64,000 nucleotides of DNA from Gracilinanus agilis (taxonomy: Eukaryota). Position numbers and translations under genes: made by a program. The stretch lies in the NCBI RefSeq assembly GCF_016433145.1, contig NC_058130.1, positions 738,225,051 through 738,289,050 on the forward strand, given 5' to 3'. Position 1 is the first letter of the stretch. Every line of letters begins with the position of its first letter. Positions 1 through 64,000 of the stretch are shown here, one piece after another. The notes below the pieces were generated by a model. The model ran no database searches, was not told the DNA's origin, and saw only the letters and a program-made list of their open reading frames with translations.

Positions 1-1053
<1,053 letters not shown>

Positions 1054-1305
1054 GATGTCCCGTCCTATTCCACGCAAAGGACCACGGCGCCCTCCGGCCC
1101 GAAGGCCCCTGCATTTTGCTTGTTTTCCTTAGCAGGGGAGGCTGGGGAGAGGCGGGAAAGCCCTGATGGCGGTCTAGCTTCTAACACCTTCCGCCTGCGT
1201 CCCTGGCACTGAATGTACGTTGTAGAGTGTCCTTGCTGTATTGTTCACGTGGCCCCTGCAGTCTGTGTGGTGTGTCTGTGTTTTCTAAGAGGCCTTTTAG
1301 TTTGT

Positions 1306-1311
1306 AATAAA
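1306..1311 (+). terminator. Poly(A) signal AATAAA, probable PRR36 3' end
   Basis: Only AATAAA seen shortly after the PRR36 stop (about 250 nt downstream), preceded by a UG/U-rich tract at 1261-1300. Confidence 0.7.
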
Positions 1312-1413
1312 GATGAGCCTGAATGGTAGCTGCGGCGTTCTGAGGGACCCGCCTGTCTGGAACTTCTGTGTCCCAGCTTCTCCCCAGGGGCCCAGGTGTG
1401 CAGCCAAGCCTTT

Positions 1414-1664
1414 TCACTGACGGTGAAGGGGCGGCTGAGCAGGAGAACCGGGCTTTAGGAGCAGGTGTCTTCCTTCCCCCTGGGGGCTCAGGACCCCCAG
1501 GGAGGTGGCAGGAGACTCTGGGAGGCCCGAGGATCCCTGTGAGGGTGGGCGTTTTGGACGCTGGGGCAGGCTCCGGGTGCCCCCATGCTGTCGACAGTGA
1601 GTGAGCAGGTTGGAGCTCTGGCTGAAGGATTTTCCACACACTCCACAGCGATGGGGCTTCTCTC
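1414..1664 (-). CDS. GFI1-like last coding exon (ZF5 equivalent + 56-aa Pro/Ser tail)
   Basis: ctttccacag|GA GAG AAG CCC completes the TGEKP linker; stop TGA ends at 1414. Confidence 0.93.
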
Positions 1665-3107
1665 CTGTGGAAAGGCAGAGAGGAATTTGGAGGAAGTGGG
1701 GGGCTGGGTGAGGACCAGAGGTAGAGATATGGGTCTGGGGAGCAGGGAAACTGAGGTAGGGTGGAGAAACCAGGTGGGAGCCCGGAGAGGCCGAGGTCCC
1801 GAGTCTGGTGGGGCTGGCTGGTGGGGGCAATGAGAACAAGGGAGGGTAATGGATGGGGAGAGGGAGGCCGCCTCGGCCTGGGAGCTTTTCTAACTTCCCC
1901 TCTAAGAGTTGGAGATCTGGGGGGTGGGGGGTGGAGGGGCGGGGCCATCCTTCGGTCACTCCCCTGAGACCTCGCTCCCCAGCCCCCCTCCTCGTCTAGT
2001 CCCCGGCCCGCACCAGTGTGGATGAAGGTGTGCTTCTTCATGTCGGATTTCTGGTGGAAGCGCTTGGCGCAGAAGGGGCAGGGGTGGGGCCGCGTGCCCG
2101 AGTGGATGAGCAGGTGTGTGGACAGAGTCGAGGAGCGCCGGAAACTCTTCCCGCACACGCCACAGGGAAACAGTCTCTCCTGGGGGCAGGAGGGGAGCGG
2201 TGGAAGGCGGGACGAGGCTAAGGTTCCTCCCCTCTCGCCCGCCCCACCCTAGAGGCCCAAGGATGGACAGGGGCTGCGGCTGCACTAGCCTCTGTCCCTC
2301 CGCGCCCGCCCCGGCCCGGCCCAGGCCTCCTGAGTTACCTTGAATCGCTGAGGGGCCTGTGCCGTGGGCGGTGACAACAGTTGTAGCTCTGGACTTGGGG
2401 AAGTGACTCGGGTCTCAGGCCGAGACTGGAGCTGGGGCTGGGGGCAGCGACCATCCCAGGAGAGGCTGACCAGACCCTGGAGCCCTGGGGTTGAGTCAAA
2501 TGAATCCGGTCACTCTGAGCCTCCTAGGACCTAACAGCCAGGCAACCCCTCGAGATCTGGGGGTCTTAGCCCACAATCCTCGGACTTCTGCCTCCCTAGG
2601 CCCAGGGGAGCTCTTACCAAGGAGGCCACCCTCAGAGAAGGCAGGGGAGGAGCTGGCTTCGGGGTCAGGGTCTGGGGATGGGGCCCTCTCAGCCCATTTG
2701 CCTCCAAGGCTCCTCACAGCCAGGGCTGGATCCCCTGTAAAGCCTACACAAGAAGAACCCATCACTTTTTAAGTAGGCCTCAGTCATTCTAGCCCCCTAC
2801 TCTGCTGCAACCCAACCCTCTCCCCTCTCCAGTCCAAGGCATCTTGACTCCTAATTGGTCCCCCCTCACCCTTGCCCATCCTAAACTCTCAAACTCCAGT
2901 CTGGATTTGTCCAGTTATTCTGTCCTTATTCTCTGCTCCTCCACCTTTTTCTCCCTCCAGAACACAGGCATCGGAGTAACCAGCTCTTCCATGGGAGCCC
3001 TGGAGGATTCTGGGGCTCTGGGTCTTCAAAAAGGACAGGCCATACTTACCCATCAACTTTTTTCTTTCGGAGGATCTTCTGCTTCTTACTAGGAAGGATC
3101 GAGGCAT
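1414..3107 (-). CDS. GFI1-family SNAG + three C2H2 zinc-finger repressor (third GFI1 paralog), 245 aa; join complement(3050..3107,2618..2734,2339..2484,2014..2179,1414..1664)
   Basis: N-terminus [11 protein letters not shown] is a SNAG motif. Fingers [42 protein letters not shown] and [21 protein letters not shown] are near-identical to GFI1/GFI1B ZF3-5. Exons of 58+117+146+166+251=738 nt join in frame over four GT-AG introns (phases 1,1,0,1) with no internal stop. Confidence 0.88.
2014..2179 (-). CDS. GFI1-like coding exon 4 (ZF3+ZF4 equivalents)
   Basis: cctgcccccag|GAG AGA ... CAC ACT G|gtgcgg; 166 nt, phase 0/1; same ER...HTG boundaries I recall for the GFI1 penultimate exon. Confidence 0.95.
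2339..2484 (-). CDS. GFI1-like coding exon 3 (linker, ends QRFK)
   Basis: Donor AAG|GTAACT in phase 0, as the next exon requires; the phase-compatible acceptor aaccccag| is weak. Confidence 0.6.
2618..2734 (-). CDS. GFI1-like coding exon 2 (linker)
   Basis: Acceptor ctttacag|, donor TTG|GTAAGA; phase 1/1; open frame DPALAV...EGGLL. No homology support. Confidence 0.65.
3050..3107 (-). CDS. GFI1-like coding exon 1 (SNAG; [20 protein letters not shown])
   Basis: ATG at 3107 with G at -3; donor G|GTAAGT at 3049. Confidence 0.9.
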
Positions 3108-6100
3108 CTCAGGGGCTACCCATCAGGGGTGGGAGGTGAAAGAAAGCAGACTGGGATCCAGACATCTTGTTCCCCCAGCTTCTAGCTTTGCCCAATCTGA
3201 GGAGCTCAGGTGTCCTGCCCCTCAACCGCCCCCCCCACCCCTCCCACTTTGGAGACCCTACATTAGATTAGTTGGCTTCCTCAGTAGTTATCAGATACTC
3301 AGATGTGCTTTGGAGGATGGGAACCCAGGAAGATAGCTGAACAGCAGGATTCCTGGGCCCACTTCATCTTCTTCCCACTCCCACCCTCATTCTCAACATC
3401 CTGCCACTAGCTCACTCTAGGGTTCTAGAAGGAATATGACTATCCTAGGGGTCTGTCCTATCTGTCTCTCTGCCCTGGCATATTCCTCAAACACACACAC
3501 ACCGTACCCCAGAGCCAAGCACAAGGACTCATTAGCCATGGGAACAAAAATTAAATGAGTTTCCATTACAAAACACAGAGATTTCCTCTACAGAAGGAAT
3601 GAGGACCCAAGTGTCTCTGTCCTCAGACCTGAACAGGAGTGCCAAGGCAGCTCCCCTACCTCCCACCTCTGCCTTCTGTTCTTGTGCCTTAGGGGACATG
3701 AACTCACTTAAAGCCCCCACCAAGAGAAAATGCACAGCACAGACAGCTCAACACACAGAGCCTCCCCACTATATTCGCCTCCACATACTTTGCCCTCTTA
3801 CAAACCACACCTCATAGCTAGCCTAATCTTATGGATATATCAAAGCTTAGTTCACAAGTCTAGCCTGACCATGGAGAACACCCATTGGTGTTTAAGCCAC
3901 AGGATCAGAGCTGGATTCTTTGAGTATAAATCCACTCTACAATTTCCTTTACAAGTGGTCATCCAGTCTTTATTTTGAAGACCACTAACAAAGGGGCAGC
4001 CCATTCTTCCTGGATAGCTCTAGGAAGTTTTCCCCTCAACCTCAAATGTTAATTGGCTTCTTTGCAGTTTCCTCCTTAGTTCTACCCTCTGGTGCAAAGC
4101 CTAACATCTATGATGTCTGTCCCTGCCTTTGGCTATGGCAAACTCTAGGATTCCATGACCATTTTCCCTTGTGGTTTCCATAATCCCATTTCACTCATCA
4201 AATAACTCTCCTTGTAGGTTAAGATTTGTGCACAGGTTTAAAACACAAAATGCCTCTTTCTGTCTCTTTTTGTATGATGCTCCATGGAATGATTCCTTTT
4301 CTGAATCCCATCTCCCCAGACCTCAGGGATACCTACTAGGCTATATTGACCACTTTGTGTCAAAAACTCACTTTGTTTCTTGCTCAGACTGTGCAACTGG
4401 TGTCAAGCTACTTGAAGATGTAGATTTCATTTTTACTTTTCCTCCCTTACTTAAAGCACTATTCTTTGTGGCATGATGGGGGAAAAAAATCAAACAAACC
4501 ATCCCTGAATTTAGATTTATGGACCTATGGAACTAGGTTCAAATACTATTTCTGGTTCTTTTTGACATTAGGGCAAGCCTCTTTACCTCTTAGGGTCCCA
4601 ATTTCTTTATCAGTTAAATGAGGGCATTGAATGAGATGATCATTCGTATTGCTTCCAGGCCTAAAACTTATGATTATGTTTCATATCTTTTTAATGGTTT
4701 ACATATAGGCATTTTCTTTCTTCCTGTCACATTTCTGTTTTCAAACTGTTGATCAGGCTACTGAATTCCTTTGTCATAGTTGATCTTCCAAGTCTTGTGA
4801 GATGCCCTGACTGTAAGCTCATCTTCTATTACACTTGGGTGAGTCTTAGAATCACACTAGATGGGTGTGGAGGGGTTGTGATCTCCATCAATGGAGAAAG
4901 TACCTACACTGAAAGGATCCCAGATCTATTGCAGTGAAATCCATGATCCAGAAAACCAAATACTCTGACACCTAGTGTTGAACCCGGAGTTGGAAAGCCC
5001 TAGATTTGAAATCCGAATTGGCATTTATTACCTATGTGACTTCAGCAAATTACTCACTTGAACCTCAGTTTTCCATCTGAAAAATCTGGATGACACAAAT
5101 AGTCCCTCCCTATTTCACAAGGTTGGCCAGTTCAAAGGAGATTATTAGTAGATGTATATGTGTAATCCACATAGTAAATGTATATATAAATTTGTACATT
5201 TTAAAGTTCTACAGGAGTATCAATTGTTATTTCTTTTCCAAAGTCCAAACTGTCTGCTAGCAGGAGATAAATTACTCTCTCCTCCTAAATTCTTGTTTCC
5301 AGGACCTCAGAGTTATTAGAGATGCTTATCTTTCAGATTTCATCTGGGGAGCTTATTCATTCCCGTACAGAGTAGAGGTGATTTCTTATGCCCTCTTACC
5401 TTTTAGATCAATCTTCTTCTAGTCTTTTCCCTCTGTATTTCATCTGCTAGATTCATTTTCCTAAAGTCTAGCTCTGATCCTATCACTCCCTTTCTTAAAA
5501 GCCTTCAGCAGCACCTCATCCCAACGGACCAGCATGAGGCCCTCTCTAATCTGTCCTGAATGTGCCTTTCTAGCCTTATCTTCCATGGCTCCCAATGACC
5601 CGTCATATTGAGCACTGTACATCCACCCCATTCTTACCTCCAGGCTTTGGCTCTGCAATTTCTATCTCCCCTTCTCTCCAATTCACTACAATTCTCCCCG
5701 AATTTCAGAGCCCAGTTTCAGTCTTACCTCCTCCTGGAATCCTCCCTGTCCATTCCACCCTCAGTGGTCTCAACTCCCACAAGCTTCCTCTGATTCTTGT
5801 TTATTTTTCCACGTCTTCTCCACTCAGTGAAATTGTCTGGAAGCTACTTAAGGCCAGGAGTGAAACATTCTTCATCCAGTCGGTGACTTAATGACACCCA
5901 CTCACACATTTGCATGCTCCTCACCCCACCCACACATCCTTCTTCACACACACACACAGTAGCACATACAAACGCCTCTCACCTCCCTGTCACAAGCATA
6001 CCTCGTCACAACTGCAGTTACCACTGACTCCAACCCTAAAGGATCTCCTCTCACCAAACCCTGTGTGCCTCCCGAGGCCTTTTAAGCTGGGCTCTATAGA

Positions 6101-6529
6101 GAGCCCCACTGAAAGCTCTATAGCAATCCAGCAAGTCCTGGAAACGCAAGGGCTTGGGATAAGGCGAGAAAAGGCTTGTCTCAGTCTATGTGCCCTTCTC
6201 CTGCTTATGTCCAAGTTCTCGGGTCTGTTCTGCTTCTCATCCCTGCTGGCATTCAAATAAGCCCTCTCTCTACAGTTATAGCCTCTCCTAAACTAGAATT
6301 GATTCCCGGGTTCTGCAGGTGATGAGAGCAGCCCTCAGTCTCTCTTGTGCCTTTCCTGCTGTGTGCTGTTAGGTAAAAGAACAAGGGAAGGAAGGAACCC
6401 TAAGCTGCTTCCTAATCCAGGAAGCTCAGGCCTCCCCTGTCAGTCTTCATCTCATTCTACTGGGTTTCTCCCAGCCAATCCCGACCCCCCAACATCCTGC
6501 CCACCAATTCTAAGACCGTGTAAATATGC

Positions 6530-6535
6530 TTTATT
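6530..6535 (-). terminator. Poly(A) signal AATAAA, probable EVI5L 3' end (3' UTR about 2.7 kb)
   Basis: TTTATT on + at 6530-6535; first minus-strand AATAAA I found after the stop; G/U-rich sequence follows. Confidence 0.65.
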
Positions 6536-7031
6536 ATTTGTCTTTCCAACCTTGTGTGGAGACACATGGGTTTGTACAGGCAGTGTGAGGATGATCGTGG
6601 GCAGTGGGGGGGAGGCGGAGGCCATACACTTACAACTGACAGACATTGCAGAGCAGGCCAGACACCTGCAGAGTACCAATCGCCCTCAACTACTTCTGGC
6701 CTCAGCACAGAGGACAGAGCCAGCGTGAGGTGATGAGGTGGTGTATGGGCCTGAGAGAGGAGGGATGGGGTAGAGAGTGGGAAACCTGCCCCACAGGGGC
6801 TTTCCTATGAATTAAGTGGAGATCAGACTATTTGCTTCTGACGTCAGCTAAGGGGCAGGGGCGATGGTGCTGGGTCAGGAGATAGCTTTGGGAGCACCAA
6901 TGTGGTGGGCTGCCCTGGAGCCATTAGCCCTCCGTGATTGGGGGAGGACGAGAGTTAGGAGCGTGAGGAATGAAAGATAGGGCAGATCCTAGTGCACAGG
7001 TGGGGAGCAGGACATAGAATAACACTTAGGG

Positions 7032-7033
<2 letters not shown>

Positions 7034-7078
<45 letters not shown>
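7034..7078. repeat. (GT)n microsatellite in EVI5L 3' UTR
   Basis: Run of about 22 GT units. Confidence 0.95.
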
Positions 7079-7081
<3 letters not shown>

Positions 7082-9232
7082 GGAGTGTGCCCCCAGAGCA
7101 GCTTAAGTAGACACTTCATGGATTTTGGCACCTAAGTTCTCAAACTCAGCAAACAGAGCCCGAGGGGGAGGAGTCAGGGATGAAATGGAAGACTAGAAGT
7201 CTTATTCTCCAGGGAATATGGCACTTCTTCCTTCCATGGCCACAGGCACAAATTCTACAAGCAGGTTCCTAGGGTGGGGCCTACCAGGGAAACATTTCTA
7301 TTCCTCTTTGCCCAAGTGTTTTCCCCTCCTACGTGGCTTCTGCTGGATTGGTGGAACCAACTGGAGTGAACGTGGAGAGTCTAGAGGGGCACACAGATGG
7401 GTGCTGAATACTGACACTGTAGTGCAGGGAAAAAAACAGGCTAAGACACTCAAGTGGCAATTCCCCTTACCCCACTCCCTTCCCTCGGGGGGTCTGGTAC
7501 CATCTGGCTATGAGGAAGCTGGGCAGCACCTTTAATGTTGGCAAGGAAAAGAGACACTAGGAAAATCTTGGAAAGCAAAGTACTGAGTGTTGGGGAAGAG
7601 AACTGCTTCTTGGTGAGCCGAGAGGCTCGATCGTCTTGGGACTATGATGGTCAGAGGCTGCTCTTTCTTAGCTCTAGCAGTGGCTAAAGCAGCTCCTCTC
7701 TTAGCTCAGGGGCCAATGAGGATCCCTTCTTCCCACCTGTGGCCCAAAGAAGCCCTCCTCAGGCCTCTGGGCACAGGAGTGTCCTTAACCTTGCTTGGGA
7801 ACAGTGATAGGTTGGGGTGGGGGATGAGCTCTCAGGATTAGCAGCTGCTCCTAGACAGACTCGTCGATATTTGCTCCCCAGACTGGGATGACTTTGGTTT
7901 TAGCAGAGAGAGGGCCTTTTCCTCCAGGGGCACTGACCCAGGGACTGGCTTGGCTGAGGCAAGAAGGGTGTGGTGGAGGAGAAACAATATGGTGAGAAAA
8001 TGGAATTGGCACAGGGGGGAAGAGGCAGCTGCTAATGGAAGGCACAATGCCCAAACTGATCTGGGGACTGCCCCACTAGGTCTCCTACTCCAAGGCCAGT
8101 CCCTCCACCTCAGGGGCCCCTGGGGGATAGCCTGGGAAGGAAGGAGCTAGAACGTGGATACACCAGGACCCAAGGAGCTCTAGTGTGGAAGATACCTCAA
8201 AAAGCCCAGCAAACAGATGGAGTTGGGTGGTTTATACATCCTGCATCTTCAAGGGTGTGAGTCAGCCTCTTCTGTCAGCCTGAGGTGAGCAGGTGCCTGG
8301 CCCATAGGAGGAGGCCATAGCAGGGAAAGCTGGTGGTCTTTACTTCAGAGGAGAGAATCCTAGTCTTGCCTTGACCCAGGCTACAGCTCTGGAAGATCTG
8401 TAGTCATGACCCATCTTTCAAGATCTGGCCTCTTTTCCTCAGGGCTCTTGCTTCCTTGCCAGATCTGCTAATGGCTGAATTCCCCCCACCCCAATATGGA
8501 GGTGCAGAGCTGGCAGGCAGGGGCTTGGTGAATCTGAAGCACCTCCAGGGTTGTGGTGGGGCAGGTCCATCTATGTGTCCTTAGCTCTCGAGTCCCTGGG
8601 GAAGACAGACAGCCTAATCCTGGGAATGGAGGCTGAGAAGAGAGCAGCTGCCACAGAGAAGGCCAGTTCTGATCATTGGTCCTCTATGCCCCTCCTTGCC
8701 CAATGCCTGTGCTGCTCTCTTGAGAGGGAACGGCAGTGCTTTCTGGTCCTGGGCAGTCAGGGATGGGGGAAGAGAACAAAACAACCCTCTTGTAGATAAA
8801 TAAATAAGACTGGGAACAATCAGAAACTTAGAGACCACAGAAGTGTTCCAAGGGGGAGAGGAGCTTGTGACTCCTAGAGTCATGGTATCCTCCTGTCTCC
8901 CAATCCCTGCCCTAGAGAACCCCTGAAAGGAAAGAGGGTGGTGGGAGATGGGAAGGGAGCCACAGAATGGAGTTGAGTTTAAATACAGTGAATCACAAGC
9001 GCCCTTGGAGAGGGCAATGTAGACAACACTCAAGGTAGATGTTCTGATGCACTCTGTGGAGGGGCCAGGCACACCTAGATGTGCCCCACTCCCCCTCATC
9101 CCTATGGGGAGGGAACATCCCCTCCAGGAAGAACGCTGAATGGAGGATGGGGAGAGCCTGCCCTCCTACCCCCCCTGAACATGAGAGGTCTGGAGCCCCA
9201 GGTGGGGCGGGCCAGGGAGGCAATGTCATTCT

Positions 9233-9517
9233 TCAGTTACCCAGGCTCTGGCCATAGGAAGGGGCCAGCTCATCGGTTTCACTGTCCGTGCTGCCCTCAC
9301 TGTCCTTGGCTGGACGGTCCAGTCGTCGGAAGAACCGGGCATCTCGCGGGGATAGAGGATATAGGGCATCCTGTAGGGCTGCCCCAACCCCTACACCTAC
9401 GCCCAGGAGCTCCTCATCTGAGGAGGGCAGCGAGTCCTCATCCAGATGACGCACCAAATGGAGGCTGTCGAATGCCAGGGGGTCCTCAAACGGGGGTGGG
9501 CCTTTCAGTAGCCGAAC
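9233..9517 (-). CDS. EVI5L: EVI5L last coding exon (VRLLKGPPP...QSLGN*)
   Basis: 285 nt to TGA. Confidence 0.95.
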   Translation of the reverse strand, partial: VRLLKGPPPFEDPLAFDSLHLVRHLDEDSLPSSDEELLGVGVGVGAALQDALYPLSPRDARFFRRLDRPAKDSEGSTDSETDELAPSYGQSLGN

Positions 9518-12500
9518 CTGGGAGATGGGGAAAGGGGAGGTAAAGGTTAGTAAGGCAGAGCACTGGATGGATCAAAACCCATGTTAGAGGGGAAGATAAG
9601 TTGTGGCCAGGATGAGGTGGGAGATAAAGGGGATGCTAGAGAGGACCGAAGGGGATGGAGATGGAGGAAACAAAGGAAATGACTAAGGGATGAGGAAGGG
9701 AAAGGGAAAAAGAGGGAGGGAGCAAGACCCGCTGGATAGCAGGGGGCACAAAGAGAGGAGAGATGGTTCTCTGGTGGAGAACACAGTGTGGGGTGTTTAG
9801 TACACCATTGAGGCCCACCAGCAAGAGGCTGTTACTGGATTGGAGGGGAAGAAAAGGGGCCAGATTGGGGAGAGGGGGAGGGGGCTCAGGGAGAGGGCTG
9901 GTAAGGTTAGGAAAAGGTCTTCCACCTTACCCCAGCCCTGAGTCACCCAGACACCAGAGCCTGAGGGGGAGGCTCTGGGGGAGGGGGAGTTACCCTGGGC
10001 TCTGATACGGAGGGGTGGCCTGTGGGAGCCTACAAGTCCCAGCATGCAGTGCGTCGCCTCGGTCCAGCTGCCAGCCTGCCCAAGCTGAGAGACTCTGCTC
10101 AGATCAAGACAAGAGTTATGGGGCAGGGAGCTCCTGTCCTGATGTGAGGCTCAGGAGGGGGCCAGAGACACCAGCCATAGGGTGTATGGACCCCAGCCAG
10201 GGAGCCCACACTTTGAAGTCCTGCCTCCTCTTTTCTCTTCCTTTCTCCCTTCCACTCTGACCATGGGGACTTCTCTTCTGCCCTTGTAGGCATCATAAAT
10301 ATGGGGCTCTGGAGGGGGCCAGCTTGTGGAACAGGGTCCGAGAAATAGAACACCTGGGGGGGGTGGAGTCTTTTCCTTGCCTGTCTCCCTCTGCAATTAT
10401 AGGCACAATCCCGTATTTGCTCTGAAGACAACCAGAGCCTCCCAACAGAAAGGAATAGGTGATAATAATGGAAGACAAGTCTTTGGTTTGACATCTTCCA
10501 AGAGCCTTCACCTCCATTATCTCAAGGAGTCCACACAGTAGTAGGGCAGCAGGGATTTTTACTCTATTTTACACATTAGGAAAACTAAGGTTAGGAAAGA
10601 GGAAGGGACTTATTTGCCCATGGTCCCCCACTGAGATAGTGGCAGAGGGAGGACCACAACCCAAATTTCCTGATTTATTAGGCCAGGACTCCTGCCATTC
10701 ATTTTGCCACAGGGCCCATCAACTGTCCAGAGGTTTGGATGAAGGATGCCCTGTTCTCTCTCTGGTCTGCTCAGGAGTAGCTAGAGCACTTGTCAGGAGC
10801 CCTACAACTCATCCCAGGGAAGGTCAGATTGCTCTCTAGAAGACTAGAGGTACTATACTCTTTTTTTTTAAACCCTTACCTTCCAGTTTACAATCATTAC
10901 CATGTATTGGTTCTAAGGCAGAGCAGGAAGGGCTAGGAAACGGGGATTAAGTGACTTGCCTAAGGTCACAAGGCAAGGAAGTATATGAGACCAGATTCAA
11001 ACCCTGACTCTAGGCCTGGCTCTCAATCCTGAGCCACCCACCTGCTGCACTCTACTCCTTTCTTATCACAGTGAATATGGAAGAAACTTCATGGAAATTT
11101 GCCAGGAAGTCCAAGACCCTAGGAATCTCTCCTCTAGTCACATTAGCTTGTTCTCTTGAAATACCAGGGCCCTGGCATAAAGATGGAAGCATGCCAGTAG
11201 AGGGAATGGATGGCTTCTCTTCTTGGAAGACTGGAAGGCAGGTGAGAGAAGCAGTGACTTGAGAAGTCAAACCCCGAGGCAGGCCTGTGACTCACCTCGG
11301 CCTTGAGCTCGTCAATCTGATCCTTGAGCTCACGGATGTACTGGGAGGAGTCTGAGTGGTTCAGCTGCCCCTGGATCATACCTTCTTCTCTCTGTAAGGC
11401 AAAGCGTTCCCATCCTAAGTCACTGCATGGAGAAGAGAAGAAAAAGAAGACGAGGGCTTCCCCACATCAACCTCTTCTCTTTTGTTGAGTCCTCTGACCC
11501 TTGCCTTGGTCCCTCACCTGAATCTCCAGCTCTGCAATTCGCTGCCTCATCTCTGCTACAGCAGCCATGCTGTCTGCCTCCCGGAGCCTTACTGCCATCA
11601 CCTCCTCCTTGCTCTGGAGGGGCAAAAGCAGCAGGAAAGCATAGGCAGCTGACTCAGGGGAGGGAGGGATGGACAGAGGGAGGGGCAGTAGAAAGGGAAT
11701 GGATGGAGGCCCAGCAGACGGGGCTACAGGGTAAGCCCTAGGAAGATGGGGATAGGCCTCAGAGCATGCAGGGAAGCCAGCACAGCTGGGGGCTGGGGGG
11801 CAGAGGCGGGGCCCACCTTACACTCAGCCTCAGCATGCTTGCGTTTGCTCTCACTCAGTTGAGTCTGCAGGCCTTTGTTCTGAGCCACCAGGTAATGGAG
11901 CTTTTCCTGAAGGCCTGCACTCTCTGCTTCTACCCGGTTCAGCAGGTTTCGGTGGATCTGGTCCTAGGAGGAGGGGGAGTCACCAACAAGTGACCAAGTG
12001 GCCCCAGACAATGCAAGGGGGAGCCTAGAGCCAGAAACACGGTCTAACAAAACCAGGTGACCGTTAGCCTGTAACTGCAAGCAAATGAGGGGAGCCGGAG
12101 GCGCAGCCCAGTGGGATTCATGAAGTGCATATAGGGCAAGAGGATGGCCTGGGCTTGGTAGTAGGCTGAAGGTAGGGTGATGACGGGGAACACGGGGACA
12201 TTTCTCATTCTGGGGAGGTTCTCTGACCTGTGTCTCCAGTTCCACCACTCGTTGCCGAAGTTCCCTCCCTTCAGCCAGAGCATGGGCCTCTCGCAACCGG
12301 ACGGTCATCAGTTCATCCTGTAGGTCACTAATGGCCAGTTTCCGGGGAGACTCCTTCCATCTCCCTCCCCGAGAGAGGTGGGCCTATCCATAAGGGAGGA
12401 AGGGTCATTAGGATTTAGAGCCAGAAGAGACCTTAGATGGAAAGATAAGCCTTCTGGAATCTCTATGCAACTCCTAGAGTATGAAATGACTTCTAAACTT

Positions 12501-15500
12501 CTTCCAAATAAGACCCTGTCCTGGGGCTGCAGTACCAGAAAGATGAAAACATAAAGGTGAGAGAGTGGGGGGGTGGCCTCTGCCTGGATTTGTCCTCTGG
12601 GGAGCTTCATGTGGTTGGCCTAACTGGGGCTGTATTTGAGGGTCCTCCCTGTGGAAGCTCCTCACCAATATGAGATGACATTTCTGTGCGCTTTTATGCT
12701 TTACAAAGCATTTACATTATCTCACTGCTTCTCACAACAGCTCTGGGAGGGAGTTAGTGTAAAGCATTTGCACATTTTAAAGAACTATATAAATGTGAGT
12801 TACTTTTATTACTTTAGTCCTCCAGAATATCTGTCATTCGCCACCCCTTGGTAGATAGCTTTATGAACTCAAATCACGATGGGGCCTGACCTGTCCAGGA
12901 GTTTCTTGGACACTGGCTAAGCTGAATTTCACACCATTCTCTGGTACAGGTACAAGTAAGGAGATAAGAGGCCTGGCTAAACTCACTCACTCACTCACTC
13001 TCTCTTTCTCCCCTTTCCTTTCTTCCTCCTTTTCCCCCTTTCTTCCTTTATTTCTTTCTTTCTGTCTTCCCTTACCTTCTGTCTTAGAATTGATACTAAG
13101 TATTGGTTCCAAGGCAGAAGGGTGGTAAGGGCTAGGCAACTGGGGGTAAGTGATTTGCCCAGGGTCACACAGCTATAACTAGATTTGAATAGGCAATAGT
13201 TTCCAGGAAGAAGGGGGAATGGGGGCTAAGGGCCAAGATAAGACAAGCACTTGTCCAGAACGAAGGTGCCCATTGCTTCACTGTCTCTTGCCCTGGTCAG
13301 ACCCCATCTGGAGGACTGTGGTCAGCCCCAGAAACCATATTTTAGGAAAAATGTTGAAAAAGTTGAAATGCATCCAGAAAAGGGTGCCTGGAAAGCTGAC
13401 TAGATTAGAAACCATGCTATACTTGGTTCAGCTAAAAGAACTGGGATTCTTACTTGGAGAAGAGAAGACATGTGGGAGACATTAGTGATCTTCAGTGATT
13501 TAAGATGTCATCAGAAAAGAGGGATTAGACTTATTTTTTTTTAAACCCTTAACTTCTGTGTATTGGCTCCTAGGTGGAAGACTGGTAAAGGTGGGCAATG
13601 GGGGTCAAGTGACTTGCCCAGGGTCACACAGCTGGGAAGTGTCTGAGGCTGGATTTGAACCTAGGACCTCCTGTCTCTAGGCCTGGCTCTCAATCCACTG
13701 AGCTACCCAGCTGCCCCTAGACTTATTTGACCCCAGAGGGCAACAATGGAAGGAAACTGCAAAGGAGTACTTTTAGGCTTGACATAAGGAAAAACTGTCC
13801 AACAATTAAAGTTGCCTAAAGTGGAAAGGGCTGCTTGTCATGTTCCTTAATTTTCTTTTTAACATAGCAAATTGCTCTCAAGAAAATGACATCTTGTAAT
13901 GGGGAATGGGTTCCCCTTCTCAGGAAGCCTTGGGTTGTAGACTTAATTACATGGAAAAGCAGCAGTGTACAGGGGATTCCTGTTCATACAAGGATTGACA
14001 AAATGGCCACTGAGATTGTGAGATTCAACAGACATGGAGTCTGCAGCCAGATTCCCCCCTCCAACCTTCTCTCTAGCTTGGCAGGAACTGCTAGAGCTTG
14101 CTCAGCCGGCACAGCCTTCTGGAGGCTGGGGACAGCTCTACCCTCTTGAGGAGTGCTAGAAGAAGACTCTCTCTAATGGAGTGAACACTGTTAGCCTCGT
14201 GTTAGCCTCAGGAAAACCCAGGCTCAAGAGAGAAAATGGTGTTGCCCACATGACAAGGAAGTGGCAGGGATATCACCTGAACTCGGGTTTCTTGACTGCC
14301 AGTCCAGGACAGTGCAATGCACCAAAGAAAGAGGGAAATCCTTCCAGGGAGGCCTGGGGCTCTTGCTGCTCTCACCTGCCAGCTGTCTGTGAGTTCCTGC
14401 ACCTGCAGTTTCAGCTCTCGAAGAGAGGCCACGGCCTCACTTTCCCGAAGTTTGAGACCTTTAAGTTCCTCCTGTAGTCGGGCCACATTGTTCTCATCAG
14501 GAAGTGAGTTGTTCCTCTAGGAAGGGCAGCAGGTGGAATAGTCAGTCAGTTCCAGGTGGAACAGTCCTACACTACCCCAACCAATGAAACTCTCCCCAGC
14601 TCCCTAGCTAGGTTCCACAAGCAACCATTCAGGAAGTGGCAACCACTGTTATTTAGGGAACACTTTAAAGTTATATGGTGCAGGGGTGACCATGTTGTCT
14701 CTAATCCATCCACTCTAGTGGGTCTCTACATTGCCTCCAGGATCAAATAGAAAATCCTCTTTGGCTTTATAAGCCCTTTAAAACTTCATCCCTTCCTACC
14801 TTTCCAGCCCTCTTATACCCGACTCCCTCCATGAACTCTACAATCATGTGACATGCTTCATTTTTGTTTTTCAAACAAGACACTGTCTCTTTCTTTTGCC
14901 TAGTGATTTCCCTGAAGTTTCAGCTAAAATCCCACCTTATACAAGAAACCTTCCCAATCCCCCTTAATACCAGTACCTTCCCTCTTTGGATTCTTTCCAA
15001 TCTATCCTTTCTCTATCTTGTTTGTACAAAAGGTGTTTGCACATTGTTTCCCTCTTTAGATTGAGTTTTCTTGCAGGGTGGATTTGTTTTTTGCCTTTGT
15101 ACCCCCAGTTCTTAGGAGGTGCTAAATAAATGCCAGTGATTTGATATTACAAAGTGCTTTCCCTCCAATAACCCAGTGAGGCAGGTAGTACAAGTAAGGA
15201 CATCACAGTTTGTCTTCCTTCCTTCCTTCCTTAAACCCGTATCTTACATCTTAGAAACAATACTGTGTATTGATTCTAAGGCAGAAGAGTGGTAAGAGTT
15301 GGCAATGGGGGTTAAGTGACTTGTCCTGGGTCTAGCCCACAACCAGGAAGTGTCTGAGGCCAGATTTAAATCTAGGACCTCTGTCTCTGTCTGCTCTCAA
15401 TCCACCGAGTCACCTAGCTGCCCCTGACAATTTTTCAGTGGGGGAAATAGAGGTTCAGAGAAGTTCTGATATGTCTAAGGTTGCAAAACAAGCAAGTGTT

Positions 15501-15989
15501 GGAGCCAGACTTTGAAAGGTCTCCTCACTTTATGACCAAATCTCTTCCCGATACACTATAGTCATCAAGAGTTTTCCCTCAGTGATAGGAAATTCCTTCT
15601 GTTCATTAAATCTCCTACTCTGCAAAATTATAGCCCAATCCCTTTCCCCTTGTTCAGATTTCTGTGTAGAGGAAACCTTAAGACATTAATATAAAATTTC
15701 TTTTTATTGACCCCCAAATAGCCTTGCACAATATCCATCATGCTAAGAAAGGTCCAGGTGTGGAGGCAGAGCCAATCATAGTTACATTCTGATTGATATC
15801 GAGAATGAGTGACATCAGATCACTATACAAATGGCTGTGGGGAGGATTCTAAAAGCACTCATTTTAGAGCAGTAGGAGAAGGGCTCCAAGTTTTGATGCA
15901 GGTAGGGAGTAGGTGAAGGAGAGGCAGGGTATATTCTAATCTTCTTCTCTCTAGATCAGTGGTTCCCAAACTTTTTTGGTCTACCACCC

Positions 15990-16061
<72 letters not shown>

Positions 16062-19000
16062 AAACCCTTAACTTCTGTGTATTGACTCCTAGGTGGAAGA
16101 GTGGTAAAGGTGGGCAATGGGGGTCAAGTGACTTGCCCAGGGTCCCACAGCTGGGAAGTGTCTGAAGCCAGATTTGAACCTAGGACCTCCTGTCTCTAGG
16201 CCTGACTCTCAATCAACTGGGCTACCCAGCTGCCCCTGTACCACTCCCTTTCCAGAAAAAAACATTACTTAGCGCCCCTGGAAATTAAATTTTTAAAATT
16301 TTAATAACAATTAATAGGAAAGATAAATGTACCTGTGGCCATCACTGCTCCCTTGGATCGCTGCAGCACCCACCAGGGGGTAGTGGTGTCCCCTTTGGGA
16401 ATCACTGCTCTAGATGAAAGGGCACTTCTTACAGGGCCTTTTTGGCCTCCTCTAGGGTGGAGGGCTAAATCAATAACTTGAGGAGGAAGGGACTGGTCTA
16501 CTATAGAAGGTATCTAAAGAGGAATTGATTCCTGCTCATTAGCAAGCTCCAGTTTGGAGAGTGAAGTCAATATGAAACTAACTGGGGTGAGAGCCATGAT
16601 TTCTGGCCCCTGCTCTTCTTGCTTCTCTGCTGTCTATGTCAGGGCAGGAAATAAGCCAAATACATCCTGCCTCTCTACTTTAAAGAGAAGCCCCTCTAAG
16701 TTGAGGCTGAGGTGGAGAACTCATAAGGTTGGCCCTAGCTTCGTATATACTGCTCAAATTCGGCAGAGGAGGCAGGGTCTCCGGGGCCCACAATGACTTT
16801 AGCCTTCTGAATGGCTGGCATATTCCAAACAGCAGTTCCCATATTTTCTTGCGTCATTGAAAACACACAAGACACCATTAGGAATATGTTTAGCCCAAGG
16901 TTCTTTTCTATCTGAATAGGAGCCTTGAAATGAAAGATAAGCCAAATCTACAAGCAATGCCCAAGAAAGAAGAACACAGAAGGAAAACTAGACTTGGGGG
17001 TAAATCTGGCTTGTAATCATTATAAAAATTGCAATGATCAAACTGATATTTATACATCATTTTAAAGTATTCAAAGCACTTTCTGCATGTTATTCCATGG
17101 AGCCTCACCACAACCCTATAAAGGAAGGTTTTATAGGTGAAGAAACTAAGGCTCAAAGAAGATCAGTAACACACATAGCCATGCTAGTGTTTGAATTGCT
17201 ATTTGAACGCAGGCCTAATTGCAAGTCCAGCACTTGAGCTGATACATCACAAAGTAATGTTTAAGCTGGCTCTGCTTCTGAAAATGGCCCTTTCCTTAGT
17301 TGAAGACTGGTATCTCTAACCCATCTCCTCATCAGATGGCCCACAGGAGTATTTCTGCCCAGAGACACGATTTGTGTGTCTCTCTCCATGCTGTGGACAC
17401 AGAACGTGATCACAAAGAACTGACTTTTTTGGGACTGCATTTCCAAGTATGGGCCTCACTGCTTTAGAGCCAAATTTTTTATGCAATAATTTATATGTTG
17501 TGTGTATATGTGTGTAGTTCATTTGTCTACAAGTCTCTATGCACATATATATGTAGAAAGTTGGGGTATAGGAGGGGAAGGGAAGGAAAAAGTATGCCAC
17601 CTGCCTTTCTCCCAAGTCATACTGGTAATGATAACTAAGCTATTTACCCAGTGCTAATGTAGAAACAACGTTTTAGAAAAGTCTGTTTGCATAACTATCT
17701 GGAGAGAGGAGGCTTGTGTAGGAGATAAGACACTTAAGCTTTTCAGCTTCACATTTTCTACCTCTATAAAACAAGGGATTGGACCAAATGACCTACGTGG
17801 TCAGAGTGGCAGAATCGTCAGCAGCAAAATCCCTTGATTCTGTATGTAACAGGACTGGGGATGAATGTACAGATATGAGACTTTCTTCATGTCTTTGCTA
17901 AAGCCCCTCCTTTTGCAAGAAGCCCTTCCTAGCCCTCTTTAATCTCAGTGTCTTTCTGCTGAGACAATCCCTAATTTATTTTGTATGTATCTTGTTTGCA
18001 CATAGTTGTTGTCCTGTCATCTTCCCTATTAGACTGGCAGCTTCCGGAGGGTAGGGACTGTCTTTAGCCTTTCTCTGCATGCCCAGTGCTTAGCACAGAG
18101 CCTGGCACATAGTAGGTGCTTAATGCCTGCCAACTGACTGACAGGCAAGTACTTGGAGATCCTCAGATAACTTTGTGGAAGATGATCCCAAAGCCTTGTA
18201 TACTGTTTCCCTGGGCGATAGTCTGGTTCTATAACTATATCTCTAACCATCATACCTTCAGTCTAAAGGCAAAACCAGACATCTGGTTTCTTGGCCACAG
18301 GCCTTAATTCTCCCATTTCAAGACTAGAAATAAGATCTGGGTATCTGGTCTTTCTGTCCAGGGCCCTGACTACCCACCTCAGATTTGGGAATAGGATTCA
18401 CGCATTAGAGCTTTCCACCCAGAGCCCATATCCCTATTTCTGGGGCTAGAAAGGGTGATTTAGACATCTTTTTACTCTGTTCTGTGCCAGTTCTGCCTCA
18501 GATCTGAGAAAAGGATCCAGATATCTGGCCTCTCTGTCTTTGTACCTCAACTCTCTAAATCCAAGTTCTTTTTTCTATTCTTCTTCAGTTCCGGGGTAAT
18601 GGTTCTCAGTACTCTCTGGGGGCCTCTCTCCTAGCACTTGGAGGCAGGAAGGAAATGGTGTGTGTTGGGAGGGTGGTGTTGGTGATGGTGGTAGGAGGGT
18701 TTTAGGCTCATGACTTAGAAGGTACCACAGATAACACATTTACCAAGGTTTGCAGAGTGGAGACTGACCACAGGGGAGAGGAAAGCCAGAGAGGAAAACA
18801 AGGTGGCGGTGGTATGGCAGTGGAGGGGAGGAGAGGCGGGGTAGTGGCACTGGAGGGTAGTAATATAGGAAAACCCAGAGGTTTGCTCTGAAGCCACAGA
18901 AACATAGCTATTTTGGGGAGGGTAGCTTCTGTCTTATCCTATCCCATGTCATCCAACAAAATCAACTGCTATGCTAAGGTAAGGAAGATGAGTAGGCTAC

Positions 19001-22000
19001 AAAAAAATAGTTGGCAAAGCCTTTGGTCCTCTCCAGATCCACCTTTCTGTTTGCTAGTTCCAAGGTACCCCTCTTCCTCATGGGCCCCACCTTCTCCATG
19101 TCCAGGACTTTGTCCTGCATTTCCCGAAGGGCACTTAGGGTCTCTGTCTCCCGCATTCGAGACTGCTCCAATTCTGTCTCCAGGTGGGCCACAAACTCTT
19201 CTGTCAGACGAGGGTTATCCTGCAAGGGATAAAACATATGATAGGGTAAGATAAGAACCTTCAGCTATATTCCTAGCGGTGTAGAGTCCAGAATAAATGA
19301 GGCAAGAGTTCTGATGGTTTTTGCTTTTTTTTTTGACTAGGCATCAGTTTTGAGGAAGGTTATTATTTTGAGGAAGGTTATTAAGCATGTAGAAAGAAGG
19401 CTGGCCAAAATAATGAGGTTACTGATGAAGACTGGTTGAAAGAATGGGAGAGTCAGCCTGGAAAAGAGCAGGTTTAGGGGAGGGTAAGAGCACTGTCTAC
19501 AAATCTATGAAGGGTGATCACAAAGAGGAGGGAGATTTCTTCCACTTCTCCCCAGAAGGCAGACCTAGGAGAAATTTATAGAAACTGCAGAGAGGACTAT
19601 TTTAGGGTTAGGGAAAATTTTCCTAATGCTTTGGGAGCTATCCCAAAGTGCAAGGGGCTGCTTTGGGAGCTCTCTCTGAGTGCACATCAAATGGAAATTA
19701 GTTGATCTCTTGTTGGGAATTGTGTAGAGGTGATGCTTGCTCAGGCACAGGCTGACTTCTGAAGTCTTTCCATGTCAGAGACCTTCGGGATCCCAGTTTT
19801 TGGTCATTTCTCCTTTTGGGGCCTCTGGACGTTCTCTAGAACCAGATGCTAGGCCTTGAAATGTAACTCTGGGCATTTATTGCCGATTCTAACTTTTCAA
19901 CCTGTGCCTCTGCCATCTGTGCTCAGTTTCACCACAACCTGTTTGGGGGCCAAAAGGGGGAAATAAAGTATATGCAAGTGGTAGGAAGTATAGAATTATC
20001 ACCTCGTCAACTGAACTAAGAAAACTCAGCTGATCAATCAATATTTATTAAGTACCTCCTATATGCTTATGTGTTCTATATTAGCATATTCTACATTAGC
20101 ATAGTGCCAGGCTAGTGTTAAGTATTGGGGGTACAAAAAGAGGCAAAAGACAGTCCTTTCCCTCAAGGAGATTACAATCTAAGGAGGAAGATAATTTTGT
20201 GTATGTACATAACTATATCTATGCAAAGAAATTTATACAAAGCAAGCTATACATAGGATAAACGGAAATAATTAACAGGGGACAGGGAAGCTAGGTGGCT
20301 CAGTGGATAGAGTCAGGACTGGAGATGGGAAATCTTGGATTCAAGTTTGGCCTCAGACATTTCTAGCTGTGTGACCCTGGGCAAGTCACTTAACCCTATT
20401 GCCTAGCCCTTGCCATTCTTTTGCCTTGGAACCAGAACACAGTTCTGATTCTAGGACAGAAGGTAAGGTTGTTTTTTTTTTTTTTTTTGTTTGTTTTTTT
20501 TTAAAGATAGAACGAACTCAAGTGGTAAGGAAGACAACCTGATAAAACATCAGATTCACAAGGGACATTCTGGAATAGCAGAAATAATTCTCCCTCCACA
20601 ACTGAACTTGCTTGGAAAAAATAGATAAATCAAATTGGGAGAAGCTTGATTTCCTTCAAATTTTTTCCTAATATCTGTGGTACCTACCCCATAGGGCTGT
20701 AGTGAAGATCAAATAAAAAAAATGGATGTGGAGTGTTTTATAAACTTGGAAGCTCTATGGAAACATTGGCTCTTATTACTCAGTTGGTGATGTTTAAGTA
20801 CTTAATAGAGTATAATCACTTAAATGTTTTCTTTCCCCTATTCTACTCCACCCTATATCTCCTTTCCACCTTTCTCTTGTTCCCATAGTTTCTCTCAGTT
20901 ATGAGTTCCAGGGTTCCCCCTTAGGGCCTTTCTAAAATCTGTTTCCTCTTGCCATAACAGAAATTTAACCCATTTCCTCATGTCTTTTGCTACATTCCAC
21001 TTTCCATATCATATACATCTGAGGCTGTTAGAACTAGAAAGGATCTTAGAGGCCATCTAATCCCTGCAATGTAGGGATGAAGAAGGTGAAGAAGCCCAGA
21101 GAGATTTATGTGAACTGTCTTGAGGCTTGAGGACCTTTGTGCCTCTCACCTCCTACCAAACTATTTCCAGGCTGAATCATCCTTGCTCTTTTAACTTTTA
21201 CTAAAACCTTCTTTTTCAGATGTTTAGTCTCACTAGCTTGTGTGCAGAACAGCCCCTAGGCCTTTCCTGTTTATACCAGGAACTGTAGAATAGAAGACAA
21301 CAGCTCGTTTTTTACCTTGCTAAAGCTTTATTGTGAGAAAAAAGTTAACAGATTCCTCCAACAGGGTGTTCTGTTAGCTCCAGAGTGAAGGCAAACATAA
21401 CCACAAAATGGAGAGGAACGGAGGTTGAGGGGAAGAAGTCTGAGTGGGGAGGAAGGAACCGTTGTGGGGTTTGTTCTGCAGCTGTTGACTGTTTATCAGA
21501 TAAGAAAAGAATCAGAAGCTGGAAGGAACAGGACAAATGCTTCCCTGTGACTAAGGGGGACTCCACAGCAGTCCTCTAAACTTAACACACACATACACAC
21601 AGGCTATAGTGGTGAGAAATATTTTCCTTCTTGAGAGCCAGAGGTCCTGGATTCTAACCCAGATATCCTGATTTAAAAGCCCCTACTTTTAACCTCAGTT
21701 GCTACTCAGAACAGAGGAGATACTAGGCCAAGGATGAGTTAGACCAGATTCATAATTTGGCTAATTGTCATAATTTTGGTTAGTATGGCTTGGTTGATCT
21801 AGATGACCTCTGAAATCCCTTCCAACTCTAACATTCTAAAACTCGAATCCTCTGCAACCACATATCTCCCAGAGTCCTAATTTTGTCCTCCAGATCTGAC
21901 CTGGCTGCCTCCATTTAAAGCTCTTTACAGCTCTGCCTCTTCCTATCTTAATAGTCTTCTCTTTTACTCCTTCCCCTCCATGTACTCTACAAGCCAGTAG

Positions 22001-25000
22001 CATTGGCCTTCTTATAGGTTGTGATTCTGACTGTCTCTTCTGCCTAGAATGCTCTACTGACTCATCTTTGCCTCTTGGCTTTCCTGGTTTCCTTCAAGAC
22101 TCACTTCAGATGCCATTTCCTGCAGGAGGCCTTTCCTGGTGCCTTCCCCTGACCCCAAGCCTCAACTACTAGTGCCTTCTCTCCAAAATTACCTTCCATC
22201 TACTCTGTATGTACTTTGTGGATGCATGGTTATTTAATGTTGCCTCTCCCATTAGAATGTAAGCTCCCTGAAGGAAAGGGATTGTGTTTTTTGCCTTTCT
22301 TTTTATCCCCAGGGCTTAGCACAGCATCTGGCACACAGTAACTACTTAATAAGTGCATCTGGGTAGGACCACATATATTCCTGTCCTCTAGCTTTGCCTC
22401 ATTTGCATATTAACTGACTAAATACCTAGTTCCCTATCCAGGCCTCACTTCATCTGAAGCAATGGCCATGAAGAAACCTGATGTGAAGAAATGGAAAAAA
22501 TGATTTTGTCTCCAATTAGAAGGATACTTCATTTGTTCCTGTTCATAAAGAATCAAAGGCCAGGTCAAAGGTCTTGGGGGAATATAATCTTTTTCTAGGG
22601 AAAGCATCAGCACCGTGGCAGGGAAGCCCAGCTCTTCTATTTGCTCCCTAGTACTAGGTTATACTCAAATTAAAGATCAAATGAAATAACAGGTAAACAC
22701 TTTATAAACCTTACAGTTCTATTATTAGTTATTGTTAACTATTATTAGCTGTTGTTATGTAGCTGCTTCTTAGAAAAGGAAACTCAGAAACTAAAGCTCT
22801 AATCTCTTTATGTCTCTCTCTTACACATACACACCATAAATATTTAGTTGATATTTAGCTTGGGTGGGTCTCCTTTGCCTCCAATTGTAGGATCCATATG
22901 TGTTAGCCCATTCTTTGCATATCTTGTCCATACACTCCAATATATTTTCTATAAGGGATTCTCTTAACATTTGGGGGTGGTGGGGTGGTCCTCCTTTGGA
23001 ACTCTTGACATTTAATGGATCTCAATGGAGCAGGACAACTAATCATTATAGGATAATTTCAATCTGGATGGGATTTTAGTCATGAATTTCAGGTAGTCCA
23101 ATAATTCTTAAATTGTCCTGGATCTGTTTTCCAGGTCAGTTGGTTTTTCTTCAATGAGTTATTTCATATTTTCTTCTATTTTTTCACTCTTTTAATTTTG
23201 TTTTATTGTTTCTTGATATCTCGTGAAGTCATTAGCTTCTATTTGCCTAATTCTAATTTTTAAAGACTGAATTTATTCCATGACCTTTTGATCTTCCTTT
23301 TCCATTTGACCCATTCTACTTTTCATGTACTCTTCACTGGATTTTTTTACCTCTTTTTCCAGTAGGTCAATTCTGTTTTTTAAAAAACTCTTTTCTTCAT
23401 TGGATTTTTTTGCCTTTTTCCAGTTGATCAATTTCATTTTTTAAGCTGTTTTCTTTTTGCATTATTTTAATTTCTTTCTCTCATTGTATTCCCATTTTTC
23501 TTTGACCTATCTTATTTGATTTTTGAATTCTTTTTTGAGTTCTTCCAGAGCTTGAGATCAATTCCTGTTTTTCTTTGAAGTTTTGCATGTGGTTGTTTGG
23601 ATCTCACCATCCTCTGTTGGTTCTGTGCTTTGTTCTTTGTCCCCATAGAGATTTTTGAGGGTTAAGTGTTCCTTTTGCTGTTTACTCATTTTCCCAGCCT
23701 TTTTTTTGCCCGTTTACTGGGAATTCTGAAAGCTAATGACTCTGTCTCCTTTGCTCCTACCTTGCAGGGATTAGCACTGTGAATTATTTTGATCTGGGGC
23801 TAGATCTTCACCACAGCAGCTTGAAAGGGCCCAGCACTATGGACTTCTGGGTCTCACTCGGTCTTCAAGGGGTGGGTCTGAAGTGTTCTTATGTTGGTGT
23901 AGTCCATGTCTTGGGATCCTGAAGCTAGCCTATGTCCAGTTGCAGAACCTGGCATGGTGGGGATGGGGGGCGGTGTGGGAATTAGCCAGCCCTCCTCGGT
24001 GTTCAGTTTTGCTTCTGGTTCCCCCTTATCCCATGAAAATCCACTCTCTCTCACCTTTCAAGTTATGTTCATTGGGAGAGCTCCCTCCCTCTGTCTTGCT
24101 GTTGGTTTTTGACTCCTGTTGTTTTGAAGCACTTCATAAAGATTAGTTTGAAAAGATTGTCAGAGAGGTTTCAACTTTCAATGCTAAGGCCCCTGGAGAG
24201 GACTTTAGAAATCATCCGACCTGTTCATTTTGCCAGATGACAAAAGAAGCCCTGCTTTCTCTAAGTAACTTGTCCAAGGTCACATAGAGACTGAGTAGCA
24301 GAGCTGAGATTTGAATCCAGGTCTTCTGAATCTAAATTCAGCACTTTATCCACTGCACCATACTGCCTCAATTATCTTTGCCAATTCCTATATACCGAGC
24401 CCTATTCTTTTTCTGGTCATAGATCTCTCTGTTGTAATCCATTTACCCTGTTTTTTCTTGTGGGAAATTCTTCATTAGTAATATGTTATAGCCTACTCAT
24501 GCCCATTATGCATCATTCTATTGCCCTTTGGGTGACTCTCAATTTTAAATCTTTAGAGACTGTGGTATTCCATGATTCACTACCACACAGCAAGAGTAGA
24601 GGAAGAATGATGCTCTAATGATGGGCAATTGTTTCAGGGAGAAGCTTTGAGTCATTATATAAACACTGCACATTTTTCCAAAGACATGCATCTCAGACTG
24701 CTCCCCTTCTCTTTTCAAATCTGGGCCTGGCTTATGTTCCATCCACAGAGTTTGTCCAAGACACTATGTATTGATGGGTTAGTTCTATGTTTTATCCATT
24801 TAACTTTATATCCTAGCTAAACAATAGGCATTCTTAATCTACTTAGTTTTTCCTATATGGATATGAAACAAGTTGAATACTTGAGTGATTATGACTCTCA
24901 CTGAGGAGGCTCTGAAATTTTTTGACTTTGATGAAATTGGAACAATGTCATCCGCAACAAGGACATTTGGAAGCTCCAACCAAATATAATGAATCCCTCT

Positions 25001-28000
25001 TCCAATTGAACTCTGTGCTGGCTGTCCTGCATGATGATTTCAAACACTAGGATGATCATGTTATTTTATGCATCATTTGATATGAATCATCAGAGATTTG
25101 AACAATTCGCTCACTGTTACATCTTTTGAGGAAACGTGAATGAATTTGACATATGCATGGGAGCTACATTGTTGGAATAGGACCTTTCAGGTGGCATTTT
25201 GTTGCTCCATATCAAACAATAAATAAGGTGATCTTGAATTTTAGACTGTCAATTCTTGGCCATTTACACTGTGTGTGAGTATATGTGCACATATGCTCAA
25301 TGACTACTTAGTCAACTATAAAGATGTGGCTTAGAAAATATCATTGGTGAAAGTCAGCTTGTTCTCTTCTCAAATCTTCAAGGATTCTCTTGATACTTGT
25401 GTATATTCTTCTCCTACAGATTTTGTAGAGCTGGTAATATGGATACAGTTACTAATATTTTCTCAGATGTCTTTTTTTGGGGGAATACAGTCTAGGATTT
25501 TTCTAAGCCTTTGGCACCTAATCTTTTAAGTGTCTTGAAAATCAATCCTTCAGTACTTTCAGAATTGTATCACCTGCACAGATGTCCTCTGTACAAATTT
25601 CTAGTCTACCTGTTCTTTTGTCTTTGTTTTTACTGTCATTTCTGCTTCTTTATGTAGTAACTTATGTAATAAGGGCCTGAGATATCAAGAATCCAAGTGT
25701 GGTAGCTCCATTACCATTAAAGAAGAGTTAGTGATAGAAATCTTAACAGATATTTTCCATTTTTTGTCCATTTATTGTCCTTTTCAATTTCATTCTTAAC
25801 TGTTCTCACTAAGATGGCTCAGTTTAACTTCCCACCAAACTTTCTGTAAACATATTTTTCTTTTTACTGCTTCTCCTTGTTTTGTGAAACAATATTGCTC
25901 ATAATTATTGCACCATTTTCCTCTGTATGATTTTATGAATGAGTTTGGATTTTAAGCAGACGTTACTCTGAGGTATAAAACCTTTCTTTGGTGAAGAAAT
26001 CGAGGTTTGCTGATTGAGGGAGTTTCTAGGAGGGAGGCTGAGGGAGTCTCCTGTTCCCCTTGCTGTCACAGTAACTGATTTACATCAGTTAAACTTCTTC
26101 AGGAAATAGTGACAACTAGTGTTGATTCTGTTCTTTGATTAATTTCCCATTTTATTCTGTCAGCGGCCTATTTAAATAAATCAGGTTAGACTCTGTGTTA
26201 GAGGCTTCTCATTTTTTTTCTTTCTTCTAACATGGTCCTGATTTTGACTTTTGTGCTAACAAATTGATGGTCTGGCTGTTCATACAGATGATTTGGAAAT
26301 GACTCAACGCAGGTAACCTGTGTTTTTCTGTCTGTTAAAATATAATCAGTTCCATTTTTGTGATGTATTTGGCACAGGCTTGTTCAATACTTCCTGACTG
26401 TCTTCTCAAAGAAAGTTTTTGATATATTATTATGTCTTCTATATAATCTATAACTCTTTGGCTGTTTTCATTTCTCACTATTAAACCATGTTTTCCAAAT
26501 GTTTTTTTCCCCATCTTCTCCATGTCTACTTAATACAAAGTATTAAAATATGTGAAAATTTAATTGAGGGGAGTTCTTATTAAGTTGATAGATTTTTTCT
26601 ATTTCATCAACATATATTGATATATAAACTATAATTATTTTAATGACGCCTTCCTGCAAATGTTTATCATGAGTATAATACAAGATCAAATATCTCATGA
26701 AATGATATTTCTTGTTGTTTTTGTATACATAATTAACTTTTTTATTTGCTTCTCCAAGGAAAGGCTATGAGCTATCACCTAATTGACTTCCTTTGTCTTC
26801 TTTTTTTTTTTAAACCCTTACCCTCTGTCTTGGAGTCAATACTGTGTATTGGCTCCTAGGTGGAAGAGTGGTAAGGGTGGGCAATGGGGGTCAAGTGACT
26901 TGCCCAGGGTCACACGGCTGGGAAGTGTCTGAGGTCACATTTGAACCTAGGACCTCCTATCTCTAGGTCTGGCTCTCAATCCACTGAGCTACCCAGCTGC
27001 CCTCTTCTTCTTCTTTTTTAAATTAAAACCCTACCCTAGCATTCTGGAATCAATACTGAGTGTTGGTGTCAAGGCAGAAGAGTGGTAAGGACTAGGCAAC
27101 AGGGATTAAGTGACTTGCTCAGGGTCACACATTGAGAAAGTATCTATGGCCACATTTGAAAGTAGGTCCTCCCATCTTTAGGCCTGGCTCTCAATCCACT
27201 GAGCTACCCAGCTGCCCCCTTCCTTTGTCTTCTGGATTCATTTAAGTTAATGGTTATAGGTGGTCTAAAAGCTATGTGATTCTTTGCATCCTCTTCTCCC
27301 TTTTCTACCATTCTGCCACTAAAAAAGTAAAAGGTGGTTACATGGGGGCCGAGGGACATTTAAATTTTTTCTTTGTTTCATGGGTTGTTGTAGCAAAAAG
27401 ATTCATTATCAAGTGGCCAAACTACTGGCCAACCAACTCCAATAAAGCCTCTGAATTTAGCTAGGTTGGTCCCCGGAAATTAGACAGTCAGCATTTAATT
27501 CCTTTCCAGGGTGGGTAGATCCTGTCAGAACTTATGCTCTGCTGACACACTTTTTGAATTAATGAATAAAAAAGCATTTCTAAAGTACCTATTAGATGCA
27601 AAGCACCATGCTAATGCTGGAGATATAAACAGAAAAGGTAAACCAGTCCTCTCTCACATTCTCATGTGAAGGTTCCAGTTGCAAGTCTGAGGGAAAGGAC
27701 TTGTGGGGTGATGCCAAAGCAGGTAGTGCTGCGTCTTCTTTCATGCCACTTCTACTGATACAGCCACGGCCATTTTTGATGTTAAGCCATTTAACAATGC
27801 CAAGGACTTTGGTGTTGAAATTTTGTTTCCCATATATGCAGTTGTGGTTGCTGAGGAGGGGGCAGTGGCACTTTTGCAGAAGCAGATGTCAGGCCACATC
27901 TCCACAAAGGCTGTTTCCCAGGATGCTGGTTGAGGGGTTAAGGCAGGATAGGGCAGAAGGGAGAAATAGAACCAGTGGTCTGAAATTGCTGCCACTCCTG

Positions 28001-31000
28001 AAATTCTTGGGCTTACCTGCTTATTAGAGGCAGATGGGATTGATAGTGGGGAAGAAGTAGGGTCCCTTTTCACTGTGATTGCTGTAGAGCTGGACTAGAA
28101 GTGAACATGGGGGTCTAGAGGACACTATTCTTCCTGAGGTTCAGGGTACTGTCTGAGGGGAGGGGTGTGTGTGTGTGTGTGTGTGGTTTGACTTGGCCAG
28201 AACATGCTGCCACCCTCCCTCTTCTCCAGGGTGCCAAGCTGATTCAGTTAAGTTGGCTCGCCTGCCTTGGGGTGGCAGTTAGTCAGTAGCTAATGGGGAT
28301 GGCTGGCCCCTTATCCACAGGAGTCACTTCCCCAAAAACCCAGGTAAACTAGGATTAACCTCCATGCTGCTACAGGACTTCAGGGGTTAAAAAGACAGTT
28401 CTTGTGTGTGTGTGTGCTGTTCAGCTCATTACAGAAACAAATTCTCACTGCCATGTGCATGCAATATATGGGGATTTTATTCTTGCTTGGTATAGATTCA
28501 GAGAGGTTTTCTTCAGGTAGGAAGAGGAAAATAAAGTCAGTCAATTGTTGGCCATCTGTATTGTGTATGTAGTGATAGCTTAGGCTAGCTTTCCATAGCC
28601 TCCTAGTCCATGTATTATGTTCCTTATTAACTAGCTTATTGATCCTGAGGCTAGCAACAGCTAGTATTTATAGCGTGCTTTAAGGTTTGCCATGTACTTT
28701 ATAAATATTATCTTATTTTATCCTCATGACCACCCTTGGACGTAGGTGTTATAATAATCCCCATTTTATAGATGAGGACACCGAGGCAAACAGAGATGAA
28801 ATGATTTTCCCAGGGTCTCTAGCTAGAAAGAATCTGAGGCAGGACTTGAACTCAGGTCTTCCCGATTCCAGGTTTAGCACTTTACCCACTGTGCCACCTA
28901 GATTGTTGTAACATAGGATGCTCAAGTGAGAATAACCCTTGATCATCTCTAGAGAGCAGTGATGGGCAAACTTTTTTAAAGTGGGGGCCAATGGAAAGGA
29001 AATGCTCATCTGTCAGTCTGTTTCTAAGGCAACTCTTTTGAAGTTTCATTGTATTGTATCCTACTCATTGCATTCGTCAGATTAGGAATAATGTTGCAGG
29101 ATCGAAGAGAACATTTCAGGGGGCTGCATCTGGCCCGGGGGCCATAGTTTGCTCGTTACTGATCTAGAGCAATCCACTCATTTTTCAGAAAGGGTGAAGC
29201 CATTTGTCTAAGTTCATCAGGCTAGATCTGGGACCAGAAGAGTGTTTGGTGTGTCCTGAGGCTGCCAAGTCATTTTTCAGTTACCCTAAGACAAATAACA
29301 AGAGGGCAGCTTAGGTGGCTCAGTGAATGAGAGCCAGGCTTAGAGACAGGAGTTCCTGGGTTCAGATCTGGCCTCAGACAAATCCTAGCCGTGTGACCCT
29401 AGCCAAGTCATTTAACCCCCTTTATCTATCCCTTACCGATCTTCTGCTTTGGAACCGATACATAGATTCTAAGGTAAGGGTTTGAAAAAAAAAGAGAAAT
29501 ATCATTAGGAAAGTCAATTTCTCTTCTTCGCCCCCACCCCAATCTAATAGTACTCTAGTCTAACAGCTGTAATAGTCTTTAACAATAACCTAAGTCCAAG
29601 TCTCCTATTTTACAGAAGAAATGGAACTTGCAAGAGGTGAAGGGACTTGCCCAGTCAAGTTCATTTTATGGTATGAAGTTTGAAAAGAACTTTTCTTAGA
29701 ACTGTGAGGGAAAGAGTACAGATCTTATTATACTCATTTGACTGATGAGCAAACTGAGGTTGACAGAGGCAAGTCCAAGGTCACACAGATAATAAGAGGT
29801 CCCAGTTTTTAAATGTTTTAAAGTTTGCAAGTGCTTGATATGTGTATTACTATTTGATTCTCACAACCTTGTACGAGAGGGGTGCTATTATCAACCCTAG
29901 CCTATGGATGAGGAAATTGAGGCTGAGAGTTCAACTAGCTAGTGCAGGATCACATAGCTAGTGAGTATTTAAGGTAGGATTTTCATCTTGTTCTTTCTGA
30001 CCCTAAAATTCATTGGTACATAGTTGTTTTCATACTGTCTCCTCGTAAGAGTTTCTTAAAAGCAGGAACTGCCTTTTACTTTTTTTTTGGGGGGGGGGAG
30101 GTATTCCTAGCACTTAGCCCAATACTTGGCACACTGTTGGTGCCTAATAAATGATCTTGACTACCCGACTGACTAACTCCCACACTCTCTTCATTTTGAC
30201 ATGCTACCTAGAAAGCAGTAGTGATGAGACTTGAACCCAAGCTATCCAAATTCAATGTTCTTTCCTGTAGACTCGGATTCTTAACTCTGATATGTCTAGA
30301 TTATCTGTCATTGCTTTATAGCTGGGACAGGGACCTAACTTTCTTCCTGGATCTACCAGCTTCTGGTTTATTTGGCTCAGAGGAACGCAGCCAAATATGT
30401 GATTCATTCATGTTTGCAGGGCATGAATAGCCTTCAGTAGGGCAGACTTGTTGGGCATCTTGGCATCCCCTTCTGCCCCTTTTCCTGCCTGGCCAAGTAT
30501 GAGGAGTGAGGTGGGCACTGGGGGATTACCTGCTGCTCCTGGAGTTGCCGGATGGTACTCTGAGCCTTTTGGAGATTTTCAGTGGCTGAGCTACACTGTT
30601 GTTTCACCACAGCTAACTCCCTTTTGATGACATAGTTCTCCTCAGCCTCCTGGGCTCGGGTGACTTGCCCCTAAAGGAGAAGGGAAAACCAGTTATACAG
30701 GGATTCTTCATGCTTCTGCCTCCCAGCCTACCCCTCCCAACTCTTGGTCCCCACCCCATGCCACACAGAGCTGGAGTCTGGACTCCACGGGGAGATGTGA
30801 GACAAGAGGTGTGCTGGACATGGGCAGAGTGGTTAGGCTTCATGGTCAGGTGCTAGGGGATGGTGAAGGAGTAAGAAAAGAGAGGGAGAAGGGGTAGTAA
30901 TCAAGAGATTCGTGAGAAAGGAAAAAGAGGAGCAGCAACTAGCAGGAGGGAAGAAAACAAGTCAAGTTTGCCAGGAGCCTAGAATCCCTATATCCTAATC

Positions 31001-32807
31001 TTCTTGGTACTTCTATTGTTCCTACTTATTCCAAGTCCTCTTAGGGACTGTTACACCTGGTATTAAAAAATCAAAACAAACCCAAACCCCTCTAAGGCTC
31101 AAATACTCCACCTGTAGGCCTATAGGAATCCTGCCCTGTCCAACTCTACCAACAGGAAGAAGTCTGTTTTCCTGGATCCTCAGGGGAATACAGAGAGCCA
31201 CAGAGCCATTAAAGCAACATATTAGAGCCATTGCTCACCAAACTCAGGATTGCTGATTTGTGGCAAGACTTCTCTCACAGGAGTGCTATGGGGATCATGT
31301 GAAATAATGGATAGAAAAGTGCTTAGGTCATAGAATGTCAGAGTTGGAAGGGACTTAGGAGATGATCTAGTTTAGCCTTTTTATATTATAAATGACAAAG
31401 CCTAGATGACAGATTGGGTGAGTAGGTTCTTCTTCTTTTTTTTAAATTAAAACCCTACCCTAACATCCTGGAATCAATACTGACTGTTGGTGCCAAGGCA
31501 GAAGAGTGGCAAGGACTAGGCAACAGAGATTAAGTGACTTGCTCAGGGTCACACAGTGAGGAAGTATCTATGGCTACATTTGAACCCAGGTCCTCCCATC
31601 TCTAGGCCTGGTTTTCAATCCACTGAGCCACCTGGATATCCAGGATGACTAGGTTCTTGAAGGTTATATAAGCAGAGCAAAATTCTGTCAGATCAAACTT
31701 TCGTCAAGGCATCAACCTTGCTCAAGTCAAAGAGGTTTGTCACTAGAAGGTTGGCTGATAGGTGGTGATTTTTTTTTTTTTTGACCACAGCAATGAATAA
31801 CCAAGACTAGTGAGGCACAGAGAGGCAATCTGCAGCAGTAATAGGAGCATCTACAGTGCTGAAATTACCATCTTTTTGAAGTACTAAGGAGATACTTAAA
31901 TGTTTGCTGAGTTGACCAAGGCAACCGAGGCTCCAAAGAAAGAACTGGAAAGCATCTCAGTGATTTATCCAAGATCACACAGCAATTTGATGGAAAGACC
32001 TGAGGTTAGCATCTAATGATCCAAAGCTCTTTCCATTATCCCAGATTACATCAATCATTCCATTCAACAGACGTTTATTATGTACCTGAGTATGAGGATT
32101 CTGAAGAAGTTATAGAAATGAAGAAAAGTTCTAGTCTTTAAGGAAAGTAAAATCCAGCAACAAGTGAAGCTACAGAGAAACTGGACTAGAAGCTAGGTCT
32201 CCAGGATTCTATAGTTAATATAATGCAGATCAGACATGAGGTCAGTCATTTCTCTTCCCCCTTATGGATCATCATTTCTTCCCTTATGTCTTGTGTAGCA
32301 AATAAACAAATGTTTTAAGGGCTTAGAAATAGAGATGGGGGTCGGGGTGGGGAAGATGAAGTAGCAGAGTAGCCAAGAGCAAACCAGAACCACACACTCT
32401 AATGGATCCTTAGCTCTTGGGCAATTCACTCTGAATGACAAATTTATCCAAGGTAGTCTGTTGAAGGAGAACAGAAACACAGTTCAAAGATATTTTCTTG
32501 AAGATATTCTTTCACTGGATTGGTGGGAAATTGAACTAGATGAAACCTAATGGTCTTTTCTAAAGCCTCCATCGTTCTCTAAGTTTACTATAGGACCACA
32601 CAGCTGCCACCTGAACCATCCCCTTACAAAAAAACAAAACAAAAAACAAATGCGCTGGACTTTTCTTATCCAGGCTCCATGCGGAAAGTTTTTGGAAAAG
32701 ATGATCCAGTGAAATAGGTAGGTGAGTTAGAGTAGAAACCAGACACTGGCATAAGCATTTATATTTGTGATGGGAGGACAGACTAAGGAAATAGAGTAGT
32801 GATTTAG

Positions 32808-32840
<33 letters not shown>

Positions 32841-35800
32841 TATACACACACACATAAAGTACTTATTCTACAGAGAAACCCTTCTTTTCTTGCCTTTCTC
32901 TTTCCTAGCCCCCATACACATGCACATACCTCAAGAAGGGAAAACCATCCCTTCTCCCCAGACACACATACAATCACTATAGGCAAACTCTGAAAAATGC
33001 ATTATCATGCACCCAATAACTCTACAAATGGTCACTTAATTAGAACTAGGGAGATGTTTATTACATGCACTGTGTGAAACCTTCCTCCTCCCCTCAACCT
33101 TTATATGAGAACATTTCCCATTTTCTCCCCAGAAGGCTGCCCACAGACACACAAACCCAAGAAATAGATGCAACCATCAAAGAGTTAGGCACTGGCAGAA
33201 GGGAAGAAGCATGGAGTGCAGATGAAAATCAAAGATGGGTAGGAGGAAAAATAAAAAAAGTACTGTACCTGGATTAACCTATCAGCCAGAGCAGCACTCT
33301 CCTACCGAAACCCACAGGGAGGAGGAGATCCCGAAAGGGGGGAAGAGGTAGAGCAGAAGGGATGGGATATGGGGAAGGGGAGAGAAGAAAAACACGACAA
33401 TAACCAGCAGTTACTAGCACAGTAGACTAGAGCTAGAAGCAAGGTAGAAAGAACAGGCTGAGGACCAGAGGCCATAGGCAGGAATCCAGAAAACAACCAA
33501 GGCCACAATTCCACAAAAGTATACATGGGGTAGCAATTTGGGGAAGGGAGGAAGTGGTATACTGGAGTGTCTAACAATATAGGAATAGTGGGCATGCTGC
33601 TTCCTGTCCAATCCCACTCTCTTGTTTTCTTGCTTTATTATCTTTATTCCCACATCAATTCAACTGATTCTCTTGTCAGACAAAATAGAGTTGCTACAGT
33701 AGAAGGGGAAATTTTTAAATTTTCTATGTAAGTTTTTTACTTTAAAGAAAAAATTGAGAGTTTTACTTTTGTTGTTTTGTTCTTATATATACCAAAAAAA
33801 ATTCCTCGCACATTATGACATATTTCTTGGCTAAAAGGCAAAGAAGACATAATCCTAATGAAGGTCTCTGCCCCCTAACAAAGTGACCAAACAGGAGAAA
33901 GGCTCTCAATTGTGTCCAGAGCAAGTTGCTCTTCTTAGCTCTTCTGCAGGAATATTCTCAAATACAGGCTGGATGAGAAGGAGGAAGAAGGTCAGAGATA
34001 TAGAATTCCTCCTTCACCTCTCCTTTTAATGTCATCAAAGCTATGGGGTTTGTCACTTTGCTAGTAGCATCAAAGGGGCAGTGGTATAGTTTGAATTAGC
34101 ATTTATTGGCTTGTCAAAGTTATTGTGCTGGGCAAATTGTAATCTAAGTACATGGCAGTTCAATTAAAATATCAATCATATCCTTAATCTAATTTAGACA
34201 GAAGTTTTAGCATCATTCAGGGAAGCATTCACTCTCTCACTCATTCACTCTCTCTCTCTCCTTCCACAATGCACATATATATACATACATGCATATAAAA
34301 CACATGTTTATATATCTATATCAAGCTAGCTATCTAGATCTATGTCTATATATAGATCATTGTATTCAAAGCAACAGTTTTGCCATAATTAACCCAATCG
34401 GTTAATTACAATGCTACTCAAGCACTAGTGACATTATATCATAGTCCTATATCATATCATAATACATATCACAAAATCACTGACAGTGAAAGACAGTGGG
34501 GGAACAAGTCTACATGAATTGCTGTCCAAAGGCTATGGTTCCTCAGATCCTAGGTCTTGGTCTTGCAGGACATAAGGCAATTTTGGTACAGGGTAATGAC
34601 TGACCCCCTCCATCATAAAGATGGTCTTTGCAATGCAACAATAAAAGGAGATGGGATCCTCGCTCAAGGCGTGGAACGGGGCGACCAGCTTCCAGAGAGC
34701 TCCAAAGGGGGAGAATCCAGGTAGCTAATGACACCAGGTGAAGCTTTCTGGATACTGAGGTCCCTCTGGAAAAGGGAGATCCACTTGAGGTAGACAGGGA
34801 CACTCCTCACCTTCTCCAGTGTCTCAATCCGCTGTTTCAGGAGCCGGTTCTCTGTTCGTAACCTCTATTTGCCAGGGAAGGGATAGGAAAAAACATATTA
34901 GAGGGGACCTCTTCTCCCAAACTCATCTCAGTTTCCCTAGGTTTAATCTAAGGCATCACCTAATTTTCCTTTCCTAAAGGATGCATCTTCTTTTAAAGGT
35001 CATTTCCAGACAGGGGTGATTTTTGTGAAACAGAATACTGGTCTGGTCTAGGGATTCTAATCTTTTTATCTTGGATTCCTTTGGTAGACTGTCTGGTGAC
35101 ATCTATGGACTGCTTCTATGCATGTTTTAAGTGAATAAAATAAAATGCATAATATTACAGGGAATACTGAAACACATTTATCAAAGTTCCACCCCATCCC
35201 CCAAACAGGTTCCTAGACTCCAGGTAAAGAAATCCTGCATAACATTTAAAAAATATAGTCTTAGTTCATATTCAAATGGCTAAGGTTGTTTTTTTTTCCT
35301 GAAAAATTTTGGTTCAGTTAAAAAAAAGCGAGGCTTGGTTCAATATAGAGATCAGTTAATTAGCAAGAACAATCTCCATCTCCTTCATTCATATAAACTG
35401 TAGCATGAAGCTTGGGACATATGTCCTCCTCTACTCTACTCTTCCATCAAGGCTCAGCTCACATGCCACCTGCTCTGTGACACTGTTGCAAATATCCTCA
35501 GTTGTCAGTCTCTCTTACTCTTTAGTTTTCCTTGTATCATGTTTACCTGATCATATATAATATTCCTTTCAGGAGAATTGCTCCTTGAAGAGCAGCTCCT
35601 TTGAAGGTAAGGGATTTTCTACCCGTTCTCTTGGGTCTCCAGGAACTTGCACAGACACTTAAATATTGGTTGAATTTTCATTTCTTCCCCAAGATCATAA
35701 ACTGGCCCCTTCCCTCTTTTTTGCTCCATCTGGGGCAGATGCCAAGGAGATAGCTCCACAACAGGACGAATTTTAGGGCTAAAAGGGCCTCAAGAAACCA

Positions 35801-38800
35801 TGACCATGGCACTTGCGCAAGGTCACATGGCATGAAACCAAATGTCTTTTTTTCCCTTTAAACCTTGACCTTCTATCTAAGAATCAATACTAAGTATCCA
35901 TTCCAAAGCAGAAGAGCAGTAAGTGGGATTAAGTGATTTGCCCAAGGTCACACAGGTAGGAAGTATGAGGTCAGATCTGAAACCAGGACCTCCCATCTCT
36001 GGGCCTGGCTCTCAATCTACTGAGCTACCCAGCTGCCCCCAAACCAAATGTCTCAACTCCTCTCTAATGCATTTTGCATTATACCAGGCTGGAGTCCTGA
36101 GCGGTCGACAGCTCCATGTTCTTAGTTAATCTAATCCTCACTCATGCTACTTCTAGCCGTTTGGGGGATGAGGCTAAGGGAAAAAAGAAGGATCAGCTTC
36201 TTCCTGAACTAGCTTCTGACCACACTGTATAACACACCTGGGATCTATTCAGATTCCCATAATTTCAGTGGCACATAAAGAACTTAGAGAAAAACCAGTC
36301 AAGAGCAACTTGAAGGATGGGATAAGGAACAAAAAGAAAGGTGAAAAGAACTGAATCACTATCAATTCTCCTAATGGAAGGCTATATTGACATTGATAAG
36401 CCCAAATTAAGAATAATCCAAATCTCATTTCTACTTGGCATGGAAATATATGTCCACATCTACATATTAGTAAATACTTTCCCACTCCCAATTTGCTCAC
36501 TGAGCTACCTGTGTGGATAGAGGTGGAGGGGGGTAACTTGGAAAGGGTTGCAGACAGGATCAAAATGTTCCCACAAATGACCCCTAAATCATCTTCCCTC
36601 AGTAGGTTTGCCATCCAGGACAAGTTATACTTGTGTGTCCTCATCTTCATACCAATGCAGTCCCAAATGAGAGACAACATCACAAGATGAGAAGGCATCT
36701 ATAGAAGTTGAGGGGGTGAGGGAAGGGGAAAGAGAAAGGAGTCTGATCCTCCTTTCCACTTAAGAGATAGAAGCAATGTGCTGTAATGGTGCAGACAGTG
36801 GATCTGGGAACAGTAATCCTGGCTCAACTCTTTACTGGTTATGTGATTTTGAGCAAGTCCCTTTGCTTTGGTGTCTCAGTTTCTTCATTTGTAAAAGGGA
36901 GATAATAATAAATATATCTGTCTAGTACTTAATACTTTCAAAACACTCACACAAGCTCTCATTTGAGCCTCAAGACATGTCTAAGGTACGGCAGGCCTTG
37001 TCTCCATTTTATAGATGATGAAACTAAGGCTCAGCTATATTAAATGATTCAGTCAAGGTCATGTGGCTCTTGAGCTCCAGAGCACACACTATAACTCAGT
37101 TTTTCTGATTCCCATTTCAGAGATTTTTTTTTTACTACCTATACCTCAAGGGTATCTATGTGGATCAAAAGTGATAATACATGTGATAATAATTTTCAAA
37201 AGAATTCAGAGATAAATTTCAAAAGAATAAAAAGTGCATTACAAGTTTAAGTTATTACTATTGCTGATGGAGTTGGGGTGGTTTTGTGATGAATGAATGT
37301 GTAAATGAATGTATAAACTTCAGGAATATATATGTACATAGGTGTAGTGTATATATAGATATATCTACCTCTTTATATATAGCAGCAGTTAGTAAAAATC
37401 ATTCATACCTTCCTTGGCAGCTACCTCCCTGAGGAGTCTCCCTGAGACTCCACAAAGCTGGGAATCAAATCTGGAGTATCAGAGGGGACATCCACCCAGA
37501 AAGTAAGCTCTAAGACCTGTCTCTACTTTGCCAGAAATTAGGTGGTTTGAGGAAAGAAAGGGTGAGTAGGCCTGGAAGTTTGCATCTGAAGGTGGAGCTG
37601 AGGAACTGTTTCACAGACCGTGTAGAAATAAATGAGTAAGCCTGAGAGGTTTTGCCACATTAGGACAAGTGTTTCCACTGGTGAGAACCTGGTTTTGATT
37701 CCCAACTTTAAATATCATTCCCTTTTTCCTAATTTCATTATATGTCTTCAAAATTTGTAATTACTGTATACCTTCCCATAGATGAAAGATGCTAGAACAT
37801 CTCCATCATGTTTTCTTAGCCTCTGCTTTTGCTTCTTTCAGAGAAAAACGCTTGTTTGGAGAGCTAAATTTGGCAGTTTGGTCAAGTCTGACTCAGCAAA
37901 ACATCATGTAAAAAAGGCTTAGGACATGAAGAAAAACAGTTGACATTTATATACTGCTCTAGGGTTTACAAAGTACTCTCATATATTTCTACCAAGAAGT
38001 TAGCTGGTCTAGGAAGTTGTAAGGTATCACTCCATTTTACAAATGAGGAAATTTAAGGCTCAGAGAGATGGCTCCACTGCCATCTCCCTTTCTCTGACTC
38101 TGACTCTTTCCAAATATGAGAGATTGTGTGAATGAAGGCTGAGTTATATTACTTTGAAAAGGCAATTAACTCTGCTTCATTAGACCATCTACCTGTCATA
38201 AAGTAGAGTTCACTTCACCACTTCCAAATTAATAATATACAAATTCCTTTTATGATCTCGGGAGATTTCAAAGCCTCCCTTGGTCACCAATTCTTATCGA
38301 TGATTAAACTGACCTTTCTGCTTCGGTTTAACCCCATGTCTGTTCAAAAAAAATCTCAGAGGTGGAAGATTTCAGAGGCCACCTAGTCCAACTAGTTCAG
38401 TCATATACTATTCTAATGACAAGATTTGGGGTTTTCTTGGCAAAGATACTGGAGTGGTCCACCATTTCCTTCTCCAGCTTATTTTACAGATGAGGAAATT
38501 GAGACAAACAGGATTAAGTGACTTGTTCAGGATCTCATAGGGTCTAAGGCCTTATTTGAACTCAGGTCTTACTGACTTCAGGCCTGATACTCTATCCACA
38601 GCTATCTGCCCAGGGTAGCCAGGACTATCTTTTACCTCTTTTTATATTCCCAGCACAGTGCTTGGCACACAGTAGGCACTTAATAAATGTTTACTGAATG
38701 AATAAAAACTGTAATACAATGGTCAAAATACTGGGTTTAAAGTAAGAGCTAGGTTCAAGTTCTGTTTCTGAAATTTGCTGGCTGTGAAACCTTGGGCAGG

Positions 38801-41800
38801 TCACTTCCTTTTTCACAAACTCATTGAATCATTGGGTTTGGCAGGGTCCCTGCAAATCAGGGCTAATGTGTAACAGAACGAATTTGGGCAAGTTGTTTAT
38901 CTCTGTGGTTCTCAGTTTCCTTGGCTTCCAAATAGAGATAATATCACCTCATAACCTACCTAACTCATAGGTGTGAGGATCAAGTGACATAACATAGATT
39001 CGATTTTGTTAACCCCTACAGAGACGCACAAAAATCATCATCACTATAACTAAGACTGGGGGGGAGGGGGGTGCTTACACTCAGAGCTGGGCTATGGGCG
39101 CCCTCTAGTGGAAGGATGATCAAAGTCTAACAGCTGCAATAGGAGTGATGGGACTGAGCTGAGGGGCAGCCAATGATGGGTAAAGATACCAAGGAGTAGT
39201 ACGCTGTTACTGTCAAGCACAGAACCCCACAGTTGGGAGGGGCCATCACTTTTTTTTATGCCCGTACCTTCTATCTTAGTATCAGTTTTAAGACAGAAGA
39301 GCAATGAGAGCTAGTCAATTGGGACTGAGTGACTTGCCCAGCGTCACACAACTAGGAAGTGGCTGAGGTCAGGTTTGAATCCAAGGACTTCCTTACTCCA
39401 GTCCTGATCCTCTATTCACTGTGCCTGATCCAACAGTAACCCTAACTAATGGTTATCTAGTCTGTGTTTGAAAACTTCCAGTGATGGGGTACACACTCTT
39501 TCAAAGCAAACTCATCAGTTTGGACAGCTGTCTTGGGAAGTTTTTTCTGATCTGACTATCTCTTTGTAACTTCTTCCAGATGTTCCTTGACTTGTCTTCT
39601 GGACCCAAGTAGAATATGTCCAAATCCATCTTCCACATGAAAATAATTGTTTTGTTCCCCTTTAATCTTTCCTCCAACCTCATTCTTGTTCCTTCAAATA
39701 GCTTTTAGGTAACCTACACTCAAACCAGTGATGATGAACCTTTTAGAGAGGTGAGTGATGTGAGAAATGTCCTCAGGCTCATGCGGAGAAGGGGAGGGGA
39801 ACAGCCCGGCCTCACATCCCTCTGGCTTTCTAGTAACAAACTCTGGTTGCCCACAGAGAGGGCTCTGAGTACCATAGGTTCTCCATCATGGCTCTAGACC
39901 AGTGATTCCCAAAGTGGGCGCCACCGCTCCCTGGTGGGTGCTGCAGCAATCCAGGGGGGTGGTGATGGCCACAAGTGCATTTATCTTTCCTATTAATTGC
40001 TATTAAAATAAAAAAAAATTAATTTCCAGGGGGCTAAGTAATATTTTTTTCTGGAAAGGGGGCGGTAGGCCAAAAAAGTTTGGGAACCACTGTTCTAGAC
40101 CCTGCAACACTACAGCTATCTTCCTCTGCAGACACTTCAGTTTGTCAATATCCTTTATAAAATCTGAGGCCCAGAAATGAATTCAAGCCTTCCGATGGAG
40201 GCTAAGTGCAGAAGGCAGCAGAATGATCACCTCCGTTGTCTTGGATCCTATGTTTCTCAGCACAGTATTAGATGAAGCTAGTTTTGGGGACATCACATGG
40301 TTCTTTATCTCCTTTTGCCTGCCTTGCCTCTTCTCCCCTGTCTCTATCACAGGTCTGCTAGGGCCCTTCCTAAATCCCACTGGGCTACAGAGGTTTCTGG
40401 CCCCTGGGTTAGTAGAAATGGAGAATCTAAGAGAAAATCAAGCCAATGCAAATCTCTAAGTACTCTTATAATCTTTATCCAGGGGGCAGGCAGCTAATTC
40501 AGAACAGTGGTTTATATAGGACTTTAAGGAGTGGCAAAGAGAAAAGATGGGCAGTCTCAATCACTGAGGAGCTAGAAGTATTTCCAGCTCCAAAAAACTG
40601 GTATTTGTATCTCTCCTCCCAAGATCTGTTAATTAAATGACTGGGGTTGATCAATCTCTAGATCAAAGAATTAGTGCCATCCCTCAGAGGAGGCTGCCAG
40701 TTTAGGTTCAGTTTGGAGTGGGAAGGAATAATTTTTAGGGCCAAGAACTTACTTTTATCTCTATCTGTTCCTCCATCTCTTTGTTTTTGATGGCAGCATA
40801 TTCCTTCTCCAACCTATAAGGAAGAGCAACTCCAGTTCAATTCTAGTCAAGTACCACCTCTTCAGCCCCTCTTGTACCACCTCATTTCTTTATGAGAAAC
40901 TCCTGATAAGGAGTTCCTGGTCCACCCCAACTACTTCCCAAGGATTGAGAGTCCCACACACTGACCTTTTCATCTTCTTGGGATTGTACTTGACCTGGTA
41001 GGCCTTGAGAATCAGCTTGTCAGGACAGCTATCAAACTGATGGGGTATCACCTTTTGGAAGTACTGTGGAGACACACCTAGTCATAGCTACCCCTCCCAC
41101 CACAGAACCCCATCAGGGTCCCTGACCAGTAATAGTCACCAGCTACCCCCAACCCTTACAGTTGTTTGCCCTAGAGCAAGGTATCTACTGGTGGGCAGCT
41201 AAGAATGGTTTTTGCATTTTTTTTAATACAAGAAAACTTTATTACAAATGTAAAATCCATCCTTAACTTGCTGGGATCCCACAAAGACAAGCCAGTGCCC
41301 TAGAGGGTTAATGGTAGACAGCATTCTAATTCTTCCCCTTTCCAGTTCCCCACACCAGGATTACCCCTCAATCCAGCTATTCCCTGGATCAGGGAATCTG
41401 GATCAGGGCTCTGATTTAAGACACAGTAGGAATGAATCAAGAGACAAAGATCTATAAAGGACCCAAACAATTGATTGTTTTTGACAGGGAAAAGAAATGT
41501 AGGAGAGAGAATATAGCCAGCCAGATTACTCAAGGTTCCTAAAGCTCTCTTAAACATCCTTCAGACTCAGGGCCAGGTTTTTTCAAAAGCAGACATTGTG
41601 AGGAGGAAGAGAAAAGGAAAGGATGCTTTAAAAAGACAAGGTTTTCAGAATGACAAGGAAGGCAAGAAAGAGACAAGGCAAGTGTTGGAGGTACCTAAGG
41701 ACCGTTCTGAGAATACTAGGTTTACCTGAACGAAAGTGAATTGAGCAAAGGAGAAATCTGGAATAGCATACACCTGGAAAGAGCCTTGAAGCAAAGAGGG

Positions 41801-44800
41801 AGGCACTTTATCTTAAAGAAGGCTAAAATGAGGTGGGATTTGAGAAAGGGAACCTTCCTCAGCCAAAGTCATCCCGTCTAACTTAAGATGGCAGAGCACT
41901 GGAAACAAAAACCCTGGGCCTTTACAGCCCCCAGCAAAAGGGTTAAATGTTAGAAACAGCCCAGCACAGCTTAGGGTAGGCTGGCAACAGGAGGTGGGGG
42001 GAGGGAAAAGGATTCAAGGAGATTGGCTCCTGCTCTTCTACCACAAGCTGGCCTCTCGGGTTGAATACAACGGATCCCCCTGTGTCTGTGGACACAACTG
42101 CTGCCTTTGTGTATTCTTCCCTGAAACACCAGCTGGGAAACATTGGGGGGGGGGGGAGGAACGGGGAAGAGGTGGAAAATCAACCTCTTCCCCCAGTAAG
42201 GCTCTGTCCCAGGATTGTTTATTCTCTTTCTCCTGGGTCTGACCTATTGGCTAGGCCATCCCAGACAGAAACCATGCCCAATGCCATGCCTATTTGATTA
42301 TTCTAATTTACCGTAAAGCACATTCTGCAGCATGTGGCTTCAGGGAACCCAAGCTGGAGGCAGAAGACAGAACAATGTGTTCTACCCTCCTTTTCTATGC
42401 CCTCTGCATTCCCTTCATGCCCTATATGCCAGGAATGGCCTGACTAGCAAATTCACTCTCTTGCCCCTCCTTCAGATCCTTGTCCGCTATTTATTTCCAC
42501 CAGGAAGGCCTCTGAAATAGCCTTCAGATTCCTAGATATGTTGAAAAAAGGCTTAAGGGTAATCTAATTCCTTATTTCTCCCAAATCAGGTCTTACCTTA
42601 TTTTAATATATTTTCTAAATGCAAGATGTGAATCTTGTCTATATGAGGCTCACAGCCTCTCCCTCCCCCCACTCACTTGTGACATGCCCTCCATGTCCAG
42701 CTGCATCAGCTCCATCTGGTTCACCTGCAGTAGGGCCAGACCTACCCGGAACACAATTTCCAGTCCCTGCAATGGGAAGAAGTTGCCTGTTTTTACAATG
42801 AGGGCCAGAGATGCTGGCTCCATCTATTTCTCACCTCTTAGTCCTAGGTCTGCTATATTTGAAATGCCAAGCAGGATGGGGTGAAAAGAGACCTTACTAA
42901 GTAGGAAGAAGTCAAAAAAGGGAGCAGAATATAGCAAATAGAGCAAGGCTAGAGAAAGTTAAGGAGGAAAGAGAAAATCATGAATTAGTTGGCAAAGAAG
43001 AGAACCGGACTGTTATCCTTGGGCCTGTTGACACTAAACTAGGTCACTGTGAATTCTACCCTTCAACAAGTCCTGCCAAATCATAGCCCTCACCTCATAC
43101 ATAAAGATGTCAAAAACTCGAGTGGCAATTGGCAAGGGGAAGGTTGTGAGGAAGAGTGTGAGGAACCAGGATGAGGCATACATGGAGGTATGGAAGCTCT
43201 GGGATCGAAAGTGGATGTTCAAGTCTGGAAGCTGCTCCTGCCAAAAAATAAAGAAGAGAGAGTTCTCAGTGTTCCTCACAAGGTTTCTTCAAGATAGGCC
43301 TCTAATACAACCCACCTTGACCCCAATCATCAGCCTCAGTGAAATTGTGTTTTAGCCAGTTCATCTTTACCACAGAGGGAAGCTCATGTTCCAGTTAGTA
43401 CCCACCTTTCTTTGGCTTCTACATCAATTCTCATTTCTTTCTTTGAGCATCTCAATTCCATGTACTTCTTTCTAATTCCCTCCTTTTCCCATGGCCCTTC
43501 CCCCTAATTCCATTACATGACATTTGTAGGTCTTCTTATCACATCCCTACCCTTAACCATAGATTTTCAGGAAATCAGATGCTATAGGAGGAAAACTAAG
43601 AAAAGGAGAAGGGCATGGGGAAATTGTTAGGGTCCTTCAGGCTATCTTTCATGGAACCAGAAACAGTGAGTCTAGTGCTCCAATCATCTCCCCCCCCCAG
43701 ATCTTCCCCTGACCCCTTTGCTGACTTCTCCCAAAATGGGGAGTTTTCTGACTCTTAAGATAACATTTAGTTACATATTCAATTTTAGAACTTTTTGGGT
43801 AACTGCCTTGAGAATCATGCCATTCCTGGTAGAGAGGATAAAGGATTAAGTAATTTTTCATCAAGGGGAGGAAATAGAAATCAAATTTAAGGTAAAATTG
43901 GATTCTATTGATCCAGGTATCTGAACACCCCAGGAACTGAAGAATCTTTCTATTTCCTCAGGAATCCACATCTAATGTCTTTGGGAAGGTAAAGCGGGAG
44001 AGATTATAGAGAAGCCTTCCTCTCTTTTTGTCACTTTATTCTCCTCAATACTGAGGGGGCCAGCAGCCCCTTCCACCTGCATCTGCCTTCCTGAATGGGC
44101 CAACTTGCACAGCTCTATCTAGCAGCCACGAGCAGCGTGGGGGCTGCTATTTATAAACAAAGACGTCTGCTGGCTCTCCTTTAATAAGCAGAGGCGGGTA
44201 GACATTTTTCTCTGTTACACACTGAGACAGAGAGGAAGGAAGTGGGGAGGAATGTCTGGCTATCTTTCTCTGTCTCTCTGTCTCTGTCTCTCTGCCTCTT
44301 GCCCTCACTCTCTCCTCTCCTATATTTTATAACCTTGTTTCCTAAAGAAACATCACTTTATGCATTTTCTCAATCAACGCAGTCCAGTGAAGGGATTGGA
44401 AATCAGGGTCAGATAGAGTCAGATTCCCTCCTAAGGGAGGAATAAAAGGTGCGAAGCAATACAAAGATGGGTACACTTTCAAGTAAGGTACCTCCTCAAA
44501 GTAACTTCCTTTATAAAAGCTGCTTTTTACAGTATGTTGCCAAGAAGAGGAAGAACAGAGGGGGGGGGGGGAAAGGGGACAGAGCAGAGAAAGTGTATTT
44601 AACCCACAAGTAAGGTTTCCCTTTATGATTAAGACAGGCCACACAATTTGACATAGATAAGAGACAAAGTTTTAAATACTTCCTTCACTCTAAATTCTAA
44701 AATCCATAAAGCAGTTCTAGAAACAAGAATGGGAAGGCTTAAGAGACAACTCCAGGAAGGCAGGGGGAAACAACTCTGGCTGCTCAGGAGTTATCTGAAG

Positions 44801-47800
44801 CTATATACTTCCTCCAGGATTTTTAACAACCTGGCTCTCAGGTCTGAATCCTTCTATATGGGACACCTGGGTAGGTTCTTTTTGGGTTGATGAAGTGTCT
44901 CAGCTAACAGGGCTTGACACAATTAAAAACAGTCAAATATCCAAACCAGAGATCTGACCTTCACCAAAAAGGGCAAATCACTACATTTGATCTCCCAGAT
45001 CTCACCTGTAACATGTATTCAAACTGGTATATACAGAGCCCCAGCTCAGCCATGCTGGGTTTAAAGAGTTCCCGTAAGCGGTATTCTTGCATCAACCGGA
45101 CAAACACACAGAATGCCTCCTCCTCAGGCATCTGGGGCAGAAAGGAGAAAGACTCTATATTGAACAGGGTTCCAGACAGGATTGTAAGTTCCTCAAGGAC
45201 AGAGTAATATTCTAAATTTCTTATATCCCTTACTTGGCCTCTGCTAACACATGGGGGTAGGGAAGAGTTCTATTTGACATCACCTATACCAGCCAGTCAG
45301 GTGAGGTATTAAATAACTAAAAGGCGGGCATAGGGCTATGACTTCTTATGGTCTTTCTTTCAAATTCCAGAATGCTTCTTTTTTTTTTCTCCCATCTTTT
45401 TGTTCCCTGTCCTATTGCTAGGCCTTCTTTATGACCTAGAAGAGTTTGTCATGGCTCAATGGTGCTGAACCCTCCTTCATATCCTTCCCTCGACACTCCT
45501 CCAAAATGTCCATCCCAAGTTATCTTCAAACTCTAAAAAGGATGGAGAAAGAATGACTGCTACTTGGGATTTCTGCCCTCTGTCCTGCCACTAGGTTGTA
45601 CGAGTCAGAAAAATCTCATACAGGGACTAGCTCAGTGCCATATCATGTCTCAACATGCTACTGATGCTCAGCCTGTTTCTCCATCAAAGAATGTAGAGGT
45701 AGACAAACAAGGTAGCTCTGTGGGGCTGCCATCAGTAGGATATAAGCATTGACACAATACAGCCAAGCACTTCTACCACTCCACCCCAGGGAAGTCAAAC
45801 AACTGAATAAAAAACCACAGAATCTAGGGATTCCCAGGGTGAGAGCCACACACATGATGCATAAACAGGGGGAGACTTAGCAGGCAGCTGCTATAGGATC
45901 AGGGGCCAGGCCACTAACCTGCATTAGAAGCAGGCCAACGATGAAAGCACTGCCCTGACAGTAGCCCACCTCTCTGTCCACCAGGGAGTAAGCCTGGAAG
46001 AGAAGAAAAGAATAGTCACAATGCACCTATCGGTGCTCTGGGAACAGTAGAGCAGTTGATTCTCCCTGTAGAGGTTAGCTTAGGATCTAAGAAAATCAAG
46101 ATGTAAGATGTAAACGCTTCAGGGTCTTCCTGAAAGAAAGATCAAAAATAGACACTGGAAGCCAGCTATCTCCCATAAGTGAGTATTCCAAACTTATTGC
46201 CATATACTGAAAAAAAAATCTTTTCTCGATGAAACCCTGAAGGAAACGAGGGGCTGGAAAGCTGACTAGAGATTTCTGCAGAAGAAATGATCTCCATGTA
46301 GACTGCCTGCCCCATGCCATTTACCTTCATGACGTTGAAGAGGACCTCCTGGCCCAAACTGTCCTGCCCCTTGAAGAATTCATGTTCAGGGTAGGTCCTT
46401 GCAATGTCTCGGCGGATCAGTTTCTCACAGGGGGATGACATTTTGAGCAGTTCTGAATACTGGTTCTTCACTGGCATATCTGTAGCACTGCAGAGAAGCT
46501 GCCACACAATGGCACGGAAGTGGTGAGGGATGCCTTTCCGAATCAGCTCCTGGGGAGCAGAAGATCCAAAGTGATAGAACAGGCTACCATAGAGTTTCTG
46601 GTCCCCTCTCAGTTTAGTAGAGGAAAAGAAGCGTTAGGCTCAGAAGTTCAGGTTGGGAACAATAAGCAAAAGGTAGTTCTAAACCATATAATAGTTAATT
46701 AATAAATGCTTGCTGACAACCCTTACAGAGTTGCCTGAGACACTGGAAGGATAAGTACCTTGCCCTTGGTCAAAGAGCCAGCATGTGGTACAGGTGGGAT
46801 TTGAACTCAGATCTTCCTGAATTTGAGGTTCATTCTCTAGCCACTGAACCATATTGCTTCTCCTAAAACAGGGCTTTTTTCATGTGTCCCTTCCCTGCTC
46901 AAATACTCAGTTGTTTCTGTCTACCAAGTAGAATCAAAATTCTCACAGAAATCAATCGTAGCCTTCTATAATTTGACCAATGTATCACTCTAATCTTATC
47001 TCCCACTAGAATCATACAATCTCAGAATTAGAGGGGACCTCAGGGGTCATCTGATGGACCCTTATCTACACAACATAAATCATCTATACAAGTAGGTCAT
47101 AAAGCCTCTGCTCATATTGCCTCCAATATGAAGGTTGGCCTCTTTTAAAAAAAAAAAATTTAAACCCTTACCTTTTGTCTCAGAATGGATACTAAATATC
47201 CATTGCCCAAAGTCACATAGTTAGGAAGTATCTGAGGCCAAATTTGAACCCAGGTTCTCCCAGCTCCAGGTCTGGAACTGTATCTACTGAATGAAGGTTT
47301 CCTCTTATTATTTTGGGGCAGTTATAGTTGATGGGCAATTCTCATATGACACTGAAATATGCCTCCTTAAACCTTCTTCCCCACTGGTCTTAGTTCTGCC
47401 CACTGAACAAGTCTGCTTCTTCTTTCATGAGAGTTCTTCAAATATCTAATTACTTTTGGTAAAACTCCCCACCAAATCTTCTCTTCTAAAAGCTAAGTTC
47501 TTTAATAGGTCGTCACGTAAATATGGTTTTAAGTGTTCTCACCATTCTGGATACTTTCCTTGACTGGAAAAGCTGTCAAATGGAAGAAGGATTAAATTTG
47601 ACCTGCCTGACCCAGGAGAACAGAACTAGGAAGATGGGTAGACGTTACAAAGAGGCAAACTTGGCTTACTGTCAAGAAAACTTTCTTAACAACCTAAACT
47701 TTCCAAAAGTGGAATGAGTTGCCCAGTAGCTAGTGAGTTCCCTTTCACTGGAGATCTTCAAGCAGAGGCAAAAGCCCACTTGTCTATTTTTGGAGATATT

Positions 47801-50800
47801 TTAGTATGGGTTGTATTAGATGGCTACTGAAGTCCCTTCCATCTTTGCAATTCTGTGATTCTAATATCTTAGACCTATTCTATCTTGTCAGCCTTTAAAT
47901 TGTGGCATCCAAAACTAAACACAATAGTCTCAATGTAGATGATAGTCTCCTTTGTTTCAGTCACTGCACTTCTATTAATGTAGTTTCAGATTGCATTAGC
48001 TATTTCTGACTTATACTACACTACTGGATTATATGGGGCTTGCAGTCAACTAAAAACACCCAAGTGTTTCTCATATGAACTGACATTTGGAAATCTCCCA
48101 TCTTGTACTTAAACAGACGATTAAAAAAATCTAAGTATAAGACTTAATACTTATCCTTAATAAATTGTATCATATTAAGATCTGGCTCAACGTGTTGTGG
48201 TCAGGCAAGTCCTTTCTGGATCCTCATTCTATTATCCTAGATACTAGGTTTTCTGTTCCATTTTCACATCATCTACAAATCTGGTAAGCATGCTATCTAT
48301 GCTTTCAACTAAGTTGCTGATAAAAATATAGAACAGAACCAGGAACAGAGGAGAGCCTCAAAAAGCATACCACTAGAGACACCTCCCTCCAAGATGATAC
48401 TGAATGAATATTCTTCAGCTATATTGGACCAGTCAATGATCTTTGACCTGTCCTTCTTGACTTCTCTACATCTTCATACACTGTTGACCATCCTCTCCTC
48501 TTAGATGGGTTTTTAGGTTGCTACTCTTCTTCTAGTTCTCTGACTTGCCTCACTACTCCTTTTCAGTCTCTTTTTGCTAGTTCTAAATCCACGTAATACC
48601 TCTTAATAGTGGGTGTATCCCAATGCTTTGTCCTAGGACCTCTCCTTTCTTTTTGTACTCCCTTGACAAACTTTTTAGCTCTAAAAGGTTTAGTTATCAA
48701 TTCCATGCAGATAACTCTCAGATCTATGTATTCAGTCCCAGGCTCTTTCTTGATCCTGTTTCATATCACAGACTACCTATTGGACATTTCAAACTGAATA
48801 TCATGGAGATACATCTCTTCCTTAAAAAAAATTTTTTTTTTGTTCTGAACTTAACAAACCCCAAACAAAACTGGTATTTCCATAAATGTAGAACAGATAA
48901 AGGAATGTCCAGGAGACTTCAGATCTCCATGATATATGATTTATTTTTCTTTTTAAGTATGTAGTAATTCCTGTAGCTTTCAAAGCTGCTCTGCCTGTCT
49001 GTGTATCCTTATGGTCTTTTTGTTCTCTGAATTAAAAAACAAAACAAGCAAAACAAAAAACCCCTAGCCTCAGTAGGTTTCTTTTCTTTTTTCCTTCCCT
49101 ATCCCTATTTTCCTTTATCCTCCCACACTCATCTCACACTGATAAAGAAAAGTCATTGTAAAAAATATGCATACTCAGCAAAACAAATTCCTATGTTGGC
49201 TGTGTATCAAAATATTTGTCTTATTCTGTATCTTGAATCCATCATCTCTTTTGTCAAGAGATGGGTGGCATAATTCATCATCAGTTCTCTAGAATCATAG
49301 TTCACAGATATTTCAGACTCAATATGACCAAAACAGAATTTATTGTCTTTCCCACAAACCTTCCCTTCTACTGGACTTCCACCATTTTTTCCAGTCCTTA
49401 AGGTTAAAAACCTTGGCTTATCTTACATTCAACACTTTTTCTTATTTCCTATATCCAATCAGCAGCCAAATCCTGCCATTTCTGCTTCTATGTTTTGAAT
49501 TCACCTCCTTCTCTCTACTCACAATTGCCACCTTAATTCAGGGCTTCATTACTATTCACCTAAACTGCTGTAATGGCCTCCTCACTAGTGTTCCTGCCTC
49601 TCATCTCCCCATTCTAATATACCCTCCATTCAGCTGACAAAATGATTTTCCTTAAGTACACATCTGACCATATTACATTTCTTCTTAAATTCTAGTGGCT
49701 CCCTAATACCTACAAGATTAAAAAGAAGTTCTTCAGGGTTTTAAACCCTTTCACAAGTTGGCCCTAACTTATCATTCCAGGATCATCAAATATGCCTTCA
49801 TTCCTACTCCTATGGTCCAGTCAAATTGATCTTCTTTCTTCTGTCAATCCTGGCATTCCATTTCCTGTCTCTGTCTTCATGCCTTTGCACTGCATGTCTA
49901 TCCTTCTGAAATGGAATATGATTCTATCTTCCCTATACCTCATAAAACTGAAATAATCCCTGATTCCCTCAACTGCTAGTGACTTCCTACCCTAACTACT
50001 GTGTATTTATTTTGTATTTATCTTCTATTATATATGTGCATATTATCTCGTGAAATAGAATATAAATTTGTTGGAAAGAAGAATAATTTCCTTTTTTGGT
50101 CTCTGAATCCTTAGTGTAGTGATGGCAAACCTATGGCCCTCTCTATGGGCACATGGCTGCTCTCTCCCCACCCCTACCCCCAGAGTTCCTTTCTAGAAAG
50201 GTAGAGGGACTCAGGTGTAGCCGCTCCCTTCCCCCTCTCTCCATGGTGTCTGATGGCATTTTTTCCGCATCATCCACCCAGCAGCCCAGTGGGAGCACAT
50301 AGGGTGTAAGATGGGTGGTTCACAGGCAGCAGAGCTGGAGGGGAGAGAAGTACTTGGGTCACTCCCCTCCCCCCCTCTACATTCATTGAGGGCATTCCTT
50401 ACTTCACCAACCCCTTTGCCCAGCAGTCCAATGGGGGCACTTCCTTCCTCCCCTGTGTGGAGTAAGGGGGAAGCTGGGAGTGCCTGGCACTTGGTGGGGG
50501 GAGGGGTAGATGGTCTGGGGGAGGGTGGGCATGGCACTCCATCTCTAAAAGGTTTGCTACCACTGCCCAAGTGCCTAGCACAGTGCCTGGCACACAGCAA
50601 ATATTTAATAAATGTTTGTTGGTTCATTTGTTACTCTAACAACACTGGTACAATCCATTTCATCCTTTGCTAACCCAAAAAGTTACTATTTCTCTTCCTA
50701 AATTCTCATAAAACTGACACTAAATAACATTACAGAATTTGTCTGGGATTGATATTATGCTGACCTGTTTATAGTTTGTAGAATTCTTTCCCCTTTAAAA

Positions 50801-53800
50801 AAACCCAAGACAACATTTTCCCTGTCTCTAACCATTTAGTCTCTTCCATTTTCCCTAAGTTCAATTCTTCAGAGATCACAATAAATAATTATTTAAGTTA
50901 TTTAAGAGAACAAAAAACAAAAAACACCCAGAATAAATCCTCCAGAGGCTTGACCTTGATGATAGAATCATAGACTCTCAGAATTGGAGGGTACCTCAGT
51001 AGTGGACCTCAGGACATTCCACTTTTAGACAAATCTAATTGTTAAGAAATACTTCCTCATGTTGAGACTCAACCTGCTCCTTCCCAATGCTTCAAGTTCT
51101 ATCTTCGGAGACCTAGGAGAACAAGACTTTTCCACATGACCCAGCTCCTTAAATAATTAAGGACCATAATCATGTCCCCTTCCTCTGCCCCTTTACCTGA
51201 CATCTTTTGTTTTCCAGACTAACTTCCCAACAGCCTGGTTTCCAATCCCCTCCCCTTATCATCATCCTACCCATGTGACTTAGGTGCTTTCTCACTAGCT
51301 CCTTATCCATCTTTTTCTTCAGTTCCCTTCTGATTGTGCTAATCTAACTCTTTTCAATCAGATAATCATTCCCTATAATGGAGGATGGAAAACAATCCAG
51401 AATTTTAAAAAATGCTGAGTAGCTCTACTTTTTCCTTGTCATCCATTAGCATTACACCACCCTTCTTTACCTACCCCCACTCTGAAGAAAGCTTTTTTTT
51501 TTTTTTTAAAAGCCCTTTGTCATGTCTCACCTCAGCCTCTCTACCTCATTCTGCCATTCTTCAGTGTCCTTTTGTTCCCTGCCCTTTATTCCATCTTTTC
51601 CAGTGGCATGGTCTCTAGTCTCTTTCCCCTTTCCCTTCAATTGGTACCTGCCACCATTTCTTCTCCAGGTTAACCATCCCCTCTCAAGCTGTTACATGGA
51701 CATTTCTCTTTGCATTTGGAAAGCTATATTAGATTCTTTCCCCCATGAGTCTCTTTAAATGCCCCCCTTTCTTCCTTATATGAAATATTAATAATCATAT
51801 TATCAGAATTTCATCCTTAAGAGCGTTCTATCCATTCTACAACTGGCTTCCTTTTTAAGAGTCTCTTGTCTTGGGAACATTGTTTTTTTTTATTTCTGAC
51901 CTTTTTAAATCTGCCCTCCCAACACTGTGGATGTCTGACTATGTTTGGCATTCCCCTATTTGCTCTAAACTTTAAAATAACATGACCCCCTTTTCTTCCA
52001 TGTTCTAATGCTTCCACTTCCTAAGCAGTTTCTCCCTGGCGGTCAAAATCAGATTCAGAGTAGTAGTTTCCCTTGCCTACAGAGAAAAGAACTATTAACA
52101 AGACAAATTAATCAGATGCTCTGGTTTTTAGCGTAATGAATTTCCTATAGAATCACAGTTAGAAAAGATTCAGAGGCCATCTAATCCAACTCCTACCTGA
52201 ATAAGAATCTTCTAACAATTTGCTGGACAAGTACCTAGCCTTTGCTTTAAACCCTCCAGTAAGAGGAAAAGTCACTCCATTACAGACAGTTTTACTTGTT
52301 AGGAAGTTTTTCCTTGCATTCAATCTAAGGGTCTCTCTGCAACTTCTCCCCATTGCTTTTAGATCCTTCCCTTTTGGAACTAAGCAGAACAAGCCTAATT
52401 CATCTCCATTCCTTAAATATCAAGATTGCTACCATGTCATCCCTAGCCTAAACATCCCCAGCTCTCTCTCAGTTGACCCTTATATTGTGTGATGAAGTCC
52501 TTTATCATCCTAATTGCTTCCTTTGATTCCTCTTCAGCTTCTTCATACGTGGTACCCAGAAATGAACACACCACTTTATATATAGTCTATTCAAGGCAAA
52601 GATTAGTGAAACTATATGACCTTCCACCCTTTGACTTTTTTAATAAAGCCTTAGATAGCATTTGAATTTTTTTTGGTTGCCATATCATTCTTGACTCATA
52701 CTGACTTTGTAGTTCACTAAAAATTCCACACTTTTTTCAGATAATCTCCTTTCTTGTCTTTTACATATGAAGCTGATTTTTTTTAACCCGTATGTAAGAC
52801 TTTATACCCTGGTTTAATGATCTAGCTTGTCAAGGTCTATTTGGATCCTAACTGCAATTTAATATGCCAACTATCCTTCATAGCACTGTGTTTTCTGGAA
52901 ATTTTATAAGCATGCTAACTATGGTTTTATCCAAGCTTTTGATTAGAATGTTATAATAGTACTGGCTAAGCACAAATCTCTATATCTTCTTCAGTAAAGA
53001 CAGAGGTCATCATGTTGACATTAAACTACTGAAAACTACTTTTTGGGTCTGGCCACCAGTTTACCCACATCTTTTCACCTTCATGAGAAAAACATGACAA
53101 ATATTTTGCTAAAATTGAGGAAAACTCAAGGAGATTAAAGACAAAGAAAACAGTCATAGTAGCACCTTTCGTGATAGCAAAAACATGGAAACAAATTGTG
53201 TACTCAGCAACTAGGAAATGAATGAACTGTGGTATATGAAGATAGTGAGATACTACTGTGCTATAAGAAATTATGAATATGAGCAATTCAAAGAAATAAA
53301 TAATACTTGTATGAAACTGATGTGTGAAGTAAATAGACCAAGAGATCAATATACACCATGATACAATGATATGAATGAAAACAACATTAAAAGGCAACCA
53401 GACATTGACTAATTTTCATAACTGATATTGGTCCCAGAGAAAAGATGATGAAACACTTCTTTCTAGGATGAAGAATATTATATATGCCCACATACAATAC
53501 ATGGCAACAACTTCTGTTTATTTGTTCTCCTTTGTTTTGAGGAAGGGTTCAGTGAGAGTTGGTCATATCAGTGTGTATATACATATGTACACATAATGTA
53601 TATTTACAAACATGTGTACCTACGTGCATATACATGTATGTGTAAATATACATTTTATCATATATATGTATAGTTATCCTGTGGATGGAACTTATTTGGA
53701 CATAACCTATCTCCAGAAAGCTAAACTCTCTGTGCCTCAATTTTCTCAACTGCAAAATGAAGGGACTGAACTAGATGCTCACCAAGGTCCTTCCCATCTT

Positions 53801-56800
53801 TAAATCTTTGATGCTAATATCTTATGACCTATTCTTTTCTTTATTTTAACCCTTACCTTCCATCTCGGAGTCAATACTGTGTATTGGCTCCAGGACAGAA
53901 GAGTGGTAAGGGTAGGCAATGGGGGTCAAGTGACTTGCCCAGGATCACACAGCTGGGAAGTGTCTGAGACCAGATTTGAACCTAGGACCTCCTGTCTCTA
54001 GGCCTGGCTCTCAATCCACTGAGCTACCCAGCTGCCCCCCTTATGCCTTATTCTTTATAAGACCATGCTTGTTCTTTGTGATCACTGCTTCCTTTTTATA
54101 GATGTTCACCTTCCATCCCTTTAATAATATATTTTAGAGTCTCATCAGGACTCAAAATCAAGTTCAATGGCCCACAGTCAAGATCTTTTGAAACTCTATT
54201 TTCTTCTTAAAAAAAAATTGAGACAATTCCTCTTCTTTGAGCCACTCCCATTCTCTCTAGGCTTTCAAAGATCACTGATAGTTACTCAACAACCACATCT
54301 ATCAGTTCTTTCAGTATTCAGGTATGTAGTTTATCAAGTCTAGTGACTTAGTGATGTGAACTCAAAGGCAGTCTGTAGCATAGTATAAAAAGTATTTATT
54401 AAGCACCCACCTAAGATAAAGCACTATACTGTAGGTATATAAAAACAAAACAAAAAAATCCTTACCTTCAAGAAGTTTACATCCTGCTAAACTTTGAAGG
54501 AAGTCAAGAAATCTAAGAAGTGAAAGTAAGCAGGGAGAATGTTCTAGGTATGAGCAAAAGCTCAGTACTGGAAGATGGAATGACTCATTTAGGGAATAGC
54601 AAGTAGTCCAGTTTCACTGAAATATTGTGTAAATGGGAGTAATAGGCAATAAGCTAGGAAAGGTAGGCTGGTGCTAGGTTGTAAAGGTCTGTAAATACTA
54701 GGCAGAGAATTTTTTTTACTTTATTCTAGAGGCAACAGAAAACTGCTGAAGGTTCTTGAGAAGGATAGTAAAAGTGTCAGATAGTGATCTTTGAAGAATA
54801 TTTTGGCAATTGTGTGGAAGGATTAAAGAAGGAAAAAACTGAAAGCCAAGAATCCAGTGAAGCTATTATAACAGTTTGGGTGAGAGGCCTGAACGAGCAT
54901 GGAGCTTGTATGAATGCTGAGAAAGGGACGTATTGTGAAAGTAGAATTGACAAGAGTTGGGCAATCAATTGGATAGGGAGGAAGAGCAGAGAGTGAAGAA
55001 GACCAAGGAATGAAGGATGATGGAGCCCTCAACAAAATAGAAAGGTGGGTTCAGAACCCCCCAGTTGGAGATGTTCAATAGATGGCTGGTAATATGGGAC
55101 TGAAGTTCAGGAAAAAAGATTAGAGTTATACATAGGGATCAAGGATGAAAGCATCAAAAGGTTGTAAAAAGAAAGATAAACAAGCCCAAGCCAGAGCCCT
55201 GGGAGAGACCCATTATTAGACACAGACAGAGACAATGATCCAGCAAAGCTGAGTGAAGTGGTTAGATAGGTAGGAGGAAAATCAGGAGTGCAGAGTGTCA
55301 CAAAAACTCAAGAAAGAGAAAGCATCTAAGAAGAGAGGGTAATCTTACATTCTAGTGGATAAAATAGAGAGGTCTAGAAAGATGGGGACTTTTTTTAAAA
55401 GGACATTCGTTTTTGCAATGAAGAGACTGTCATAATCTTACAAATAGTTTCAGATAAGAGGTAAAGTTGGAAGCTACTTTGCAAGAACTTGAAAAAACAA
55501 GGGAGAAGAAGAAGTTGAATCAACAAGTATAAAACTTTTTTTTTTCCCTCTAGAGATTTTACTATGAAAGCAGACGGGCACATTATAAAGAGCTGGATGC
55601 AAGTCCTCACTCTGACACATGATGGCTATATAATCCTGGGCAAGCTATTTAACCTTTCAGAGCTCTGGGCACCTCCTTTAAGGATAAAAGTTTCTGAGAA
55701 GATGTTAACTTGCATTGGTGGATGGAGTTTCCTCACATGGGTCTTTCCAATGAAATTGGATCATAGGCCAAATAGGCCCCAGCCCTATCTTTTGACTATA
55801 GAAGGGTTAAGAGATGTAGGTTAATGATTTGAGAAGGTTTTTGTTTTTTTCAAGGATTGGGGAGACATGGGAATGTTTATGGCAGCTGGGAAGGAGGCAA
55901 GTGAGAAACTGATGAAAAATTAGAGAACAAAGAAAATCAATAATCACTTATTTCTATTACCTTTTATCTTCATCCAAAAGCTCTCTACTATGTTTCTGAA
56001 CTTCTGCTGTTATGAGTCCTAGAATCTCAGAGCTGGAAGGGATCCCACAGGACATCTAGTTCAAACCACACCTGTAGAAGAACCCTAGTACAACATCCCT
56101 GCCAAAAGGTCATTGAGCTTTGGCTTGTGGTGTCTGCTCATTCTCAAAGCAGCCATCCCATATTCCCAATGTAGAGTGCCATTCTGGAAGATCTGTTTCT
56201 TTGACCTGAACAAGGCATGTTCTTCCACTACTACATTCTAGATATGTATCTACTGGAATGTAATAAGGAGCTATATTTAATTTCTCACAAGATTTCCCCC
56301 AGTGCCCAAATACTGTGAACTATACACATTGGGCATGATAAAATTTGCATTGAATAAATGAGTCTGTCTCAACCTACTAAGTCTTGGGGGTTCCTATGAA
56401 GTCTAATTTCCATATTTGTGTTTCAAGTTCCACTTTTTATTATCCATATTCTGTATGTGGCATACAGATTTGTGAAATTTTAACATTGTTTTTGGCCCTT
56501 TTACCTAAGAATGAATAAGGGACATACCTCCTTATTTCCAGGTATACTCTATAGTGTCTAGTTTTGCAATCATATCTATGAATTTTTCTCTCTCTGCCTC
56601 TAATTACAATTTAATGACCTCTTGATCAGGTTGCCAAGCACATTCATGTCATACTTGGACAAGAATCCATCATTGTGAACGTGAGTTTTTATGAAACATA
56701 TCAGCAAATCTTATTCTTTGACACTATTAAATACACAGATAGCTATTCACTTTCAGTATTTTCCTTTCTAAAAGCCTCATCAATTAAAAGTAGTGGTTAA

Positions 56801-59800
56801 AATACCACTTGTGACCCTTAAGATCTTCATTTTACTACTCAGGGCTTCCCAGTCTTTACAGATGTTTTGTGGCAGTATAAGCTATTCTTATACAAATCAT
56901 CATGGGGTTTAGCTGATGAATTTGATGAACTTCACAGGATTCTTAGGTCCTGGATACATATTCCAAAATGATAACATACCTCTTAAATGGCTATGTCAGG
57001 GGTACATAGTCACTTTTCATACCACTGAGCAAGTAGTTACTCATCATACCATATCTCTTCCTTCTGTGTTCAGTGAATTCTTTTCTCACACATCCTGGCA
57101 CCCATCCATCTTCTTTATTATCCCAAAGGAACATAAGACACTGCTTTTGCCTCAAGAACTCTAGATTCATGAGCTACCATAAGAACCTTACATGTGGCTT
57201 CAACAGTTCCATTTCCCCCCATTCTTTCGCAGTGGTATATTCTTCCATTTACCAACCTCTTGGTTTAAATCTCTAATCCTGTTTGGAATCCTAGAATGAT
57301 AAGGCTAGATGAAATAAAAATCATCTAGTCCAATCCCCTCTTTTTTTTTTCAGATGAGGAAACAGATCCAGACCTAATAATAATAGCTAACATTTACAAA
57401 GTTTTTTAACGTTTGTCAAGTGCTTTTGAATTTAGAAAAAATATTTATCCATATAACAACCTTTGGAAATAGGTGCTATTATTACCCTAATTTTACAGAT
57501 GAGGAAACTGAGGCAAATAGAAATTAAGTGACTTGCCCAGAGGTACACAGGCTAGTAAGTGTCTAAGGCAGGATTTGGACTTAGCACTTCCTAATTCCAG
57601 GCCCAGTGCTCTATCATAGTTGACTTGATTTATTATCCTTCTTCTAAAACTCACCTCTTTTCTGAAATTCTTCATTTGTATCTAAGACACCAAGTTAAGT
57701 TGGCAAGTCAGACATCCTTCAAGTCATCCAGGTTTGTACCCTCACCATTATCCATGCGACAGTGGCAACTGCCTGGTTAGCCACCTAAATACTCTCTTCT
57801 AGAATTACTTTACCTTGTTATTACTGAATAAGCTAGAAGACAAACTCTTTTCATCTGCCTTTAAATTTTCCTTCACAGCTTGTTCCAGTTTGCCTTTTTT
57901 GGACTTACACACATTATTCCTCTACACACAGGTGAAATTCTGTCTCATTGGCTATTTCTAGAACACAAGATTCCATTTCCCTTCTCTAGGCCTTTACAGA
58001 GGCTGCCCTTATACTGGAGCTACTCTCATTCTCAACTATGCCTCAGCTCACACATCATCTCTTCCTCAAGGGTCTTTCTGATCTCCCTAATTTGGGATCT
58101 CTCTCCTCCTAACTGATCTTACATTGTATGTACTTATCTGTGTATGTATCATATTACCCAAGTAGAATGTTAGCTCCTTATGAATGCTTATTTTTGATTT
58201 CATATCCCAAGTGCCTCGGCCACCCTGTCCAACCTTCTCATTTTACTGATGAGAAAACTGAGGTAGAGATAATGACTTGCTCTGGGTCACCCAGCAAGTT
58301 AAGTCTCTGAGGTAGGGCTCAAACTTTGGTTTTCTGATTCCAGTTTTAGCATATGACCCAGTACATTGTCATCACCTCTTCTGTTATTCCTTAAGTATAT
58401 TCTAGACCAAGGAGTCTTAAGGGGTCCATGAATATTTTATAACTGTGTTCTTATATAATTGGTTTCCTTCATTATTTTATCATTTAAAAACATTGTTCTG
58501 AAGATAAATAATTTAAAGCCCTTCCTAACCTTTCCTCTTCCTGTTTTTCTAGGATTCTTATACCCTACTCCCTCCCACATGTTCTGGGATCTAGTGACAC
58601 TGGCCTCCTTCATTTGTCTTGAACAAGGCATTCCATCCTCTGACTCTACAGTTTCACCAGCTATTTCTCATACTTAGATCTCTTTCCTTCCTCATTTCTG
58701 TTTACTGGCTTCTCACAAGTTTCAGCTAAAGCCTCATCTTCTACAAGAAACCTTTTCCAGTCTTCCTTAATCTTAGTGCCTTCTCTCTGAGATTATCTCT
58801 AATTTATTCTACATATAGTTGTTTGTCTGTTGTCTCACACATTAGATTATGAGCTCTTTGAAAGCATGGCCTGTTTTTGCCTTTCTTTGTACCCTGAGCA
58901 TTTAGTCCAGTGCCTGGCACATAGTGCCCAATAATTGTTATTGACTTGACTTGAGAAAGAATCCACAGGCCTCACTAGACACCAAAAGGGTCCATTACAC
59001 AACATAAGTTATGATTCCTTGTATTAAACCAATGTAAATGTTAACAAGCATAAGACCTAACTTGAACATTCAAAACCACTTGATTCTTCCTGACTGTTCT
59101 CTTTAATGCTGGGCTCTTATTACCCTACCAAAGCCTGTAGCAAAACTGGTCCCATCACTCTCCCAAGAACACATCATATACATTTCCAATTCTGGACCTT
59201 CATTTATAGTGTTTGACTTGCACCTAGAATGTCCTTCTTCACTTTTCTTCTTATCTTAGGTCTGTACAATCTTTTGGGTCCAAATGTAGTTCTTTTTTTT
59301 CCTCCATAAAGACTTTCCTAACCCCTCAGCCAAAAACAATCTCTTCCTCTGCACTCCATGACTGCATACTGCTTACTTGGCACTTACTAAAAGCTATTTT
59401 CTTTCTTTTCTTTGTCCTGTGATCTCATCAGTGTTGGGAACTCAGTGAAGAAACCCTTACCTATGAAGTCTGGTACCTACTTATAGTCTTTAGACAATTA
59501 TGGGAGCAATAAGAAGTTCAATGACTTGCCCAGGGTCACACAGCTAATAGGAATCAAAGGAGTCAGAACTTGAATCCAGATCAATTCTATCTCTGAGGCC
59601 AACTCTTCATCTACTATGTTTCATGGCCTCTTGTAGGCTTATTAGTATAGCAGCCTTCTAATAAGAGTCCTTGCTTCACTTCTCCCTACTCTGATTCATC
59701 CTCTGCGTATTGCCAAAGAGATTTTTCCTAAAGCATAGGTCATCCTTCATGTCACTACCCCATGCATTGCTACAATAGTTCCTCATTATCTTTGATTTGG

Positions 59801-61408
59801 CATTTCAAGCTCTTTATGACTTTGCTCCTTTCTATCTTTCTAGTCTTTTAATACACTGCTACCCTCCATGAATTCTGTAGTCTAGTCACAACTAGTGTAA
59901 TTGTAGGTCTTCATAAAACACTTCAACTCTTGTTGCTTTTCCTTCACACTAGCGGTCCCCCATGCTGAAATGCCCTCCCCCCATAACTTCTGACTCTTAG
60001 AATATCCTTGGCTTCCTTTAAGATGCAGCCCCTGCAGGAAGTCTTTCTAAATTCTCTCAGGTGCCAGTTCCTTCTCCTCTAAGACTATCTTCTATTTACT
60101 CTGAATTTATTTTGTATATACTGATTTATATACATGTAGTCTGCCCCATTAGAATTTAAAGTCTTTGAAGGGAGAGGCTATTTTTTGCCCCCTTCTTTTG
60201 TATCCTGAGTGTTTAGCATAGTCTCTGGCACAAAGTAAGGGCTTAATAAATGCTTGTTTATTAGTTGCTACTTTAATTATTAATTTATCTTCCTCCTCAA
60301 GAATGAAATTTCACAGGAATCATGTCTTGTTTATTTCTCAGAGTGCTTAGTTGAGTTTCCTACAAATAGTGGGTGGCAGTGTTTATTGGTGCCAACAATG
60401 ATCATGAGGGAAGGACTAGTAGTAATCAGTGCAGAAAATGGGCACCCCCTTGCCTCCAGTCTGGAGAGCTTGACTCTACCACTGTGGAGTTGTAGAAAGT
60501 GCTAGTGTTGCTCCTCACCAGTCCTACCTTGAGCAGCTTTTCTTTTTTGCGACGCCACTCCTCCCACTCATTAACAATTCGGCCCCAGAGGATCCAAGTG
60601 TCCTCCTCCAGGTGGCTGAGGTTGGAAGAGGCTGAAGAGCTGGACACCAGGGAAGAACCGCTGTTTCGCCGGGAACCATTCATAGAACGCATTGACTTGG
60701 AGTCAGCCTCCAGAAGCCTGGGTGGGAAGGAGGGCAAACAGAGCACAGAAACACAACTGTCACAGAAGAGCTGGCTGACTCTTCTTTTCTTAGAGGTGGG
60801 CCTTGGGCCTTTGATTTCTACTTTGCCATTCTTTGCCTGGATGGGACCATATATGCAGCCTAATAACATGAAGTTTTAGGGACCCTGTTCAGCAGCTAGG
60901 GAGTAATGAGAAAGGAGAGTTGTAGTAGCTAGGGCAAGAGCAGGCCAGTTCAACCCCAAATCAGTAAAGTTCTAATGCTGTCCAATCTCCCAGTTCTCAT
61001 GCTCCTCACAAACTTCCCTCATCCCAGACTTCCCCCTAGGACTTTCTACCTCTCCTGCCCCCAATTCCTTGGATCCTCCCCTTTCTTTGTATGTCTGCCT
61101 TGGAAAATCAGTTTTTAAAGGCTTGCAAACGGATTTATGCAAGTCTTTGTGTAGTTCCTTATTTAGTATCATGTACAATTTGATCCTTTAAGAAATGCTT
61201 TAAGGTTGGTAAAAATAACAGCCCCTTTTCCACGTCTTACTTAGGAAGCAAGTAGCCCTTTATTCACTCACCGATTCTGTTCCTCTAGCTTGGCCAACAG
61301 CTCCAGTTCATCTGGGCTGAGGTTCTCAGAATCTGAGGTGGGAGAACAGGCAGGGCCTGAAAGGGCCTCATGGGAAGAGGAGTCAGGGCTAAGGGCTGGG
61401 CTCGCCAT
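9233..61408 (-). CDS. EVI5L: EVI5-like Rab-GAP (TBC domain + coiled coil), 19 coding exons, 2424 nt, 807 aa including the 33-nt cassette
   Basis: Spliced translation MASPALSPDSSSHEALSG...IRRDIARTYP...GYCQG...DELAPSYGQSLGN* matches recalled EVI5L throughout. TBC Arg finger (IRRDIAR) and Gln finger (YCQG) intact; all introns GT-AG with consistent phase. Confidence 0.97.
10860..11048 (-). mobile_element. Opossum-type tRNA-derived SINE (SINE1_Mdo-like)
   Basis: T-tail + aaacccttaccttc...gtgacttgcc..ggtcaca...ggctctcaatc family signature. Confidence 0.8.
11296..11391 (-). CDS. EVI5L: EVI5L coding exon 18 (REEGMIQ...LKAE)
   Basis: 96 nt, AG/GT bounded. Confidence 0.95.
11518..11613 (-). CDS. EVI5L: EVI5L coding exon 17 (SKEEVM...LEIQ)
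   Basis: 96 nt, AG/GT bounded. Confidence 0.95.
11817..11963 (-). CDS. EVI5L: EVI5L coding exon 16 (DQIHRN...AECK)
   Basis: 147 nt, AG/GT bounded. Confidence 0.95.
12228..12383 (-). CDS. EVI5L: EVI5L coding exon 15 (AHLSRGG...LETQ)
   Basis: 156 nt, AG/GT bounded. Confidence 0.95.
13240..14030 (+). mobile_element. L3/CR1 LINE 3' fragment (interrupted by SINE)
   Basis: Degenerate CR1 3' ORF/UTR words (catccagaaaagggtg, agaagagaagac, aggcttgacataaggaaaaac); family call from recall. Confidence 0.65.
13537..13717 (-). mobile_element. Young SINE1-like copy inside an L3/CR1 fossil
   Basis: 11-bp TSD tagacttattt at 13526-13536 and 13718-13728. Confidence 0.9.
14376..14516 (-). CDS. EVI5L: EVI5L coding exon 14 (RNNSLPDEN...DSWQ)
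   Basis: 141 nt, AG/GT bounded. Confidence 0.95.
15231..15424 (-). mobile_element. SINE1-like copy
   Basis: Family signature with (TTCC)n tail. Confidence 0.8.
15957..16407. mobile_element. hAT-type MITE with nested SINE1-like copy (about 15991-16236)
   Basis: TIRs cagtggttcccaaa / tttgggaatcactg; perfect 8-bp TSD ctctagat at 15949-15956 and 16408-16415; SINE has a (TTTC)n tail. Confidence 0.9.
19091..19219 (-). CDS. EVI5L: EVI5L coding exon 13 (DNPRL...DMEK)
   Basis: 129 nt, AG/GT bounded. Confidence 0.95.
20285..20505 (+). mobile_element. SINE1-like copy
   Basis: gctaggtggctcagtggatag head through tail. Confidence 0.8.
22900..24140 (-). mobile_element. L1 5'/ORF1-region fragment
   Basis: Long T-rich strand-asymmetric block typical of reversed marsupial L1 ORF1; family call from recall. 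Confidence 0.6.
24380..25950 (-). mobile_element. RTE-clade LINE fossil (degenerate reverse transcriptase)
   Basis: Minus-strand ADDIV (24941-24955) matches the RT (Y/F)ADD motif; neighbouring segments resemble RTE ORF2; many stops and frameshifts. Confidence 0.7.
26802..27219 (-). mobile_element. Head-to-tail SINE1-like dimer inside one TSD
   Basis: TSD ttcctttgtcttct at 26788-26801 and 27220-27233 flanks both units. Confidence 0.88.
28957..29161. mobile_element. hAT-type MITE
   Basis: TIRs cagtgatgggcaaac / gtttgctcgttactg; flanks share tctagag. Confidence 0.85.
29304..29496 (+). mobile_element. SINE1-like copy
   Basis: gggcagcttaggtggctcagtg head, A-tail. Confidence 0.8.
30530..30670 (-). 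CDS. EVI5L: EVI5L coding exon 12 (GQVTRAQ...QEQQ)
   Basis: 141 nt, AG/GT bounded. Confidence 0.95.
31427..31632 (-). mobile_element. Diverged SINE1-like copy
   Basis: Family signature; shares private variants with 27003-27219. Confidence 0.8.
32810..32853. repeat. (AC)n microsatellite
   Basis: Imperfect CA run. Confidence 0.9.
33269..33301 (-). CDS. EVI5L: EVI5L coding exon 11, 33-nt cassette (ESAALADRLIQ)
   Basis: tttcggtag|GAG...CAG|gtacag; frame-preserving; recalled as the segment that differs between EVI5L isoforms. Confidence 0.92.
34811..34864 (-). CDS. EVI5L: EVI5L coding exon 10 (RLRTENRLLKQRIETLEK)
   Basis: 54 nt, AG/GT bounded. Confidence 0.95.
35856..36040 (-). mobile_element. 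SINE1-like copy
   Basis: Family signature ending gagctacccagctgccccc. Confidence 0.8.
38400..38600. mobile_element. MAR1-type marsupial SINE fragment
   Basis: ttttcttggcaaagatactggagtgg..ccatttccttctccagc followed by MIR core; family call from recall. Confidence 0.65.
39726..39891. mobile_element. hAT-type MITE (OC1/OposCharlie-like TIR)
   Basis: TIRs cagtgatgatgaacct / aggttctccatcatgg; end resembles the end of 50117-50565. Confidence 0.7.
39900..40092. mobile_element. hAT-type MITE, same family as 15957-16407 (opposite orientation)
   Basis: TIRs cagtgattcccaaa / tttgggaaccactg; TSD ctctagac / ttctagac. Confidence 0.9.
40753..40813 (-). CDS. EVI5L: EVI5L coding exon 9 (LEKEYAAIKNKEMEEQIEIK)
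   Basis: 61 nt, phase 2/0. Confidence 0.95.
40966..41063 (-). CDS. EVI5L: EVI5L coding exon 8 (YFQKVIP...KMKR)
   Basis: 98 nt, phase 0/2. Confidence 0.96.
42677..42766 (-). CDS. EVI5L: EVI5L coding exon 7 (GLEIVF...GMSQ)
   Basis: 90 nt, AG/GT bounded. Confidence 0.96.
43094..43237 (-). CDS. EVI5L: EVI5L coding exon 6 (EQLPDL...FMYE)
   Basis: 144 nt, AG/GT bounded. Confidence 0.96.
45006..45131 (-). CDS. EVI5L: EVI5L coding exon 5 (MPEEEAF...YMLQ)
   Basis: 126 nt, AG/GT bounded. Confidence 0.96.
45919..45993 (-). CDS. EVI5L: EVI5L coding exon 4 (AYSLVDREVGYCQG...LMQ)
   Basis: 75 nt; YCQG motif. Confidence 0.97.
46325..46549 (-). CDS. EVI5L: EVI5L coding exon 3 (ELIRKG...NVMK)
   Basis: 225 nt; TBC IRRDIART motif. 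Confidence 0.97.
48430..50640 (+). mobile_element. L2 LINE 3' fragment, interrupted near its end by a MITE
   Basis: L2-type words (cctctcctctt, cttaatagtgggtgtatccc, cctagcacagtgcctggcacacag...aataaatgtttg). Confidence 0.6.
50117..50565. mobile_element. hAT-type MITE (OC1/OposCharlie-like)
   Basis: TIRs tagtgatggcaaacct / aggtttgctaccactg; flanks ccttagtg / cccaagtg (imperfect 8-bp TSD). Confidence 0.8.
53060..53560 (+). mobile_element. L1 ORF2 3'-end fragment
   Basis: catagtagcac...gatagcaaaaacatggaaac...tgtggtatatg...tactactgtgctataagaaa, typical L1 3' coding end. Confidence 0.65.
53838..54039 (-). mobile_element. Young SINE1-like copy
   Basis: Near-perfect TSD cttatg(ac/cc)(c/t)tattcttt on both sides. 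Confidence 0.88.
60528..60717 (-). CDS. EVI5L: EVI5L coding exon 2 (LLEADSK...KLLK)
   Basis: 190 nt, AG/GT bounded. Confidence 0.96.
61272..61408 (-). CDS. EVI5L: EVI5L coding exon 1 (MASP...EEQNR); acceptor at 61465
   Basis: 137 coding nt; donor CG|GTGAGT. Confidence 0.95.
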
Positions 61409-64000
61409 GCCGGGAAGGCTCAGGGTCTCAGGGATGTTCATCAGAAACGGTGAGGGATGGAAGAACTTGAAGGGGAAGAGAAGAGGTTCACAGGAGGCCC
61501 AAATGAGGGAGGTTTACAACCCCATCTGTAGCATGAGAGAAACACAGGTTAGTTATACCAAATACCACATAGTATACACTCAATACATATTTGATTGACT
61601 TTTATACATGTCCTACCCTGCCTCCTTCATTTCTGTCTACACCAGTCAGAGCTTACCAATCACCTATTTTCAGCCTCACCCAATGTCAGTATCATTTTTC
61701 ACTTACTAACCAATCACCAATTTTCCCTAGTCCACCCCTGCCCCTCCTTGCCTTCCAGCCAAACCCACAAAGTTAGCTAGCATCCTTCCCATTTTCAGAA
61801 CTTGACTTCTGCATATAATTCCATTACTGAAAGGGAAAAGATCAGAAATGGATCCTTAAGGAATAAGGAAGATAATTTCCCACATGGCACATAGAGCCAC
61901 AGATAAATTCTAAGTGAACAATAAACAACAAGACTTATATTCCTGTTGTAAAATACTCAATACAATTCGACAGCATCTAAAAAAAGATATCCCCCAAACC
62001 TTAACAATAACTCATAGTACTGTATACCAACAGTATTCTATAGTACTTAAGGTTCCTGCCAGAGTCCCACAATATACCACAGTGCTCCAAAATGCTGATA
62101 GAATTCAGGCGCAGTGCCTAGAGAATATGGGCCGTTAATGCTATGGGTGTTTCTGCTTCTGTATTCCTTCCTGATCACCCCCGTCCCCCTCACAATCCTC
62201 TCCCACCACCCTGCCCTCCAAGCTGAGCATCTGATAGTTCTCATCTCATTTACTAGAGTGTGCTATTGGCACTGACAGAGGCAATTACCACTCACCATTA
62301 ATTATGTGGCTGTTTGTTAATGGGCCAAAAAGTCAGTTTTTCCTTAGCAGGGAGTCCAGGATTGATCAAAGCACTGGCAATTTGTCCTCTTGGTTATATG
62401 GGCCAAAGTCAGATAACTCCTGATCTCATTCTTTCTCAACCTCCTCTCCCTCTCCCATACCCAATGGAGCTTCTGGGGCTCTGCCCTGGCATTCATCATA
62501 GTATTAAGACTCTCACCTACTTAATACCTCAAAGACATAGCCTTTTCACTTCCAGCTGGAAGCCATAGGTAGAATGGTCAAGATATACTTGCTACAGACA
62601 TAACATACACATAGCATAGAGGCAGAAGCTTAGGTCCAAGAGTCAAGATATAGAGAGCTTTAGCATGTTTGGTGCTGCTCAGCTAAATAACCCCTGTCTC
62701 TTTTCAGTAGGTAGGCCCTGGGATCAAAGCTTTAAAATGTGTGACCAGATCCCATAGGTCAGATGAACTGATATAATACTCTTACTTAGTCACATTAACC
62801 GTGAATGAACAGGTAGCACCACACTTATATACCAGAAAGGGAGTTGACAAGTGCTACAGAGGTTGGCCTAAGAACCTAGATACCTGATTGATTCCTCCTA
62901 CATACTTTTTCTATCATACCACTTATTGCTTTTTCCTATGCGGTATTATAAGGGAAATGACCTGGCTTTTCTCTGTGAGGAGAAAAGGAATTGATCACAC
63001 TTAGATGTAGAAGCTTCACCAATTCACATTTGCCTAGTAGGAAACTTAAAGAACTTCATTTTATTCTCTCCATAGTCACCAAATGTCATAAGCAACCTAT
63101 GAAACAGTTCCCTTATCAAATTTCAAGCAAAATAAGTGACTTATGGAAATACTCCTCTTCTATGCCCCACTTCCAGCTGCCATCCCAAGCAATAGGGCCA
63201 ACCTTCCCATTCTATCTACATCTTTGCCAGTTTACTGATCTTCCTGTCCCAGAAACAACCTACCGATGAGTCCAAGGGAGTTGTTTTGACTCAGTGAAGA
63301 TGACTTCAGCCTAACTGGGGGTTAATCATTCTTAAGATTCTGACAACGCAGTCCACTCAAGCGCTTCCTGAGAGAGTCAAAGTCTGCAGCTGGGGCTGGA
63401 GGGAATTGAATTGTGAACAGAAAATGCTGAGTCTAAAGGATTCACCCAAGAATTTCGGGGGAAGGGAGAAGAGGAAAGAGGACAAAATAAGTGCACAGAG
63501 AAATTTCCAAACTAGCTGGAATTATGGAATCATCATAATTATTGCCTAAATTTGTCCAAGGAGCTCAAAGCATACAATAGGCCAAATGTGGCCAGTGGAA
63601 ATGGAACTAGGACTCTTCCATTCCTTTTTTTTTTTTTTTTTTAAACGAGGGGCATTGAGACAGAGAAGGTGGAGTGAGTAGGAAGGAGGAAAGAATTGTT
63701 CCAATATCCATAATATCAGTTCCAGGAATAGAACCTAGGAGTTCTGATTCTTTACTTTTCTCCCCTTCTTCATTATACCAAATAAGGGGAGGGAATAGCC
63801 TGGACTAAAACTAAAACTAGAGTGGGAAATTATTGGAGATCAGCCAGGTATTTCTCACATGAATGAGCAGTTTTTGCAGGGAGTTGAAATTATTAAATAA
63901 CATCAGTCTGAAATTTGCAAACTTAAGGACAAGATGTTCATTAGACTAGCATGAAATTCACTTCTCCATCACTTCCCACAAAGTCCTTACTGCTTCTGAG

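What the first reader, a model, noticed from the sequence alone, without database searches (positions are those of the whole stretch)
1414..3107. Intact third GFI1-family gene hidden between PRR36 and EVI5L
Seen: five minus-strand exons splice through GT-AG introns into a stop-free 245-aa ORF with a SNAG N-terminus and three C2H2 fingers; the ORF track shows only fragments. Known: mammals are described as having two members, GFI1 (next to EVI5) and GFI1B (next to TSC1/GTF3C5), both LSD1-CoREST-recruiting repressors in blood, hair-cell and gut secretory lineages. Inference: this is neither gene but a further paralog kept in this marsupial. An automated LOC model may exist, but I know of no functional description.
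Basis: partly seen in the sequence, partly recalled or inferred. Interest (0 to 1): 0.95.

Follow-up and report, generated by a model that had tools for sequence, protein, structure and literature searches.

The report
Undescribed third GFI1-family repressor gene
This opossum carries an intact, selectively maintained third relative of the blood and hair-cell regulators GFI1 and GFI1B; the gene is old (also in other marsupials, platypus, alligators, turtles and probably sharks), was not found in placental mammals, and exists publicly only as misnamed automated models.

Summary
Five minus-strand exons with GT-AG introns splice into a stop-free 245-codon ORF with an MPRSFLVR (SNAG) start and three C2H2 fingers. 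Two refinements: the orthologous exon 2 acceptor is 9 nt upstream (2743, giving 248 aa), and the last ~18 residues follow a one-base C-run difference from the Tasmanian devil.

The gene is neither GFI1 nor GFI1B. Orthologues occur in eight marsupial species, platypus, two alligators and several turtles, and probably three sharks. In the window, devil, platypus and alligator it sits downstream of an EVI5-family gene on the same strand, mirroring EVI5→GFI1. It shares GFI-family intron positions, and its members form one clade (100/97).

Window versus devil, the fingers give dN/dS ≈ 0.10; linker and tail are near neutral. All 12 canonical base-contacting residues match GFI1 fingers 3–5.

Best reading: a minimal SNAG-plus-three-finger repressor that binds AATC-core sites and recruits LSD1–CoREST (inferred).

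No paper was found; public models carry at least eight unrelated names. New member of a known kind; interest moderate.

The parts
3050..3107 (-). Exon 1 (58 nt, ends in phase 1). The ATG is at 3107-3105. It encodes the SNAG N-terminus [19 protein letters not shown], followed by the donor GTAAGT.
   Evidence: splice check; a stop lies 6 codons upstream in frame, and there is a G at -3. MPRSFLVR is invariant in 12 third-gene proteins and 3 shark proteins. The exon is 91% identical to the devil's. Equivalent exons with phase-1 consensus donors are present in platypus, alligator and turtle.
2618..2743 (-). It encodes a weakly conserved linker.
   Evidence: alignment with the devil's intron 1/exon 2 boundary. 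(other marsupials read ...IGFTPGD...). It is 80% identical to the devil, and the linker gives omega 0.72.
2339..2484 (-). Exon 3 (146 nt): a proline-rich linker. By position and size it is probably the fingerless relic of the 138-144-nt exon that encodes fingers 1-2 in GFI1B, the shark gene and turtles.
   Evidence: exon size series 138/144/144/143/146, always directly before the 166-nt exon. The homology is inferred from position only.
2014..2179 (-). Exon 4 (166 nt; phase 0 in, phase 1 out). It encodes fingers 1 and 2, equivalent to GFI1 fingers 3 and 4 (recognition helices RSSTLSTH and QKSDMKKH).
   Evidence: an exon of the same 166 nt with the same boundaries (ER.F.C ... HTG|EKPH) occurs in alligator GFI1B, the shark, turtle, alligator, devil and the window. 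It is 91.6% identical to the devil. Pfam zf-C2H2 E = 4e-11.
1414..1664 (-). Exon 5 (251 nt). It encodes finger 3, equivalent to GFI1 finger 5 (helix QSSNLLTH), then a poorly conserved tail, with the stop TGA at 1416-1414.
   Evidence: The tail gives omega 0.85. No finger 6 is present in mammals, whereas alligators and turtles keep it.
1482..1486 (-). A run of five C with one base more than the devil's. It shifts the frame past the TAA that ends the devil protein and creates the lineage- or assembly-specific C-terminal ~18 residues.
   Evidence: nucleotide alignment of exon 5, window against devil L005.
1065..1141 (-). Alternative terminal exon used by the NCBI model XP_044541315.1. It is joined from a donor at 1422|1421, which removes the stop at 1414, and it is antisense to the end of PRR36.
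   Evidence: Whether this splice is real could not be tested.
25..1053 (+). Last coding exon of the convergent neighbour (PRR36-type: proline-rich, with a BTBD8_C tail). Its AATAAA is at 1306-1311 (+).
   Evidence: (PF15363, E = 4e-20). The equivalent neighbours are a 1304-aa product in devil, an 866-aa product in platypus, and a product with BTBD8_C in the glider.
9236..14516 (-). 3' coding exons of the upstream neighbour on the same strand, an EVI5-family RabGAP gene (EVI5L by position). The last coding exon lies at about 9236-9547, roughly 6 kb upstream of exon 1.
   Evidence: tblastn of the EVI5-family exons that flank the alligator and platypus orthologues gave up to 100% identity, E down to 4e-48.

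Best explanation
This is a functional third member of the vertebrate GFI family, an ancient paralog of GFI1 and GFI1B that most likely dates from the early vertebrate genome duplications. It sits directly downstream of the EVI5-family gene that neighbours PRR36. It is retained in marsupials, monotremes, crocodilians, turtles and probably sharks, and was not found in placental mammals.

In mammals it has been pared down to the two parts that define GFI action. One is an N-terminal SNAG peptide (MPRSFLVR...). The other is three fingers equivalent to GFI1 fingers 3-5, the DNA-binding fingers. A fast-evolving linker joins them.

Inferred mechanism: the fingers bind the same AATC-core motif as GFI1 and GFI1B. 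The SNAG end inserts into LSD1 (KDM1A) as a histone H3 tail mimic and brings in the CoREST-HDAC complex, so the protein represses its targets. It would do this without the partner-binding fingers 1, 2 and 6, and without the Lys8 that is methylated in GFI1 and GFI1B.

Shown here: gene structure, orthology, synteny and purifying selection on the fingers. Inferred: DNA specificity, LSD1 recruitment, repression, tissue of action and the timing of the duplication.
For: Structure: five GT-AG exons and an intact ORF. The same layout is seen in the devil. Intact models exist in eight marsupial species, platypus, two alligators and at least eight turtle species.

Family: fingers 1-2 are 80-84% identical to GFI1 and GFI1B. 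The three fingers are 63/79 identical to GFI1 fingers 3-5, and 12 of 12 canonical contact residues (-1, +2, +3, +6) are identical. The best single-stretch PDB match is 2KMK, GFI1 fingers 3-5, at 143.5 bits. The 166-nt two-finger exon has identical boundaries and phases in GFI1B and all third-gene members, and the intron inside finger 1 is shared by GFI1B, shark, turtle and alligator.

Separate gene: one clade at 96/98 and 100/97. Grouping the mammalian members with mammalian GFI1B is rejected (p-AU 0.003). GFI1B and the third gene lie on different scaffolds or chromosomes in alligator and platypus.

Synteny: an EVI5-family gene followed by this gene on one strand in the window, devil, platypus and alligator. 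The same order holds for EVI5-family→gfi1ab in Takifugu. The convergent neighbour has a BTBD8_C tail in the window and the glider. The turtle's neighbour is a TGFBR3-family gene.

Selection, window versus devil: exons 1 and 4 are 91-92% identical against 63-76% for the introns. Fingers give dN/dS 0.10; SNAG plus fingers give 0.17 (bootstrap 0.07-0.42). MPRSFLVR is invariant from shark to opossum. Unannotated SNAG exons with consensus phase-1 donors were found in platypus and Chinese alligator and are spliced in frame in other models.

Deep age: three shark proteins join the clade at 91/83 and share the derived one-residue deletion in the last finger (H-x3-H, against H-x4-H in all GFI1, GFI1B, cyclostome and mollusc sequences). 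The epaulette shark has three GFI-type genes on three contigs.

Mechanistic background (review PMC7649360): GFI1 and GFI1B are described there as 'the two members' of the family. Fingers 3-5 form the AATC-binding domain, fingers 1, 2 and 6 mediate protein contacts, and the 20-aa SNAG domain recruits LSD1 as an H3-tail mimic. A short GFI1B isoform lacking fingers 1-2 is functional.
Against: No transcript evidence was obtained.

The linker and tail evolve almost neutrally (omega 0.72-0.85). The clade has long branches compared with the nearly frozen GFI1 and GFI1B fingers, so constraint is weaker than in the paralogs.

Residue 8 is Arg, not the Lys whose methylation is reported to be needed for LSD1 recruitment by GFI1 and GFI1B (papers listed in PMC7649360). 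From my own knowledge, Snail1 also has Arg8 and binds LSD1.

dN/dS rests on one species pair, with only 13 synonymous and 5 non-synonymous changes in the fingers.

The deep tree is unresolved: placing the shark gene with GFI1 or with GFI1B is not rejected (p-AU 0.27 and 0.29). No EVI5 exons were found within 10 kb of the shark or turtle genes.

The neighbour's identity as EVI5L rather than EVI5 rests on position beside the PRR36-type gene and on my recollection of the human map. Absence from placentals, birds, squamates, amphibians and teleosts is only a lack of hits among annotated proteins.

No Monodelphis model was returned, and no polyadenylation signal lies on the minus strand before the window's edge.
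Confidence: 0.75

Rival explanations
1. It is a real, conserved gene, but it does not act as an LSD1-recruiting repressor. With Arg8 in place of the methylatable Lys8, and without fingers 1, 2 and 6 or the intermediate domain, it could occupy AATC sites as a competitor or modulator of GFI1 and GFI1B, or it could use other cofactors.
For: Arg8 is present in all third-gene and shark proteins, against Lys8 in every vertebrate GFI1 and GFI1B. The partner-binding fingers have been lost. All contact residues are retained, so it would share sites with GFI1 and GFI1B.
Against: The first eight residues are invariant over very long times. That is hard to explain unless the N-terminus still binds something in the way a SNAG domain does. 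From my own knowledge, Snail1 carries MPRSFLVR and binds LSD1. A short GFI1B isoform lacking fingers 1-2 still works through LSD1-CoREST (paper listed in PMC7649360).
Confidence: 0.15
2. It is a decaying relic, an ORF that is still open but no longer functional or transcribed in this species. Its apparent conservation would reflect slow decay or selection acting only in other lineages.
For: The linker and tail are near neutral. A one-base C-run change altered the C-terminus in this species. The NCBI model for this species lacks the SNAG exon. No RNA evidence was obtained. Fingers have been lost progressively: six in sharks, four in reptiles, three in mammals.
Against: Finger dN/dS is 0.10 and exons are clearly more conserved than introns between lineages that, from my own knowledge, split about 70-80 Myr ago. 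All splice sites are intact. ORFs are intact in eight marsupial species. All 12 contact residues are retained.
Confidence: 0.07
3. It is a recent, lineage-specific duplicate (or a mis-assembled copy) of GFI1 or GFI1B that has diverged quickly.
For: The fingers are 77-80% identical to both paralogs. The tree cannot formally exclude an origin from the GFI1 side, because GFI1 fingers 3-6 are identical from bilby to frog, which made test 1 uninformative.
Against: Orthologues occupy the same syntenic slot in devil, platypus and alligator. The clade includes turtles and alligators at 100/97. A GFI1B origin within mammals is rejected (p-AU 0.003). Introns are present, so it is not a retrocopy.
Confidence: 0.02
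4. It is an ordinary member of the large poly-zinc-finger gene families, as its database names suggest (ZNF358-like, ZNF836-like, ZNF628-like, ZNF672-like, ZNF316-like, ZNF48-like).
For: Only the automated names support this. Generic C2H2 proteins outscore GFI proteins in profile searches, because their many fingers add up.
Against: It has a SNAG start, GFI-specific recognition helices, GFI-family intron positions and clade membership. The names disagree with each other from species to species.
Confidence: 0.01

Closest known systems
GFI1 (growth factor independent 1), the SNAG/six-finger repressor located downstream of EVI5
   Same: It has a SNAG N-terminus and sits directly downstream of an EVI5-family gene on the same strand. 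Its three fingers are 80% identical to GFI1 fingers 3-5, with all 12 canonical contact residues identical. The 166-nt two-finger exon and the intron phases are the same, judged against GFI1B, since a GFI1 exon map could not be recovered.
   Different: It is a separate locus and a separate clade. The mammalian form has three fingers instead of six, lacking fingers 1, 2 and 6. Residue 8 is Arg instead of Lys. The linker is short and unrelated, the protein is 245-248 aa against about 390-420, and it evolves much faster. In the members that keep the last finger, its spacing is H-x3-H rather than H-x4-H.
GFI1B, including its natural short isoform that lacks fingers 1-2
   Same: Domain logic and intron positions are the same. 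The short GFI1B isoform shows that a GFI protein without fingers 1-2 can be functional and still work through LSD1-CoREST (PMC7649360).
   Different: It is not an isoform but a separate gene on another chromosome or scaffold. Grouping it with mammalian GFI1B is rejected. It lacks finger 6 as well, and it has Arg8.
Snail1 (SNAI1), a SNAG-domain zinc-finger repressor
   Same: From my own knowledge, the first eight residues (MPRSFLVR, including Arg8) are identical, and Snail1's SNAG domain is the one for which LSD1 binding as an H3 mimic was worked out (Lin et al. 2010, cited in PMC7649360).
   Different: The fingers are unrelated beyond the general C2H2 type: SNAI1 scores 56 bits against 143.5 for GFI1 in the PDB search. 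It is not a member of the Snail/Scratch family.
Invertebrate GFI orthologues (Drosophila Senseless, C. elegans PAG-3, mollusc Gfi-like proteins)
   Same: The core fingers have the same recognition helices. The limpet protein also begins MPRSFLVR.
   Different: They are single-copy outgroups with the full finger set and an H-x4-H last finger. The vertebrate genes form a clade apart from them (100/100).

Membership tests
GFI family (GFI1 / GFI1B / Senseless / PAG-3) | N-terminal SNAG domain beginning MPRSFLV | tested here: met
   [11 protein letters not shown] is encoded at 3107-3075. MPRSFLVR is invariant in 12 third-gene and 3 shark proteins. Residue 8 is Arg rather than the Lys of GFI1 and GFI1B.
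GFI family (GFI1 / GFI1B / Senseless / PAG-3) | [quoted passage not shown] | tested here: not met
   Marsupials and platypus have three fingers. Alligators and turtles have four plus a degenerate finger 1. The shark proteins have six. The reduced number is a derived loss within the clade.
GFI family (GFI1 / GFI1B / Senseless / PAG-3) | DNA-binding fingers 3-5 with recognition helices RSSTLSTH / QKSDMKKH / QSSNLITH | tested here: met
   The window has [16 protein letters not shown] and QSSNLLTH. Twelve of 12 residues at positions -1, +2, +3 and +6 are identical. The best single-stretch PDB hit is 2KMK.
GFI family (GFI1 / GFI1B / Senseless / PAG-3) | Family-typical gene structure (intron positions and phases) | tested here: met
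   The 166-nt exon (phase 0 in, phase 1 out at HTG|EKPH) and a phase-1 first exon are shared with alligator GFI1B and with all third-gene and shark genes.
GFI family (GFI1 / GFI1B / Senseless / PAG-3) | Falls inside the vertebrate GFI radiation in a tree rooted on invertebrate members | tested here: met
   The vertebrate clade has 100/100 support against molluscs, and the third-gene clade within it has 100/97.
GFI family (GFI1 / GFI1B / Senseless / PAG-3) | Binds the AATC-core motif and represses through LSD1-CoREST-HDAC | not testable with these tools
   This is inferred from the conserved contact residues and SNAG end, together with the review PMC7649360.
Orthologue of GFI1 | Groups with GFI1 of the same taxa and has the near-invariant GFI1 fingers and the Lys8 SNAG | tested here: not met
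   GFI1 fingers 3-6 are identical from bilby to frog, while this gene differs at 16 of 79 positions. It has Arg8. It forms a separate clade with reptile members. A bilby GFI1 exists alongside third-gene copies in other marsupials, but GFI1 of the same species was not retrieved.
Orthologue of GFI1B | Groups with GFI1B of the same taxa | tested here: not met
   p-AU is 0.003 against that grouping. Platypus, alligator and Trachemys each have both genes.
2R ohnolog on the EVI5L / PRR36 paralogon | Conserved position beside paralogs of GFI1's neighbours | tested here: inconclusive
   An EVI5-family gene lies upstream in four species, and a neighbour with a BTBD8_C tail lies downstream. A TGFBR3-family neighbour is present in the turtle, and EVI5-family→gfi1ab is seen in Takifugu. 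The human paralogon map (1p22, 19p13.2, 9q34) is from my own knowledge. The name EVI5L was not confirmed by a tool, and the shark synteny was not informative.
Processed pseudogene / retrocopy | Intronless copy lacking the parental gene structure | tested here: not met
   There are four introns at family-typical positions.
KRAB or other poly-zinc-finger families (as the database names imply) | KRAB/SCAN/BTB effector domain and a long tandem finger array | tested here: not met
   Pfam found only C2H2 hits, there are three fingers, and the protein has a SNAG start.

The most novel reading that the evidence does not exclude
Non-placental jawed vertebrates run a three-gene GFI network. The third gene, reduced in mammals to a bare SNAG hook plus the three DNA-reading fingers, would share AATC sites with GFI1 and GFI1B but escape their partner interactions (fingers 1, 2 and 6, and Lys8 methylation). 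It would act as a distinct, perhaps tissue-specific, repressor or tuner whose loss in the placental ancestor rewired GFI-dependent blood, hair-cell or secretory-lineage programmes.
Probability: 0.3. Interest if true: 0.7.

Novelty: new member of a known kind. Interest (0 to 1): 0.55.

Why it matters
GFI1 and GFI1B are treated as a two-member family; the review PMC7649360 says so in those words. They are central to haematopoiesis, inner-ear hair cells and gut secretory cells, and they are drug-relevant through LSD1.

A third, selectively maintained member in marsupials, monotremes and reptiles has several consequences:
- The two-gene picture would be a placental simplification.
- It gives a natural 'minimal GFI' (SNAG plus fingers 3-5 only) for separating DNA-bound LSD1 recruitment from the partner functions of fingers 1, 2 and 6.
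- It gives a natural Lys8-to-Arg SNAG variant bearing on the reported need for Lys8 methylation.
- It adds a marker to the 1p22 / 9q34 / 19p13.2 paralogy.
- It shows that current annotation scatters one orthologous gene under at least eight unrelated names and often omits its defining first exon.

Against that, ancient paralogs lost in placentals are common, and nothing here shows an unusual mechanism.

Tried and rejected
(1) Exhaustive profile search with the orthologue alignment. The top 150 were giant poly-finger proteins, because scores add up over fingers, so it was useless for finding orthologues.

(2) The first word-based search over fingers 1-2. It was flooded by six-finger GFI1 and GFI1B proteins for the same reason. 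Orthologues appeared only when I queried the gene-specific exon 5 within a shorter length band.

Run searches showed one run of the window's own species holding 97-100% of the words, kind unknown and probably DNA. RNA runs of other organisms held only 5-7% of the locus, or 31-39% of exon 4. Because several organisms share those words, I read them as a conserved GFI-family stretch and not as expression of this gene.

(4) Atlas search to name the neighbour as EVI5L. Only chance-level hits came back.

(5) PDB search with the 24-residue SNAG end. Nothing was found, because short peptide chains are not indexed.

(6) Loci for wombat and dunnart were not on record. Bilby GFI1, glider and brushtail possum returned no DNA. 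As a result dN/dS rests on one pair, and same-species GFI1 could not be compared.

(7) AU test of 'mammalian third gene plus mammalian GFI1' (test 1). It was uninformative, because those GFI1 rows are identical to non-mammalian GFI1 rows and were left free.

(8) My exact splice mapper failed for platypus P0126 and Takifugu P0088. I used tblastn pieces instead.

(9) Rfam scan of the window: no RNA family.

(10) Considered and rejected: retrocopy (it has introns); alternative 3' exons of the EVI5-family gene (it has its own ATG, a stop lies 6 codons upstream in frame, and the SNAG peptide must be N-terminal); and the idea that the mammalian tail is a recognisable decayed finger 6 (only a faint RP.LP resemblance, too weak to claim).
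Full report
**1. The observation**

I spliced the five proposed minus-strand exons (3107-3050, 2734-2618, 2484-2339, 2179-2014, 1664-1414) directly from the window. Every intron begins GT and ends AG with a pyrimidine-rich acceptor. The exons total 738 nt in one frame and give 245 residues plus a stop. The product starts [11 protein letters not shown] and contains three C2H2 fingers, which Pfam confirms. The window has no N runs.

The flanks are as described. The ORF at 25-1053 (+) is proline-rich and ends in the BTBD8_C domain (E = 4e-20), which is the tail shared by BTBD8 and PRR36. EVI5-family coding exons lie on the minus strand at 9236-14516. The order is therefore EVI5-family gene, then this gene on the same strand, then the PRR36-type gene converging from the other strand.

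**2. It is a real, annotated but misnamed gene with orthologues**

A search with fingers 1-2 returned GFI1 and GFI1B of all vertebrates at 80-84% identity and nothing closer. Six-finger proteins crowded out any orthologue, because scores add up over fingers.

A search with exon 5 (finger 3 plus tail) found a 100% match, XP_044541315.1 'zinc finger protein 358-like' of Gracilinanus agilis. This identifies the window's species. It also found models in wombat, Tasmanian devil, sugar glider, dunnart, brushtail possum, platypus and Chinese alligator. Cluster look-ups added koala, Antechinus, American alligator, five more turtle species, whale shark and epaulette shark.

The names are inconsistent: Gfi-1b-like; ZNF358-, 836-, 628-, 672-, 316- and 48-like; and 'uncharacterized LOC'.

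The model for the window's own species starts at an internal ATG (2762), so it lacks the SNAG exon. It also splices out the stop, from 1422 to 1141, into an exon antisense to the PRR36-type gene.

**3. Refinements to the model**

The devil's annotated exon 2 acceptor aligns with the AG at window 2745-2744. Using it adds Phe-Thr-Gly and reproduces the G-F-T-(P)-G seen in all other marsupials. The protein is then 248 aa.

Near the 3' end, a run of five C (1486-1482) has one more base than the devil's. The frame therefore passes the TAA that ends the devil, wombat and dunnart proteins and runs on to 1414. The tail is poorly conserved in any case.

No AATAAA or ATTAAA lies on the minus strand between the stop and the window's start, while the PRR36-type gene's AATAAA is at 1306 (+). 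The two 3' ends must overlap.

**4. Family membership**

The three fingers are 63/79 identical to GFI1 fingers 3-5 and 61/79 to GFI1B. All 12 residues at the canonical contact positions (-1, +2, +3, +6) are identical. The best single-stretch match among solved structures is 2KMK, the GFI1 finger 3-5 domain, at 143.5 bits.

Exon maps recovered by exact spliced mapping show the following:

- The 166-nt exon opens in phase 0 at 'ER.F.C' and closes in phase 1 at 'HTG|EKPH'. It has identical boundaries in alligator GFI1B, the shark gene, turtle, alligator, devil and the window.
- The first exon ends in phase 1 in all of them.
- The intron that splits finger 1 after 'C..C.K' is shared by GFI1B, shark, turtle and alligator.
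- The exon before the 166-nt exon is 138 nt (GFI1B), 144 nt (shark, turtle) and 143/146 nt (devil, window). The marsupial exon 3 is probably its fingerless relic; this is inferred from position only.

So the gene arose by genomic duplication within the GFI family. It is not a retrocopy and not a generic zinc-finger gene.

**5. Not GFI1, not GFI1B, and old**

In a tree of the finger 3-6 region rooted on molluscs, the third-gene sequences form one clade at 96/98. With more members and all six fingers where present, support is 100/97.

Forcing the mammalian members together with mammalian GFI1B is rejected (p-AU 0.003). The matching GFI1 test was uninformative, because GFI1 is identical over this region from bilby to frog.

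Platypus, alligator and Trachemys each have a canonical GFI1B as well as this gene, on different scaffolds or chromosomes. A marsupial (bilby) has a canonical GFI1.

Synteny is conserved. An EVI5-family gene lies upstream on the same strand in devil, platypus, alligator and the window. A large Pfam-less or BTBD8_C-tailed gene converges downstream in devil, platypus, glider and the window. In Trachemys the downstream neighbour is a TGFBR3-family gene. The same tandem order, EVI5-family gene then GFI1-type gene, is seen in Takifugu.

From my own knowledge of the human map, 1p22 carries LRRC8B/C/D, TGFBR3, BTBD8, GFI1 and EVI5; 19p13.2 carries EVI5L, PRR36, LRRC8E and TGFBR3L; and 9q34 carries LRRC8A, ENG and GFI1B. 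The slot occupied here is thus exactly where a third ohnolog would be expected. That step is inference.

**6. Sharks**

Three shark proteins (zebra, whale and epaulette shark) start [11 protein letters not shown], keep six fingers and form a clade at 98/87 that joins the third-gene clade at 91/83.

They share with turtles and alligators a one-residue deletion in the last finger. The spacing is H-x3-H in 9 of 9 of these sequences, against H-x4-H in every GFI1, GFI1B, cyclostome and mollusc sequence examined. They also share Arg8, although a limpet outgroup has Arg8 too, so the direction of that change is ambiguous.

The epaulette shark has three GFI-type genes on contigs of 67.3, 116.5 and 33.3 Mb.

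AU tests do not exclude other placements for the shark gene (p = 0.27 and 0.29), and no EVI5 exons lie within 10 kb of it. Shark orthology is therefore probable but not shown.

**7. Selection**

Between the window and the devil, identity by region is as follows:

| Region | Identity |
|---|---|
| Exon 1 (SNAG) | 91.4% |
| Exon 4 (fingers 1-2) | 91.6% |
| Exons 2, 3, 5 | 80-84% |
| Introns | 63-76% |

Nei-Gojobori estimates are as follows:

| Region | omega |
|---|---|
| Fingers | 0.10 (13 synonymous, 5 non-synonymous changes) |
| SNAG plus fingers | 0.17 (bootstrap 0.07-0.42) |
| Linker | 0.72 |
| Tail | 0.85 |
| Whole CDS | 0.53 (bootstrap 0.37-0.80) |

I also found SNAG exons that the platypus and Chinese alligator NCBI models had missed (L002 nt 9632 and L001 nt 9755). 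Each ends in a consensus phase-1 donor, and other models of the same or sister species splice them in frame. The two functional modules are under purifying selection, and the rest is nearly free. The clade's branches are long compared with the almost frozen GFI1 and GFI1B fingers.

**8. How it most likely works**

According to the review PMC7649360:

- GFI1 and GFI1B are 'the two members' of the family.
- Fingers 3-5 form the domain that reads the AATC core.
- Fingers 1, 2 and 6 mediate protein contacts.
- The 20-residue SNAG domain recruits LSD1 by mimicking the histone H3 tail.
- A short GFI1B isoform without fingers 1-2 is functional.

The marsupial protein keeps exactly the SNAG hook and the three DNA-reading fingers. 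I therefore infer a minimal GFI-type repressor that binds AATC sites and brings in LSD1-CoREST-HDAC.

It lacks the partner-binding fingers and the intermediate domain, and it has Arg where GFI1 and GFI1B have the methylated Lys8. From my own knowledge, Snail1 has the same MPRSFLVR and binds LSD1. Whether it acts redundantly, competitively or in its own tissue is unknown.

**9. What was not obtained**

- **Expression:** not shown. The multiple isoforms in wombat, koala and dunnart hint at transcript support, because to my knowledge NCBI's pipeline builds isoforms from RNA alignments. That is indirect.
- **Absence from other groups:** absence from placentals, birds, squamates, amphibians and teleosts is only a lack of hits among annotated proteins.
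- **The neighbour's name:** no tool confirmed EVI5L.

**10. Novelty and verdict**

Six literature searches found no description of a third vertebrate GFI gene. The sequences are public, but only as inconsistent automated models.

This is a new member of a known kind. It is interesting to GFI/LSD1 and genome-duplication specialists and useful as a natural minimal GFI, but it is not mechanistically strange. Interest 0.55.

Noticed in passing
window 1482-1486 (minus-strand C run); devil L005 about 11720: The window has one more C than the devil in a C-run. This shifts the reading frame past the TAA that terminates the devil, wombat and dunnart proteins and adds a lineage- or assembly-specific tail. 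It could be a real change or a homopolymer error.
   Followed up: partly
window 1065-1141 and 1421-1422 (minus strand); 2730-2762: The NCBI model for this species (XP_044541315.1) starts at an internal ATG (2762) and so lacks the SNAG exon. It also uses a donor 5 nt before the stop to reach an exon antisense to the end of the PRR36-type gene.
   Followed up: partly
window 1-1413 (minus strand) and 1306-1311 (plus strand): No AATAAA or ATTAAA lies on the minus strand downstream of the stop within the window, while the convergent PRR36-type gene has AATAAA at 1306. The two genes' 3' ends must overlap.
   Followed up: no
L002 nt 9632 (platypus); L001 nt 9755 (Chinese alligator): SNAG-encoding first exons ([11 protein letters not shown] and [11 protein letters not shown]) with consensus phase-1 donors are missing from the NCBI models of these species, so those models lack the family's defining N-terminus.
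   Followed up: yes
P0284, P0285, P0324 (turtles) compared with P0128, P0360 (alligators), the mammalian proteins and P0294 (lamprey): The finger equivalent to GFI1 finger 5 is GFI1-like in turtles (HKCQVCGKAF...NLITH), whereas alligators and mammals share HRCGVCG...NLLTH. A long-branched lamprey protein also has HRCGVCG and RPFPC. This could be parallel change, reversal or gene conversion; it is unexplained.
   Followed up: no
P0354, P0355 (wombat isoforms): The wombat models include an exon 2-skipping form and a form with a 23-residue insertion just before finger 1, which suggests alternative splicing of the linker.
   Followed up: no
L004 19885-29159 (Trachemys, minus strand): The turtle gene's downstream neighbour is an 827-aa TGFBR3-family protein (TGFBR3_N plus a zona pellucida domain). 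It is possibly a full-length counterpart of the short mammalian TGFBR3L.
   Followed up: no
window 48001-52000 and 58001-60000: These stretches have a strongly negative GC skew (-0.24 to -0.32) and low G+C, inside what is presumably EVI5-family intron sequence. They are probably repeats.
   Followed up: no
one search hit list: No Monodelphis domestica model of this gene was returned, although it is the best-annotated relative of the window's species. The gene may be unannotated, outside the length band searched, or lost there.
   Followed up: no

What the first reader, a model, noticed from the sequence alone, without database searches (positions are those of the whole stretch)
1585..2339. Only the DNA-binding fingers are kept: a hard-wired short-isoform (GFI1B-p32-like) architecture
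Seen: the recognition helices RSSTLST, QKSDMKK and QSSNLLT match GFI1 ZF3-5, including the Asn equivalent to GFI1 N382. Exon 3 ends in K at phase 0 and splices directly to the ER... exon across a 159-nt intron with no finger remnant. Known: ZF3-5 suffice for AATC-core binding, ZF1/2/6 serve protein contacts, and GFI1B p32 arises by skipping the phase-0 exon that builds ZF1-2. Inference: the gene has genomically fixed that skipped state. It should bind the same sites as GFI1/GFI1B but lack their finger-mediated partners, acting as a minimal repressor or competitor.
Basis: partly seen in the sequence, partly recalled or inferred. Interest (0 to 1): 0.82.

Follow-up and report, generated by a model that had tools for sequence, protein, structure and literature searches.

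The report
Three-finger GFI-family repressor gene in marsupials
This opossum gene is a real, spliced and conserved third relative of the blood-cell regulators GFI1 and GFI1B that keeps only the repressor tag and the three DNA-reading zinc fingers, a natural "minimal" version found in marsupials and platypus and not described in any paper I could find.

Summary
On the minus strand lies a 5-exon, 248-aa gene: a SNAG exon ([11 protein letters not shown]), two Pro-rich exons, a 166-nt exon (fingers equal to GFI1 ZF3-4), and a last exon (ZF5 plus a non-finger tail). Exon 3 ends QRFK in phase 0. It joins the ER... exon across a 159-nt GT-AG intron that holds no finger trace.

- **Transcription:** spliced RNA contigs from a related species show exactly this junction.
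- **DNA-contact residues:** all 12 canonical base-contact positions equal those of GFI1.
- **Source:** the window is Gracilinanus agilis.
- **Orthologues:** devil, wombat, glider, dunnart and platypus have the same three fingers. Alligator and turtle keep ZF3-6. Teleosts keep ZF1 plus ZF3-6.
- **Position:** every locus read (Gracilinanus, devil, platypus, alligator, goby) lies just downstream of EVI5L.
- **Phylogeny:** the group forms one clade, sister to GFI1.
- **Selection:** the fingers are under strong purifying selection (dN/dS 0.03-0.10). The tail, a decayed ZF6, is near neutral.

The architecture reading is therefore right, but the loss was stepwise. ZF6 is also gone, so the protein is smaller than GFI1B p32. 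AATC binding and repression are inferred, not shown. Automatic annotation already lists the gene under misleading names, and no paper was found. The scan's earlier notes concern this same stretch, not other DNA.

The parts
3050..3107 (-). Coding exon 1 (58 nt, phase 0>1): SNAG-type N-terminus [19 protein letters not shown]
   Evidence: RNA contig X22 record 11 covers 3049-3117, and loose ends join it to exon 2 and to exon 3. The same exon is conserved but unannotated in platypus and alligator.
2618..2743 (-). Coding exon 2 (126 nt, phase 1>1): Pro/Ser-rich linker. It is skipped in a minor in-frame isoform.
   Evidence: X22 contig 10 and the loose ends at 2744 and 2485.
2339..2484 (-). Coding exon 3 (146 nt, phase 1>0): Pro/Gln-rich linker ending QRFK
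   Evidence: X22 contigs 8 and 10. The devil orthologue has a 143-nt exon with the same phases.
2180..2338 (-). Intron 3, 159 nt, GT-AG, phase 0. It occupies the position of the intron before the ZF3-4 exon in all GFI genes and holds no finger remnant.
   Evidence: three-frame translation. tblastn. Joint 2178>2338 in RNA. The intron is 152 nt in devil and 197 nt in platypus.
2014..2179 (-). Coding exon 4 (166 nt, phase 0>1): fingers equivalent to GFI1 ZF3 (2164-2102) and ZF4 (2080-2018)
   Evidence: The 166-nt exon is identical in length in GFI1, GFI1B and every third-lineage gene model mapped over it.
1665..2013 (-). Intron 4, 349 nt
   Evidence: RNA joint skipping 349 nt.
1585..1664 (-). Start of coding exon 5: linker plus the finger equivalent to GFI1 ZF5 (1647-1585). 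The helix is QSSNLLT, with the Asn equivalent to N382 at 1611-1609.
1414..1584 (-). Rest of exon 5: a 56-aa non-finger tail (an in-frame, decayed ZF6) and the stop codon (1416-1414)
   Evidence: The alignment places it opposite ZF6 of alligator, fish, GFI1 and GFI1B. dN/dS is 0.87. Pfam finds no finger there.
1..1053 (+). End of the convergent neighbour gene (PRR36-like), whose C-terminus is a BTBD8_C domain
   Evidence: Pfam PF15363, E = 1e-20. The same neighbour is present in sugar glider and devil.
9236..33317 (-). Upstream tandem neighbour EVI5L (its C-terminal exons lie within this span). It ends about 6.1 kb before the SNAG exon.
   Evidence: RabGAP-TBC and EVI5 Pfam families. Collinear tblastx with the upstream genes of alligator, platypus and goby.

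Best explanation
This is a functional third member of the GFI1/GFI1B family of SNAG zinc-finger transcription factors. It is an old vertebrate paralogue that always lies just downstream of EVI5L, as GFI1 lies downstream of EVI5. In monotremes and marsupials it has been reduced to two constrained modules: the N-terminal SNAG peptide, and the three fingers that correspond to ZF3-5. These are joined by a fast-evolving Pro-rich linker and followed by a decayed ZF6.

**Shown here**
- The gene model and its splicing in RNA.
- Conservation of the gene and purifying selection on the fingers.
- Identity of all canonical base-contact residues with GFI1/GFI1B.
- Absence of ZF1, ZF2 and ZF6.
- Stepwise loss of fingers across vertebrates.

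**Inferred**
- The protein binds the GFI consensus with the AATC core, through ZF3-5.
- It recruits LSD1/CoREST-type corepressors through SNAG and represses targets.
- It lacks whatever contacts ZF1, ZF2 and ZF6 provide in GFI1 and GFI1B.
For: **Gene model and RNA**
- Five GT-AG exons encode 248 aa.
- Spliced RNA contigs from a relative show all three 3' junctions and the exon-1 joins, with no intron coverage.

**Fingers**
- Identity to GFI1 over ZF3-5 is 79%, with identical recognition helices apart from I>L at helix position +5 of ZF5.
- The retained region is co-extensive with PDB 2KMK, the Gfi-1 ZF3-5 construct.
- ZF3-5 are the AATC-binding fingers (PMC5368270). The N382S change abolishes DNA binding.

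**Exon structure**
- Exon phases and the 166-nt ZF3-4 exon are shared with GFI1B and GFI1, which carry an extra 138-nt phase-0 exon.

**Orthologues and architecture**
- The same three-finger architecture occurs in five other marsupials and platypus.
- ZF6 is still intact in alligator and turtle, and ZF1 in teleosts.

**Synteny and phylogeny**
- EVI5L lies upstream in Gracilinanus, devil, platypus, alligator and goby.
- The clade has support 89/85 and is sister to GFI1.

**Selection**
- dN/dS on ZF3-5 is 0.10 against devil, 0.026 against platypus and 0.08 against alligator.
- The N-terminal part gives 0.76 and the tail 0.87.
Against: - No binding, repression or partner data exist for this protein.
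- GFI1B p32, the nearest known architecture, did not repress and even raised reporter activity in Meg-01 cells (PMC8719102).
- SNAG position 8 is Arg rather than the Lys of GFI1/GFI1B.
- RNA evidence comes from assembled contigs of one run of a related species. A large run of another relative (X1) held only unspliced sequence, so expression may be low or tissue-restricted.
- The absence of the gene from eutherians, which would explain why it is unknown, could not be tested with the tools available.
Confidence: 0.72

Rival explanations
1. The end state is the same but the route differs. The ZF1-2 exon was not deleted or skipped. It decayed in place into Pro/Gln-rich coding sequence and was merged into what is now exon 3, so the roughly 30 residues before K|ER would be its remains. 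On this view the 'fixed exon skipping' picture is only an analogy.
For: - Loss is graded in relatives. The exon is 117 nt in goby with ZF1 kept and ZF2 gone, and 102 nt and finger-less in alligator.
- Platypus has a 107-nt exon in that position with weak GLE and ...AC..G echoes of ZF1 and ZF2.
- The distance from a relic His-Cys to the ER junction falls from 51 (GFI1B) to 44, to 39, and to 34-36 aa in mammals.
Against: - The marsupial phases 0>1, 1>1, 1>0 match the three upstream exons of GFI1 and GFI1B exactly.
- Exon 3 carries an S-x-S-W-D motif like the GFI1B exon that precedes the ZF1-2 exon, and it ends in K|gt as that exon does.
- No local alignment of the linker to any ZF1-2-derived exon beats shuffles convincingly. 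The best z is 3.3, and that hit is to the upstream exon.
- The alligator 102-nt exon has no counterpart in turtle DNA.
Confidence: 0.3
2. The protein binds GFI sites but is a poor repressor. It would act mainly as a competitor or modulator of GFI1 and GFI1B occupancy, as reported for over-expressed GFI1B p32.
For: - p32, which lacks ZF1-2, abolished repression and raised reporter activity on GFI1, GFI1B and MEIS promoters (PMC8719102).
- ZF1, ZF2 and ZF6 are credited with protein contacts (PMC5368270), and all three are missing here.
Against: - The SNAG exon is conserved from fish to marsupials. It is present though unannotated in platypus and alligator. This argues that corepressor recruitment is still selected.
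- Established literature, recalled rather than checked here, describes p32 as required for erythroid differentiation, so loss of ZF1-2 does not equal loss of function.
Confidence: 0.2
3. The locus is a transcribed but functionless remnant on its way to becoming a pseudogene.
For: - The linker and tail evolve almost neutrally (dN/dS 0.76 and 0.87).
- Three of the six ancestral fingers are gone.
- Only weak RNA evidence was found.
Against: - Open reading frames are intact with canonical splice sites in six marsupials and platypus.
- 79 of 83 finger residues are identical between opossum and platypus, with dS 0.9 and dN/dS 0.026.
- SNAG is conserved.
Confidence: 0.04
4. A ZF1-2 exon exists but was missed, as an alternative exon or assembly artefact, so the three-finger form is only one isoform.
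For: Only short-read contigs were available. One alternative isoform, which skips exon 2, does exist.
Against: - tblastn finds no ZF1 or ZF2-like sequence anywhere in the 64 kb.
- The window has no N.
- Introns are only 133-349 nt, and their translations show no finger pattern.
- The junction is seen directly in RNA.
- The devil gene has the same structure.
Confidence: 0.03

Closest known systems
GFI1B short isoform p32 (284 aa, skips the 138-nt ZF1-2 exon)
   Same: - SNAG N-terminus.
- No ZF1-2.
- The upstream exon ends in Lys at phase 0 and joins directly to ER-F-C of ZF3 (P0282; PMC8719102).
- Recognition helices of ZF3-5 match, apart from I>L at helix position +5 of ZF5.
   Different: - p32 is an alternative splice product of a six-finger gene. 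Here the state is constitutive and genomic.
- p32 keeps the ZF1 CxxC knuckle and an intact ZF6. This protein has neither.
- The linker is unrelated.
- SNAG reads RSRR instead of KSKK.
GFI1 (422 aa) and GFI1B (330 aa), the six-finger SNAG repressors
   Same: - SNAG start MPRSFLV.
- 79% identity over ZF3-5, with all canonical base-contact residues identical.
- The same 166-nt ZF3-4 exon and the same exon phases.
- Tandem position downstream of an EVI5-family gene. The EVI5-GFI1 adjacency is established knowledge. The EVI5L linkage is shown.
   Different: - Three fingers instead of six.
- A separate clade.
- Not reported in the GFI literature, which lists two vertebrate members (PMC5368270).
EVI5L-linked GFI-like genes of other vertebrates, auto-annotated as 'Gfi-1b-like', 'ZNF836-like', 'ZNF358-like' or 'ZNF48-like'
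   Same: They are orthologues, sharing one clade, the same upstream neighbour (in the loci read), the same 166-nt exon (in the models mapped over it) and SNAG.
   Different: - Teleosts keep ZF1 and ZF3-6.
- Alligator and turtle keep ZF3-6.
- Only platypus and marsupials are down to ZF3-5.
Gfi-1 ZF3-5-DNA NMR construct (PDB 2KMK)
   Same: The 82-residue construct that was solved as the DNA-binding unit aligns end to end with the finger block kept here.
   Different: It is an engineered fragment of rat Gfi-1. Here nature supplies the same block with a SNAG tag.

Membership tests
GFI (Gfi/Pag-3/Senseless) SNAG zinc-finger family | N-terminal SNAG motif MPRSFLVK-like at residue 1 | tested here: met
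   [11 protein letters not shown] is encoded at 3107-3051 and spliced to downstream exons in RNA. It has K8R and KK>RR changes.
GFI (Gfi/Pag-3/Senseless) SNAG zinc-finger family | Fingers with the family-specific helices RSSTLST / QKSDMKK / QSSNL(I/L)T in consecutive C2H2 units | tested here: met
   The best database matches of the finger exon are all GFI1 or GFI1B, at 82-88% identity.
GFI (Gfi/Pag-3/Senseless) SNAG zinc-finger family | Six C-terminal C2H2 fingers (the vertebrate GFI1/GFI1B definition) | tested here: not met
   Only three fingers by Pfam and pattern. No ZF1, ZF2 or ZF6 by tblastn.
GFI (Gfi/Pag-3/Senseless) SNAG zinc-finger family | Shared gene structure (166-nt ZF3-4 exon, phases) and common descent | tested here: met
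   Exon maps. The tree places it in a vertebrate clade sister to GFI1. Paralogous synteny of EVI5L and a BTBD8_C-domain gene.
GFI (Gfi/Pag-3/Senseless) SNAG zinc-finger family | Binds TAAATCAC(A/T)GCA-type AATC sites and represses through LSD1/CoREST | not testable with these tools
   Inferred from identical contact residues and the retained SNAG. No experiment was possible.
GFI1B p32-type architecture | Lacks ZF1 and ZF2, with an in-frame junction into ZF3 | tested here: met
   QRFK|ERLFPC across the 159-nt intron.
GFI1B p32-type architecture | Retains ZF6 and the ZF1 CxxC knuckle | tested here: not met
   The tail after ZF5 has no Cys/His finger pattern in Gracilinanus. There is no CxxC before the junction.
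GFI1B p32-type architecture | Produced by alternative splicing of a six-finger gene | tested here: not met
   No ZF1-2 exon exists in the locus. The same holds in devil.

The most novel reading that the evidence does not exclude
Vertebrates ancestrally had three GFI genes. On this reading the EVI5L-linked one was stripped step by step: ZF2 went first, then ZF1, then ZF6. In early mammals this left a SNAG plus ZF3-5 core, and the gene was then lost in eutherians, which would explain why mouse- and human-based work never saw it. In marsupials and monotremes it would act on the same AATC sites as GFI1 and GFI1B, as a partner-independent repressor or competitor. That would add a third layer to GFI-controlled cell-fate decisions.
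Probability: 0.35. Interest if true: 0.75.

Novelty: new variant of a known kind. Interest (0 to 1): 0.62.

Why it matters
GFI1 and GFI1B are master regulators of blood, inner-ear and gut secretory lineages, and are disease genes. What fingers 1, 2 and 6 do is still unclear.

A naturally selected family member that keeps only SNAG and ZF3-5 is a ready-made test of what the DNA-binding core plus the corepressor tag can do alone. Those fingers have been under strong constraint since the split of monotremes from marsupials.

It also shows that the vertebrate GFI family has three ancient members, not two. The third one is hidden in annotation under unrelated ZNF names. This matters for orthology tables, and for interpreting GFI-motif occupancy in marsupial, reptile and fish data.

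Tried and rejected
- **First homologue search.** It listed only six-finger GFI1 and GFI1B, because summed multi-finger scores hid the true three-finger orthologues. A search using the ZF5-plus-tail region found them.
- **Exhaustive profile search of 1.84 billion representatives.** It was swamped by giant poly-zinc-finger proteins. It said nothing about further orthologues or about eutherians.
- **RNA run searches.** No run held more than 8% of the sampled words. Only one small run of a relative (X22) gave spliced contigs. Run X1 gave only unspliced sequence.
- **Scan for the GFI consensus AAATCACWGC in the window.** It gave 16 matches against 8.8 expected, none near the gene's 5' end. There is no evidence of autoregulatory sites.
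- **Local alignments of the Pro-rich linker to ZF1-2-derived exons of relatives.** They do not beat shuffled controls, so deletion and in-place decay stay unresolved.
- **Alligator 102-nt exon.** It has no DNA counterpart in turtle, where an assembly gap sits just before the ZF3-4 exon. The gap was left unfilled.
- **DNA not served.** None was returned for the Gracilinanus and sugar-glider records, and the wombat protein was not on record.
- **Paper searches for a third GFI paralogue.** They found nothing relevant.
- **Pseudogene and hidden-exon readings.** Both were considered and rejected on conservation, dN/dS and the RNA junctions.
Full report
**1. What is in the sequence**

The minus strand between 3107 and 1414 carries a compact five-exon gene.

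| Exon | Window coordinates | Length | Content |
|---|---|---|---|
| 1 | 3107-3050 | 58 nt | Starts [19 protein letters not shown], a SNAG-type N-terminus |
| 2 | 2743-2618 | 126 nt | Pro/Ser-rich linker |
| 3 | 2484-2339 | 146 nt | Pro/Gln-rich linker, ends QRFK |
| 4 | 2179-2014 | 166 nt | ERLFPC...IHTG, two C2H2 fingers |
| 5 | 1664-1414 | 251 nt with stop | A third finger, then a 56-residue tail with no finger pattern |

- All four introns (306, 133, 159 and 349 nt) are GT-AG.
- The exon phases are 0>1, 1>1, 1>0, 0>1.
- The product is 248 aa.

**2. Check of the observation**

- The three helices read RSSTLST, QKSDMKK and QSSNLLT.
- Against a GFI1 protein, the block is 79% identical over 85 residues. 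Every position -1, +2, +3 and +6 is unchanged. The only helix difference is Ile>Leu at +5 of the third finger.
- Counting from the shared C-terminus, the Asn in QSSNL is residue 382 of a 422-aa GFI1. N382S is the known mutation that abolishes DNA binding.
- The 159-nt intron has no CxxC or HxxxH in any frame. Reading through from exon 3 meets a stop after 17 codons.
- tblastn with whole GFI1 and GFI1B against the full 64 kb finds only the SNAG exon and the ZF3-5 exons.
- The window contains no N.

**3. Is it a real, expressed gene?**

Reads laid on 1250-3350 show the following.

- Run X22, an RNA run of a close relative, has contigs that cover exons and not introns.
- Its joints skip exactly 159, 349 and 133 nt.
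- Loose ends tie exon 1 to exon 2. In a minor form they tie exon 1 directly to exon 3, which is an in-frame skip of exon 2.
- So the K|ER junction exists in mature RNA, with no extra exon.
- A large run of another relative (X1) held only unspliced sequence, so expression is probably low or restricted.
- Run X24 holds the stretch almost letter for letter as DNA. It may be the source of the assembly.

**4. Identity**

The second homologue search returned a 100%-identical Gnomon protein of Gracilinanus agilis named 'zinc finger protein 358-like' (P0121). That model misses the SNAG exon and uses a different 3' end.

Orthologues found:

| Species | Annotated name |
|---|---|
| Wombat | Gfi-1b-like |
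| Tasmanian devil | ZNF836-like |
| Sugar glider | ZNF836-like |
| Dunnart | uncharacterised protein LOC141561443 |
| Brushtail possum | ZNF48-like |
| Platypus | Gfi-1b-like |

All have the same three fingers, and a tail of the form HG-x-RPLP... in place of ZF6.

The devil gene has exons of 58, 132, 143, 166 and 206 nt, with a 152-nt intron at the same place.

**5. Relatives outside mammals**

- Alligator and green turtle proteins of the same kind keep four fingers, ZF3-6.
- Their SNAG starts read [12 protein letters not shown]. The alligator SNAG exon is present but unannotated.
- Gobies, cyprinids, tuna and other teleosts have SNAG, a ZF1, no ZF2, and ZF3-6.
- Some fish gene models join the ZF1 CxxC-K knuckle straight to ER..., exactly like GFI1B p32 (P0305, P0308 and P0234 compared with P0282).

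**6. Exon maps**

| Gene | Coding exon lengths (nt) |
|---|---|
| Platypus GFI1B | 100 / 132 / 251 / 138 / 166 / 179 |
| Gar GFI1 | 112 / 201 / 395 / 138 / 166 / 179 |
| Goby third gene | 226 / 83 / 117 / 166 / 179, counting from the SNAG Met |
| Alligator third gene | ... / 203 / 102 / 166 / 194 |

- The 138-nt phase-0 exon that builds ZF1-2 is the one skipped in GFI1B p32, giving p.Val171_Gln216del (PMC8719102).
- That exon is shortened in fish and finger-less in alligator.
- It is absent as a separate exon in marsupials.

**7. One lineage, old, and linked to EVI5L**

- A gene with RabGAP-TBC and EVI5 Pfam families lies upstream on the same strand in Gracilinanus and devil. An EVI5-family gene holds the same position in platypus and alligator.
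- Its C-terminal exons are collinear and 54-100% identical between the window, alligator, platypus and goby.
- Downstream and convergent lies a gene ending in a BTBD8_C domain.
- The goby locus also has TRAPP and mucolipin genes nearby.
- From established knowledge, GFI1 lies next to EVI5, with RPAP2 and BTBD8 nearby, on human 1p22. The gar GFI1 locus shows RPAP2. The two regions therefore look like duplicates.
- A maximum-likelihood tree of the finger region puts all 16 'third' sequences in one clade (89/85), sister to GFI1 (88/81).
- Within that clade, alligator groups with the mammals (99/93), and platypus with the marsupials (100/94).

**8. Selection**

| Region and comparison | dN/dS |
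|---|---|
| ZF3-5, Gracilinanus vs devil | 0.10 |
| ZF3-5, vs platypus (79 of 83 residues identical, dS 0.9) | 0.026 |
| ZF3-5, vs alligator | 0.08 |
| N-terminal 108 codons | 0.76 |
| Tail | 0.87 |

- Within the N-terminal part, the SNAG peptide itself is conserved.
- The constrained parts are therefore SNAG and the three fingers. The former ZF6 drifts.

**9. How it most likely works**

*Shown:* a conserved, spliced gene for a protein with SNAG plus ZF3-5.

*Inferred, with three supports:*
- ZF3-5 are the fingers that bind the AATC motif (PMC5368270).
- The solved Gfi-1 DNA-binding construct 2KMK is co-extensive with the block kept here.
- All contact residues are identical.

The protein should therefore recognise GFI sites.

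From recalled knowledge, SNAG recruits LSD1/CoREST, and SNAI1's SNAG also carries Arg at position 8. Repression is therefore the likeliest activity.

Without ZF1, ZF2 and ZF6 the protein should lack the contacts credited to those fingers.

One caution applies. p32 failed to repress in reporter assays, so a competitor or modulator role is a live alternative.

**10.

- The architecture is not strictly p32-like. ZF6 and the ZF1 knuckle are gone too.
- The loss was progressive across vertebrates.
- Whether the mammalian state arose by deleting the ZF1-2 exon is open. I favour deletion for three reasons: identical phases, an S-x-S-W-D motif in exon 3 as in the exon preceding ZF1-2 in GFI1B, and a terminal K|gt.
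- The alternative is in-place decay with fusion into exon 3.
- Linker alignments are not significant, and a turtle assembly gap blocks one comparison.

**11. Novelty**

- The GFI literature describes two vertebrate members.
- Five literature searches found no description of a third.
- Automatic annotation already lists the proteins, but under unrelated ZNF names.
- No eutherian orthologue appeared among the annotated proteins. Eutherian genomes could not be searched, so eutherian loss is an inference.
- Earlier notes of this scan flagged the same gene and its SNAG on this same stretch. Their claim about the PRR36 and EVI5L neighbours was checked here and holds.

Noticed in passing
window 2765-1068 (minus strand): The public Gnomon model for this gene (P0121, 'ZNF358-like') starts at an ATG inside intron 1, so it misses the SNAG exon. 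It also splices the tail to an extra 3' exon at about 1187-1065. That places its 3' end just downstream of the stop codon of the convergent PRR36-like gene, inside that gene's presumed 3' untranslated region.
   Followed up: partly
window 2485 and 2744 (run X22 loose ends): Two exon-1 junctions are seen in RNA: exon 1 to exon 2, and exon 1 directly to exon 3. Skipping the 126-nt exon 2 keeps the frame and would give a 206-aa isoform.
   Followed up: partly
L001:9632-9707 (platypus) and L002:9754-9829 (alligator): Conserved SNAG exons ([11 protein letters not shown]... and [12 protein letters not shown]...) lie a few hundred bases upstream of the annotated starts of the 'Gfi-1b-like' models. 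Those public models are therefore truncated at the N-terminus.
   Followed up: partly
proteins P0305, P0308, P0234 (teleost models): Some fish members of the same lineage are modelled with the ZF1 CxxC-K knuckle joined straight to the ER... exon. This is the same junction as in GFI1B p32. Loss or skipping of this exon may recur in the lineage.
   Followed up: no
window 1-1053 (+) and the neighbours: The convergent neighbour ends in a BTBD8_C domain. Together with EVI5L on the other side, this mirrors the BTBD8 ... GFI1-EVI5 region of human 1p22 (recalled knowledge) and suggests a duplicated chromosome block.
   Followed up: partly
window 1592-1641 (run X24 record 13): A separate 713-nt DNA contig of the source-like run matches only the ZF5 helix region, with 7 differences in 50 bases. 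It is probably the ZF5 exon of the same animal's GFI1 or GFI1B.
   Followed up: no
teleost proteins: Acanthomorph fish seem to carry two sub-types of the third lineage. One has an intact ZF1 and starts MPRSFLVKRGG. The other has only the CxxC knuckle and starts MPRSFLVKSKR. They may be duplicates from the teleost genome duplication.
   Followed up: no
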